Sequence record: SRR2962707_782
Reading direction: 5' to 3' (one strand)
Length of the DNA: 35,956 nucleotides
The position numbers were made by a program, and so were the translations under genes. Positions 1 to 35,956 of the stretch are shown piece after piece; the first letter of the stretch is position 1; every line of letters starts with the position of its first letter. The notes under the pieces were generated by a model. The model did not search any database. It had not been told where the DNA came from and saw nothing but the letters and a program-made list of their open reading frames with translations.

Positions 1-5
1 ACTGG

Positions 6-26
6 ACCCCGGCTCAAGGCCGGGGT
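6..26. repeat. REP-like short palindrome (ACCCCGGC-TCAAG-GCCGGGGT)
   Basis: Perfect 8-bp inverted repeat at 6-13/19-26. The context GGACCCCGGCTCAAGGCCGGGGTGAC resembles alphaproteobacterial intergenic REP elements. Confidence 0.6.
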
Positions 27-94
27 GACCAAGGAGGGTAAGCTGCAACCACCCTTCGGGGGCAGGTCCCCGCTGCAAAAGAGGAAACGCAGAT

Positions 95-1042
95 ATGCCC
101 GGCTACATCCTCAAACGCCTGATCTCGGCCATTCCCGTCATAATCGGGCTGTCGGTGATCGTCTTCGGCATCATGGCGTTGATCCCCGGTGATCCCGCCC
201 TGGCCATTCTCGGGTCCTACGCGACCCCCGAAAACGTTGCCCGCATCAACCGCGAACTTGGTCTCGATCGCCCTGTCTGGGAGCAGTATTTCGTCTGGGT
301 CGGCAATATGGTTCAAGGCGATTTCGGCCGCTCGTTCATCCTCAACCGTCCGGTGATCGATGAAGTGCTCGAGCGCTTCGGCGCCACCCTGATCCTGGCC
401 GGTGCCTCGCTGGTGATGTGTTCGATTCTTGGCATCCTCGCCGGCGTTGTCTCGGCCGTCCGCCAGTTCGGCTGGACCGACCGGATCGTCACCTTCTTCG
501 TCCTGATCGGCATTTCCACCCCCGCCTTCTGGCTGGGCCTGCTCTTCATCCTGTTATTCGCCGTGCAATGGCGGGTCCTGCCCGCTTCGGGCATGTACGC
601 CGTCTATGGCGGCGGCGATCTGCCCGACCTTTTGATCCACCTAATTCTCCCCGCCACAACTCTTGCCATTGTTGCCACCGGCGTAATCGCACGCCTCACC
701 CGCGCGGCAATGCTCGAAGTGCTGCGGCAGGATTTCGTGCGCACCGCCCGCGCCAAGGGGCTCAACGAACGCGCCGTGATCTACCGCCACGCCTTCAAGG
801 CGGCGCTGGTTTCGATCATCCCGGTGATCGGCATTCAGGCCGGGTTCGTTATGGGGGGCGCCGTCTATATCGAGACCGTGTTCCAGTGGCCCGGCATCGG
901 GGCGATGCTGGTCAACGCCATTTCCACCCGCGACATCCTGCTGGTTCAGGGCGGCGTGCTGGTGGTTGCCGTCACCTATGTGCTGATCAACCTTCTCGCT
1001 GACGTGGCGCAGGCCATTCTCGACCCGAGGCTCAAGACATGA
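95..1042 (+). CDS. Peptide/nickel ABC transporter permease (DppB/OppB family)
   Basis: N-terminal YILKRL...PGDPA, EAA-type motif DFVRTARAKGL, C-terminal DPR. RBS GAGGA upstream. Confidence 0.95.
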   Translation: MPGYILKRLISAIPVIIGLSVIVFGIMALIPGDPALAILGSYATPENVARINRELGLDRPVWEQYFVWVGNMVQGDFGRSFILNRPVIDEVLERFGATLILAGASLVMCSILGILAGVVSAVRQFGWTDRIVTFFVLIGISTPAFWLGLLFILLFAVQWRVLPASGMYAVYGGGDLPDLLIHLILPATTLAIVATGVIARLTRAAMLEVLRQDFVRTARAKGLNERAVIYRHAFKAALVSIIPVIGIQAGFVMGGAVYIETVFQWPGIGAMLVNAISTRDILLVQGGVLVVAVTYVLINLLADVAQAILDPRLKT

Positions 1043-2829
1043 CCCAGGCCATCGCGACCACACAACCGCAAGCCTCTTCGGCGCGGCTTTCAAGCTGGAG
1101 CCTGCTGCTCAACAACCGGCTGGCAGCGGGCGGCCTCGTCATCCTCGTTTTGATCGGGGCCATGGCGCTGCTCGCCCCATTGCTGCCCATCCCCGATCCT
1201 GACGCCACCCTTCCCGCCAATCGGCTGCAGCCGATCTTTTCCGACGGGCACCTTCTGGGCACCGACCATCTGGGCCGCGATATTCTCGCCCGGCTCATCT
1301 GGGGCTCGCGGGTGTCGATTGCCGTTGGGCTTTCGGCCACGCTCATCGCGGCGCTGATCGGTTCGCTGATCGGGCTGGTTTCGGGCTACGCGCGCGGGGT
1401 TACCGACAACATCCTGATGCGCGGCATCGATATGCTGATGGCGTTTCCCTATATCCTGCTCGCGCTGGCCATCGTGGCCGTGCTCGGGCCGGGACTGCTC
1501 AACGCGCTTTACGCCATCGCCGTCGTCAATATCCCGTTCTTTGCCCGTAACGTGCGCGGCATCACCGTAGGGTTGGCCAGCCGCGAGTTCGTCGATGCGG
1601 CCCGGCTTTCGGGCAAGTCGCACACGGCCATCCTGTTTTCCGAAGTGCTGCCCAATGTCCTGCCGGTCATCGTCATCACAATGTCAACCACCGTTGGCTG
1701 GATGATCCTCGAAACGGCGGGCCTCTCGTTTCTTGGACTTGGCGCACAGCCGCCGCAATCGGATCTTGGCTCCATGCTGGGCGAAGGCCGGCGCCTGTTG
1801 TTCAACGCGCCTCATGTCTCGATCATCCCGGGGCTGATGATCTTTGCCATCGTCATGAGCATCAACCTTTTGGGCGATGGCGTTCGCGACGTGCTCGACC
1901 CACGCCTGCGGGCCGGCGATCTCACCCGCCCGCTTTCGGTCACGCGGATCGAGCGCGGCAAGCCTGCGGGTAATCAGGAAAAACCCACTGCCATTCTCGA
2001 TGTCCGCAACCTCGAAACGAGCTTCCAGCGCGGCCGGGCCACCATTCCGGCCGTCAAAGATATATCCTTCACCCTCAACAAGGGCGAATGCATGGGGCTG
2101 ATCGGGGAGTCCGGGTCGGGCAAATCGGTCACAGCCCTCTCGCTTCTCGGCCTGGTTGCCTCCCCTCCGGGCATCATCACCGGCGGTTCGGTTTCCATCG
2201 AGGGCGAGGACGTGTTCTCCCGGTCGGAAAGCGGCATCAGGGCGCTGCGCGGCTCGAAAGTCGCCTATGTGTTTCAGGACCCGCTGACCACGCTTCACCC
2301 GCTCTACAAGGTCGGCGAGCAGATCGCCGAAGCCATCACCACGCACCAGCCCGTCGGCAAAAGCGAGGCAAAAAAGCGCGCCATTGAATTGATGGAACAG
2401 GTGGGCATTCGCGATGCCGCCGACCGCGTCGATGCCTTCCCGCACGAAATGAGCGGCGGGCAGCGTCAGCGTATCGGGATCGCCATGGCGCTGGCCAACG
2501 ATCCCGACATCATCATCGCCGACGAGCCGACAACGGCGCTGGACGTCACAGTGCAGGCCAAGATCCTCGACCTGCTGCAAAAGCTGCGGCGCGAGCGCGG
2601 CATGGCGCTGTTGCTCATCACCCACGATTTCGGCGTCGTGGCGGAAGTGTGCGACCGGGTCGCGGTGATGAAGGACGGGGCCATCGTTGAAAGCGGCAAG
2701 TCAATCGACCTGCTGCGCGATCCCCAGCACGATTACACCAAAAGGCTCATCGCCTGCGTTCCCGAGTTGGGCAAGGGCAAGGATTTCCTTGCCACCGTCC
2801 GTCCCCTGTTTGCGGAGGGCAGGTCATGA
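1039..2829 (+). CDS. Fused peptide ABC permease (DppC-like) and ATPase (DppD-like)
   Basis: N-terminal half has [20 protein letters not shown] and LDPR. C-terminal half has Walker [26 protein letters not shown] and ITHD. ATGA overlap with the upstream gene. Confidence 0.93.
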
Positions 2830-3626
2830 GCAATGCCATCGTCGTAAAGGATCTGGTCAAGACCTTCGGGGGCAACCGCACCCTGTTCGGCGGCAAGAGC
2901 CATGAAGTTCGCGCCGTAAAGGGCGTTTCGTTGGAACTCAGGCAGGGCGAGACCCTGGCTATCGTGGGCGAGAGCGGCTCGGGCAAATCGACAATCGCGC
3001 GCATGCTGGTCGGGCTGGAAGAGCCGACATCGGGCTCCATCGAAATCGGCGGCAAAGATTACGCAGCGTTGCAGTCGGAAGGCTCGCGTGCCTTTGGGCA
3101 AATGATCCAGTATGTGTTTCAGGATCCCGTCGCTTCTCTGAATCCGCGCAAGACGATAGACAAGATCCTTGATGTGCCGCTCAACCTGTTGCGCGGCCAT
3201 GACAGTGAAAAGCGCAAGGCCCGCAAGCGCGAACTGCTCGACGCCGTGCAGATGCCCAAGGACACGCTGGAGCGTTATCCGCACGAATTTTCCGGCGGCC
3301 AGGCCCAGCGCATCGCCATCGCGCGCGCCCTGGCGGCCGAAGCGAAAATCATGGTGCTGGACGAACCCGTCTCGGCGCTCGATGTTTCGGTGCAGGCCCA
3401 GGTTCTCCTGCTGCTCGACGATCTGAAGCGCGAATTCGGGCTGTCCTACCTGTTCATCAGCCACGACCTCGCCGTCGTGGAATCGGTATCGGACCGGGTC
3501 GGCGTCATGTATTTGGGCGAAATGGTCGAACTGGACACCGCCGAGAAACTGTTTGCCGCGCCGGGTCACGACTATACAAGGGAGCTCATTGCCAGCGCAC
3601 CCAAGCTGGCCGCAGCAGCCCAGTAA
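2826..3626 (+). CDS. Peptide ABC transporter ATP-binding protein (DppF/OppF-like)
   Basis: [31 protein letters not shown]. Confidence 0.95.
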   Translation: MSNAIVVKDLVKTFGGNRTLFGGKSHEVRAVKGVSLELRQGETLAIVGESGSGKSTIARMLVGLEEPTSGSIEIGGKDYAALQSEGSRAFGQMIQYVFQDPVASLNPRKTIDKILDVPLNLLRGHDSEKRKARKRELLDAVQMPKDTLERYPHEFSGGQAQRIAIARALAAEAKIMVLDEPVSALDVSVQAQVLLLLDDLKREFGLSYLFISHDLAVVESVSDRVGVMYLGEMVELDTAEKLFAAPGHDYTRELIASAPKLAAAAQ

Positions 3627-3630
3627 CATC

Positions 3631-4434
3631 ATGACCGCCCTCGAAACACCCGCCCCGCTCCGCCGCAAGCGCACTGACGAAATCGTCGACGCGATCAAAA
3701 AAACCATCATCGAGCACGGCCTGCAGCCCGGAGACCGGCTGCCGCAGGAGCGCGAGTTGATGGAGCAGTACACGGCGTCGAAGGGAACGATCCGCGAGGC
3801 CCTGAAATCACTCGAAGTTCAAGGGCTGATCCGCACCCGCACCGGGCCGGGCGGCGGGGCGTTCATCGACACCATGTCGGAAAACCGGGCGATGAGCCTG
3901 CTGTCCAACTACCTGTTCGCCAAGACGGTGACCATTGGCGACATCTACGCGCTGCGCAAAGTGCTCGAACCGCTGGTTGCCGTCAGCGCCATGGCCAATA
4001 TGAACGACGCGGCCTATGAGCGGCTCAATGGCATCATCGCGATTTACGACCACGAGCCCGCCGACGCGCAGGAACGCTGGGACCAGCGCATGGCCGAACT
4101 CGATTTCCATGCCGTTGTCGCCGAATATGCCGACAATGCGCTGCTCGCCTTCACCTGCCGCTTCCTGCAACGGCTCTTGAAGGATCTCGCCGTCTGCCAC
4201 GACATCTACGTCCAACCCAAGCCCGTGCTGCGCGCCCAGGGGATCCAGTACCAGCGCAGGATGATGGCCGCCATGCAGGCGGGCGATGCCGACAGCGTTC
4301 ACACCATCATGTCAGATCACATGGCCTATGCCGAACGGTCCATGCTGGACCTGCAAGCCCAGCTGAACGGGGACTTCCTCCATGATCCCGTCGCCCGCGG
4401 GCGCACCGGGAAACGGCGGAAGGGCACAAAATGA
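3631..4434 (+). CDS. GntR/FadR-family transcriptional regulator
   Basis: wHTH PGDRLPQERELMEQY..SKGTIREALKSLE..GLI plus FCD domain (DFHAVVA). ATG 3631 just after the upstream stop is preferred over the ORF-track start 3553. Confidence 0.92.
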   Translation: MTALETPAPLRRKRTDEIVDAIKKTIIEHGLQPGDRLPQERELMEQYTASKGTIREALKSLEVQGLIRTRTGPGGGAFIDTMSENRAMSLLSNYLFAKTVTIGDIYALRKVLEPLVAVSAMANMNDAAYERLNGIIAIYDHEPADAQERWDQRMAELDFHAVVAEYADNALLAFTCRFLQRLLKDLAVCHDIYVQPKPVLRAQGIQYQRRMMAAMQAGDADSVHTIMSDHMAYAERSMLDLQAQLNGDFLHDPVARGRTGKRRKGTK

Positions 4435-5498
4435 TCGACACCGCATACCTCACGCGCTGCCTTGAGGACCTCGTCAACACCCCCTCCCCGGTCGGGATGA
4501 CCGAACGCGCCAGCGCCAAGGTCGCCGCATGGCTCGAAACGATGGGCTATCGCGTCAGCTACACCCGCCGCGGCGTTCTCAGCGTCACCATCGGCAATGG
4601 CGAGCCGCGCCGCGCGCTGGCCGCCCATATCGATACGCTGGGCGCCATGGTCACTGGCTTTCACCCAAACGGCCGCCCGAAGCTGCGCAACACGGGAACA
4701 TGGGCGGCGCGGTTTGCCGAAGGAGCGCGCTGCACGATCTTTACCGACACTGGCGAATTGCGCGGCACCATTTTGCCGCTCAAGGCATCGGGGCATCTGT
4801 TCAACACGGAAGTCGATACCCAACCGTCCGATTGGGACAATCTCGAAGTGCGGATCGACGAATTTTTCAATATTGAGGAAATGTCGGGCTCCCGAACACT
4901 CAACTCCACACCTTTTGGCGTCAATGTTGGCGATGTTGTTGCCATCGATGCGCAGCCCGAATTCCTCGAAAACGGCTTCATCGTCTCGCGTCATCTCGAC
5001 GACAAGGCGGGCGTCGCGTGCCTCCTCGCGGCCCTGAAATACTTCGCAGATGAGGGCAAAACGCCGGACGTCCCGGCCCAGGTGATGTTCACCATTTCCG
5101 AGGAAGTCGGAATTGGCGGAACGCACGGATTTGGTGAGCAGGTTCAAGAGCTTGTGGCCGTCGACAATGGCGTCACCGGCCCCGGCCAGACCACAAATGA
5201 CGAGGCCGCAACCATCGCTTTTCGCGACCGCACCGGCCCCTTCGATCTGCCGATCACAAGGCACCTTCGGGCGCTGGCGCAGGCCAAAAACATCGCCCAT
5301 GTGCGCGACACCTTCCGCTCCTACCGCTCCGACAGCGCCGCCGCCATCGATGCGGGCTGGGATTTGCGGGTCGGGCTGATCTGCTTTTCGCTGGACGCCT
5401 CGCATGGCTGGGAGCGCACGCATATCAAGTCACTGGAAGAGCTCACGAAATTGATCGTCGCTTATATCGAAAGCGAGCTGGTTCCCCTGCCCGGTTAG
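4431..5498 (+). CDS. M42-family metallopeptidase, NAGGN-system type
   Basis: PSPVG, AHIDTLG, SRHLDDKAG, EEVG, SHGWERTH. The ARFAEGAR and TILPLKASGH segments match my recollection of the NAGGN-associated M42 clade. Confidence 0.85.
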   Translation: MIDTAYLTRCLEDLVNTPSPVGMTERASAKVAAWLETMGYRVSYTRRGVLSVTIGNGEPRRALAAHIDTLGAMVTGFHPNGRPKLRNTGTWAARFAEGARCTIFTDTGELRGTILPLKASGHLFNTEVDTQPSDWDNLEVRIDEFFNIEEMSGSRTLNSTPFGVNVGDVVAIDAQPEFLENGFIVSRHLDDKAGVACLLAALKYFADEGKTPDVPAQVMFTISEEVGIGGTHGFGEQVQELVAVDNGVTGPGQTTNDEAATIAFRDRTGPFDLPITRHLRALAQAKNIAHVRDTFRSYRSDSAAAIDAGWDLRVGLICFSLDASHGWERTHIKSLEELTKLIVAYIESELVPLPG

Positions 5499-7042
5499 TC
5501 GCGTTCTTCGCGCGACAGGGGATGGAAAGTACGAAGACCGGCCGGCAGCAGCGCATCGGGGATGTTCTGATAGGACACCGGGCGCAGGAAGCGGCGGATC
5601 GAGAGGGTGCCGACAGAGGTGGCGCCGAAGTTCGTCGAAGCCGGGTATGGGCCGCCATGTACCATCGCGTCGGCAACTTCCACGCCGGTCGGGAAGCCGT
5701 TGGCCAGAACACGGCCCGCCTTGCGCTCGAGAATGGGCATCAGCGAGCGGCCAAGGTCAGTATCGCCTGCATCCATGTGGATGGTGCAGGTCAATTGGCC
5801 CTGCAGCGATCTTGCGATGTGGCGCATCTGGTCGGCATCCTTGACGGTCACGATCAGGCCCAGAGGTCCGAACACTTCCTCGCCGAGGTCGTGGTTGCCC
5901 AACCAGGTTTCCCCATCTGTTTCAAATAGATAGGGCGTGGCGTTGCGCAGATCGCAGGTCGAGGTCAGAAGTTCCTGCACGCCCGATGAGGCCGCAATGC
6001 GGTCGCGGCCGTCGCGGTAGGCCTTGGCGATCCCGTCAGTCAGCATGGTCTGGGGACCGACGTCGGACAGCGCGGCCTTAGCCGTATCGATAAAGCTTCG
6101 GGCTTCATCCCCTTCGATCAGCACCGCAATGCCGGGATTGGTGCAGAACTGCCCGGCACCCATCGACAGGGACCCGGCCCAGCCCTTGCCCATCTCCTCG
6201 GCCCGCGCCTTGAGGGCCTCGGGCAGAACGAACATGGGATTGACCGAACCCAATTCTCCAAAGAAAGGAATGGGCTCAGGGCGGGCCGCACAAAGATCAT
6301 AAAGCGCCCTGCCGCCACCGAGCGAGCCGGTAAAGCCGACAGCCTTGATATCGGGATGCTGGACCAGCGCCTGGCCGACCGAGCGATCCCCGCCCTGGAC
6401 GAGAGAGAAGACGCCGGGGTGCAGGTCGAGCTTTTTCCGTGCAGCATCAATGGCCTGCGCGACGATCTCGCCTGTGCCCGGATGAGCCCCGTGACCCTTT
6501 ACGACGACCGGGCAACCTGCGGCCAGCGCTGCCGCTGTGTCGCCGCCTGCCGTCGAAAACGCCAACGGGAAATTGGACGCGCCGAACACGGCGACCGGCC
6601 CAATCGGGCGCTGGACCATCTTGAGGTCCGGACGCGGCGCAGGCTTGCGGTCGGGCAGCGCTTCATCATGGCGGCGGTCAAGATAATCGCCCTTGAGGAT
6701 GTGATCGGCGAACAGGCGCAACTGGCCGGTGGTGCGCCCACGCTCGCCTTCGAGGCGCGCAGCGGGGAGCCCTGTTTCCTGGGTGCCGATTTCAGTGATT
6801 TCAGCGCCCCGCGCCTCGATCTCATCGGCGATCAGACTAAGGAACTTGGCGCGATCCTCACGGCTGGAATAGCCATAGGACCAGAACGCCTGCTCGGCAG
6901 CCTTTGCAGCGCGGTCCACAAGCTCGGGCGTGCCTACGGCGAAGTCATGGCTGGGCCCCGATGCCGGTTCGGATGCAAACGTCCCCGCGCCATCAACCCA
7001 TTCGCCCGCGATCAGATGCTTGCCGGTAGGGGTAAAACTCAT
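5495..7042 (-). CDS. Aldehyde dehydrogenase (NADP+), 2,5-dioxopentanoate/ketoglutarate semialdehyde dehydrogenase type
   Basis: FGASNFPLAFSTAGGDTA, GFTGSLGGG, GELGSVNP, GQFCTNPG, EEVFGP, HGGPYPAS. Confidence 0.9.
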   Translation of the reverse strand: MSFTPTGKHLIAGEWVDGAGTFASEPASGPSHDFAVGTPELVDRAAKAAEQAFWSYGYSSREDRAKFLSLIADEIEARGAEITEIGTQETGLPAARLEGERGRTTGQLRLFADHILKGDYLDRRHDEALPDRKPAPRPDLKMVQRPIGPVAVFGASNFPLAFSTAGGDTAAALAAGCPVVVKGHGAHPGTGEIVAQAIDAARKKLDLHPGVFSLVQGGDRSVGQALVQHPDIKAVGFTGSLGGGRALYDLCAARPEPIPFFGELGSVNPMFVLPEALKARAEEMGKGWAGSLSMGAGQFCTNPGIAVLIEGDEARSFIDTAKAALSDVGPQTMLTDGIAKAYRDGRDRIAASSGVQELLTSTCDLRNATPYLFETDGETWLGNHDLGEEVFGPLGLIVTVKDADQMRHIARSLQGQLTCTIHMDAGDTDLGRSLMPILERKAGRVLANGFPTGVEVADAMVHGGPYPASTNFGATSVGTLSIRRFLRPVSYQNIPDALLPAGLRTFHPLSREERD

Positions 7043-7089
7043 GGGAAATCTCCGAGAATGTGATGGGGGGCGGTAGAACCACCAGGAAT

Positions 7090-7102
7090 TAAGTATGACT
7101 TA
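7090..7102. promoter_or_regulatory. Candidate GntR/FadR-type operator TAAGT-ATG-ACTTA upstream of the aldehyde dehydrogenase
   Basis: Perfect 5-bp-arm palindrome with a GT-N3-AC core in AT-rich DNA about 50 nt upstream of the ATG at 7042. Confidence 0.5.
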
Positions 7103-7159
7103 TTGTTCGCAGCGTGCCTTTACAACCCCGCAAACAGACCAGAGACATAAGTTTTCCGC

Positions 7160-7765
7160 TTAAATGCGGGCGGCGGTCCATTGCACCATCTGGCGCAGGA
7201 TGGCGTCGAGCGCGCTGTTGAGGGCGGCGACCACATTGGCCTGATCGAGCGAGGGCGATGGAACATCGGCGCTGAAGGTCTGGCTGGCGATGACCGTGCG
7301 GCTTCGGTCGCTCACAAGCTGGATGGCCAGGGCAACGCGCGCCATGGCGCCGCCAGCGGTCGTATCGAGTTCGAACGCCCGGATGTCGGTGGACAGGATT
7401 ACATCAAGCGCAATCGGATCGGTCGGCTTGCCGATGTTGGTGACCCCGGCGTCGCGGAACGATTGCAGCATGCGGGTCTGGACCAGCATGGGCAGCGTGT
7501 CGGACCATTGAGCTTCACTGAGATAGCTCAGAACGCCGCCGGGCTGGCGGACGACGATCCTCTGGGTGTCGTAGGTGGAAATGGTAGCCGGCTCGCGCAC
7601 GACGATCGTGCGGTTGCTTCGCGGCGCAACTGGCGCGGGCGCACCCGGCGTCAGATCATAGGTCACGGGCGCCGTGGCGCCCAGCCCGAGGCAGCCGGCC
7701 AGCGTCGAGGTGAGCCCGATGGCGGACATCGAGAGAAAGGCGCGGCGGCCGATTTTGGCACTCAT
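7160..7765 (-). CDS. ABC-type transport auxiliary lipoprotein (PqiC-like)
   Basis: Twin-arginine-like GRRAFL plus lipobox LAGC, AQWSD.LP motif, last gene of the MCE operon. Confidence 0.85.
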   Translation of the reverse strand: MSAKIGRRAFLSMSAIGLTSTLAGCLGLGATAPVTYDLTPGAPAPVAPRSNRTIVVREPATISTYDTQRIVVRQPGGVLSYLSEAQWSDTLPMLVQTRMLQSFRDAGVTNIGKPTDPIALDVILSTDIRAFELDTTAGGAMARVALAIQLVSDRSRTVIASQTFSADVPSPSLDQANVVAALNSALDAILRQMVQWTAARI

Positions 7766-7818
7766 CTGGCTCGTCCCTTGTTTAAGCTTTATCGCGTTTC
7801 CGACCTGCCACGCTGAAA

Positions 7819-9486
7819 CTACGGCGTGAAGTCGCGCACGGTTTCTCCGCCGAACACCAGCGACTGCGGATTGCGCTCGATTTGTTGCATAACGCGGTTG
7901 AAGAGCTCAAGGCTCCGTACCGCCTCGTTGGCGAGGGTGGTATAGGCACCCAGTCCGTTGTTGGTGAATGTGATAAGGCCGTTCGAGATGGCCAGCGTGC
8001 GCTCGTCGAGCGCATTGGCGAGGCTTTCGATGGAGTTGGCCGCCGTGGCGATATCGGCGACCACCCGCTGCCCCTCGGGCGAAGCAGCAACACTGTTGAG
8101 CGTGTCGGACAGTTCGCGAATAGAGGTCGCAGCCGCGCTGAAATCGGCAAACAGCGATTGCCCATCCTCAGACGCCACCATTCCATCAACGCGATTGATG
8201 AGCTGGCGCAGCGCAGTCGCTGTCGCGCCGAACTCCTCGAACAGCATGTTGCCGTCCTCGGTGGTGATCATGCCGTCGATGCGGGCGATGATGGTGTCGG
8301 CGCGTTCGGTGGCGTTGCCCAGCGTTTCGGTGAAGGTGCGCGTGTTGGTGAGGATTTCATCGACATTGACGGCGTTGTTACCCAAGGCAGTCGCAAAGGC
8401 GTCGATGTTGTCCATGGCCCGGGCAATAACGTCGGGATCGACTGCAGCGGACGCCCGATCAATCAGGTCGAGGGTGCCCTGCAGCCCATCCGAGACGCCC
8501 GAAAGATTGGTGGCAAGGGCGCGCGCATCATCGAAAAAGCCCTGAATGTTCTCGGTGTTGTCGGCCAGCGTCTGGGCGAAGGTGCCAATATCGGAAACGG
8601 TCGAGCGAACGTCCTCAGGCGGAATGGCAGCTACGATCTCGCGGACCTGGACGGTCAGATCGCGCAGTTCGTCGGCCAACGGCCCAATGCGTTCGCTGGT
8701 CGCCGTCATTGAGGACAGGAAGCCGTCTATGCCTTCGGAATTGGAGGCCAGCGCGGTCGAAAATGTCTCGGCATTAGCGATGGTCGCTGTGAGGCTTTCG
8801 CGGTTTTCGGCAACCAGAAGTTCAAGCTCGGAGAGCGTTGCCGTGGCGCTTTCCAGCGCCGTGCTGACGTTGGAAACCACTGTATCGAAATCTGATCCCT
8901 CGCCCGCGCCCTCAACCAGGCCGGCGAGGCCGCTGGACAACTCGTCGATGTTGGCAAGAGTGGACGTCAACCGCTCCTCGTTGGAGGCAAAGAATGTGTC
9001 GATGCGTTCGAAGGTGGATTCGGCGCTGGCGATGATGTCGCGGGCGCCTTCCATTATCAGCTGAAAATCTGAGGCTTCGCCACGCATGACCGCTATGGTC
9101 TGGCCCGGCTGCGGTTCGAGCCTTCCCGCTTCGAGCGTGCCGCCCAATAGCTGGATGTTGGCAAAACCGGTCAGCCCCTGCACCTCGAGAATGGCGCGGG
9201 TGTCGTTCATGACCGGCGCGTCGGCTTCCACACCAATGCGGGCCAAGACCTGGCTGGGGTTTTCGGGATTGATCGAAACCGCTTCGACCGTACCCACAGG
9301 CAGACCGTTGAAAAGCACGTTGGTGCCGGGCGCCAGGCCCGTCACCGCGCCATCGAAAACGATACGATATGCGGCGCGTTCGCTCACCTGATCGGCTATC
9401 GAGAACCAATAGACAAAGCCCATGAACCCCGCGATAACCAAGGTCATGAAGGCGCCGACGATGGCGTAATTTGCCTTATTTTCCAT
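7819..9486 (-). CDS. mlaD: MCE/MlaD-family protein with long helical tail
   Basis: MENKANYAIVGAF N-terminal TM, MCE motif VTGL..G..V.FNG..VG.V, GLTG, C-terminal IERNPQSLVFG. Confidence 0.9.
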   Translation of the reverse strand: MENKANYAIVGAFMTLVIAGFMGFVYWFSIADQVSERAAYRIVFDGAVTGLAPGTNVLFNGLPVGTVEAVSINPENPSQVLARIGVEADAPVMNDTRAILEVQGLTGFANIQLLGGTLEAGRLEPQPGQTIAVMRGEASDFQLIMEGARDIIASAESTFERIDTFFASNEERLTSTLANIDELSSGLAGLVEGAGEGSDFDTVVSNVSTALESATATLSELELLVAENRESLTATIANAETFSTALASNSEGIDGFLSSMTATSERIGPLADELRDLTVQVREIVAAIPPEDVRSTVSDIGTFAQTLADNTENIQGFFDDARALATNLSGVSDGLQGTLDLIDRASAAVDPDVIARAMDNIDAFATALGNNAVNVDEILTNTRTFTETLGNATERADTIIARIDGMITTEDGNMLFEEFGATATALRQLINRVDGMVASEDGQSLFADFSAAATSIRELSDTLNSVAASPEGQRVVADIATAANSIESLANALDERTLAISNGLITFTNNGLGAYTTLANEAVRSLELFNRVMQQIERNPQSLVFGGETVRDFTP

Positions 9487-9489
9487 CGT

Positions 9490-10269
9490 TTAGTGTCGCT
9501 CCAGATGGTGCTCGGCGCGCGGGCCATGGAAATAATCGACCAACCAGGGGTCGTCCGACGCCTGCAGCTCGGCCAGCGTGCCCACCTGCAGCAATCTGCC
9601 CTGTCCGAGAGCGGCGATACGGTCGCAGACCGTAACGAGGCTGTCGAGGTCGTGGGTGACCATATAGACGGTAAGCCCCAGCGCCGTCTTGAGGCTCAAC
9701 ACAAGTTCATCGAACCGGGCGGCCCCTATCGGGTCGAGCCCGGCGGTGGGTTCATCCAGGAAGATGACGTCGGGATCGAGCGCCAGAGCGCGCGCCAGGG
9801 CAGCCCGCTTGATCATTCCGCCTGACAATTCGGCAGGATAGAGGTTTTCGGCTTCAGGGCTGAGGCCGACGAGATCAATCTTGAAGCGGGCAATTTCGCG
9901 GCGCAGCTTTTTCGGGATATCGAAGTGCTCGCGCATGGGGAATTCGACGTTTTCGAGGACCGTGAGCGAGGAAAACAGCGCTCCTTGCTGGAACAGCACG
10001 CCCCAGCGGCGTTCGACGGCAACGCGATCTCGTGAGGACAGACCGGCATAGTCCTGGCCGAAGACCTCGATTGTGCCGGCGCGCTTGGGCAAAAGCCCGA
10101 TAAGCGCCCGCAAAGTCACCGATTTGCCAGAACCGGAGGGGCCGATGACGCCAAGTACCTCGCCCTTGCGGACGTCGAGCGTGAAGCCATCGATGACGTT
10201 GCGATCGCCAAAGCCAACCACGAGGTCGCGGATCGAGATGATGGGATCTGGGATTGCCGCGTCGACCAT
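9490..10269 (-). CDS. mlaF: MlaF-type ABC ATPase
   Basis: GPSGSGKS, LFQQGALFSSLTV, LSGGMIKRAALARA, DEPTAGLDP, VTHD. Confidence 0.92.
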   Translation of the reverse strand: MVDAAIPDPIISIRDLVVGFGDRNVIDGFTLDVRKGEVLGVIGPSGSGKSVTLRALIGLLPKRAGTIEVFGQDYAGLSSRDRVAVERRWGVLFQQGALFSSLTVLENVEFPMREHFDIPKKLRREIARFKIDLVGLSPEAENLYPAELSGGMIKRAALARALALDPDVIFLDEPTAGLDPIGAARFDELVLSLKTALGLTVYMVTHDLDSLVTVCDRIAALGQGRLLQVGTLAELQASDDPWLVDYFHGPRAEHHLERH

Positions 10270-10271
10270 GC

Positions 10272-11411
10272 CTAAACCCCGATGGCCGCAAAGAAAATGG
10301 CGAACAGGCCATCGGCAACGATGACCAGGAAGATCGAGCGCACGACCGAGGCCGTTGTGTGCCGGCCAAGCGATTCGGCGCTGCCTTTCACCTTGAAGCC
10401 CTCGTTGGTGGCGACCAGGCCGATGATGACCGCCATGAAAGGCGCCTTGACCATGCCCACCAGAAGCGTCTGCATGTTGAGCGCATCCTGCAACCGATCG
10501 AGAAAGATATCGAACGGGATACCACCATAGACCAGCGCCACGATGGCCGCGCCCAGCAGCCCCGACAGCGCCCCGATGAAGGCCAGGAACGGCAGTCCGA
10601 TCAGCAGCGCAATGATGCGCGGCAGGATCAGCACCTGATAGGGATCGACACCCATGACCTTGAGCGCGTCGAGCTCCTCGCGCATACGCATCGAACCCAA
10701 TTCGGCGGTAATCGCCGAACCGGACCGGCCCGCAATCATGATGGCGGCAAGCAGAAGCCCGACCTCGCGTAGCATCAGGATTGCCGCAAGATCGACCACG
10801 TAGATCGCCACGCCGAAATTGTTGAGCTGGAGAATGGATTGCTGGGTGATGATGGCGCCGACCACCACCGAAATCAGCATCACTATGGGCACGGCACGGA
10901 ACGCGATCAGATCGAGCTGATTGACCAGGGCCGCCCCCCGGAACGGCGCACGGAAGGTGAGCGTGGCGCCGGCAGCGGCCATCACCCGGCCCAGTACGGC
11001 GTGAATGGTAACCACATCGCCGAGCGCATTGGCGGTCATGTGGCCCAGCCCGTCGAACGGTCGCAAAAGCCAGGGTAGCGTAGTTTTGGCGACCGGCGCG
11101 TGCGGCTCAATGGCGTTGACGTGGCTGAGAAGCGCTTCCTGCGCCTTGGTGGCACCGGTGATGGCGGTTTGGACGCCCTGCCCCATTGCATCGCGGCGCC
11201 GAGCCAGCAGGAAGGCGCCGACCGTATCTAGCGCTGTTACGCCGGCCAGATTGAACTCTAGCCGGGACGGAACCGGGTGCGCCGCAAAGCCCGATTCGAT
11301 CCGCGACTGGATCTGCTGCGTCCATTGCGTGGTCCACGCCCCGGAAAGGCGCGCTACGAGAACACCGTCTGCACCGGACATCTCGATCTGGGGCTCATCG
11401 AGCTGGGTCAT
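10272..11411 (-). CDS. mlaE: MlaE-family permease with N-terminal STAS-like domain
   Basis: LREVG, AGRSGSAITAELGSMRMREELDAL, TTASVV, and STAS-like LDTVGA. Start 11411 is preferred; 11510 is possible. Confidence 0.88.
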   Translation of the reverse strand: MTQLDEPQIEMSGADGVLVARLSGAWTTQWTQQIQSRIESGFAAHPVPSRLEFNLAGVTALDTVGAFLLARRRDAMGQGVQTAITGATKAQEALLSHVNAIEPHAPVAKTTLPWLLRPFDGLGHMTANALGDVVTIHAVLGRVMAAAGATLTFRAPFRGAALVNQLDLIAFRAVPIVMLISVVVGAIITQQSILQLNNFGVAIYVVDLAAILMLREVGLLLAAIMIAGRSGSAITAELGSMRMREELDALKVMGVDPYQVLILPRIIALLIGLPFLAFIGALSGLLGAAIVALVYGGIPFDIFLDRLQDALNMQTLLVGMVKAPFMAVIIGLVATNEGFKVKGSAESLGRHTTASVVRSIFLVIVADGLFAIFFAAIGV

Positions 11412-11763
11412 GAAGTCTGCGCTTGTACTCCCGCGTGGGACGCCTCCCGAAACGGGCAATCCTCCCAGATTCCTTAACACGCGGAATTCGGCTTGTCCTG
11501 AGCCTGTCATGGACTTCCGCGCTCAAGTTACGCGTTGGGCGGGGGGTGATGCATTTGTGCAAGACTTGCGGTTCGATCAGTCGAAGGCAGACGATAGCGA
11601 TTCGGCGCGGCTCATTGAGGGCCACCACGCTTGCCGAGGGTGTGGCCGCCGAGCACGATCCAGATCGCAACGATTATCATTGCACCTGCCAGCAGAAGGT
11701 AAGCCCCATCCCTGCGCCCGATCGCTGCGGCGCGTAATTCTGCCTAATCCCCACAGACTCTGA

Positions 11764-12516
11764 TCAATTCGTGATGGATCGCATCAGGCCCTCGTAGAGC
11801 GTCCGGGTTTCGGCCGAGATCGCAACGTTGAGTTCGTGGCGGAGCTCGGTTTCGCAACGCTGGTAGACCTGCTTGAGTCTCGCGGCGTTGCGGCTCGCGG
11901 CAGCATCGATCATAAGAATACGGAACGCCTCTTCATTACAGGGGTCGACCGACAGGATTTCCTGGGCCAGGGCCCGGCGGGCCGGACCGTTCTTGCTTGC
12001 CCAGCTTTCGTCGCTAATAGATTGTGCCAACCGGTCCAGAAAGCGGCCCCGCAGTGTTTCACGCCATGTCCCGAGCCAATCCTCGAACTCGGGGCCGGAA
12101 TCGTGGATATCGGCCAGTAGCTCTCCGGGGTAGCTGCCCAGACGGACGGGCTGTCCTTGATCGAGAAGAATTCCCCAAAGCCGCTTGAGGTCCCAACTGA
12201 CCTGGGCGTCCTCGACCAGATAGACTGTGTGGAAATTGGATTCGATGAGCGTGAAGCCATATTTGGCCTGCAGGGCCCTGATGCGTGCCAGTGAACGGCG
12301 CAGATTGGCCGCTGCCCGATCTGCGTCGCGGGGATCGGACCAGAGCGCCGACCATAGCCTCTGGCGCGTCACCGAGCCATTCGTGCCCGCCAGCAGCAAA
12401 TAGGCCGCCACCTTGTAAAAGATTGTGGGCACACCCGACACAACCTTGCCGTCTACGACGATGACACAGGATCCGACGGTCGAAATCGCTATCCGTGTAT
12501 TGGCGCTGTGGATCAT
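11764..12516 (-). CDS. Stand-alone SARP-like regulator (wHTH + BTAD)
   Basis: AYLLL..VTRQRL..ALW..AAANLRRSLARIR (wHTH). BTAD: GELL..FEDWL..RE, DPCNEEAFR.LM, Y..C...L..EL.V..S.ET..LY. RBS GGAGG. Confidence 0.85.
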   Translation of the reverse strand: MIHSANTRIAISTVGSCVIVVDGKVVSGVPTIFYKVAAYLLLAGTNGSVTRQRLWSALWSDPRDADRAAANLRRSLARIRALQAKYGFTLIESNFHTVYLVEDAQVSWDLKRLWGILLDQGQPVRLGSYPGELLADIHDSGPEFEDWLGTWRETLRGRFLDRLAQSISDESWASKNGPARRALAQEILSVDPCNEEAFRILMIDAAASRNAARLKQVYQRCETELRHELNVAISAETRTLYEGLMRSITN

Positions 12517-12648
12517 GAACGAGGCACCTCCACTTTCGGCCTAGCGCAGGTGATTCGGAAGAGCTTTGCTATAAATCAAAAACGCTAAGCCAGGAGCGGC
12601 GGCGGGCGGCGATTAGCGCGTGCCTTCACTAGTTCCTGCGCTGCCAAC

Positions 12649-13146
12649 TCATGCGCTGCGACGCGGTTCTGCCGCGCCTTCATTCAGAAAATCGTGAATA
12701 TCCCTGTTGGTGGCGACCAGAACCTGGATTGCGTCCGAGAGGCGCTGAAATTCCTCATCATCGAGCGGCTCCACCTTGCCGTATCGAACGTTGCGCCCAA
12801 AATCGGCGATGCGCAGAAGTTCGGTGCGATCCATGTCGCCGTGCTCGTCGAACGAAAAGATGCTGTGGCTGTATTTGTTGCGGACCTTGGACGCCGCTTT
12901 CATCCGCCCCGAGATGGCCAGAACGCGGTCCTGAACCTGGGACGAAACCCCGGGAAGCTTAGACAGGCGCTCGATCAGATCGAGGCGGGCCCGGGTTGTG
13001 TTGAGTGTGAGATAGGTCACGATTGCAACGTTCTTTTCCACACCCATCAGAAGGCACATGACGTCGATGAGCAGGCTCTCGGTGTTGCTCCAGGTGTAAA
13101 CGAGCTTTCCGATCAACAGCAGCAATGTCTCTGTACGGGTTGACAT
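12649..13146 (-). CDS. Hypothetical helical protein with HEPN-like RNxxxH motif
   Basis: RBS GAGGA directly after the LuxR-type stop. Pattern IG.....WS..E followed by RNKYSH at aa 89-94. Confidence 0.75.
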   Translation of the reverse strand: MSTRTETLLLLIGKLVYTWSNTESLLIDVMCLLMGVEKNVAIVTYLTLNTTRARLDLIERLSKLPGVSSQVQDRVLAISGRMKAASKVRNKYSHSIFSFDEHGDMDRTELLRIADFGRNVRYGKVEPLDDEEFQRLSDAIQVLVATNRDIHDFLNEGAAEPRRSA

Positions 13147-13158
13147 GCCGTTCGTCCT

Positions 13159-13935
13159 CTATTGTGCAGCGTTACGGCGCGCGGACCCTCGCGGCTCGGG
13201 CGCCAGGCTGTGGAAAACTGCCGCCGCCTGCGTTCGATTGGTGACGTTGAGCTTGTTCATGAGGTTGTGAACGTGGACCTTTACGGTGTGCTCGGAGAGC
13301 TTAACGCGGTCCGCGATCAACTTGTTGGGCCAGCCTTCGGCAATCAGCGAGAGCACCTGGCGCTCGCGCGTTGTAAGATGGGCAAACTCGCCCGCCCGCC
13401 CGGTTGACGCAGCCGCTGCGGAGGTCCTGCCGACAGGCGTCCCCACACCAGAGCCCAATCGCGTCTGCAGCAAATCCTTGGCAAATCGCAATGGCCGCGA
13501 GCGCGCGACGGGAAAGAACTGGCCGCCACTGAGCACCAGCGATACGGCGGCAAGAAACACTTCGAGTTTCAAGGTCAGCGGAATGAAACCCTGGATCGAA
13601 GCGGCGTCGGCAAAGCCCCGCCAGTCGCCTTCCCCATCGGCGCGGTCGACCAGAAGGGCCAGCGCGGCTTCAGGGAAAATCTGCTGGGATTGCTCGATGC
13701 GTGTTGAGGGAATTTCGCCCGGCCGCACATGAACCAACAGAAGCTGGACGAAATGATCGGGGGCAGCGGCCTCGTCCACGTCTTCGCATATAACAACGTG
13801 AGCGCGCAGGTGGCTTTCGAGGTTTCGCGCCAACCCTTCGAACAGCGCTCCCTTGTCAGCATTGATCACTATGGCGGCCGACGGACCACCCTGATCGGGC
13901 AAGTGCCAATTCGGAGTAGAGAAAAGATCTGTCAT
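13159..13935 (-). CDS. LuxR/NarL-family regulator with degenerate receiver-like domain
   Basis: C-terminal HTH LTTRERQVLSLIAEGWPNKLIA...LSEHTVKVHVHNLMNKLNVTNRTQAA. The N-terminal REC-like region lacks an evident phospho-Asp. Confidence 0.88.
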   Translation of the reverse strand: MTDLFSTPNWHLPDQGGPSAAIVINADKGALFEGLARNLESHLRAHVVICEDVDEAAAPDHFVQLLLVHVRPGEIPSTRIEQSQQIFPEAALALLVDRADGEGDWRGFADAASIQGFIPLTLKLEVFLAAVSLVLSGGQFFPVARSRPLRFAKDLLQTRLGSGVGTPVGRTSAAAASTGRAGEFAHLTTRERQVLSLIAEGWPNKLIADRVKLSEHTVKVHVHNLMNKLNVTNRTQAAAVFHSLAPEPRGSARRNAAQ

Positions 13936-13989
13936 GGCCGCTCTTCCCCCATAGACGCCAATGCCGCTGGATCGTCACCGATCTAAATC

Positions 13990-14005
13990 TTAATGAGGTC
14001 TTAAC
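13990..14005. promoter_or_regulatory. CtrA-binding box TTAA-N7-TTAAC
   Basis: TTAA TGAGGTC TTAAC at 13990-14005 matches the established CtrA consensus exactly, in the divergent intergenic region. Confidence 0.75.
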
Positions 14006-14011
14006 GCACCC

Positions 14012-14032
14012 AGCGTGACTCAAGCGTGACTC
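14012..14032 (+). repeat. 10-bp direct repeat AGCGTGACTC x2 (11-bp period), each copy containing a GANTC site
   Basis: Copies at 14012-14021 and 14023-14032. Confidence 0.7.
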
Positions 14033-14142
14033 GGATGACCTATGAAACGCGTGCAAGGCTGGGCTTTTGCTGCAAAGGGGTAAAACCGTCACACAATCGC
14101 GGACTCTAAAGTATCGGTTTGGGCGCAGTTTTACCCATGCGA

Positions 14143-14207
14143 GTTAGCTCCAAGTGATAAGTTTTCCGCCTGAAACCTGTCTACCGGCACACCTGTGTTA
14201 GCTCCAA
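14143..14207 (+). repeat. 11-bp direct repeat GTTAGCTCCAA x2, 54 bp apart
   Basis: Copies at 14143-14153 and 14197-14207 upstream of the repeat-protein gene. Confidence 0.65.
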
Positions 14208-14363
14208 TTGTCGGCTTACCCAACGCCTAAGCAGACGCCATCCTTTGATGGTCCCGGAGCCTTTTGGCTGATCTCGGGACTGACACAAGCGGTACAGGAA
14301 TTGGCCTCGTTGCAGATGAAAGAGGCGCTCCGGCTACCGCTTCCATGAAAAGGGAGAACTGCC

Positions 14364-15689
14364 GTGGCTGACGAAGAGTATAATGGCCCCTATGTCGAAG
14401 ACACGACCAACAACGGAACCATCCAGGAGGACAGTGACTACGAAGTTGACGTCGAAGTCGAAGATTCGTTCAACGACAACAGCGAAGAGACCGACGTAGA
14501 AGTCGAGGTCGAAGACTCGTTCAACGACAACAGCGAGGAAACTGAGGTCGAAGTCGAGGATTCGTTTAACGACAACAGCGAAAACACCGACGTAGAAGTC
14601 GAGGTCGAAGTCGAAGATTCGTTCAATGACGAGTCGACCGAGATCGACACCGAAATTGAAGACTCGTTCAACAGCGAAGAAACCGACGTCGAAGTCGAGG
14701 TCGAAGATTCGTTCAACGACGAGTCCGTCGAAACCGACGACTCTTTCAACACCGACACAGAGACTGAAATCGAGATCGAGGAATCGTTTAACGACAACAG
14801 CGAAAACACCGATGTCGACGTAGAGATCGAAGACTCGCTCAACGACAACTCGACAGAGGTCGACACCGAAGTCGAGATCGAAGACTCGTTCAACGATCGC
14901 AGTCAGACCACCAATGTCGCCGCGAACTTCGCGCTGGAAGAAACCAACACGAACTCGCACAACACCAGCGATGACGACACCACGGAAGTCGATGTAGAGA
15001 TCGAGGATTCCTTCAACGAGGAAACCACCGAGATCGATACCGAGATCGAGGATTCCTTCAACGAGGAAACCGAAATCGACACCGAGATCGAGATTGAAGA
15101 CTCCTTCAACGATCAGTCCGACACCAACTCGCACAACGACAGCTCGACCAACACCGACACCGAGATCGAGACTGAAGACTCGTTCAACGTCGAAACCGAT
15201 GTCGAGATCGAGGACTCGTTCAACACCGAGACGACCACGACGGATGTCGACGTCGAGATCAAGGACTCTTTCAAGTCGTACGAAAATGCTTTCAACGACT
15301 CCAGCGAGAGCTTTGGCGAAATCTCGGTCGACTTCGACAACGTCTTCAACGGCGCCTTCGGCGGTGACGGCTCGGGCGATGGCTTTGCCATCAATCAGGT
15401 CGCCGACATCGTGGACAACGACTCGCTCTGGGATGTTCAGCAGAACAACTCGGGTGGCTTCGAGATGTCAGCGAATGGCGGTATTGCGGCCCAGGTCGCC
15501 TGGGACGACGTCGACGATCCGTTCGACGGCACGACGGTGGCCGATGCGAGCGCTCAGCTTCAGGGCACAGCGTTCAACCTCGATATCGTTCTGGGTTCGA
15601 ACCTGCAGCAGAACGCTGTGGACGTTTCGATCGTTGGCGGCTCGGCCGACAACAACGATACCACGACGACCAGCGGCGACAGCTTCTGA
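14364..15689 (+). CDS. Highly acidic EDSFN-repeat protein, probable T1SS substrate
   Basis: GTG start with RBS AGGGAG. 13 exact DSFN motifs plus about 7 variants. Only 3 Lys/Arg, no Cys and no signal peptide in 441 aa. First gene of the T1SS operon. Confidence 0.88.
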   Translation: MADEEYNGPYVEDTTNNGTIQEDSDYEVDVEVEDSFNDNSEETDVEVEVEDSFNDNSEETEVEVEDSFNDNSENTDVEVEVEVEDSFNDESTEIDTEIEDSFNSEETDVEVEVEDSFNDESVETDDSFNTDTETEIEIEESFNDNSENTDVDVEIEDSLNDNSTEVDTEVEIEDSFNDRSQTTNVAANFALEETNTNSHNTSDDDTTEVDVEIEDSFNEETTEIDTEIEDSFNEETEIDTEIEIEDSFNDQSDTNSHNDSSTNTDTEIETEDSFNVETDVEIEDSFNTETTTTDVDVEIKDSFKSYENAFNDSSESFGEISVDFDNVFNGAFGGDGSGDGFAINQVADIVDNDSLWDVQQNNSGGFEMSANGGIAAQVAWDDVDDPFDGTTVADASAQLQGTAFNLDIVLGSNLQQNAVDVSIVGGSADNNDTTTTSGDSF

Positions 15690-15705
15690 TTGAAAAGCAA
15701 TTGTG

Positions 15706-15733
15706 CGTCCCGCGCGGGCTTCCGCGCGGGACG
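15706..15733 (+). terminator. Intra-operon GC-rich hairpin (mRNA stabiliser or leaky terminator)
   Basis: Perfect 12-bp stem CGTCCCGCGCGG/CCGCGCGGGACG with a GCTT loop. No U-tract follows. Confidence 0.65.
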
Positions 15734-15764
15734 TCAAGCGCCAATCATGATCGTCTAAAGAGGG

Positions 15765-17729
15765 GTGACGGTGTTTTCCAACGGAGACTATCTCACCGAA
15801 AAGATTGCACACTTCATTGGCCACTTCGAAATTGCCGAGGAAGCTGCGCGCCTGAGACAGCAGCCCGAAGGCTTCGACAAGGCCGGGCAGGATGCTGTCG
15901 GTCGGCCGCTTGAAGGGCCGACGCCGGTGCCGTTTGTCGCGGAGGATGTGGACGTGGGGTATGTGCCCGGCGTCGACCATGCCCCCCAGCAAAACCATTC
16001 TGATTTGGTATTTGAAGGCGAGCCCTTCCAATTCGACCCGCCGATTATCACGGTTCCGTCCATGCGGATCGGCGCCCCGGCGCCCGGCGAGGCGGATATC
16101 GACGGGGTCTGGCAGGCGCCACACACCCTCCAGGCGGGAATGCCGCCGCCTTCGCTGATCTTTGTGGCTCAGCAGCACAAGTTTTTGTTCGACAACGACG
16201 TCGTCGTTATCGGTGAAGGCTATGACGGTCCCTTCCCGACAACGCCGAATTCGCTCGCGTCAGTCGACGCCCTCAGCGCGAAAGTCGCCGAGGTCCTGGC
16301 GCCGCTGGCCGAGCTACCGCTCGAAATGAACGAGGAAAATATCGCCCCGTGGGTCAAGAGCACCTCCAGCGCTGCCGACAGCGTGGAGGAGGCAACCGCC
16401 GCCGGTGAAACGCTCGAGGGGCAATGGGTAAACGGGGAATCGGCAGAAACAGTACCGGAACTGGTCGACCATCTTCCAAAGGCCTGGCAGGACCCTGAAA
16501 CAGATACGCCGACAACGTCGGACCCCATCATCATCGACGCCTCCGAGGCCCAAACGACAATGGATCTGCAGACAGGCGGCAACCTGTCGCTGAACCAGGC
16601 GACAATTATCAATGCCGGGCTCGTTGGGACCACTATGGCAGTGGAAGGCAATGTCTATGAACTGGACGTCATAATGCAGGTTAACGCCGTCCAGGATATC
16701 GACACGATCGACGAAGGGTTTGCGGTTCTGCCGGGCGCTGATATGGAAACCACGGCGACCAATGTCGCCCAGTTCATCAAGAGCACTACAGACATCGCGT
16801 CCGAAAGGGCTGACCTCAACCCCGAGACAATGCCCTCGGGTTGGCAGGTCACCATCGTCGAGGACGATCTCATCTTCTTTGAGTGGGCCTATCAGTACAA
16901 TCTGACCTGGGACAATGATTGCCTGGTCGCCACGGCAACAGGCACCACAACATTTGTGAGCACCGGCGCAAATGTCGGGTTCAATGCAGTATCTTTTTCC
17001 GATCTGGGTGCGATGTACGACCTGATCATGGTCGGCGGAAATCTGTACGACGCCAATTACATCTGCCAGACCAATATCGTCTACGACAACGACACGCTCT
17101 CCATGTTCGGCTCTTCTTTCGATCAGGCGGGCAGCACGACCACGGGCGGCAACGTACTGTGGAACCAGGCCCTCATCCAGAACATGGGCGCCGCTGACTG
17201 GAGCCATGATCTACCCGCCCACTACCAGCAGGCCATGGACGCGCTCGACGCTGGCAATGCCGCCATGCCCGGCGGGTTCGCCACCGACAGCGGCTTCGCC
17301 GGGTATGGCGATCTCAATGTCCTCTACGTCAAGGGCAACATCTTCGACATCAATTATGTCGAACAGGTCAACATCATCTCCGATGCGGACCACGTCGCAC
17401 TCTATGGGGCGGAACTGGCGCAATCGGCGGAATGGACCATTGCGACGGGGACGAACACCGCCGTCAACGTCGCTGCCATTCTCGACCACGACAGCAATGG
17501 CAGCGTGAGCTACGTCGGCGGCGAGGTCTATTCGCAGGCGCTCTTGATCCAGGCCGATTTTGTCGAAACCGGTGCCGGCGAACTCACGGGCGAAGCCCCC
17601 CTAGCAAATGAAGTCATCGCTTTCCTCACCGACGACGATCTGTCGGCCAGCGACATGCCTGCCATCGACAATGTTGGCGCGCTTGAGTCCGGTCCGATCG
17701 TCGACGTGATGGATTCCATTCTCGCGTGA
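15765..17729 (+). CDS. Acidic multi-module protein, probable second T1SS substrate
   Basis: 654-aa ORF without signal peptide, with recurring Q-x5-D-x-D and TG-x-N-x3-N motifs. GTG 15771 after GAGGGG may be the true start. Confidence 0.85.
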   Translation: MTVFSNGDYLTEKIAHFIGHFEIAEEAARLRQQPEGFDKAGQDAVGRPLEGPTPVPFVAEDVDVGYVPGVDHAPQQNHSDLVFEGEPFQFDPPIITVPSMRIGAPAPGEADIDGVWQAPHTLQAGMPPPSLIFVAQQHKFLFDNDVVVIGEGYDGPFPTTPNSLASVDALSAKVAEVLAPLAELPLEMNEENIAPWVKSTSSAADSVEEATAAGETLEGQWVNGESAETVPELVDHLPKAWQDPETDTPTTSDPIIIDASEAQTTMDLQTGGNLSLNQATIINAGLVGTTMAVEGNVYELDVIMQVNAVQDIDTIDEGFAVLPGADMETTATNVAQFIKSTTDIASERADLNPETMPSGWQVTIVEDDLIFFEWAYQYNLTWDNDCLVATATGTTTFVSTGANVGFNAVSFSDLGAMYDLIMVGGNLYDANYICQTNIVYDNDTLSMFGSSFDQAGSTTTGGNVLWNQALIQNMGAADWSHDLPAHYQQAMDALDAGNAAMPGGFATDSGFAGYGDLNVLYVKGNIFDINYVEQVNIISDADHVALYGAELAQSAEWTIATGTNTAVNVAAILDHDSNGSVSYVGGEVYSQALLIQADFVETGAGELTGEAPLANEVIAFLTDDDLSASDMPAIDNVGALESGPIVDVMDSILA

Positions 17730-17746
17730 CCAGCGAAAGGTCGGCC

Positions 17747-20089
17747 ATGTCTGCCATTCTCGAAACCAATCCTGGCTCTGACGGACCCTCGCGTGCCTCG
17801 CGGAACGGCCAGGCAATCGACGCGGCAGTGGCCAAAATCGACATGGCCACGCATCAGCTTCGCGCCATTGCGCAGGGCGAAGAAGAACCGCAAGTCGTAC
17901 CCATCATAAAATCCATACAGCCGCAGCATTCCGCAACCGTAACTCCGCTTCGGCCCGTACAGAACGATGCGCCGGCCGGTGCCGCTCGCCCGGCATCACT
18001 TGCCACGCCACCGGCGCCCGAGCCTACGGCCAGGGAAATCCTGCTCCAGGGGAAACCCGTTCCGATCACACCTGCGGACCCCGCGCCAGTACCCCGGCCG
18101 GAAACACCGGTTCAACCGGCGGCGCGCCAGGCGGAGCCGTCAGGTCCGGCTGCCCCGCAGGTCAAGCGCCCCGAACAGGAAGCGCCTCCGGCCCCGGAGG
18201 CAAAGCGCCCCGAGCAGGACAGGATCGAAGTGCGCGATCCGGCCAGCGAGCGCATCCCGGAAATGGCGCCGACACTGGAAGGTGAACGGGCGACGGTCCG
18301 GCGCCCTTCGGGCAGTGGCGGCGGATCCGGCACGCCCCCGGGCGGTGGAGGCGGCAATGGCGGCTTTCACAGGCGCGCCGAAATGCCCAATTTCGCCGAG
18401 AGTTTTCAGAACGGCGTCAATGCGGTACGGCGCAACATCGCCATGGTGATGGTGTTTACAGTCGCCACCAACATCCTCGTTCTCGCCATCCCGATCTATC
18501 TGTTCCAGATTTCTGACCGTGTACTCACCAGCCGTTCGGTGGATACGCTCGTCATGCTCACCATTGTCGTGGTCGGCGCTGTCCTGCTGCAGGCCGTGCT
18601 CGATGCTATCCGACGTTTCATCCTCATGCGCACGGCTGTCGAGATCGAAGTTCAACTCGGCGCGCCGGTCCTGAGCGCCGCCGCAAGGTCCTCACTCAAT
18701 GGCACGAGCAAGGACTATCACGTGCTCGGCGACCTGCAGCAAATGCGATCATTTATCACCTCGGGCACGCTGATCTCTATCCTCGACGCGCCTCTGGCAC
18801 CGCTGTTCATTGCCGCAATCTTTCTCATCCACCCCCATCTCGGTGCCATCGTCGTCGCGGCCTGCCTGGCCCTGCTGATCTTTGCGACGATCAACCAGAG
18901 GATGACATCCCGGCATTTTTCCGATGCGAACGGCTTTCTCAGCCGCGCCACGCTCCATCTCGATTCCATGTCGCGAAATGCTCAGATCATCAATGCGCTC
19001 GCCATGATCCCCGAGGCTGTCAGGATATGGGGCCGCGACACCGCGCTGTCCCTGCGCGCCCAGGTCCGGGCCCAGGACCGCAATATTGCGATCGCCACCT
19101 TCTCCAAAGCCTTCCGGATGCTCACCCAGGTCGCGATGCTGGGCTGGGGCGCCTATCTTGCGCTATTGGGCGAAATGACGGGCGGCATGGTAATTGCCGC
19201 CTCGATCATCGCGGCCCGCGCCCTGACGCCAATCGAAGGCGCCATCGAGGGGTGGCACCATTTCACGAGCTTTAGAGGCTCCTTCCGCAAGATCCGCGGC
19301 CTGCTGCAGAGTTCGCCCTTCAACACCCCGCGCCTGTTGCTGCCCCAGCCGCAAGGCCGGCTCGATGTCGAACGCATCCTCTACGTGCCCCCGCCGAACA
19401 AGAAGGTGATCCTCAATGGCATCTCCTTCTCGCTCGCTCCGGGCGAATCCATGGCGATCATCGGCAATTCGGGGTCGGGCAAGACCACGCTGGGCAAGAT
19501 GCTGGTGGGATCGGTGCTCCCGACATCGGGCAGCGTGCGGCTCGACCTTATGGACTTGCGCAACTGGGACATGCGCCAGTTCGGCGAAAACATCGGCTAT
19601 CTGCCACAGGACGTTCAGCTCTTTCCCGGGACCATCAAGGCCAACATCGCCCGTATGCGCGATGATGCGACCGACCGCGACATTCACGCGGCGGCCGTTC
19701 TTGCCGATGTGCATGAGATGATCGCCTCTTTCCCGCAGGGCTATGAAACCGTGGTGGCCGCCGACGGCGCGCCGCTCTCGGGTGGACAAAAGCAGCGCAT
19801 CGCCCTGGCGCGCGCCTTTTTTGGCAACCCGAAACTCGTGGTACTCGACGAGCCCAACTCCAACCTCGACTCGCCGGGCGAACAGGCTTTGGCCAAGGCC
19901 CTGCTGCACGCCAAAAAGCAGAACATCACCACCGTGACCATCACCCAGCGCACGGCGCTCTTGAGCTACGTCGACAAGATCATGGTGCTCGCCAACGGCT
20001 CGGTGGGCATGCTTGGCGAGCGCACAAAGGTACTCCAGGCCCTCACACAGGGCGGCGGCACCGCCGGCCCTTCCATTCCCAAGGAGTGA
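17747..20089 (+). CDS. Type I secretion ABC permease/ATPase (PrtD/AprD-like) with long Pro-rich N-terminal extension
   Basis: PIYLFQISDRVLTSRS.DTL, GGMVIAASII..RAL.PIE, GNSGSGKT, IGYLPQDVQLF.GTI, LSGGQKQRIALARA, LDEPNSNLD. ATG 17747 has RBS AAAGG; the GTG at 17726 is an alternative start. Confidence 0.93.
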   Translation: MSAILETNPGSDGPSRASRNGQAIDAAVAKIDMATHQLRAIAQGEEEPQVVPIIKSIQPQHSATVTPLRPVQNDAPAGAARPASLATPPAPEPTAREILLQGKPVPITPADPAPVPRPETPVQPAARQAEPSGPAAPQVKRPEQEAPPAPEAKRPEQDRIEVRDPASERIPEMAPTLEGERATVRRPSGSGGGSGTPPGGGGGNGGFHRRAEMPNFAESFQNGVNAVRRNIAMVMVFTVATNILVLAIPIYLFQISDRVLTSRSVDTLVMLTIVVVGAVLLQAVLDAIRRFILMRTAVEIEVQLGAPVLSAAARSSLNGTSKDYHVLGDLQQMRSFITSGTLISILDAPLAPLFIAAIFLIHPHLGAIVVAACLALLIFATINQRMTSRHFSDANGFLSRATLHLDSMSRNAQIINALAMIPEAVRIWGRDTALSLRAQVRAQDRNIAIATFSKAFRMLTQVAMLGWGAYLALLGEMTGGMVIAASIIAARALTPIEGAIEGWHHFTSFRGSFRKIRGLLQSSPFNTPRLLLPQPQGRLDVERILYVPPPNKKVILNGISFSLAPGESMAIIGNSGSGKTTLGKMLVGSVLPTSGSVRLDLMDLRNWDMRQFGENIGYLPQDVQLFPGTIKANIARMRDDATDRDIHAAAVLADVHEMIASFPQGYETVVAADGAPLSGGQKQRIALARAFFGNPKLVVLDEPNSNLDSPGEQALAKALLHAKKQNITTVTITQRTALLSYVDKIMVLANGSVGMLGERTKVLQALTQGGGTAGPSIPKE

Positions 20090-20092
20090 TCG

Positions 20093-21427
20093 ATGACGCT
20101 TGTGTCGGCCGGTAAGGCCCCCGAATGGTACTCGGATGTTCCGCGCTCGATCCGTCTTCAGACGCTACTGGGGCTTGGGCTGATCCTGGTGACCTTCGGC
20201 GGGTTCGGCTTATGGGCCGGCACTGCCCCCCTCGCCTCAGCGGTGATCGCTCCGGGCAGCTTCGTTGCCACGGGCAGCAACAAGATCGTCCAGCATCTCG
20301 AAGGCGGGATCATTCGCCAATTGCTCGTCGAGGAGGGTGAAAGGGTCGAGGCCGGACAGGATCTCGTGTATCTCGACAGCACGACGGCGCTCGCCAATGC
20401 TCGCAGCATCGAGTTGCGCATTATCCGGCTCGAGGCCATGCAGGCCCGCCTCCAGTCCCAGTTCGAGGGGGCGGCTGCCTATAGTCCCCCTGACTCTGTG
20501 CTTGCCCGCCTCGACGACCCCGAAGTGCGCTCCATCAATGACGGGCAGCGCGAAAGTTTCGACACGGCCCGCACGGCACTACAGAGCCGGCTCGACGTGC
20601 TGGGCGAAAACGTCAGCGCACTTGAATTCCAGCACACCGGCATCACCGCACAGCTCGACTCCTTTGAACGTCAGCGGGTGCTGCTGGAAGAGGATCATGG
20701 GATTCAGGCAGCTCTCTACGCCAGACAATTGACGACGCTGTCCAATGTCAACGCGCTGCAGCGCTCGCTCGCAGATGCCGACGGGGATATCGCCCGACTC
20801 GAATCCGAGGCAGGGATGACGCTGGCCCAGATCGAGCAGCACCGCCGCGAGATCGACCAATTGGTCTCTGCGGACCGCCAGGCCGCCCTTGGTGAATTGC
20901 AGCAGGTCTCGGCCGAACTCGAAACGTTGCGCGAAGAGATGAACAGCGTTCAGAATATTCTTTCACGCACGGTGATAACGGCACCCGCCGCCGGCATCGT
21001 CGTGCGGCTCTATTACCATACATCCGGCGGCGTCATCGAAAGCGGCCGCCCGATCATCGAAATCCTGCCCTCCGACGTGCCGCTGATCATCGAAGCGCAG
21101 ATTCCCCGCATGCAGATCGACGAGATCGAACTGGGCCAAAAGGCCGACGTCCGGCTTTCGGCCCTCAATCAGCGCACCACCCCATTGCTCGAAGGTGAGG
21201 TCGCCTATGTCTCGGCCGATTCCATCAACGATGGCGGTTCGGGATCGAACGAAATCTATATCGCGCGGGTGACCATCCCCCCCGACCAGCTCGAACGCGT
21301 TTCGGGGTTCACCCCCACCCCCGGCATGCCGGCCGAGATCCTCATCGAAACCGACGCGCGCACATTCTTTGAATATTTGAGCAAGCCCATCGTCGACAGC
21401 ATGGCCCGCGCCTTCAGAGAACAATGA
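20093..21427 (+). CDS. HlyD-family type I secretion membrane fusion protein
   Basis: N-terminal TM, KIVQHLEGGII..LLVEEG..V..GQ, coiled coil, ITAPAAG.V, PGMPAE..I, FFEYL.KP. Confidence 0.95.
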   Translation: MTLVSAGKAPEWYSDVPRSIRLQTLLGLGLILVTFGGFGLWAGTAPLASAVIAPGSFVATGSNKIVQHLEGGIIRQLLVEEGERVEAGQDLVYLDSTTALANARSIELRIIRLEAMQARLQSQFEGAAAYSPPDSVLARLDDPEVRSINDGQRESFDTARTALQSRLDVLGENVSALEFQHTGITAQLDSFERQRVLLEEDHGIQAALYARQLTTLSNVNALQRSLADADGDIARLESEAGMTLAQIEQHRREIDQLVSADRQAALGELQQVSAELETLREEMNSVQNILSRTVITAPAAGIVVRLYYHTSGGVIESGRPIIEILPSDVPLIIEAQIPRMQIDEIELGQKADVRLSALNQRTTPLLEGEVAYVSADSINDGGSGSNEIYIARVTIPPDQLERVSGFTPTPGMPAEILIETDARTFFEYLSKPIVDSMARAFREQ

Positions 21428-21500
21428 CGCCGGATTCGGTGATCCCTGCCCCAAAAATCGCGCGCTCAGGCGCGGATGTTGGCTGGATGATCTTGTCAAT

Positions 21501-21541
21501 CTTCCAGGCAGCCTAGCGCGACTTCCAGGCAGCCTAGCGCG
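21501..21541 (+). repeat. Perfect 20-bp tandem duplication CTTCCAGGCAGCCTAGCGCG (21-bp period)
   Basis: Copies at 21501-21520 and 21522-21541, with a partial third copy CTTCCTGGC at 21552-21560. Confidence 0.85.
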
Positions 21542-21867
21542 GCGCATAACGCTTCCTGGCCGTGTCAGGCGAGTTGTGGCCGGTACAGGCCGCGACCGTT
21601 TTCGCTGCGCAAGTCTATCTATCTGGCCCTCCGATCCACTTCGAGTCGAGCTCACGGAGTTCGCAAGGGGCCGCCTTCGGCCACTCGGCCGTACTCCAAG
21701 GCGGTTGGTCGGCATTTCACTCGTTCTGCCCTAAGGGCCTGTCACGCCTGCGCTATCGGGACGGGCACCAGCTGTAACCACGGCCGTTTGCAAAATTTGG
21801 GTTGACGGAGCAATGGCGATATGCAGTGTTCTTTTGGCGCCTAAAAAACACAAAGGTAGGAATTCTG

Positions 21868-23415
21868 ATGTCGCGCTTACTCATCTCGCTGCCAGTGGCA
21901 GCCTCACTGGTCGCCGCTTTCGCGCCGGCTGTTTACGCTTCTACGCTCAACGTTCAGTTGTCTGCGGATATCCGCAGCTCCCAGCCTGGTGTCAACCGCG
22001 ATGCCATTACCGATTCTGTCATGCTCAACGTGGTCGAGGGGCTCGTTGCGGCAGACGAAGGTGGTGTCATCAAACCGATGCTGGCGAGCGACTGGACAGT
22101 GTCGGACGACGGCACCGTCTATACATTCTCACTGCGGGACGACGTGGTCTTTCACAACGGCGCCCCGATGACGGCAGAAGAGGTCAAATGGACGTGGGAC
22201 ACCTCGCTCAGCACGCCAGAGCACTCTTGCACCACGTTCTTTGACGGCAGCCGCGGCTCCGCGATCGAGTCCGTGGAAATCCTGGACCCGCTCACCGTCG
22301 AGTTTACGCTTACCGAGCCGAATGCGCTGTTTCTCACTTACATGGCGCAATCACAATGCGCTTCGAATGGCATCCTGCATCCGGACTCCTTTAACGAGGA
22401 CGGAACCTGGAACAGCCCTATCGCCACCGGACCGTTCGTGTTTGGCGAATGGTTGCGCGGCGAAAGCATCACGCTCGAAAAATTTGACGATTATGCCATC
22501 ACCGGCGAGGAGATCGACGGCTACGGCGGCCGCAAGGATGTTCTAGTCGACGACGTGAAGCTGATCGTCGTACCCGACAATGCGTCGGCGGTTGCTGCCC
22601 TTCGTTCGGGCAATCTGCACGTCCTGCCCTATCTGCCGCCCAGTGAAGCATCCGAGTTGCGGGCAGATCCCAACTTCACTCTGGTTGCCGCGCCTCATGG
22701 CGGGCTGATTACCTTCCTGTTCCAAACCGAAGACGCCATTATGTCGAAGGTCGAGATGCGCCGGGCGGTTGCTCACGCGCTCGACATTCCCGAAATTGTG
22801 GCCGCCGTCACCTATGGTCTGGGCGTCCCCAATCCCTCGCTCGTTTCGGTTGGGTCCGCATTCCACACCGAGCTTCACGACCAAGGATTTGAGTACGATC
22901 CGGAAATGGCAGCTACTCTGCTGGCCGAGGCAGGCTACGATGGCGAAGAGATCGTCATCCAGACCAACCGCCGGTCTGCCATCAGCTACGACGCCGCCGT
23001 GATCGCTCAGGCGATGCTGCAGGCATCGGGTATCAATGCAACGATCGAAGTGCTCGAATGGGCAACTCAGCTCGACCGCTTCAACTCGGGCAACTACCAG
23101 GCCATGGCCTTCAATTACTCAAACCGTGCCGACCCGGTGCTGGCGTATTCGGCTGTTCTTGCATCCAAGGAAGATCGGGCCAATGCGATCTGGGACAATC
23201 CCGAGGCCATCGCGCTGCTCGACGACTTGCTCCAGACATCCGAGCCCGCTGAACGACAGGCCCTGTTCGATCAACTCCATGAAAAGTTCATCGAAGACGT
23301 TCCGCTGCTCATGCTCGCGAACGGTATGGACGTCGGGGTTTCATCGGCAAATGTCGAGGGATACCGCACCTGGCAAGGGTTTGCCCGCCTCTGGGGCGTG
23401 AGCCTCAACGAATAG
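21868..23415 (+). CDS. ABC transporter substrate-binding protein, family 5 (peptide/nickel)
   Basis: Signal peptide MSRLL...AVYA, LASDWTVSDDGTVYTFSLRDDVVFHNG, ATGPF. ATG 21868 has RBS AGGA and is preferred over TTG 21802. Confidence 0.92.
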   Translation: MSRLLISLPVAASLVAAFAPAVYASTLNVQLSADIRSSQPGVNRDAITDSVMLNVVEGLVAADEGGVIKPMLASDWTVSDDGTVYTFSLRDDVVFHNGAPMTAEEVKWTWDTSLSTPEHSCTTFFDGSRGSAIESVEILDPLTVEFTLTEPNALFLTYMAQSQCASNGILHPDSFNEDGTWNSPIATGPFVFGEWLRGESITLEKFDDYAITGEEIDGYGGRKDVLVDDVKLIVVPDNASAVAALRSGNLHVLPYLPPSEASELRADPNFTLVAAPHGGLITFLFQTEDAIMSKVEMRRAVAHALDIPEIVAAVTYGLGVPNPSLVSVGSAFHTELHDQGFEYDPEMAATLLAEAGYDGEEIVIQTNRRSAISYDAAVIAQAMLQASGINATIEVLEWATQLDRFNSGNYQAMAFNYSNRADPVLAYSAVLASKEDRANAIWDNPEAIALLDDLLQTSEPAERQALFDQLHEKFIEDVPLLMLANGMDVGVSSANVEGYRTWQGFARLWGVSLNE

Positions 23416-23446
23416 GCCCACGCTTTGACGCCTCCGGGGATTTGAC

Positions 23447-24391
23447 ATGCTCAGATTTGCATCGACACGTATCCTAGCTGCCATACCGACGCTTCTGATT
23501 GTCGCCGTGGCCGTATTCACCCTTGTCCGTCTGATCCCCGGAGATCCCGTCAGCCTGATGCTGGGCGATCTGGCAGATGATGCCACTCGCGCCCAGCTTC
23601 GGGAACGGTTGGGACTTGACCAACCGATCTACCTCCAGTTCGTCATCTGGCTGTCCAACCTGTTCAGGGGCGATCTGGGGCAATCGATAACCACGGGCCA
23701 GCCTGTGCTGCCACTGGTTCTCAGCCGTTTTTTCACCAGCGCCCAGATGGTGCTGCCCGCCATTGTCATCGCGATCATTGTCGCGGTGCCACTGGGCATG
23801 ATTGCAGCATGGCGCCAGAACAGCAAAATCGATCTGTTCGTGGTCGGACTTTCCACGCTGCTTCTGTCTATCCCCACCTTCTGGCTTGGCCTCATGCTGC
23901 TACTCCTGTTCGGCATGACGCTCGGCTGGTTACCCGTGCTGGGCTATGTCTCGATCGCCAACCAGGTGGTCGACGGCGTCATCTATCTGATCATGCCGGT
24001 CGCGACGCTCGTGCTGCATGAAGTGGGCAGCCTGGTCCGTATGGCCCGCGCTTCGACGCTCGACGTGCTGCGCCTCGACTACATCACCCACGCGCGCGCC
24101 AAGGGGCTGAGTGAGGGTGAAATCCTGGTTCATCACGCCGCCCGCAACGCGTTTGGGCCCACCTGGACACTGGTCGGGCTGATCCTGGGCAATCTGCTTG
24201 GCGGCGTTGCGGTGGTCGAAACCGTCTTCACCATCCCCGGCCTCGGGAGGCTGATCGTGGAATCCATCTATGGCCGCGACTATGCGGTGGTGCAGGGTTG
24301 CCTTTTGTTCGTCGCCCTCACGTACGTCCTCGTCAACCTTCTGGTTGACCTTCTTTATCCAATCTTTGATCCGCGCGTGACAGCAGAATGA
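23447..24391 (+). CDS. Peptide ABC permease (DppB-like)
   Basis: PGDPV, GDLGQS, DYITHARAKGL, DPRV. Confidence 0.94.
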   Translation: MLRFASTRILAAIPTLLIVAVAVFTLVRLIPGDPVSLMLGDLADDATRAQLRERLGLDQPIYLQFVIWLSNLFRGDLGQSITTGQPVLPLVLSRFFTSAQMVLPAIVIAIIVAVPLGMIAAWRQNSKIDLFVVGLSTLLLSIPTFWLGLMLLLLFGMTLGWLPVLGYVSIANQVVDGVIYLIMPVATLVLHEVGSLVRMARASTLDVLRLDYITHARAKGLSEGEILVHHAARNAFGPTWTLVGLILGNLLGGVAVVETVFTIPGLGRLIVESIYGRDYAVVQGCLLFVALTYVLVNLLVDLLYPIFDPRVTAE

Positions 24392-25203
24392 CCGCCAAAA
24401 ATCTCAACCTTATGCTGGGCGGCACACTCGTCCTGCTGTTTCTGGCCGCCGCTGCCATCGGAGCCGTATGGACACCATACAATCCGCTTGGCATCAATCT
24501 TTCAGGCAAGCTGTTGCCCCCAGGAGCCGAGCACTGGCTTGGGACCGACGAGTTCGGTCGCGATGTTCTATCCAGGCTCATGGCTGCGGCAGGCACGAGC
24601 GTCGTTATCAGCCTTCTAACGGTAAGCCTTTCGATCAGCGCCGGCGTTGTCCTGGGCCTTATTTCGGGCTATGCACGCGGCGCTGTCGACCGGTCCATCA
24701 TGACGTTGAACGACGCATTGCTGGCTTTTCCCTCCATGCTGATGGCGCTGGCCCTGCTCTCGATCACGGGGGCCAATATGTACGGCATCATCCTCGCGCT
24801 CGGGCTCGCCTATACCCCGGCGGTGGTGCGTATCGTCCGCGGGGCAGTTCTGTCGCTGCGTGAGCGCGAGTTCATCGAAGCGTCGCGCGTCATGGGAAAT
24901 TCGGGCGTTTACACAATGGCCCGGCATATCCTTCCCAATTGCCTGGCGCCGATCATCGTTTTTGCCACCACAATGTTTGGGTCCGTGCTTTTGACGGAAA
25001 GCGCCTTGAGCTTTCTTGGCCTGGGCGTTCCTCCTCCTGCTCCCACCTGGGGCAACATGCTGGCAAGCGCCCGCCCGCACATGGCCCAGGCGGTCTGGCT
25101 CGGCATTTTCCCCGGCCTGTGCATTTCGCTCGCCCTGCTGGGCATCAACCTGTTCGGCGACGCTATCCGCGATCGTTTCGATCCGCGCATGAGGGGCATC
25201 TAA
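24388..25203 (+). CDS. Peptide ABC permease (DppC-like)
   Basis: HWLGTDEFGRD, EFIEASRVMG, ESALSFLGLG, DPR. Confidence 0.94.
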   Translation: MTAKNLNLMLGGTLVLLFLAAAAIGAVWTPYNPLGINLSGKLLPPGAEHWLGTDEFGRDVLSRLMAAAGTSVVISLLTVSLSISAGVVLGLISGYARGAVDRSIMTLNDALLAFPSMLMALALLSITGANMYGIILALGLAYTPAVVRIVRGAVLSLREREFIEASRVMGNSGVYTMARHILPNCLAPIIVFATTMFGSVLLTESALSFLGLGVPPPAPTWGNMLASARPHMAQAVWLGIFPGLCISLALLGINLFGDAIRDRFDPRMRGI

Positions 25204-26874
25204 ATGAGCGACCAACCACTGCTTGGAGTTCACAATCTCAGTCTGCGCCTGCGGAATACCCGGGCCGGTGGACGGATTGTCGATGCTGTCAGTTTCGAGA
25301 TGTCGCGCGGCGAAATCGTCGGCATCGTCGGGGAATCGGGATCGGGCAAGACGATGCTTGCGCGCTCGATCATTGGTCTCCAGCCCGATGCGATTGTCGT
25401 CGACGATGGCGATATCACACTCAAGGGGCGCTCGGTCGGGGCTATGAACCCGCGCGAGTTGCGCCAGATCCGCGGCGCTGAGGTGTCCATGGTCTTTCAG
25501 GAGCCCATGACATCGCTCAACCCCTCAATGAAGATCGGCAGGCAGTTGGACGAACCGTTGCGGGTTCACACCGATCTGCAGCCGGCAGAGCGCGTGCAGC
25601 GTTGCCTTGAGATCATGCGGCAGGTGGGCATCTCCGATCCGGAGACGGGGCTAGACGCCTATCCCCATCAGTTCTCGGGCGGCATGCGCCAGCGGATCAT
25701 GCTGGCTTCGGCGATGCTGCTGCAGCCCTCGCTGCTGATCGCCGACGAACCCACGACCGCGCTCGACGCTATCATCCAGCGTCAGGTTCTCGAACTGATG
25801 ATCGACCTCACCCAGTCGCAGGGCACCGCCTTGCTGATGATCAGCCACGACCTGCCGATGGTTGCGCGTTATTGCCAACGCATCCTCGTCATGCGCCAGG
25901 GTCAGGTGGTCGAAAGCGGCCCTACGGCCGATATTCTCGCGCGTCCGCAGCACGACTATACACGTGCCCTGCTCCAATCGATGCCGGGCCGTGGTCCCAA
26001 ACGCGAGTTTTCTCCCGAGGCCGAGCCGCTGGTTACCGTGAAGAATCTTGAGGTCGAATACACCAGCAAGTCGAACCCGTTTCGACCACGTACGACAAAA
26101 AAAGCCCTCAAAGGAGTCAGCGTTGCCATTCGGCCGGGCGAAGTGCTTGCGGTCGTCGGCGCTTCGGGATCGGGAAAGACCACTCTGGGCAGAACGATTG
26201 CCGGGCTGACCGAGAAAACGGCAGGCGAAGTGCTGTTTAGGGGTAAATCCATCGAGAAAAGCCAGAGTACCTATGCCGACTATCGGCTCAACTGCCAGAT
26301 GGTATTCCAGGACCCATTCGGTTCGCTCAATCCCAGAATGAAAGTCGGGCAGTTGGTTGCGGAGGCCCTGCGGCATGACAAGTCGCTTTCGGCCAAGGAC
26401 AGGCGCGCCCGCGTTATCGAGATTCTTGCCGAAGTCGGATTGGATGAAAAGTTTCTCGATCGCTTTCCGCACGAGCTTTCGGGCGGCCAAAGGCAGCGGA
26501 TCGCGATTGCGCGCGCCATTGTGCCTAGACCCGAGTTCGTGGTGGCCGACGAAGCCGTTTCCGCGTTGGACGTGACCGTCAGGGCTCAGGTTCTAGATCT
26601 GCTGGCCGACCTGCAGAAGCGCTATAATTTTTCGTGCCTGTTCATCAGCCACGATCTCGCGGTGGTGGAAAAACTCGCCGACCGCGTGGTGGTCATGAAG
26701 GATGGAGAAATCGTCGAACAGGGACGGCGTGACGACGTGTTCGACAATCCCAAAACCGATTACACACGGGCGCTACTGTCGGCCATTCCGATGCTGGAGC
26801 GCACGGAAACCGGGGTCAACATGCGTTGGCGCTTCGAGCAATCTGCGACGGCCAGGCCGGAGAGCCAGCCGTGA
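25204..26874 (+). CDS. Peptide ABC ATPase with two fused nucleotide-binding domains
   Basis: Two Walker A motifs ([16 protein letters not shown]) and two signatures ([16 protein letters not shown]). Confidence 0.94.
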
Positions 26875-28418
26875 CGGTGCGCGAAGACGGCCTCAGGCGC
26901 GCCAGCCCCATGAGCACGGACACCGACCCCGCCGCTATCCTGCAGGCGCTCGATGTCATCGAGCGTGAGGGGATTGAACTTCACAGCCTGCTGATCTGGC
27001 ACAACGGCGCATTGATCACCGAGGCCTACTGGAAGCCCTTTGCGCCCGAACGCCCGCACATGATGCATTCGGTGACCAAGAGCTTCACGTCGATGGCTGT
27101 CGGCCTGGCAATCGAAGAGGGCCTGCTCTCGCTCGACGACCGGGTCGTGAGTTTTTTCCCTGATCATCTGCCCGCCGTGGTCCCCTCCAATCTCGCCCAG
27201 CTGCAGGTGCGGCATCTGCTGACCATGACCAGTGGGCATCACCGCGGAATATCGGGGGGCGCATGGCGACAGCTCACGACAAGCTGGATCCGGGATTATC
27301 TCGAGCGCCCGATACCCAATCTGCCCGGTGAAGTCTTCGTCTATGACAGCGCTTCGAGCTACATGCTGGCAGCGGTCGTTCAGAAGGTAACCGGTCGGCT
27401 TCTCGTAGACTACCTGGACGAGAAGGTCTTTTCGCCAATGCAGATGAGCGGCGCGATCCGCTGGGACATCGGGCCGGACGGCGTCAATACCGGCGGCAAC
27501 GGGTTGGTGTGTTGCGCCTCCGACATGCTCAAGCTGGGCATCGTGCATTTGCAGAACGGGCGATGGAACGGACGCCACATCCTTCCAGAAGACTGGGTGC
27601 GGGAAGCAACCACCGCAAAGCTGCGCGACGTAGTGCTGGGGACCTTTACGGGTCAACACTATCTCGGGCCAGACGAGCTTGAGGAGGGCTCGGCGCCCGA
27701 TCTTCGAGAGGGTTATGGATATCACTGGTGGGTCGGTCCGCATGACAGTTTTTCAGCAAACGGGCTGTTCGGCCAATACTGCATCGTTCTTCCCAAACAG
27801 AATGCCGTCGTGGCCTTTACGGGTGGAATGCATGACGATGACCGGCGCGTCCATTCCATCGTCTATGACCTGCTCCGCCCGGCTCTCGGCGCCATGACCG
27901 CGGGCGATTTCGACAGACGCATTGCAGATTTGCGACTTGCAACCCAGCCCGGCCCCGCCGATACGTCGCACGCCCCGGAGAGCTGGAGCGGCGGTTACGA
28001 TATCGGGGACAACGACCAGCAGGTGCAATCGATCGCACTCTCGCCGTCGGGCGATCAGATCGTTTTTGAAATGAAGGATCATCGTGGCACCCATACCATT
28101 TCGGCGGGGATTGGACGCTGGGTGGAGAGCGTTACGACCATGACGGGCGCGCCGATTCACCATTCCTATGATCCGCCGGAAGGCCTTCGCGTGCTGGCAT
28201 GCGCGCGCTGGCTGCCGCCCAAGGACAATTGGGCCTGTCTGGAGATGGACTGGCTCTTTGTGGAAACCGCGTTCCGCGACACCGTTCGCTGCTGGATACG
28301 TGCAGGAAACTTGCGGTTGGAACGGCGGGTGAACGTTAATTCCTCGCGTCTTGTTCTGCCCGGTCTTTCAGGTCGGAAACCGGTCGAAGCCAGCGCAGCG
28401 CGGAACGCCCGGTCATGA
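26871..28418 (+). CDS. Serine hydrolase, beta-lactamase class C / NylB-like, with C-terminal extra domain
   Basis: SxxK motif HSVTKS, HLLTMTSG, PGEVFVYDS, GYGYHWW. Start is the GTG 26871 overlapping the upstream stop, or ATG 26910. Confidence 0.87.
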   Translation: MTVREDGLRRASPMSTDTDPAAILQALDVIEREGIELHSLLIWHNGALITEAYWKPFAPERPHMMHSVTKSFTSMAVGLAIEEGLLSLDDRVVSFFPDHLPAVVPSNLAQLQVRHLLTMTSGHHRGISGGAWRQLTTSWIRDYLERPIPNLPGEVFVYDSASSYMLAAVVQKVTGRLLVDYLDEKVFSPMQMSGAIRWDIGPDGVNTGGNGLVCCASDMLKLGIVHLQNGRWNGRHILPEDWVREATTAKLRDVVLGTFTGQHYLGPDELEEGSAPDLREGYGYHWWVGPHDSFSANGLFGQYCIVLPKQNAVVAFTGGMHDDDRRVHSIVYDLLRPALGAMTAGDFDRRIADLRLATQPGPADTSHAPESWSGGYDIGDNDQQVQSIALSPSGDQIVFEMKDHRGTHTISAGIGRWVESVTTMTGAPIHHSYDPPEGLRVLACARWLPPKDNWACLEMDWLFVETAFRDTVRCWIRAGNLRLERRVNVNSSRLVLPGLSGRKPVEASAARNARS

Positions 28419-29248
28419 AGAAAGTCAATCTGCGAGACATGAGCCACGCCGAACTGCTGGACCGGCTCACCAAGAAAACCGTCATTCTGATACCGCTCGG
28501 GTCCCAGGAAGTTCAGGGACCACACGCTCCGATGGGCGACTATGCGCTGGCGGAGCGCCTCGCCGAGTTGAGCGCTGAAAAAGGCGATGCCTTGTGCGCG
28601 CCGGTTGTGCCGTTCGGGTATGCCGATTTCTTCCGCAGCTTTGCGGGTGGTATTCAGTTGCGCGCGCAGACGCTTGCGATGGTGCTTGAAGATGTCCTGT
28701 CCGGGTTTATGGACCATGGACTGGATCGGCTCCTGGTGTTTAACGGCCATACCACCAATCTGTCGGTCATCGACCAGGTGACGCGCAAGCTCCGGGCCGA
28801 GCGAGGGATCGTGGTCCCGACTCTTAACATATGGAAGGCCATTCCCGACAAACTGTGGACCGAACTTTATGGCGATCAGGCATCCGCTGTGCGTGGGCAT
28901 GGCGGCGAGCCGATTACGTCGGTGGCAGCCCACCTATTTCCCGAACTGATGCGTTTCGATTTGGTCAGGGAAAAAGAAGCCTGCGGCCAGATAATGGGAC
29001 TGCCTGCAACCTCGATTTCAGGGACAAAGTTCAACGGTCAACCCTTGCATCTACCGCTCGACGCGCGTGATGTGGATGCCAACGGATTGCTGGGCGGAAG
29101 CGCCGTCCATGCATCGGCGGAAAAGGGCGCGGCACTTTGCGATCACATCATCGATCACACAGCGCAGCTTATCGCTCATCTCATGGAACACTCCCCCAGA
29201 GTGCCCGGATTTCCTTTCCGGCAGCGTACGGAACACAGCAATGAATAA
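28415..29248 (+). CDS. Creatininase/amidohydrolase-family protein
   Basis: LIPLGSQE..GPH, NGH..N, HGGE..TS, ASAEKG. Confidence 0.85.
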   Translation: MKKVNLRDMSHAELLDRLTKKTVILIPLGSQEVQGPHAPMGDYALAERLAELSAEKGDALCAPVVPFGYADFFRSFAGGIQLRAQTLAMVLEDVLSGFMDHGLDRLLVFNGHTTNLSVIDQVTRKLRAERGIVVPTLNIWKAIPDKLWTELYGDQASAVRGHGGEPITSVAAHLFPELMRFDLVREKEACGQIMGLPATSISGTKFNGQPLHLPLDARDVDANGLLGGSAVHASAEKGAALCDHIIDHTAQLIAHLMEHSPRVPGFPFRQRTEHSNE

Positions 29249-29924
29249 GTATCGGATAGCCCCGCTTCCCGCCCAACCTGAGGCCGGTTTGATCGCAGAT
29301 CTGGAAACGATCGAAACGGCTACGCTCGGGCATGTCCGCTTTACCGGCTTTATGGATCGCCGCATCCAGGCGTTGGCAAGCAACCAGCCCACGCGGGCGG
29401 GCTGTGCCGTTACGCTCGCGCTTCCGGCCATGTGTTCGAGCCTCATGCACTACGCGGTGTCGTTCCAGCGGCCAGGTGATTTTCTGATCGTGGACCGATT
29501 GGGCGATGACCGGTATGCCTGTCTTGGCGGCGCAGTTGCCCGTGCCATCAAGAACTCCGGGGCGGCCGGCGTCGTCGTCGACGGGTGCGTTACCGATGTC
29601 GCTGAAATCCTGGCCGAGGGCCTGCCTGTCTGGTGCCGGGGCGCTTCGTCCCTCACCACCCGCAGGGCCGATCTGGGTGGAACCTTCAACCGGCCAATCG
29701 CCTGCGGCAACGTCCCTGTCCTGCCCGGAGATATTGTGATTGCCGATGCTTCGGGTGTGGTGGTGCTTCCGGCCGATGAAGCACGCGAGGCCGCTGACGA
29801 AGCCATAGCCCGCGAAGAAAGGGTGCAGCGCACGATGCAGCGGCTCGCAGCCGGCGAAAAACTTGGCGAGATTACCGGCACCATCGCTTCCATCAACGCC
29901 CAGATCGATGGAGACACCAAATGA
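29241..29924 (+). CDS. RraA / HMG-aldolase-family protein
   Basis: AG.AVT, PGD.LIVD, GG, GAAGVVVDG..TD, V.PGDIVIADASGVVV. ATG 29241 overlaps the upstream gene end and is preferred over 29067. Confidence 0.85.
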   Translation: MNKYRIAPLPAQPEAGLIADLETIETATLGHVRFTGFMDRRIQALASNQPTRAGCAVTLALPAMCSSLMHYAVSFQRPGDFLIVDRLGDDRYACLGGAVARAIKNSGAAGVVVDGCVTDVAEILAEGLPVWCRGASSLTTRRADLGGTFNRPIACGNVPVLPGDIVIADASGVVVLPADEAREAADEAIAREERVQRTMQRLAAGEKLGEITGTIASINAQIDGDTK

Positions 29925-30823
29925 TGCCAACGACCGGATCGGACCAGCCGGTTCGCCCTTTCCCCGCGCCGCCGCAGGATTTTGTCCTTCCGGGCATCCT
30001 GTCCGTCGAAGGGCCGAAATCCACCTATCTGCCTTTGGTGTTTGACAGTCCGCACAGCGGATTGGAAATACCGGAGGATTTTCACCCCGCCGTTGGGCCA
30101 AAGGATGTGCTGATCTCCGCCGATACGCATGTGGACGATCTGTTCTCTTCTGCTCCCGATTGCGGTGCCCCGCTTTTGCGAGCCCATTTCCCGCGCAGTT
30201 TTCTGGACCCAAACCGTTCGCTGCTCGACATGGACGTCGAGATGATTGGCGGAGACTGGCCGCATGCGGTCGGGCAAAGTCCGACCGCCAGGCGCGGCAT
30301 GGGCTTGATGTGGCGCTATTGCTGGGGGGACACCCTCATGCACACGCAGCCTCTGAGCGTTTCCGAGGCCGAAGATCGGATCGCGCGGTACTGGCAGCCC
30401 TATCACCGGGCGCTGCGCGAGTTGCTCGATGCAGCTTATGAGCGCTTTGGGCGCGTGTTCCACGTCAACTGCCACTCGATGACGGCCAGCGGACACGCCA
30501 TGTCTTCCGATGGCGCCAGCGCAGCACGACCCGATATCTGTATCGGAGACCTTCACGGAACATCGGCCGGTCGCGAGTTTGTTGATGTCGTCGCCAAGAC
30601 GTTGGAAGGCGAAGGGCTCACGGTCGGTCTCAACACGCCCTTCCGGGGCGCCGAGTTGGCGCGCGCATACGCAAATCCTTCAATCGGCCGCCACAGCATA
30701 CAGTTCGAGATCAATCGCCGGCTCTACATGGACGAGGCGACGCGCGAGCGAACCGAGAACTATCAGACCTTCAAGGCGGCCATTACGCGGCTCAACCACA
30801 CGCTCGCCGACTACGTCGCCTGA
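29921..30823 (+). CDS. N-formylglutamate amidohydrolase family
   Basis: DSPHSG, D.HVD.L, R..LD.NR, YWQPYH, NCHSM, N.PF.G, Q.EINRRLYMDE. Confidence 0.9.
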   Translation: MMPTTGSDQPVRPFPAPPQDFVLPGILSVEGPKSTYLPLVFDSPHSGLEIPEDFHPAVGPKDVLISADTHVDDLFSSAPDCGAPLLRAHFPRSFLDPNRSLLDMDVEMIGGDWPHAVGQSPTARRGMGLMWRYCWGDTLMHTQPLSVSEAEDRIARYWQPYHRALRELLDAAYERFGRVFHVNCHSMTASGHAMSSDGASAARPDICIGDLHGTSAGREFVDVVAKTLEGEGLTVGLNTPFRGAELARAYANPSIGRHSIQFEINRRLYMDEATRERTENYQTFKAAITRLNHTLADYVA

Positions 30824-30855
30824 GTAACCAACACTATTTTCAAACGGTATACGTC

Positions 30856-31728
30856 ATGACCACGCCCCAACCGACAAAGCTCAGTTTTTATCGCCGCGGC
30901 CGCACTACGCTTTATGCCTCACGTTACGATCAACGGTTCTCTTATTGCTGCTATGTGCCCGAGAGCTATGATGAGGCAGCGCAGGACGTCTATCCGCTGG
31001 CGGTTCTCGTCCACCATACCGGGCGTACCGCGAGCCTGCTGCGCGACGAGTTCGTAGATTTCGCAGAAGCCAACCAGTGCATTGTGCTCGCGCCGCTTTT
31101 TCCTTCGGGGATCATTCACCCGAACGATCTCAACAATTACAAGCATATCCTCTATCACGGCATTCGATATGACCTGGTGCTGCTCGACATGATCGAGGAG
31201 ATATCCGCCATCTATCGGGTGCATGCCGACAAGTTCCTTATGCACGGATTTTCCGGTGGCGGGCAGTTCGTCCACCGTTTCCTCTATCTGCATCCCCAGC
31301 GACTGATGGGCGCCTCGGTCGGAGCACCGGGCACTGTCACCCTGCCAGATGACGACAAGGACTGGTGGATCGGAATACGCGGCATGGAAGAGCGCTTTGG
31401 CATCAGTCTCGATATTGACGCTCTGCGGTCTGTGCCGGTTCAGCTGGTGATCGGCGACAACGATATCGAGACATGGGAGGTAACGGTTAGAACCACCTCC
31501 AATTTCTGGATGGAAGGCATCAACGATGCAGGAGAAACCCGCATCGACCGCCTGAAAGCCCTGCAACGGGGGCTTGAGAGCCTGGGCGTGAAGACGCGTT
31601 TCGACTTCGTGCCGGGCGTTGCGCACCATGGTGTCTTGATCCAGGAGCCGGTCAAGGCGTTCTTTACCGAAACCCTGTCCCACTACCGGACAACGACGCC
31701 GCTGATCGCCGCGCGAACGCCCGCCTAG
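30856..31728 (+). CDS. Alpha/beta hydrolase (polyaspartate hydrolase/PHB depolymerase-like)
   Basis: Nucleophile elbow GFSGGGQF.HRF, G..D, VPGVAH. Confidence 0.82.
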   Translation: MTTPQPTKLSFYRRGRTTLYASRYDQRFSYCCYVPESYDEAAQDVYPLAVLVHHTGRTASLLRDEFVDFAEANQCIVLAPLFPSGIIHPNDLNNYKHILYHGIRYDLVLLDMIEEISAIYRVHADKFLMHGFSGGGQFVHRFLYLHPQRLMGASVGAPGTVTLPDDDKDWWIGIRGMEERFGISLDIDALRSVPVQLVIGDNDIETWEVTVRTTSNFWMEGINDAGETRIDRLKALQRGLESLGVKTRFDFVPGVAHHGVLIQEPVKAFFTETLSHYRTTTPLIAARTPA

Positions 31729-31877
31729 AGCAACCGGCGTGCTCGACATCACCAGACGGGTCTGGCCGCTGTTTTTCGGCATCTCGCCTGCGATGACCGG
31801 CAATGCCGTTCAAGGCACTGTGCTGGTCATGGTCCTGCGCTCGCCCGTATGGCCGGCGGCTGTCGACTGACTGCGCT

Positions 31878-32768
31878 CTAGGCGTGTTGGGAGCGACTCA
31901 AATGCCTATGCAATATGGCGGCCGCATGATCATTGTCGCCAGTATCGATCGCATCGAGAATGGCCAGATGATCTTCGGCCGCCTTGCGGATGCGATCAGG
32001 CGCGAGCGTGGTAAACTCGGCGTACTCGGTCATTCTCCGCAGGCTGTTCTGGCGATGGATGGCTTGCTGAAGGAACCTGTTTCCGGACCATGAAACGACG
32101 GTCGCATGGAAGCGGGCGTTGGCCTCGAACCACTCGGACCGGACGATCGTTGCCGGAGGAGCGTCGCGCAACATTTCCTGCTCGGCCCTGAGCGCGGCAA
32201 ACGCAGTCCTGTCGATCCTGAAACCGGGCTCTTTTACCGCCGCACATTCTATGATGACACGAAAGGCGTAGCTTTCATCAACGGCCTGACCATTGTCGAG
32301 GCATTCGGCAAAACGCCACCCGTGCCCCGGACGCCGTTCGGCCAAACCGTCTGCGGCGAGCCGCAAAAGTGCTTTCCTGACCGCCCCACGGCTGGCCCCG
32401 AACTGGCTGGCAAGCTCAGCCTCGGATGCCTCGTCGGCGATTGCACCATTGGCGCGCGCCATCATGATTTCCTCCAGCAACTGCTCGTTGGACGAGCCTG
32501 GAAGCTCACGCCTGAACGCGTCAAACCGGACGGGGTCGATATTGTGGAAGTGAAAGCCCTGCTGATGGCGGCGTTCGAGAAGACCATGCTTTTCGAGAAG
32601 CTGCAGCACATTGCGAACCGGCGTGCGCGAGGTTCCCAGCTCCTGGGCCAACTTGAAATCGGAGATATGGGCGCCCGCTTTCCACCGTCCGGACGCAATT
32701 CCATCAAGGATCATTTTTGCAATGTCGACCTGCAGGCCGCTTAGCGATCGGACATCCAATTCAGACAT
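31878..32768 (-). CDS. GntR-family regulator with tandem wHTH domains and FCD
   Basis: LAQELGTSRTPVR..L and LASQFGASRGAVR.AL HTH motifs, plus FCD N.RFH...SGN.FL and H..IL.AI. Start is 32768 or 32780; the ORF-track start 32942 overlaps the LysR gene. Confidence 0.85.
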   Translation of the reverse strand: MSELDVRSLSGLQVDIAKMILDGIASGRWKAGAHISDFKLAQELGTSRTPVRNVLQLLEKHGLLERRHQQGFHFHNIDPVRFDAFRRELPGSSNEQLLEEIMMARANGAIADEASEAELASQFGASRGAVRKALLRLAADGLAERRPGHGWRFAECLDNGQAVDESYAFRVIIECAAVKEPGFRIDRTAFAALRAEQEMLRDAPPATIVRSEWFEANARFHATVVSWSGNRFLQQAIHRQNSLRRMTEYAEFTTLAPDRIRKAAEDHLAILDAIDTGDNDHAAAILHRHLSRSQHA

Positions 32769-32883
32769 TAGCTTACCCATGATCCCAAGCCAAAGCACAA
32801 TGACGGCGCGACGGCCAAGAGTAACACCATCCTCAAATAATTGATTCCATTCAACGCTGTAGGCGCCATCGTTAACTGAACGG

Positions 32884-33810
32884 TCAATCGATCCAGGCGT
32901 GGGCGGGATTGACCTTGGCACAGTAATGCTCCGCCGTCGCACGGGCTCTCCTTACAACCCGCCTAATGAAATCCTGCTGCGTGGATGCCTGATAGCTGGC
33001 GATGATCGGCATTGGTGGAAACCGCTTTGCGACCTTGATCGGGTGGAGCAGGCCCGAACTCAGTTCCCGGCTGATGGTTACACTTGGAACCGCTCCCACA
33101 CCGAACCCGTCGATCAGGAGGTTGATGATCGCATAGAGCGAATTGCAACTCGTGAGCTTGGAAGCAAGGACCTGCTCGTCGTGAAAATAGGGCGCCACCA
33201 TCTGGTATGGCGGCGAGTCCTTGGGGAACGAGATAATCGGCATATCGGCCAGCGCGGCTACCGAATATGTGCGGTCTGGATCGATCAATTTTGGTGAACC
33301 CGCCCAGGTCATCTGGAACACGCAGGCCGTATAGTTCCGAAAACCATCGTCGAGCACGGGATGGAGGCAGAATACCAGGTCGAAATCGCCCTTGCGCATG
33401 CCTGTGACCAGGGGTTTGGTCCCATCCACTGTCATTTCGATCTTGAGATTGGGGAAGGTCTGGTGAAGAGAGTCGATCAGGAGCGGCATCCAGGTCGAAG
33501 ACACCGAATCGATGGCACCGATGCGGATGGGACCGGGCGCGTGACTTGCGCCTTCGCCGATTTCGCCGCGTAGTGTTTCCACATTATCGAGTATCGTTTC
33601 GAAATGACGCAGCACGTGCTCGCCATCGAGGGTGAGGGCAAACCTGCCTTCACCCCGTTCGACAAGTCGACAGGCAAACTCACGTTCGATGGCAGCCAGC
33701 CGGCTCGAAATGGCCGGTTGGGTCGTATTGAGTTCTTCCGCCGTCCGTCCGAAATGGCGGTTGCGGGCAAGAACCACGAACGTTTTCATATCGACTATAC
33801 GCATGGCCAT
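32884..33810 (-). CDS. LysR-family transcriptional regulator
   Basis: F.....HFGRTAEELNTTQPAISSRL..IE HTH, IRIG, and a substrate-binding domain. Confidence 0.92.
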   Translation of the reverse strand: MAMRIVDMKTFVVLARNRHFGRTAEELNTTQPAISSRLAAIEREFACRLVERGEGRFALTLDGEHVLRHFETILDNVETLRGEIGEGASHAPGPIRIGAIDSVSSTWMPLLIDSLHQTFPNLKIEMTVDGTKPLVTGMRKGDFDLVFCLHPVLDDGFRNYTACVFQMTWAGSPKLIDPDRTYSVAALADMPIISFPKDSPPYQMVAPYFHDEQVLASKLTSCNSLYAIINLLIDGFGVGAVPSVTISRELSSGLLHPIKVAKRFPPMPIIASYQASTQQDFIRRVVRRARATAEHYCAKVNPAHAWID

Positions 33811-33847
33811 GTTCTAGACCGCCACGCGCTGCGGAGGAAGAGCCCGA

Positions 33848-35272
33848 TCAGGATGCGATCATGACGTGGCGGGCCTGGGTGTAATCCAGCAATGATTGCA
33901 TCGATAAATCAGAACCATAACCCGAGTTTTTCATTCCGCCGTGCGGCATTTCAGTGGCGAATACACCGTGGGTATTGACCCAGGTAACGCCATACTCGAG
34001 CGCGTTTGCGATCGACATGGCCGAAGATGCGTCGCGCGACCAGACCGAGGAGGCCAGACCGTACTCAGACGCATTGGCCCATCCGAGCGCTTCTTCAGGC
34101 GTATCGAAGGGGGTGATCGTTACCACAGGGCCAAACACTTCCTTCTGGACGATCTCGCTGGAGATACCGGCCTGAACAAGCGTCGGTTCATGGAAAAATC
34201 CGTCCCCTTCTCCCATGCTTCCGCCGGACAGGATATCGGCGCCGGCCGATTGGGCGCGCGATACGAACCCGGCAACACGCTCTTGTTGCGCTTTGGAAAT
34301 AAGCGGCCCGAACTCCACGTCGTCGCGCTCCGGCGCACCGTAAACCAGGCTGTCGACCATGCGGCGCATGCGGGCGTTCAGATCGGACATAATCGCGCGG
34401 TCGACAAAGATCCGGCACGCCGCCGTGCAATCCTGGCCAGCGTTGTAAAAGCTGGCTTCGCGCAGCGTTTCGACCAAGACGTCCAGATCGGCATCCTTAA
34501 GGACGATCACCGGAGCCTTGCCGCCCAATTCGAGATGGGTGCGTTTGATGGTCTCGCCGGCGGCTGCCTGGAGAACCGCTCGACCCGTCCTGACGTCGCC
34601 CGTGAGCGAAATCATCCGCACCAGCGGGTGCGAGATCAACTTCTGACCGACATCCCGCCCGTTGCCACAGATGATGTTCAAGACGCCCTTGGGCAGAATG
34701 TCGTTGATGAGACCACCCAGAGCCAGAAGACTGAGAGGTGTATTTTCTGATGGCTTGATGACCACGGTATTGCCGGCGGCAAGTGCGGGAGCGAGTTTCC
34801 AGGCCGCCATGAGCAGTGGGTAGTTCCAGGGAGCGATCGAAGCGACGACACCGACCGGATCGCGCCGAAGCATCGAGACCATGTTGTCGCTTCGATAGCC
34901 ATTGGCCGCGACGCCAGGAACATTGCGGGCGGCTGTCGCAAAAAATCGGAACACATCGGCCACGTTGGCCAGTTCTGCCGCCTTGACGAAGCGCACGGGC
35001 TTGCCGGCGTTGCGTGATTCCACATTGGCCAGCGCATCCGCATTGGCTTCCACGGCGTCAGCTATGGCCCACAGGAGACGCGAGCGCAGTTTTGGAGTTG
35101 TCTTGCGCCACTCGCCGAATGCGCGATGCGCTGCGGCTACCGCCTGTTCGACTTGACCAGCATCGGCGGAAGCGACCCGTGCCAGCACTTTGCCGTTGGC
35201 CGGTTCGAAAGCGGTTTCAGCGGGTCCCTGCCCGGCGACATAAGCGCCGTCAATCAAGAGGCGGGTTTCCAT
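33848..35272 (-). CDS. patD: Gamma-aminobutyraldehyde dehydrogenase (YdcW/PatD-like)
   Basis: SIAPWNYPLLMAAWK, KPSE.TP, LELGGKAP, YNAGQDCTAACR, EMPHGG.K.SGYG.DLS. ATG 35272 has RBS GGAGA. Confidence 0.85.
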   Translation of the reverse strand: METRLLIDGAYVAGQGPAETAFEPANGKVLARVASADAGQVEQAVAAAHRAFGEWRKTTPKLRSRLLWAIADAVEANADALANVESRNAGKPVRFVKAAELANVADVFRFFATAARNVPGVAANGYRSDNMVSMLRRDPVGVVASIAPWNYPLLMAAWKLAPALAAGNTVVIKPSENTPLSLLALGGLINDILPKGVLNIICGNGRDVGQKLISHPLVRMISLTGDVRTGRAVLQAAAGETIKRTHLELGGKAPVIVLKDADLDVLVETLREASFYNAGQDCTAACRIFVDRAIMSDLNARMRRMVDSLVYGAPERDDVEFGPLISKAQQERVAGFVSRAQSAGADILSGGSMGEGDGFFHEPTLVQAGISSEIVQKEVFGPVVTITPFDTPEEALGWANASEYGLASSVWSRDASSAMSIANALEYGVTWVNTHGVFATEMPHGGMKNSGYGSDLSMQSLLDYTQARHVMIAS

Positions 35273-35314
35273 GATGCAATTCTCCATAATTGGCGCGCGG
35301 CCCCGTGCGTCAGA

Positions 35315-35956
35315 TCAGATGTCGGACGGGCTTTCGTCGAGCACTCTGATGCGAGCCGGGTCGATCTTGAGACCGACCTTGTCGCCGCGCTCGTAGACAG
35401 GGTCCGTGCCAGCCAGAACGCGCAATTCACTATCGGCGAGGCGAAGGACGTAGCGGTTTCGCGCGCCCAGAAAGATGCGCGTTCCGACCGTGGCAGTGAT
35501 ATGCCCTTCTGCGGAGGGGCAGATCACCAGATCTTCCTGGCGCATGGCAAGAAGACGCTCCCCGTCGGCTTCGGAATCGAGCGTTAGCGTCTGGCCGTCG
35601 GCCAGCCTTGCATTCCGGCCCGAGACCGTCGCAGGCAGCAGATTGGCGGCTCCCAGGAAGTTCGAAGCAAAGCCGGTGCGCGGCTGGGAGTAGATGTCGG
35701 CCGGCGCCCCTTCCTGCTCGATCTTGCCCTTGTTGAGAAGCACGATCCTGTCGGAAAGGCTCAGCGCTTCTTCCTGGTCGTGGGTCACAAAGATCGTCGT
35801 CAATCCCAGGCGCTTGTGGATTTCGATAAGCTCGACCTGCATGTCTTCGCGCAGGCGGGCATCGAGATTGGATAGCGGTTCGTCGAGCAGCAGGACCAAT
35901 GGCCGGGTCACAATTGCGCGCGCCAACGCCACGCGCTGCTGCTGTCCGCCCGAAAG
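35315..35956 (-). CDS. PotA-like polyamine/opine ABC ATPase (5' end outside the window)
   Basis: Frame is open to the window edge: LSGGQQQRVALARA, LLDEPLSNLDA, VTHDQEEAL, C-terminal TOBE-like region. Confidence 0.88.
   Translation of the reverse strand, partial: LSGGQQQRVALARAIVTRPLVLLLDEPLSNLDARLREDMQVELIEIHKRLGLTTIFVTHDQEEALSLSDRIVLLNKGKIEQEGAPADIYSQPRTGFASNFLGAANLLPATVSGRNARLADGQTLTLDSEADGERLLAMRQEDLVICPSAEGHITATVGTRIFLGARNRYVLRLADSELRVLAGTDPVYERGDKVGLKIDPARIRVLDESPSDI

Follow-up and report, generated by a model that had tools for sequence, protein, structure and literature searches.

A conserved gene cassette of Alphaproteobacteria encoding two undescribed proteins next to a putative dedicated type I exporter

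The DNA analysed here, the 35,956-nucleotide sequence record SRR2962707_782 (the window), contains a divergent block of seven genes (Table 1). Regulator-like genes and a gene for a 165-aa protein lie on the minus strand, and the genes of two proteins, referred to here as cargo1 and cargo2, are followed on the plus strand by those of an ABC protein and an HlyD-family adaptor. A first-pass annotation, made from the sequence alone, had proposed these seven open reading frames in divergent order, and all were found at the same positions and on the same strands. The start of cargo2 is probably the GTG at 15771, which gives a protein of 652 aa, because GAGGGG is located 5 nt upstream and the orthologues start with MFSNGD.

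Table 1 Features of the locus and their positions in the window.
Feature	Position	Strand	Description
BTAD-domain regulator gene	11764..12516	-	250 aa; Pfam BTAD
165-aa protein gene, uncharacterised family	12649..13146	-	ORF and alignment
LuxR/GerE-type regulator gene	13159..13935	-	258 aa; GerE match
Direct repeat AGCGTGACTCA/AGCGTGACTC, candidate operator	14012..14032	+	11-nt period; divergent promoter region
cargo1 gene	14364..15689	+	441 aa; acidic repeats and C-terminal module
GC-rich hairpin between cargo1 and cargo2	15705..15734	+	13-bp stem, without U tract
cargo2 gene	15771..17729 (longest ORF from 15765)	+	about 652 aa; alignment and AF2 model
PrtD-type ABC permease/ATPase gene	17726..20089	+	787 aa; TIGR01842
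HlyD-family adaptor gene	20093..21427	+	444 aa; TIGR01843
Terminator-like stem-loop with T-rich tail, 3' of the HlyD gene	21573..21596	+	

The plus-strand genes are closely spaced, with 75 nt between cargo1 and cargo2, a 4-nt overlap of the cargo2 stop with the ABC start, and 3 nt between the ABC and HlyD genes. The stem-loop 3' of the HlyD gene is the sole plus-strand terminator-like site within positions 11600-21800 and likely represents the end of an operon. Based on these gaps and the lone terminator-like site, we infer that cargo1, cargo2, ABC, and HlyD are transcribed as one operon. The hairpin between the two cargo genes had a minimum free energy of -35.1 kcal/mol (z of -3.88), and none of 200 shuffled sequences folded as well; among 32 related loci sampled, 24 likewise had, within the 150 nt past the cargo1 stop, a stem that was 9 bp or longer and had z below -2. 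The direct repeat (1.9 copies, 100% identity) was retained in the same intergenic region of four related loci (L008, L009, L011, and L012). When up to two mismatches were allowed, 23 out of 65 additional loci had it 5' of cargo2, 22 of these between the LuxR-type gene and cargo1; the scan gave 43 matches in 2.58 million positions. This GCGTGAC-N4-GCGTGAC element is likely to be an operator.

The identification of the exporter genes as PrtD-like ABC and HlyD in the first-pass annotation was borne out. The ABC protein matched TIGR01842 (PrtD-type) over residues 232-773 with 711.3 bits (cut-off 510.15), and the adaptor matched TIGR01843 with 376.3 bits (cut-off 208.65). PrtD-type ABC proteins go with C-terminal export signals. 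The ABC protein of the window additionally has a Pro/Ala-rich N-terminal extension of approximately 230 aa; extensions of 123-434 aa were present in all 13 aligned orthologues, and the median ORF length was 736 aa (77 loci). In line with the noted lack of a local TolC, no outer-membrane-factor family was detected among the 23 flanking window ORFs scanned. The nearest genome examined (G001, which is not the window's assembly) has one TolC-like match, located on another contig, whose score of 222.8 bits falls slightly short of the 225.15 cut-off.

Both cargos are very acidic, with a computed pI of approximately 4.05 each. They had been described as Asn/Asp-rich, which is true of cargo1 (32.4% D+E, 0.7% K+R, 10.7% N, and no Cys) but not of cargo2 (15.1% D+E, 2.0% K+R, 5.4% N, and 2 Cys). 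The absence of signal peptides was confirmed by reading the N-termini (MADEEYNG... and M(TV)FSNGDY...), neither of which has a basic or hydrophobic start resembling that of a signal peptide. The proposed lack of canonical RTX repeats and of a recognisable enzyme domain was also upheld, as GGxGxD had no match in either cargo and no calcium-binding repeat family or enzyme domain was found in Pfam at E ≤ 0.1. The last 50 residues of cargo1 and cargo2 consist of LDAVTSIF residues at 72% and 70%, and of KHPMWC residues at 0% and 10%, respectively, compared with means of 57% and 14% for 23 other window proteins. This composition fits the rule for C-terminal type I signals that is quoted in PMC3417381. 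Taken together with the conserved gene order, the acidic pI, the lack of signal peptides, and the conserved C-terminus of cargo2, it suggests that both cargos may be exported by the ABC/HlyD pump. They resemble RTX/serralysin-type substrates in the exporter subfamily, the acidic pI, and the LDAVTSIF-rich C-terminus, and differ from them in the missing GGxGxD nonapeptides and Pfam domains. The tandem-repeat proteins of Ehrlichia chaffeensis are likewise type I substrates with a pI of approximately 4, no classical RTX blocks, and an uncleaved C-terminal signal, whereas they are effectors of an intracellular pathogen, have no exporter encoded beside them, and show no sequence relation to cargo1 (PMC3417381).

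Family alignment (A1) divided cargo2 into a conserved helix at the N-terminus, a linker that is variable and disordered, a core rich in beta-strands, and a conserved C-terminus with the sequence D-V-M-x-S-V/I-L-A, in which D647 is invariant. The core is composed of repeated GxNxxxN / Qx5DxD modules; the two motifs occur 4 and 5 times against approximately 0.2 expected, and none of 2000 shuffled sequences reached these counts. In the AF2 model, cargo2 is a compact beta-rich repeat protein, with pLDDT of approximately 70-93 over most of residues 130-603, as well as helices and a long disordered linker, and its strands carry conserved D/N/Q on alternate positions. No structural match, curli and Fap included, was apparent for the beta-rich model. 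No Pfam match was obtained at E ≤ 0.1 and the lone NCBIfam match was below its cut-off; a profile search collected 768 cluster representatives.

Cargo1 consists of acidic tandem repeats (approximately residues 30-305) and a conserved C-terminal module of approximately 130 aa. The repeats contain 16 [DE]-S-[FL]-[NK] sites, 14 of which fit D[SA][FLY]N, and hydrophobic/acidic alternation (V-E-V-E-V-E), which is a pattern favouring beta-strands, is found beside D-S-F-N-D. In an alignment of 13 sequences (A2), Q345, D351, D353, G411, N413, Q415, and N417 were invariant. Cargo1 had no Pfam match at E ≤ 0.1, no NCBIfam match, and no match to a solved structure. Its AF2 model had a mean pLDDT of 39.6 and no confident fold, so that a solenoid or cross-beta build of cargo1 is unsupported. 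The low-complexity part depends on the lineage: acidic sequence with DSFN repeats was found in 8 of the 68 loci, whereas 34 of the 68 cargo1-like proteins, of 443-714 aa, contain 25-32% Gly with glycine-zipper-like runs of at least five G-hydrophobic pairs. Devosiaceae have V-E/DSFND repeats, and Rhizobiaceae and Mesorhizobium are rich in glycine zippers. In the glycine-rich half, D+E amounts to just 6-21%; acidity is thus not the conserved property of cargo1, and such a lineage-dependent character is odd for one conserved structural role.

These compositions bear on the possibility that the cargos are soluble extracellular binders of cations or minerals, which scavenge Ca2+ or other metals or attach to mineral or polysaccharide surfaces and form no polymer. 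The strong excess of acidic over basic residues in cargo1 and the alternating D/N/Q of the cargo2 strands are consistent with such a role, as is the occurrence of the DNA of this stretch in runs that include marine, seawater, and phycosphere metagenomes. However, the replacement of the acidic repeats by glycine-rich sequence in half of the family argues against it, and no metal-uptake genes were linked in the loci examined; we consider this role improbable.

The statement that the cargos share sequence modules was not borne out in that form. Two short motifs, with one copy of each in cargo1, are common to both proteins, and in cargo1 both lie on invariant columns of the family alignment; a single copy of either was equalled by shuffled sequence in 14-23% of trials. 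On the other hand, the best BLASTP E value between the cargos was 0.29, and profile-profile comparison with hhalign gave a probability of 0.95% (E of 0.058) over 25 columns. Cargo1 and cargo2 appear to be members of two unrelated, undescribed families, not detectably homologous as CsgA and CsgB are. Identities to the related locus L008 were 54% for cargo2, 57% for cargo1, 70% for ABC, and 78% for HlyD, showing that the cargos evolve faster than the pump.

In the curli (CsgA/CsgB, with the regulator CsgD) and Fap (FapC/FapB) systems, the two subunits are homologous, carry Sec signal peptides, and pass through outer-membrane pores dedicated to them, which for curli is the CsgG/E/F apparatus. The present locus shares with them the pairing of a subunit with a partner, an adjoining LuxR-family regulator, and Q/N-rich repeat motifs, and is distinguished by cargos that lack signal peptides, are not significantly similar to each other, and neighbour a type I ABC and adaptor. 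A strict functional amyloid of this kind, with one cargo forming the bulk of the fibre and the other nucleating it on the cell surface, would be consistent with the pairing and predicted co-transcription of the cargos, with a hairpin after cargo1 that could set an unequal ratio, with the beta-strand-favouring alternation in cargo1, with the Q/N/D motif pair kept by both families, and with the LuxR-type gene alongside, comparable to CsgD. We nevertheless regard it as hardly probable, given that the cargos are not homologous repeat proteins, that the cargo1 repeats are not retained from one lineage to another, that cargo1 has no confidently predicted fold, and that cargo2, with its 650 aa, several modules, helices, and long disordered linker, is no compact nucleator. 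As a rule, type I substrates do not fold until they have been exported, which lends no specific support to this model and does not exclude it. The fibre-plus-nucleator proposal of the first-pass annotation accordingly received no computed support.

Among the minus-strand genes, the LuxR-type assignment was confirmed by a GerE HTH match (PF00196, 74.6 bits, residues 186-240), while no Response_reg match was found in Pfam at E ≤ 0.1. Residues 112-234 align with the receiver-domain end, linker, and HTH of a canonical REC-GerE protein, and alignment is confined to residue 112 onward; the N-terminal part appears to be degenerate and receiver-like. The gene called SARP/BTAD encodes a detectable BTAD domain (PF03704, 29.6 bits against a cut-off of 22.1, residues 127-243), and this was the only half of the name that could be detected. 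For the OmpR-type winged-helix DNA-binding domain that SARP regulators have at the N-terminus, Pfam gave no Trans_reg_C match at E ≤ 0.1, and residues 1-126 carry no assignment. Moreover, this gene occurs in only 8 of 60 related loci, mainly of Devosiaceae, and is an add-on outside the conserved core, contrary to the idea of a three-gene regulatory cassette.

The 165-aa protein, encoded 12 nt downstream of the LuxR-type gene on the same strand, had no match in Pfam, NCBIfam, PADLOC, or PDB sequences. Its family alignment (A3) contains 35 invariant columns, including R89, N90, K91, and H94, and R89-N-K-Y-x-H94 is invariant in all 15 aligned members. This motif, which fits the HEPN Rx4-6H pattern, is the sole basis for the earlier label "HEPN-like", which was not confirmed as written. 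In Pfam, 1 of the 15 members matched HEPN_LA2681 (E of 0.12) and 4 matched HTH_30 (E of 0.0079). The closest named Atlas cluster was MtlR (score 0.77), and hhalign of the family against the MtlR alignment gave a probability of 0.12%. The family comprises at least 2037 clusters; of the 120 clusters listed, 119 are hypothetical or unnamed and one is misnamed "nucleic acid-binding Zn-ribbon protein". It is possible, with a small probability, that the locus represents a new class of type I-exported polymer, in which the beta-modules of cargo2 would template or anchor a hypervariable cargo1 via the shared repeat module, and in which the 165-aa protein, as an HEPN-like RNase acting with the LuxR-type regulator on a long 5' leader or on the cargo1-cargo2 hairpin, would set the output post-transcriptionally.

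The conservation of the neighbourhood, which had been proposed as a check, was examined in 80 Hyphomicrobiales loci from many genera. Cargo2 was followed by ABC in 77 of 78 loci and by HlyD in all 77, the gene directly upstream of cargo2 was cargo1-like in 68 of 70, and LuxR was found in 54 of 60. The cassette's most constant partner is the 165-aa gene, which occurred in 60 of the 60 loci that had sufficient flank. Gene order was identical in 6 of 6 loci from relatives' genomes, and the flanks of the cassette were not conserved among related loci. The cassette occurred in 4 of 18 species of the genus, in 7 of 61 relatives, and in 1 of 400 other sampled Alphaproteobacteria; it is conserved yet rare and patchy, in soil and marine Alphaproteobacteria. 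These results support a self-contained conserved cassette of two undescribed proteins, a dedicated PrtD/HlyD exporter, and local regulators, which is the part of the earlier interpretation that stands.

An arrangement of this type is known from the S-layer protein RsaA of Caulobacter (exported by RsaD/RsaE), a single large, acidic, Cys-poor cargo with a C-terminal signal, RTX-like Ca2+ sites, and constitutive high expression, whose gene adjoins those of an adaptor and an ABC protein of the PrtD type, while the gene of the outer-membrane component lies elsewhere. The present locus matches it in the exporter layout and in acidic, Cys-poor cargos without signal peptides, and differs in its second cargo, its lack of an RTX motif, and its dedicated regulators. 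Against a para-crystalline Ca2+-dependent layer of cargo2, with cargo1 as an accessory or anchor, stand the strong conservation of the cargo2 motifs across orders, the lack of the cassette in 14 of the 18 species searched of the same genus, and the need for a regulator pair of its own, which points to expression that is conditional and not constitutively high. In addition, no similarity to solved proteins was found by sequence for the 165-aa family, and no family-scan match for the cargos. A surface coat of this kind has, in our estimation, a slender chance of being correct.

Such a rare and patchy distribution is as compatible with competition systems as with matrix genes, if not more so. In Caulobacter crescentus, two proteins, CdzC and CdzD, leave the cell through an ABC/HlyD pair encoded beside them, with the TolC gene elsewhere, and form SDS-stable amyloid-like surface aggregates via glycine zippers, and the cdz distribution is likewise patchy, suggesting horizontal transfer (PMC5380434). 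By this precedent, the locus could encode a two-component type I-exported bacteriocin, contact-dependent or diffusible, that aggregates on the producer and harms neighbours, with one of the small conserved genes protecting the producer. The likeness extends to the alphaproteobacterial host, two co-encoded cargos beside a type I ABC and adaptor, non-conserved flanks, and the glycine-zipper-like runs in half of the cargo1-like proteins. On balance we judge such antagonism unlikely. Cargo1 of the window has 4% Gly and no run of at least five G-hydrophobic pairs, the 165-aa protein, unlike a fast-evolving immunity protein, has identities of 45-78% between genera and 35 invariant columns, and the cargos have a composition fitting C-terminal signals, with which PrtD-type ABC proteins are associated. 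The Cdz toxins, in contrast to the long and very acidic cargos of the window, are hydrophobic proteins of 84-86 aa with N-terminal leader-like regions, glycine-zipper bacteriocins of this type being small (5-10 kDa), and their immunity protein has three transmembrane segments (PMC5380434). No small membrane-protein ORF that could be an immunity candidate was seen by eye in the two larger intergenic gaps.

A precedent is Vibrio vulnificus CabA, a calcium-binding matrix protein that is secreted with the help of its neighbours CabB and CabC, read by the authors as type I system homologues and required for the secretion (PMC4584020). As in cabABC, proteins presumed to be structural and non-enzymatic are encoded directly upstream of their own ABC and membrane-fusion genes with a regulator nearby; in the description given there, cabABC has a single calcium-binding cargo, in contrast to the two cargos of unrelated undescribed families found here (PMC4584020). 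The present cassette further adds the constant 165-aa gene, its ABC protein is extended by a long N-terminal region, and an RTX-type motif is missing. The premise that known layouts of this type all export through Sec was incomplete, since CabA (PMC4584020) and CdzC/CdzD (PMC5380434) are reported to use type I secretion. The system is real and previously undescribed, a full-text literature search having found no published description of the cassette, while type I-exported matrix proteins and amyloid-like two-protein aggregates were already known.

Our tentative interpretation, to which we give somewhat less than an even chance, is that the two cargos of this accessory cassette are structural proteins that act outside the cell, where they arrive through a type I system of their own. 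The operon would be transcribed from the divergent promoter region under the control of the LuxR-type regulator and its constant 165-aa partner, with the direct repeat as the likely operator, and the hairpin would probably make cargo1 more abundant than cargo2. Both cargos would leave the cell unfolded, C-terminus first, via ABC/HlyD and a TolC-like channel whose gene lies outside the cassette. Once exported, the cargo2 modules, with long strands and a conserved Asp/Asn/Gln face, may form a beta-rich body, probably with Ca2+. Cargo1, a presumably disordered, fast-evolving low-complexity protein with one copy of each cargo2 motif in its C-terminal module, may remain attached to cargo2 or to the surface of the cell, and the result would be an acidic component of a coat or matrix that binds cations and serves in adhesion or biofilm.

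CabA acts Ca2+-dependently in a matrix with exopolysaccharide, and its locus lies beside brpT and EPS genes (PMC4584020). The same gene order as in the window was found on a Sulfitobacter (Rhodobacterales) plasmid, where the cassette is flanked by glycosyltransferase, GalE, and UDP-glucuronate decarboxylase genes; this is the one locus with EPS-gene adjacency.

All seven open reading frames that the first-pass annotation had placed in the block were recovered in the window at exactly the positions assigned to them, and its observation of the locus was largely right. To the left of the block lies an MlaE/MlaD-type transporter and to its right a peptide ABC importer; these flanks are not conserved at related loci. 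On the plus strand, cargo1 and cargo2, two acidic proteins without a signal peptide, are encoded upstream of the ABC and HlyD genes, the successive junctions being a 75-nt gap, a 4-nt overlap, and a 3-nt gap. The sole plus-strand terminator-like site lies behind the HlyD gene. Because of the tight spacing and this single site, the four genes would be read as one operon. The start of cargo2 is likelier to be an internal GTG than that of the longest frame, since GAGGGG is located 5 nt upstream and the orthologues start with MFSNGD. A 266-aa minus-strand frame with V/F/D/L repeats was taken as an artefact that mirrors the tandem repeats of cargo1.

Features of the cassette and its surroundings, with the number of related loci (among the best 80 of 194) in which each gene was found
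Feature	Position in window	Strand	Evidence or remark	Related loci
Mla/MCE-type transporter, four genes	7160-11510	minus		
BTAD-domain protein, 250 aa		minus	Pfam BTAD 29.6 bits (cut-off 22.1), residues 127-243	8/60
165-aa protein	12649-13146	minus	no family match	60/60
LuxR/GerE-type regulator, 258 aa		minus	GerE 74.6 bits	54/60
Divergent intergenic region, 428 nt	between minus-strand genes and cargo1			
Direct repeat AGCGTGACTCA/AGCGTGACTC	14012-14032		perfect, 11-nt period, in the divergent intergenic region	
cargo1, 441 aa		plus	first gene of the plus-strand block	68/70 (cargo1-like, directly upstream of cargo2)
266-aa frame	14334-15134	minus	taken as an artefact	
Hairpin	15705-15734		between cargo1 and cargo2; 13-bp GC-rich stem, no U tract	
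cargo2, 654 aa as longest ORF	likelier start, GTG 15771	plus		
ABC protein, 787 aa		plus	residues 232-773 match PrtD subfamily, TIGR01842 711.3 bits (cut-off 510.15)	77/78 (directly after cargo2)
N-terminal extension of ABC protein	17726-18420	plus	residues 1-231, Pro/Ala-rich	
HlyD-family adaptor, 444 aa		plus	TIGR01843 376.3 bits (cut-off 208.65)	77/77
Terminator-like site	21573-21596	plus	3' of HlyD gene	

The transporter to the left of the cassette is a four-gene set (STAS-MlaE permease, ABC ATPase, 555-aa MlaD-domain protein, and auxiliary lipoprotein), and in other genomes it does not accompany the cassette.

A word-index search, which understates family size, returned only 19 relatives of cargo2 and 7 proteins for the C-terminal module of cargo1. 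With a full profile search, 768 cluster representatives of cargo2 were obtained at E <= 0.001 (529 at E <= 1e-30), most of them about 650 aa long, and 194 relatives were confirmed by pattern scanning across 185,579 species genomes. Of these 194 loci, the best 80 include Devosia, Phyllobacterium, Mesorhizobium, Sinorhizobium/Ensifer, Neorhizobium, Pararhizobium, Shinella, Aminobacter, Nitratireductor, Aureimonas, and others. HMMs built from the window and six loci cut from relatives' genomes were then scored on the 80 loci, each gene being counted only where the flanking DNA sufficed. As the loci scored are the best 80 of 194, with many from the same genera, the counts lack independence. The presence counts indicate that the conserved unit consists of six genes. 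The seventh, the BTAD gene, is an addition seen chiefly in Devosiaceae. Among Rhodobacterales, Sulfitobacter, Paracoccus, and Cereibacter have cargo2 on plasmid or chromid records, and the same gene order was observed on the Sulfitobacter indolifex plasmid pDSM14862_b (L095, 1-15176). At this one locus, the cassette has a polysaccharide neighbourhood, with glycosyltransferase (GT2), GalE, and UDP-glucuronate decarboxylase genes flanking one end and DUF3131 and glycosyltransferase genes the other. Carriers are few and scattered: the cassette was found in 7 of 61 relatives, in 4 of 18 species searched in the genus, and, with the nearest of the genomes compared (the nearest genome) set apart, in one of 400 evenly sampled Alphaproteobacteria.

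Neither cargo had a Pfam match at E <= 0.1 or the motif GGxGxD in a motif scan; in NCBIfam, cargo1 had no match and cargo2 had one below the cut-off (E 0.042). Cargo2 contains 15.1% Asp+Glu, 2.0% Lys+Arg, and only 5.4% Asn. An alignment of 19 family members showed four parts, namely a conserved N-terminal helix (IAHFIGxF...ARLR), a variable linker, a core with the recurring motifs G-x-N-x-x-x-N and Q-x5-D-x-D, and a conserved C-terminal end (D-V-M-x-S-V/I-L-A). The two core motifs were counted 4 and 5 times in the cargo2 of the window against about 0.2 expected, a level reached by none of 2000 shuffles. The AlphaFold2 model with this alignment (mean pLDDT 66.8, pTM 0.67) predicted disorder for residues 1-129 and 604-654 and a mostly confident beta-rich body for residues 130-603, with strands of 15-21 residues. 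Since the conserved Asp, Asn, and Gln occupy alternate strand positions in our reading of the alignment, they would line one face.

Cargo1 contains 32.4% Asp+Glu, 0.7% Lys+Arg, and 10.7% Asn, and it lacks Cys. Tandem Repeats Finder detected periods of 45-51 nt, and 16 [DE]-S-[FL]-[NK] sites are located within the resulting repeats of the type x-V-E-V-E-V-E-D-S-F-N-D-x-S. The last ~130 residues are non-repetitive and conserved, with F332, G334, G336, F341, Q345, D351, D353 ... G411, N413, Q415, N417, V424, and G426 among the invariant positions in an alignment of 13 sequences. AlphaFold2 with this alignment gave no usable model (mean pLDDT 39.6). The low-complexity part is acidic and Asn-rich in Devosiaceae; in Rhizobiaceae, Mesorhizobium, and their allies it consists of 25-32% glycine with runs such as GLGLGLGLGVG, and short forms of about 300 aa occur in Phyllobacterium. 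Among the 68 cargo1-like proteins from the best 80 of 194 relatives, 8 have four or more D[SA][FLY]N sites, and 34 have one or more runs of at least five G-hydrophobic pairs. The segments (F/L)NGAF...INQ..D..DND.L and AFN..IV.GANLQ.N.VD..VVGG around the variable part are constant, so the cargo1 family varies in its middle.

The glycine-rich runs bear on the main rival to a structural role, an antagonism system like Cdz of Caulobacter, in which two co-encoded proteins are described as being exported via an adjacent type I system and killing neighbours through amyloid-like surface aggregates formed by glycine zippers (PMC5380434). The patchy distribution speaks for such a system, as do the zipper-like runs that half of the cargo1-like proteins carry, but the cargo1 of the window has no run of this kind, both cargos differ in size and acidity, the pump is PrtD-type, and inspection of the intergenic gaps by eye revealed no membrane immunity gene. 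We consider a Cdz-like function unlikely.

The hairpin between cargo1 and cargo2 had a free energy of -35.1 kcal/mol (z -3.88), which was equalled by none of 200 shuffles. Stems of 9 bp or longer (z < -2) within 150 nt after the cargo1 stop were found at 24 of 32 related loci sampled from 68, using a crude test of 30 mononucleotide shuffles per locus. The hairpin could lead to more cargo1 than cargo2.

The two cargos had been described as sharing sequence modules. No homology was detectable between them (best BLASTP E 0.29; hhalign probability of the two family alignments 0.95% over 25 columns), and what stood of this claim is one copy each of Q-x5-D-x-D (Q345...D353) and G-x-N-x-x-x-N (G411...N417) in the C-terminal module of cargo1. 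Both copies sit on invariant columns of the cargo1 family alignment; one copy of each was also reached in 14-23% of shuffles and the match was spotted post hoc, so that the sharing is a lead and not a result. A predicted complex of cargo2 130-654 with cargo1 305-441 scored 0.02 against a mark of 0.34, which speaks neither for nor against binding. The fibre-plus-nucleator reading of the cargos is a hypothesis, and strict nucleation of the curli type seems quite improbable.

According to a rule of thumb for C-termini described in PMC3417381, the last 50 residues were compared for LDAVTSIF and KHPMWC. These made up 72% and 0% in cargo1 and 70% and 10% in cargo2, against means of 57% (range 48-72) and 14% in 23 other window proteins, which would be a weak sign of export for both cargos. 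The ABC protein carries an N-terminal extension in all 13 aligned orthologues (123-434 aa), and the median frame of the ABC gene was 736 aa over 77 loci from the best 80 of 194. In the nearest genome, the remaining two PrtD-type genes have open frames of 573 and 582 aa and lack such an extension. The extension is poorly conserved except for a short helix-like stretch near the start, e.g. AIDAAVAKIDMATHQLRAIAQ. The nearest genome has a TolC-like gene elsewhere (222.8 bits against a cut-off of 225.15).

The 165-aa protein, encoded between the BTAD and LuxR-type genes, is a member of a family for which the word-index search returned at least 2037 clusters. Of 120 clusters listed, 119 were hypothetical or unnamed, one was misnamed 'nucleic acid-binding Zn-ribbon protein', and none had a Pfam domain. 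Fifteen members from different genera share 35 invariant columns, including Y-x-W-x-N-T-E-S, R-N-K-(Y)-x-H, Y-G-K, and L-T-L-N-x-x-R-A-R, with two nearly invariant middle Thr residues. HEPN nucleases have an Rx4-6H pattern, and R-N-K-Y-x-H would fit it; this motif is the part of the earlier 'HEPN-like' label that stood, and no other result confirms a HEPN fold. HEPN_LA2681 matched one of the 15 members (E 0.12) and PucR-type HTH_30 matched four (E 0.0079). A profile search of the PDB gave only a chance-level row (E 0.076) and no sequence relatives. At E <= 1, no PADLOC defence model matched this protein, either cargo, or BTAD. A relation to MtlR (Atlas score 0.77) was dropped because hhalign against 12 MtlR sequences gave a probability of 0.12%. 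The gene is placed 3' of HlyD instead of beside LuxR at L079 (13746-14252), L025 (13527-14057), and L089 (13486-14061), and Ensifer aridi (L079) has two copies, one on either side of the cassette.

No receiver domain was detectable in the LuxR-type protein. From residue 112 it aligns to the receiver-domain end of a canonical REC-GerE protein, suggesting that its N-terminal part is probably a degenerate receiver. At the most distant locus cut out (L013 4909-6590, from G045), a HisKA_3 kinase and a canonical REC-GerE regulator replace this gene.

The direct repeat in the divergent region has the arrangement GCGTGAC-N4-GCGTGAC, which also occurs at L008, L009, L011, and L012. With up to 2 mismatches allowed, it was found at 23 of another 65 loci, 22 times in the stretch separating the LuxR gene from cargo1. 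It is a good candidate for an operator. The repeat is not BTAD-specific, since it was found in 15 of 55 BTAD-negative loci as well as in 8 of 10 BTAD-positive ones; all Phyllobacterium loci have it and lack BTAD. In Phyllobacterium (L024 1635-5000, and also L028-L030, L042, L044, and L045), YcaO and TfuA genes are located to the left of the cassette. Next to them, a second GCGTGAC-type direct repeat lies on the opposite strand at about 3700-3860, and the subsequent 1.3 kb or so up to the 165-aa gene has no ORF above 124 aa and could hold a small precursor gene or RNA.

We tentatively propose a conditional cassette for two extracellular structural proteins with their own type I export. The cargos would leave the cell unfolded, fold outside, probably with Ca2+, and remain at the surface or in the matrix, where cargo2 would form the conserved body and cargo1 its variable, abundant partner. 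The closest tested analogue appears to be CabA of V. vulnificus, a calcium-binding matrix protein described as secreted by the adjacent CabB and CabC and as requiring exopolysaccharide for matrix building (PMC4584020). The first-pass annotation held that such layouts always use Sec, which overlooks CabA and Cdz, both type I exported in the accounts given (PMC4584020, PMC5380434). That the cargos form an S-layer, or that they act as soluble cation binders, is in each case rather improbable.

A dedicated type I exporter beside a structural or aggregating cargo, with TolC elsewhere, is an already known kind of arrangement. New are both cargo families, the extended ABC protein, and the constant 165-aa partner, as well as the fact that a hypervariable low-complexity protein is paired with a conserved module protein. 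Discussions of type I secretion usually centre on RTX proteins, proteases, lipases, S-layers, and giant adhesins. None of the three linked protein families is represented in Pfam or NCBIfam; they are named 'hypothetical' or, from context, 'type I secretion protein', and the main texts of open-access papers yielded no description of them. They are present in well-studied genera (Sinorhizobium/Ensifer, Mesorhizobium, Phyllobacterium, Devosia, Paracoccus, and Sulfitobacter), so genetic tests should be easy to set up. Once worked out, their function would extend type I secretion by a further type of cargo and perhaps by a novel fold. It could reveal the way in which substrates are recognised by a pump whose N-terminal extension is long, and account for a strain-variable trait of root- and alga-associated bacteria, be it adhesion, matrix formation, or competition.

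Contigs from two RNA-library runs spanned all 15 kb compared, including the flanks and the DNA between genes, with an even depth of about 5-13, and were hence uninformative as a sign of expression. Compared with the window, contigs of a close relative differed in intergenic DNA by 21 nt missing after the HlyD gene (window 21501) and by 13 extra nt just beyond the end of the BTAD gene (window 11645).

What the first reader, a model, noticed from the sequence alone, without database searches (positions are those of the whole stretch)
15384..17486. The 654-aa protein is about five copies of the C-terminal module of the repeat protein
Seen: the 441-aa protein ends with one pair of motifs, B = QVADIVDND (Q-x5-D-x-D, aa 345-353) and A = LGSNLQQNAVDV (G-x-N-x3-N-x-[AV]-x-[IFV], from aa 410). 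The 654-aa protein has B five times (QHKFLFDND 137, QVNAVQDID 305, QYNLTWDND 377, QTNIVYDND 435, QVNIISDAD 534). These alternate with A four times (TGGNLSLNQATI 270, TGANVGFNAVSF 400, TGGNVLWNQALI 460, TGTNTAVNVAAI 561) plus a partial ATNVAQF near 331. The G-x-N-x-Q-x-N spacing recalls Fap/curli Asn/Gln-ladder motifs. Inference: the B-A module is the polymerisation unit and possibly the C-terminal secretion signal. The larger protein is then a covalently pre-stacked template, cap or anchor, and the EDSFN array is a displayed passenger.
Basis: partly seen in the sequence, partly recalled or inferred. Interest (0 to 1): 0.85.

Follow-up and report, generated by a model that had tools for sequence, protein, structure and literature searches.

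The report
Repeat-built secreted protein beside its partner
The 654-residue protein belongs to a widespread, unnamed family built from five stacked beta repeats, always encoded between a low-complexity protein and a type I secretion pump, and the neighbour's tail carries a weak copy of half of one such repeat.

Summary
In the 654-aa protein (P1) they mark real repeats: five imperfect units plus an extra half unit. Repeat-to-repeat profile matches reach E 2e-14, and the key G/N/Q/D residues are invariant across the 19-sequence alignment A1.

P1 has no Pfam or NCBIfam model. A profile search finds 769 clusters, and 194 stretches in species genomes encode a relative; the 80 kept are all Hyphomicrobiales. 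A confident model (pLDDT 88) has no solved look-alike. Only FapC (Z 3.3) and CsgA (Z 2.5) reach Z 2 among 48,161 chains.

The gene order, low-complexity protein (P2), P1, PrtD-type ABC exporter, HlyD adaptor, holds in 75 of 80 loci; the other five are cut off upstream.

The link to the 441-aa protein is weaker than claimed. Only its last ~55 residues are conserved family-wide. They resemble the A half of one repeat (hhalign E 5e-5, 21 columns, above 60 of 60 shuffles). The B motif is lineage-specific and not above chance.

Most likely this is a non-RTX type I cargo pair. Docking or templating of P2 on P1 is plausible but untested.

The parts
14364..15689 (+). P2: 441-aa, Cys-free, pI 4.05 low-complexity protein; probable type I secretion cargo
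   Evidence: ORF. No Pfam or NCBIfam family passes. Composition. A homologue lies directly upstream of the P1 homologue in 75 of 80 loci.
14448..15224 (+). EDSFN acidic tandem-repeat array (periods of 36, 45, 51 and 96 nt)
   Evidence: Tandem Repeats Finder. The array varies by lineage: 35 acidic/N-S-rich against 33 Gly-rich among 68 full-length homologues.
15396..15422 (+). B-like motif QVADIVDND (P2 residues 345-353)
   Evidence: Shuffle probability 0.15-0.24. A Q-x5-D-x-D motif is present in this region in 34 of 70 homologues.
15516..15686 (+). P2 C-terminal tail (residues ~385-441). This is the only part conserved across the whole family. It holds the A-like half repeat at 15594-15626 (residues 411-421).
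   Evidence: 78-sequence alignment. Core G-x-N-x3-[NH] occurs in the last 70 residues of 69 of 70 homologues. hhalign against repeat R3 gives E 5.2e-5.
15765..17729 (+). P1: 654-aa repeat protein, pI 4.05, 2 Cys. The real start is probably the GTG at 15771.
   Evidence: ORF. Family searches. Homologues begin at the third codon, and the Atlas record starts at residue 3.
15786..15869 (+). Conserved N-terminal helix (residues ~8-35), followed by a low-confidence proline-rich linker to about residue 125
   Evidence: H16, F17, G19 and R29 are invariant. Helix 10-31 in the model; pLDDT is under 50 for residues 1-129.
16146..16211 (+). R0: extra B-type half repeat (residues 128-149), with no A half
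   Evidence: hhalign R0 against R2 and R3 gives 92-93% probability. Q137, D143 and D145 are invariant.
16554..16712 (+). R1: repeat 1 (residues 264-316), A at 271, B at 305
   Evidence: hhalign R1 against R3: E 2.1e-14, 98.3% probability. Four strands in the model.
16746..16931 (+). R2: repeat 2 (residues 328-389), degenerate A (ATNVAQF), helical insert, B at 377
   Evidence: This is the weakest repeat: against R1 and R3 the probability runs from 15% to 76% depending on direction.
16947..17108 (+). R3: repeat 3 (residues 395-448), A at 401, B at 435. This repeat is the one most like the P2 tail.
   Evidence: The best P2-tail HMM domain falls at relative position ~0.6 of the protein (where R3 lies) in 131 of 225 family members.
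17127..17405 (+). R4: repeat 4 (residues 455-547), A at 461, ~35-residue helical insert, B at 534
   Evidence: hhalign R4 against R1 gives 96% probability. Helices at 485-495 and 503-506.
17427..17573 (+). R5: repeat 5 (residues 555-603), A at 562; the B half keeps Q596 but has no D-x-D
   Evidence: hhalign R5 against R1 and R3 gives 94-95% probability. G562, N564, N568, A570, G586, Y589 and Q596 are invariant.
17583..17726 (+). P1 C-terminal tail (residues 607-654). It is predicted disordered, with conserved L-x2-E-x2-A-F-L and a conserved terminal D-V-M-x-S-h-L-A. It is the candidate type I secretion signal.
   Evidence: pLDDT under 50 for residues 604-654. L613, E616, A619, F620 and D647 are invariant. 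The role as a signal is inferred.
17726..20089 (+). Type I secretion ABC permease/ATPase of the PrtD type, with a ~230-residue N-terminal extension that matches no family. Its start overlaps the P1 stop.
   Evidence: TIGR01842: 711.3 bits against a cut-off of 510, matched over residues 232-773. Found in 79 of 80 loci.
20093..21427 (+). HlyD-family type I secretion periplasmic adaptor
   Evidence: TIGR01843: 376.3 bits against a cut-off of 208.65. Found in 78 of 80 loci.
13159..13935 (-). LuxR/GerE-type regulator, divergently oriented
   Evidence: GerE 4.7e-21. A homologue lies in 51 of 80 loci.
12649..13146 (-). Conserved 165-aa protein of unknown function
   Evidence: No Pfam family passes. 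A homologue lies in 68 of 80 loci.
11764..12516 (-). BTAD-domain regulator (Devosiaceae-type loci only)
   Evidence: BTAD 1e-06. A homologue lies in 10 of 80 loci.

Best explanation
Shown:
- The 654-aa protein (P1) belongs to a large, unannotated Hyphomicrobiales family.
- Its layout is a conserved N-terminal helix, a proline-rich linker, an all-beta core, and a disordered conserved C-terminal tail.
- The core holds five imperfect repeats plus one extra B half. Each repeat has an A half (T-G-x-N-x3-N-x-A-x-I) and a B half (G-[ND]-x-Y-x3-I-x-Q-x-N-x3-D-x-D).
- It is always encoded between a low-complexity protein (P2, here the 441-aa EDSFN protein) and a PrtD-type ABC exporter with its HlyD adaptor.

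Inferred, likely:
- Both very acidic, Cys-poor proteins, which have no evident leader, are non-RTX cargo of that exporter. An outer-membrane channel would be encoded elsewhere.
- Outside the cell P1 folds into a wide, flat, solenoid-like stack, with one repeat per layer and in-register Asn, Gln and Asp positions.

Inferred, tentative:
- P2 does not carry a full repeat. Its only universally conserved piece, the last ~55 residues, contains one A-like half repeat.
- That tail lies where the export signal is expected. After export it may add as an edge strand to an open end of the P1 stack.
- P1 would then be the base or nucleator, and the variable P2 array the displayed part.
For: Repeats: hhalign R1-R3 E 2.1e-14; R1-R4, R1-R5 and R3-R5 91-97% probability; R0-R2 and R0-R3 92-93%. 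Motif residues are invariant.

Family size: 769 cluster representatives at E<=1e-3, of which 529 at E<=1e-30. 194 of 259 candidate stretches in species genomes encode a relative; the 80 kept are all Hyphomicrobiales.

Synteny: a P2 homologue lies directly upstream in 75 of 80 loci, and the other 5 loci begin less than 700 nt before P1. The ABC gene is in 79 of 80 and the adaptor in 78 of 80.

Co-occurrence: the P2 tail and P1 are found in the same 5 of 31 related genomes, one copy each and adjacent.

Exporter type: TIGR01842 at 711 bits and TIGR01843 at 376 bits, both above their cut-offs.

Cargo-like features: pI 4.05 for both, 2 and 0 Cys. No RTX or other Pfam family is found in P1, P2 or six P2 homologues. 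A TolC-type gene exists in the nearest genome G001.

Fold: the core model has pLDDT 88.3 and pTM 0.83, with four strands per repeat. The Foldseek list is dominated by beta-helices and solenoids, headed by CsgA and FapC.

Tail resemblance:
- hhalign of the P2 tail against R3: E 5.2e-5, 67% probability.
- The observed score of 24.2 exceeds 60 of 60 column shuffles, whose maximum is 18.2.
- The P2-tail HMM scores P1 family members about 5 bits above real background ORFs. Only 2.2% of 1163 background ORFs reach the P1 median. The best domain falls at relative position ~0.6, where R3's A motif lies, in 131 of 225 members.
- Tail-to-R3 similarity is slightly higher within a genome than between genomes: 17.0 against 15.4 BLOSUM units, with 0 of 5000 permutations reaching it.
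Against: - The P1-P2 resemblance is short and weak. BLASTP gives E 0.34.
- Small-alignment hhalign gives 4.4% probability.
- With deep alignments only 21 columns align, with a 9-residue gap, and only to R3. R1 gives 8%, R4 3% and R5 0.7%.
- Ungapped identity averages 5.4 of 23 positions. Per-sequence HMM scores are near 0 bits.
- The within-genome excess is tiny (0.1 identities), and the permutation test ignores shared ancestry and shared composition.
- B is absent from 36 of 70 P2 homologues.
- P1's own C-terminal 48 residues carry no A or B motif, so the motif is not a common export tag.
- No secretion, binding or fibre data exist for any member in the sources I searched. I could not inspect model coordinates, so the parallel stacking is inferred from strand pattern and the kinds of Foldseek hits.
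Confidence: 0.4

Rival explanations
1. Two independent cargo proteins of one exporter. P1 is a secreted repeat protein with its own job, such as adhesin, matrix or surface protein. The P2 tail is simply P2's secretion signal plus a small folding element. The A-like resemblance would reflect common constraints on beta-arc sequences that fold after type I export, or a very old shared unit. It would not reflect any contact between the two proteins.
For: The resemblance is limited to about 21 columns and one repeat. B is not conserved in P2. The tail lies where type I signals lie. P1 has a different, conserved C-terminal tail of its own. Asn/Gln/Gly-rich strand motifs recur in unrelated solenoids; for example, section 2.1 of PMC12392863 gives a FapC repeat motif of similar flavour.
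Against: Type I signals are usually poorly conserved in sequence (recalled). Yet this tail is the best-conserved part of P2 across genera whose arrays are otherwise unrelated. P1 and P2 are never found apart: 75 of 75 loci with upstream DNA, and the same 5 of 31 genomes. The similarity exceeds both shuffled and real-sequence nulls.
Confidence: 0.35
2. P1 is not cargo but an accessory of the exporter. It could be a cytoplasmic holdase or adaptor that binds the P2 tail by strand complementation, keeps P2 export-competent, and hands it to the ABC protein.
For: P1 is conserved over its full length and has a conserved N-terminal helix. Its stop overlaps the ABC start. The ABC protein has an unusual ~230-residue N-terminal extension that could receive a partner. 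The tail-to-repeat resemblance fits recognition.
Against: pI 4.05, only 2 Cys and a disordered, conserved C-terminal tail ending in hydrophobic residues are typical of cargo. Dedicated cytoplasmic chaperones of this size are not a known feature of PrtD-type systems (recalled). A five-layer beta stack with invariant D-x-D motifs suits folding outside the cell.
Confidence: 0.1
3. The pair is a surface-retained two-protein toxin or bacteriocin, like the Caulobacter CdzC/CdzD system. The conserved 165-aa protein would be the immunity factor.
For: Cdz is a type I-secreted two-protein system that forms SDS-resistant surface aggregates (PMC5380434: abstract and passages). The cluster is accessory: 4 of 18 genomes of the genus carry it. 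A small conserved protein of unknown function is linked in 68 of 80 loci.
Against: No glycine-zipper motif or other Pfam family was found in P1 or P2. The best NCBIfam match of the ABC protein is the PrtD subfamily; the peptide-cleavage bacteriocin ABC model TIGR01193 scores far below its cut-off (176 against 523.85 bits). [quoted passage not shown]
Confidence: 0.08

Closest known systems
Fap functional amyloid (FapC major subunit, FapB nucleator) of Pseudomonas
   Same: Both have imperfect repeats that each form one cross-beta layer, with arrays of conserved Asn and Gln (PMC12392863 abstract and section 2.1). Both have two neighbouring genes sharing a repeat type. FapC is the top structural hit for P1, though faint: Z 3.3, rmsd 5.2 A over 79 residues.
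   Different: There is no sequence-family match. Fap repeats are 38-39 residues, with three in both FapB and FapC. Here the units are 46-90 residues, five in P1 and at most half to one in P2. Fap proteins leave through the fap operon's own machinery (fapA-F), not a type I system, and no fap-like genes are in the window. Z 3.3 is too low to claim a shared fold.
Curli (CsgA major subunit, CsgB nucleator; CsgG channel)
   Same: Both are strand-arc-strand repeat stacks with Asn/Gln ladders (recalled). CsgA structures are the first Foldseek hit (8c50, E 0.02) and the second VIA hit (8enq, Z 2.5, rmsd 3.0 A over 69 residues).
   Different: No curlin repeat is detected by Pfam. No CsgG/E/F genes are present; export is by ABC plus HlyD. 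The repeats are about twice as long. The presumed subunit P2 is mostly a disordered array with one half repeat, not a five-repeat homologue of P1.
RTX proteins and other PrtD-type type I cargo (proteases, lipases, HasA)
   Same: Gene adjacency to a PrtD-type ABC and a HlyD adaptor. Very acidic, Cys-poor, no evident N-terminal leader, disordered C-terminus. A repeat block lies just before the C-terminal tail and could fold after export, as RTX blocks do (recalled). RTX block V structures appear low in the Foldseek list, at E 1.3-7.6.
   Different: No GGxGxD nonapeptide or HemolysinCabind match is found in P1, P2 or six P2 homologues. The repeat here is a 46-residue A-B unit with invariant N, Q and D-x-D positions.
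Amyloid signalling motif pairs in adjacent genes (HET-S/NWD2 in fungi; bacterial Bell/NLR pairs)
   Same: A short motif of about 20 residues at the end of one protein recurs in the product of the neighbouring gene, where templating passes a fold from one to the other. I saw only the search listings and the starts of the abstracts of PMC4344463, PMC3321046 and bioRxiv 10.1101/2020.01.06.895854.
   Different: Those systems are intracellular and involve an NLR/STAND receptor and a cell-death effector. No such domains are found here, and the context is a secretion operon.
Caulobacter Cdz contact-dependent bacteriocin; Ehrlichia acidic tandem-repeat type I substrates
   Same: Cdz has two cargo proteins of one type I system that aggregate on the producer's surface (PMC5380434: abstract and passages). 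Ehrlichia TRPs are acidic tandem-repeat proteins exported by a type I system in another alphaproteobacterium (PMC3417381: listing and start of abstract only).
   Different: Cdz proteins are glycine-zipper proteins that carry leader peptides (passages). TRPs are host-directed effectors with no P1-like partner. No sequence relation was found.

Membership tests
PrtD-type type I secretion system (exporter genes) | ABC permease/ATPase of the PrtD subfamily | tested here: met
   TIGR01842 at 711.3 bits against a cut-off of 510.15. The models for HlyB (270 against 725), LssB (362 against 693) and bacteriocin ABC (176 against 523) are below their cut-offs.
PrtD-type type I secretion system (exporter genes) | HlyD-family periplasmic adaptor encoded beside the ABC gene | tested here: met
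   TIGR01843 at 376.3 bits against a cut-off of 208.65. Adjacent in 78 of 80 related loci.
PrtD-type type I secretion system (exporter genes) | TolC-type outer-membrane channel available in the genome | tested here: inconclusive
   None in the window. The window's own assembly is not held. The nearest genome G001 has one 449-aa frame with two OEP (PF02321) repeats above the cut-off.
RTX type I cargo | GGxGxD nonapeptide repeats (Pfam HemolysinCabind) | tested here: not met
   No such hit at E<=1 in P1 or P2, nor at E<=0.1 in six P2 homologues, including Gly-rich ones.
Type I secretion cargo in general | Encoded beside its exporter; acidic; few Cys | tested here: met
   Synteny. pI 4.05 for both, 2 and 0 Cys.
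Type I secretion cargo in general | No N-terminal signal peptide | not tested
   No signal-peptide predictor was run. By eye, neither N-terminus shows a hydrophobic leader.
Type I secretion cargo in general | Functional C-terminal secretion signal; export dependent on the ABC/adaptor pair | not testable with these tools
   The evidence is indirect only: the last 51 residues of P1 are disordered yet conserved, and the last ~55 residues of P2 are conserved.
Curli (CsgA/CsgB) | Curlin repeat recognisable by sequence profile | tested here: not met
   A Pfam-A scan of P1 and P2 at E<=1 gives no curlin repeat.
Curli (CsgA/CsgB) | CsgG/CsgE/CsgF export genes nearby | tested here: not met
   A Pfam scan of 29 window ORFs shows none. 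The neighbours are the ABC/HlyD pair, regulators, Mla-like genes and peptide ABC transporters.
Curli (CsgA/CsgB) | Strand-arc-strand beta-solenoid fold | tested here: inconclusive
   CsgA 8enq: Z 2.5, rmsd 3.0 A, 69 residues aligned. 8c50: Foldseek E 0.02, with TM about 0.06.
Fap (FapB/FapC) | FapBC repeat and fapA-F operon | tested here: inconclusive
   No profile hit to any Pfam or NCBIfam family, and no match to solved FapC by sequence. I did not have the authors' FapBC_repeat HMM. No fap-like neighbours. Structural match is Z 3.3 only.
Amyloid signalling pairs (HET-s/NWD2, bacterial Bell/NLR) | Short shared motif at the termini of adjacent gene products | tested here: inconclusive
   The motif is shared between the P2 C-terminus and internal P1 repeats at E 5.2e-5 over 21 columns. 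It is not terminal in P1.
Amyloid signalling pairs (HET-s/NWD2, bacterial Bell/NLR) | NLR/STAND receptor partner | tested here: not met
   No NACHT, NB-ARC or other STAND domain in P1 or P2.

The most novel reading that the evidence does not exclude
This would be a third, type I secretion-dependent route to functional-amyloid-like surface fibres, alongside curli and Fap. P1 would be exported as a covalently pre-stacked five-layer nucleator, possibly held at the cell by its conserved N-terminal helix and long linker. The ~55-residue tail of P2 would be both export signal and a single cross-beta layer. It would add onto P1 and then onto itself, building a fibre whose surface is a brush of lineage-specific acidic or glycine-rich arrays.
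Probability: 0.15. Interest if true: 0.85.

Novelty: new variant of a known kind. Interest (0 to 1): 0.6.

Why it matters
Type I secretion is usually discussed in terms of RTX proteins. Here a dedicated PrtD/HlyD pair is tied, in at least 75 species genomes of plant-, soil- and sea-associated Hyphomicrobiales, to two cargo candidates with no RTX repeats and no family model. The genera include Devosia, Phyllobacterium, Mesorhizobium, Ensifer/Sinorhizobium and Nitratireductor.

One candidate has a confidently predicted repeat fold without a solved counterpart. If the two proteins assemble with each other, this would give a tractable system for templated assembly after type I export. It could also be a surface structure relevant to attachment in rhizobia and marine algal associates. 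Even if they do not assemble, the family deserves a name and a model in the domain databases.

Tried and rejected
- Complex prediction of P1 125-610 with P2 300-441 gave no verdict: scores 0.09 and 0.02 against a mark of 0.34, alignments not used, partner fold uncertain. It counts neither for nor against binding.
- Fold searches with the whole 654-residue model were dominated by its N-terminal helix. I refolded the core alone.
- No solved chain reached Z 5 against the core model, and no Foldseek match reached E 0.001. This does not prove that the fold is new.
- A sequence profile search of solved structures found nothing related; the best hit was a lactate dehydrogenase at E 0.09.
- Expression: two RNA-library runs hold the locus. 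Their contigs cover genes and spacers of the whole 10.5 kb evenly at about 10x, so DNA carry-over cannot be excluded and nothing is concluded.
- Names: UniRef and Atlas labels such as 'type I secretion protein' and 'putative fibrinogen-binding protein' are automatic and were not used as evidence.
- Literature: three full-text searches found no paper on this family. This is not proof that none exists. Supplementary files were not consulted.
- The genome search on the window's own assembly failed because it is not held. I used the nearest genome and relatives instead.
- I considered the P2 Gly-rich arrays of Mesorhizobium/Ensifer-type loci as hidden RTX repeats. Pfam finds none.

Full report
THE LOCUS

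The finding spans the end of a 441-aa ORF (P2, 14364-15689, +) and most of a 654-aa ORF (P1, 15765-17729, +). Directly downstream lie a 787-aa ABC protein (17726-20089) and a 444-aa adaptor (20093-21427). The ABC start overlaps the P1 stop.

NCBIfam places these two in the type I secretion families. The ABC protein matches TIGR01842 (PrtD subfamily) at 711.3 bits against a cut-off of 510. The adaptor matches TIGR01843 at 376.3 bits against a cut-off of 209.

Upstream on the other strand are a LuxR/GerE regulator, a 165-aa protein without a family, and a BTAD regulator. The rest of the window holds Mla-like genes, peptide ABC transporters, dehydrogenases and regulators. There is no outer-membrane channel. 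The nearest held genome has a TolC-type gene elsewhere.

P1 and P2 have no Pfam or NCBIfam family above threshold. Both have pI 4.05, with 2 and 0 cysteines.

THE OBSERVATION

In P1, none of 5000 shuffles reaches four A or five B motifs. The motifs are not isolated words. In an alignment of 19 homologues the G, N, Q and D positions of each copy are invariant. Profile-profile comparison of the repeat segments gives:
- E 2.1e-14 (98%) for R1 against R3.
- 91-97% probability for R1-R4, R1-R5, R3-R4 and R3-R5.
- 92-93% for the half unit R0 against R2 and R3.
- R2 is the most degenerate repeat.

Among 225 family members, 171 have exactly five B motifs and 224 have at least four. So P1 is a real repeat protein with this layout: B0, a helical insert, A1B1, A2B2, A3B3, A4B4 (with an insert), then A5 with a decayed B.

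In P2, the single A has shuffle probability 0.005. The single B has probability 0.15-0.24, so it is not above chance on its own.

HOW BIG AND HOW OLD IS THE FAMILY

A word-indexed search found 19 full-length relatives, all unnamed or 'hypothetical'. A profile search of 1.84 billion cluster representatives found 769 at E<=1e-3 and 529 at E<=1e-30, nearly all matching end to end.

In one-genome-per-species contigs, 194 of 259 candidate stretches encode a relative. The 80 kept are all Hyphomicrobiales: Devosia, Phyllobacterium, Mesorhizobium, Ensifer/Sinorhizobium, Pararhizobium, Nitratireductor, Aquamicrobium, Mycoplana and others. Database names such as 'type I secretion protein' are automatic.

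Within the window's own genus the cluster is accessory. 4 of 18 genomes carry it, and 5 of 31 relatives overall.

GENE NEIGHBOURHOOD

An HMM of the P2 C-terminus hits an ORF ending just before the P1 homologue in 73 of 80 loci. Two more loci (L070, L072) have such an ORF with a recognisable tail that the narrow HMM missed. The remaining five loci start less than 700 nt before P1. So P2 is present wherever it could be seen.

Homologues of the other genes occur as follows:
- ABC gene: 79 of 80 loci.
- Adaptor: 78 of 80.
- 165-aa gene: 68 of 80.
- LuxR: 51 of 80.
- BTAD: 10 of 80.

The P2 tail and P1 occur in exactly the same 5 of 31 related genomes, once each and adjacent.

WHAT P2 REALLY SHARES WITH P1

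P2 homologues differ greatly. Among 68 full-length ones, 35 have acidic or Asn/Ser-rich arrays like the EDSFN array here. The other 33 have arrays with more than 25% glycine. Neither kind matches RTX or any other Pfam family.

Only the last ~55 residues align across all of them. This is a hydrophobic-polar strand ending in G-A-N-L-Q-[QG]-N-x-V-D-x-T-V-V-G-G, followed by a short acidic end. The core G-x-N-x3-[NH] is in 69 of 70 homologues.

The direct comparisons are weak:
- BLASTP gives E 0.34.
- Small-alignment hhalign gives E 0.009, 4.4% probability.
- With 78 tails against 225 P1 sequences, the tail matches repeat R3 at E 5.2e-5 and 67% probability, over 21 columns with a 9-residue gap.
- The other repeats are below 10% probability. 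The B region matches R0 at only E 0.011.

Three controls:
- The observed score of 24.2 exceeds all 60 column-shuffled tails, whose maximum is 18.2.
- A tail HMM scores P1 sequences about 5 bits above 1163 real background ORFs, of which 2.2% reach the P1 median. It lands at relative position ~0.6, where R3's A motif lies, in 131 of 225 members and at ~0.4, where R1's lies, in 41 of 225.
- Tail-to-R3 similarity is a little higher within a genome than between genomes (17.0 against 15.4). No permutation reaches this, but the effect is 0.1 identities and the test ignores relatedness.

My reading is this. The A half-unit resemblance is real but too short to prove common descent. The B resemblance is not established. 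'Five copies of the C-terminal module' overstates it: P1 has five units of its own kind, and P2 carries about half of one.

THE FOLD

The full-length model is confident only for residues 130-606. Refolding residues 255-610 with 107 sequences gave pLDDT 88.3 and pTM 0.83. Each repeat shows four strands: a short one, the A strand, a short one before the G-G-[ND] turn, and a long B strand. Helical inserts sit in R2 and R4.

Against 48,161 representative solved chains, only two reach Z 2:
- FapC (9u4u): Z 3.3, rmsd 5.2 A, 79 residues.
- A CsgA fibril (8enq): Z 2.5, rmsd 3.0 A, 69 residues.

Foldseek's non-significant list is headed by CsgA (E 0.02) and FapC (E 0.05). It then runs through SufD, tapirin, pectinases, ice-binding proteins, tailspikes and RTX block V, which are all beta-helices or rolls. 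A second look at those chains changes nothing.

I infer a wide, flat, solenoid-like stack with one repeat per layer and in-register Asn, Gln and Asp columns. I could not inspect coordinates. The low Z values neither establish kinship with functional amyloids nor prove a new fold.

The FapC paper reports repeats of 38-39 residues that each form one cross-beta layer, held by conserved Asn and Gln, with a motif of similar flavour (PMC12392863: abstract and section 2.1).

MECHANISM

Three things are shown: the architecture, the family, and the invariable P2-P1-ABC-adaptor order.

Likely but inferred: both proteins are cargo. The grounds are their acidity, few cysteines, no leader evident by eye (no predictor was run), disordered conserved C-termini, and a dedicated exporter. 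The terminal D-V-M-x-S-h-L-A of P1 recalls the acidic-then-hydrophobic end of PrtD-family substrates, but that comparison is from memory only.

Tentative: the P2 tail doubles as an edge strand that docks on P1. The main argument is that a stretch in the signal position is far better conserved than the rest of P2, resembles a P1 half-layer, and never occurs without P1. The invariant D-x-D motifs suggest calcium-assisted folding outside the cell, as in RTX proteins. That too is recalled and inferred.

A further speculation concerns P1's conserved N-terminal helix and ~90-residue linker. They could keep P1 attached to the cell after C-terminus-first export, as N-terminal retention modules do in large type I adhesins (recalled).

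RIVALS

- Independent cargo with a convergent or anciently shared motif (0.35).
- P1 as an accessory holdase (0.10).
- A Cdz-like surface toxin pair with the 165-aa protein as immunity factor (0.08). See PMC5380434 (abstract and passages).

The interaction prediction gave no verdict. RNA-library contigs covered everything evenly, so they say nothing about expression.

COMPARISON AND NOVELTY

The exporter is an ordinary PrtD-type system. The cargo pair is not RTX, not curli and not Fap by any sequence test run here. It lacks the NLR partner of amyloid-signalling gene pairs.

Three literature searches found no description of the family. It agrees with my reading but is not independent evidence.

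I rate this a new variant of a known kind: a type I secretion cargo pair with an undescribed repeat fold and a possible templating link.

Noticed in passing
window 17726-18420: The ABC exporter has a ~230-residue N-terminal extension rich in Pro, Ala and Gly. It matches no family; the TIGR01842 match starts at residue 232. ABC ORF lengths vary widely among related loci, from about 2.0 to 3.4 kb. It could be a cargo-docking region.
   Followed up: no
window 12649-13146 (-): A 165-aa protein with no Pfam family has a homologue in 68 of 80 related loci, on either side of the cluster. It is a candidate accessory, immunity or regulatory factor.
   Followed up: partly
loci L033-L080 (P2 homologues): In Mesorhizobium, Ensifer, Nitratireductor and related genera the EDSFN-type array is replaced by 550-714-aa proteins with 26-34% glycine. 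They keep the same ~55-residue tail. None matches RTX or any Pfam family.
   Followed up: partly
window 15765-15771 and 17726-17729: P1 probably starts at the GTG two codons downstream (15771). Homologues begin there, and the Atlas record starts at residue 3. The P1 stop overlaps the longest ABC start by 4 nt, which suggests translational coupling.
   Followed up: no
window 14364-15689: The [DE]-S-F-N unit of the array recurs in the conserved C-terminal domain as NAFND, NVFNGAF and TAFNLD. The array may therefore have grown by duplication of sequence near the tail.
   Followed up: no
window 7819-11510 (-): An Mla-like transporter lies next to the cluster: a MlaE permease fused to an N-terminal STAS domain, an ABC ATPase, and a 555-aa MlaD-domain protein. 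I did not check whether it is linked to the cluster in other genomes.
   Followed up: no
window 11500-22000: Contigs from two RNA-library runs of one study cover the whole stretch at about 10x, with 1-3% differences. So a close relative of this organism is present in that material. Nothing can be said about transcription.
   Followed up: partly
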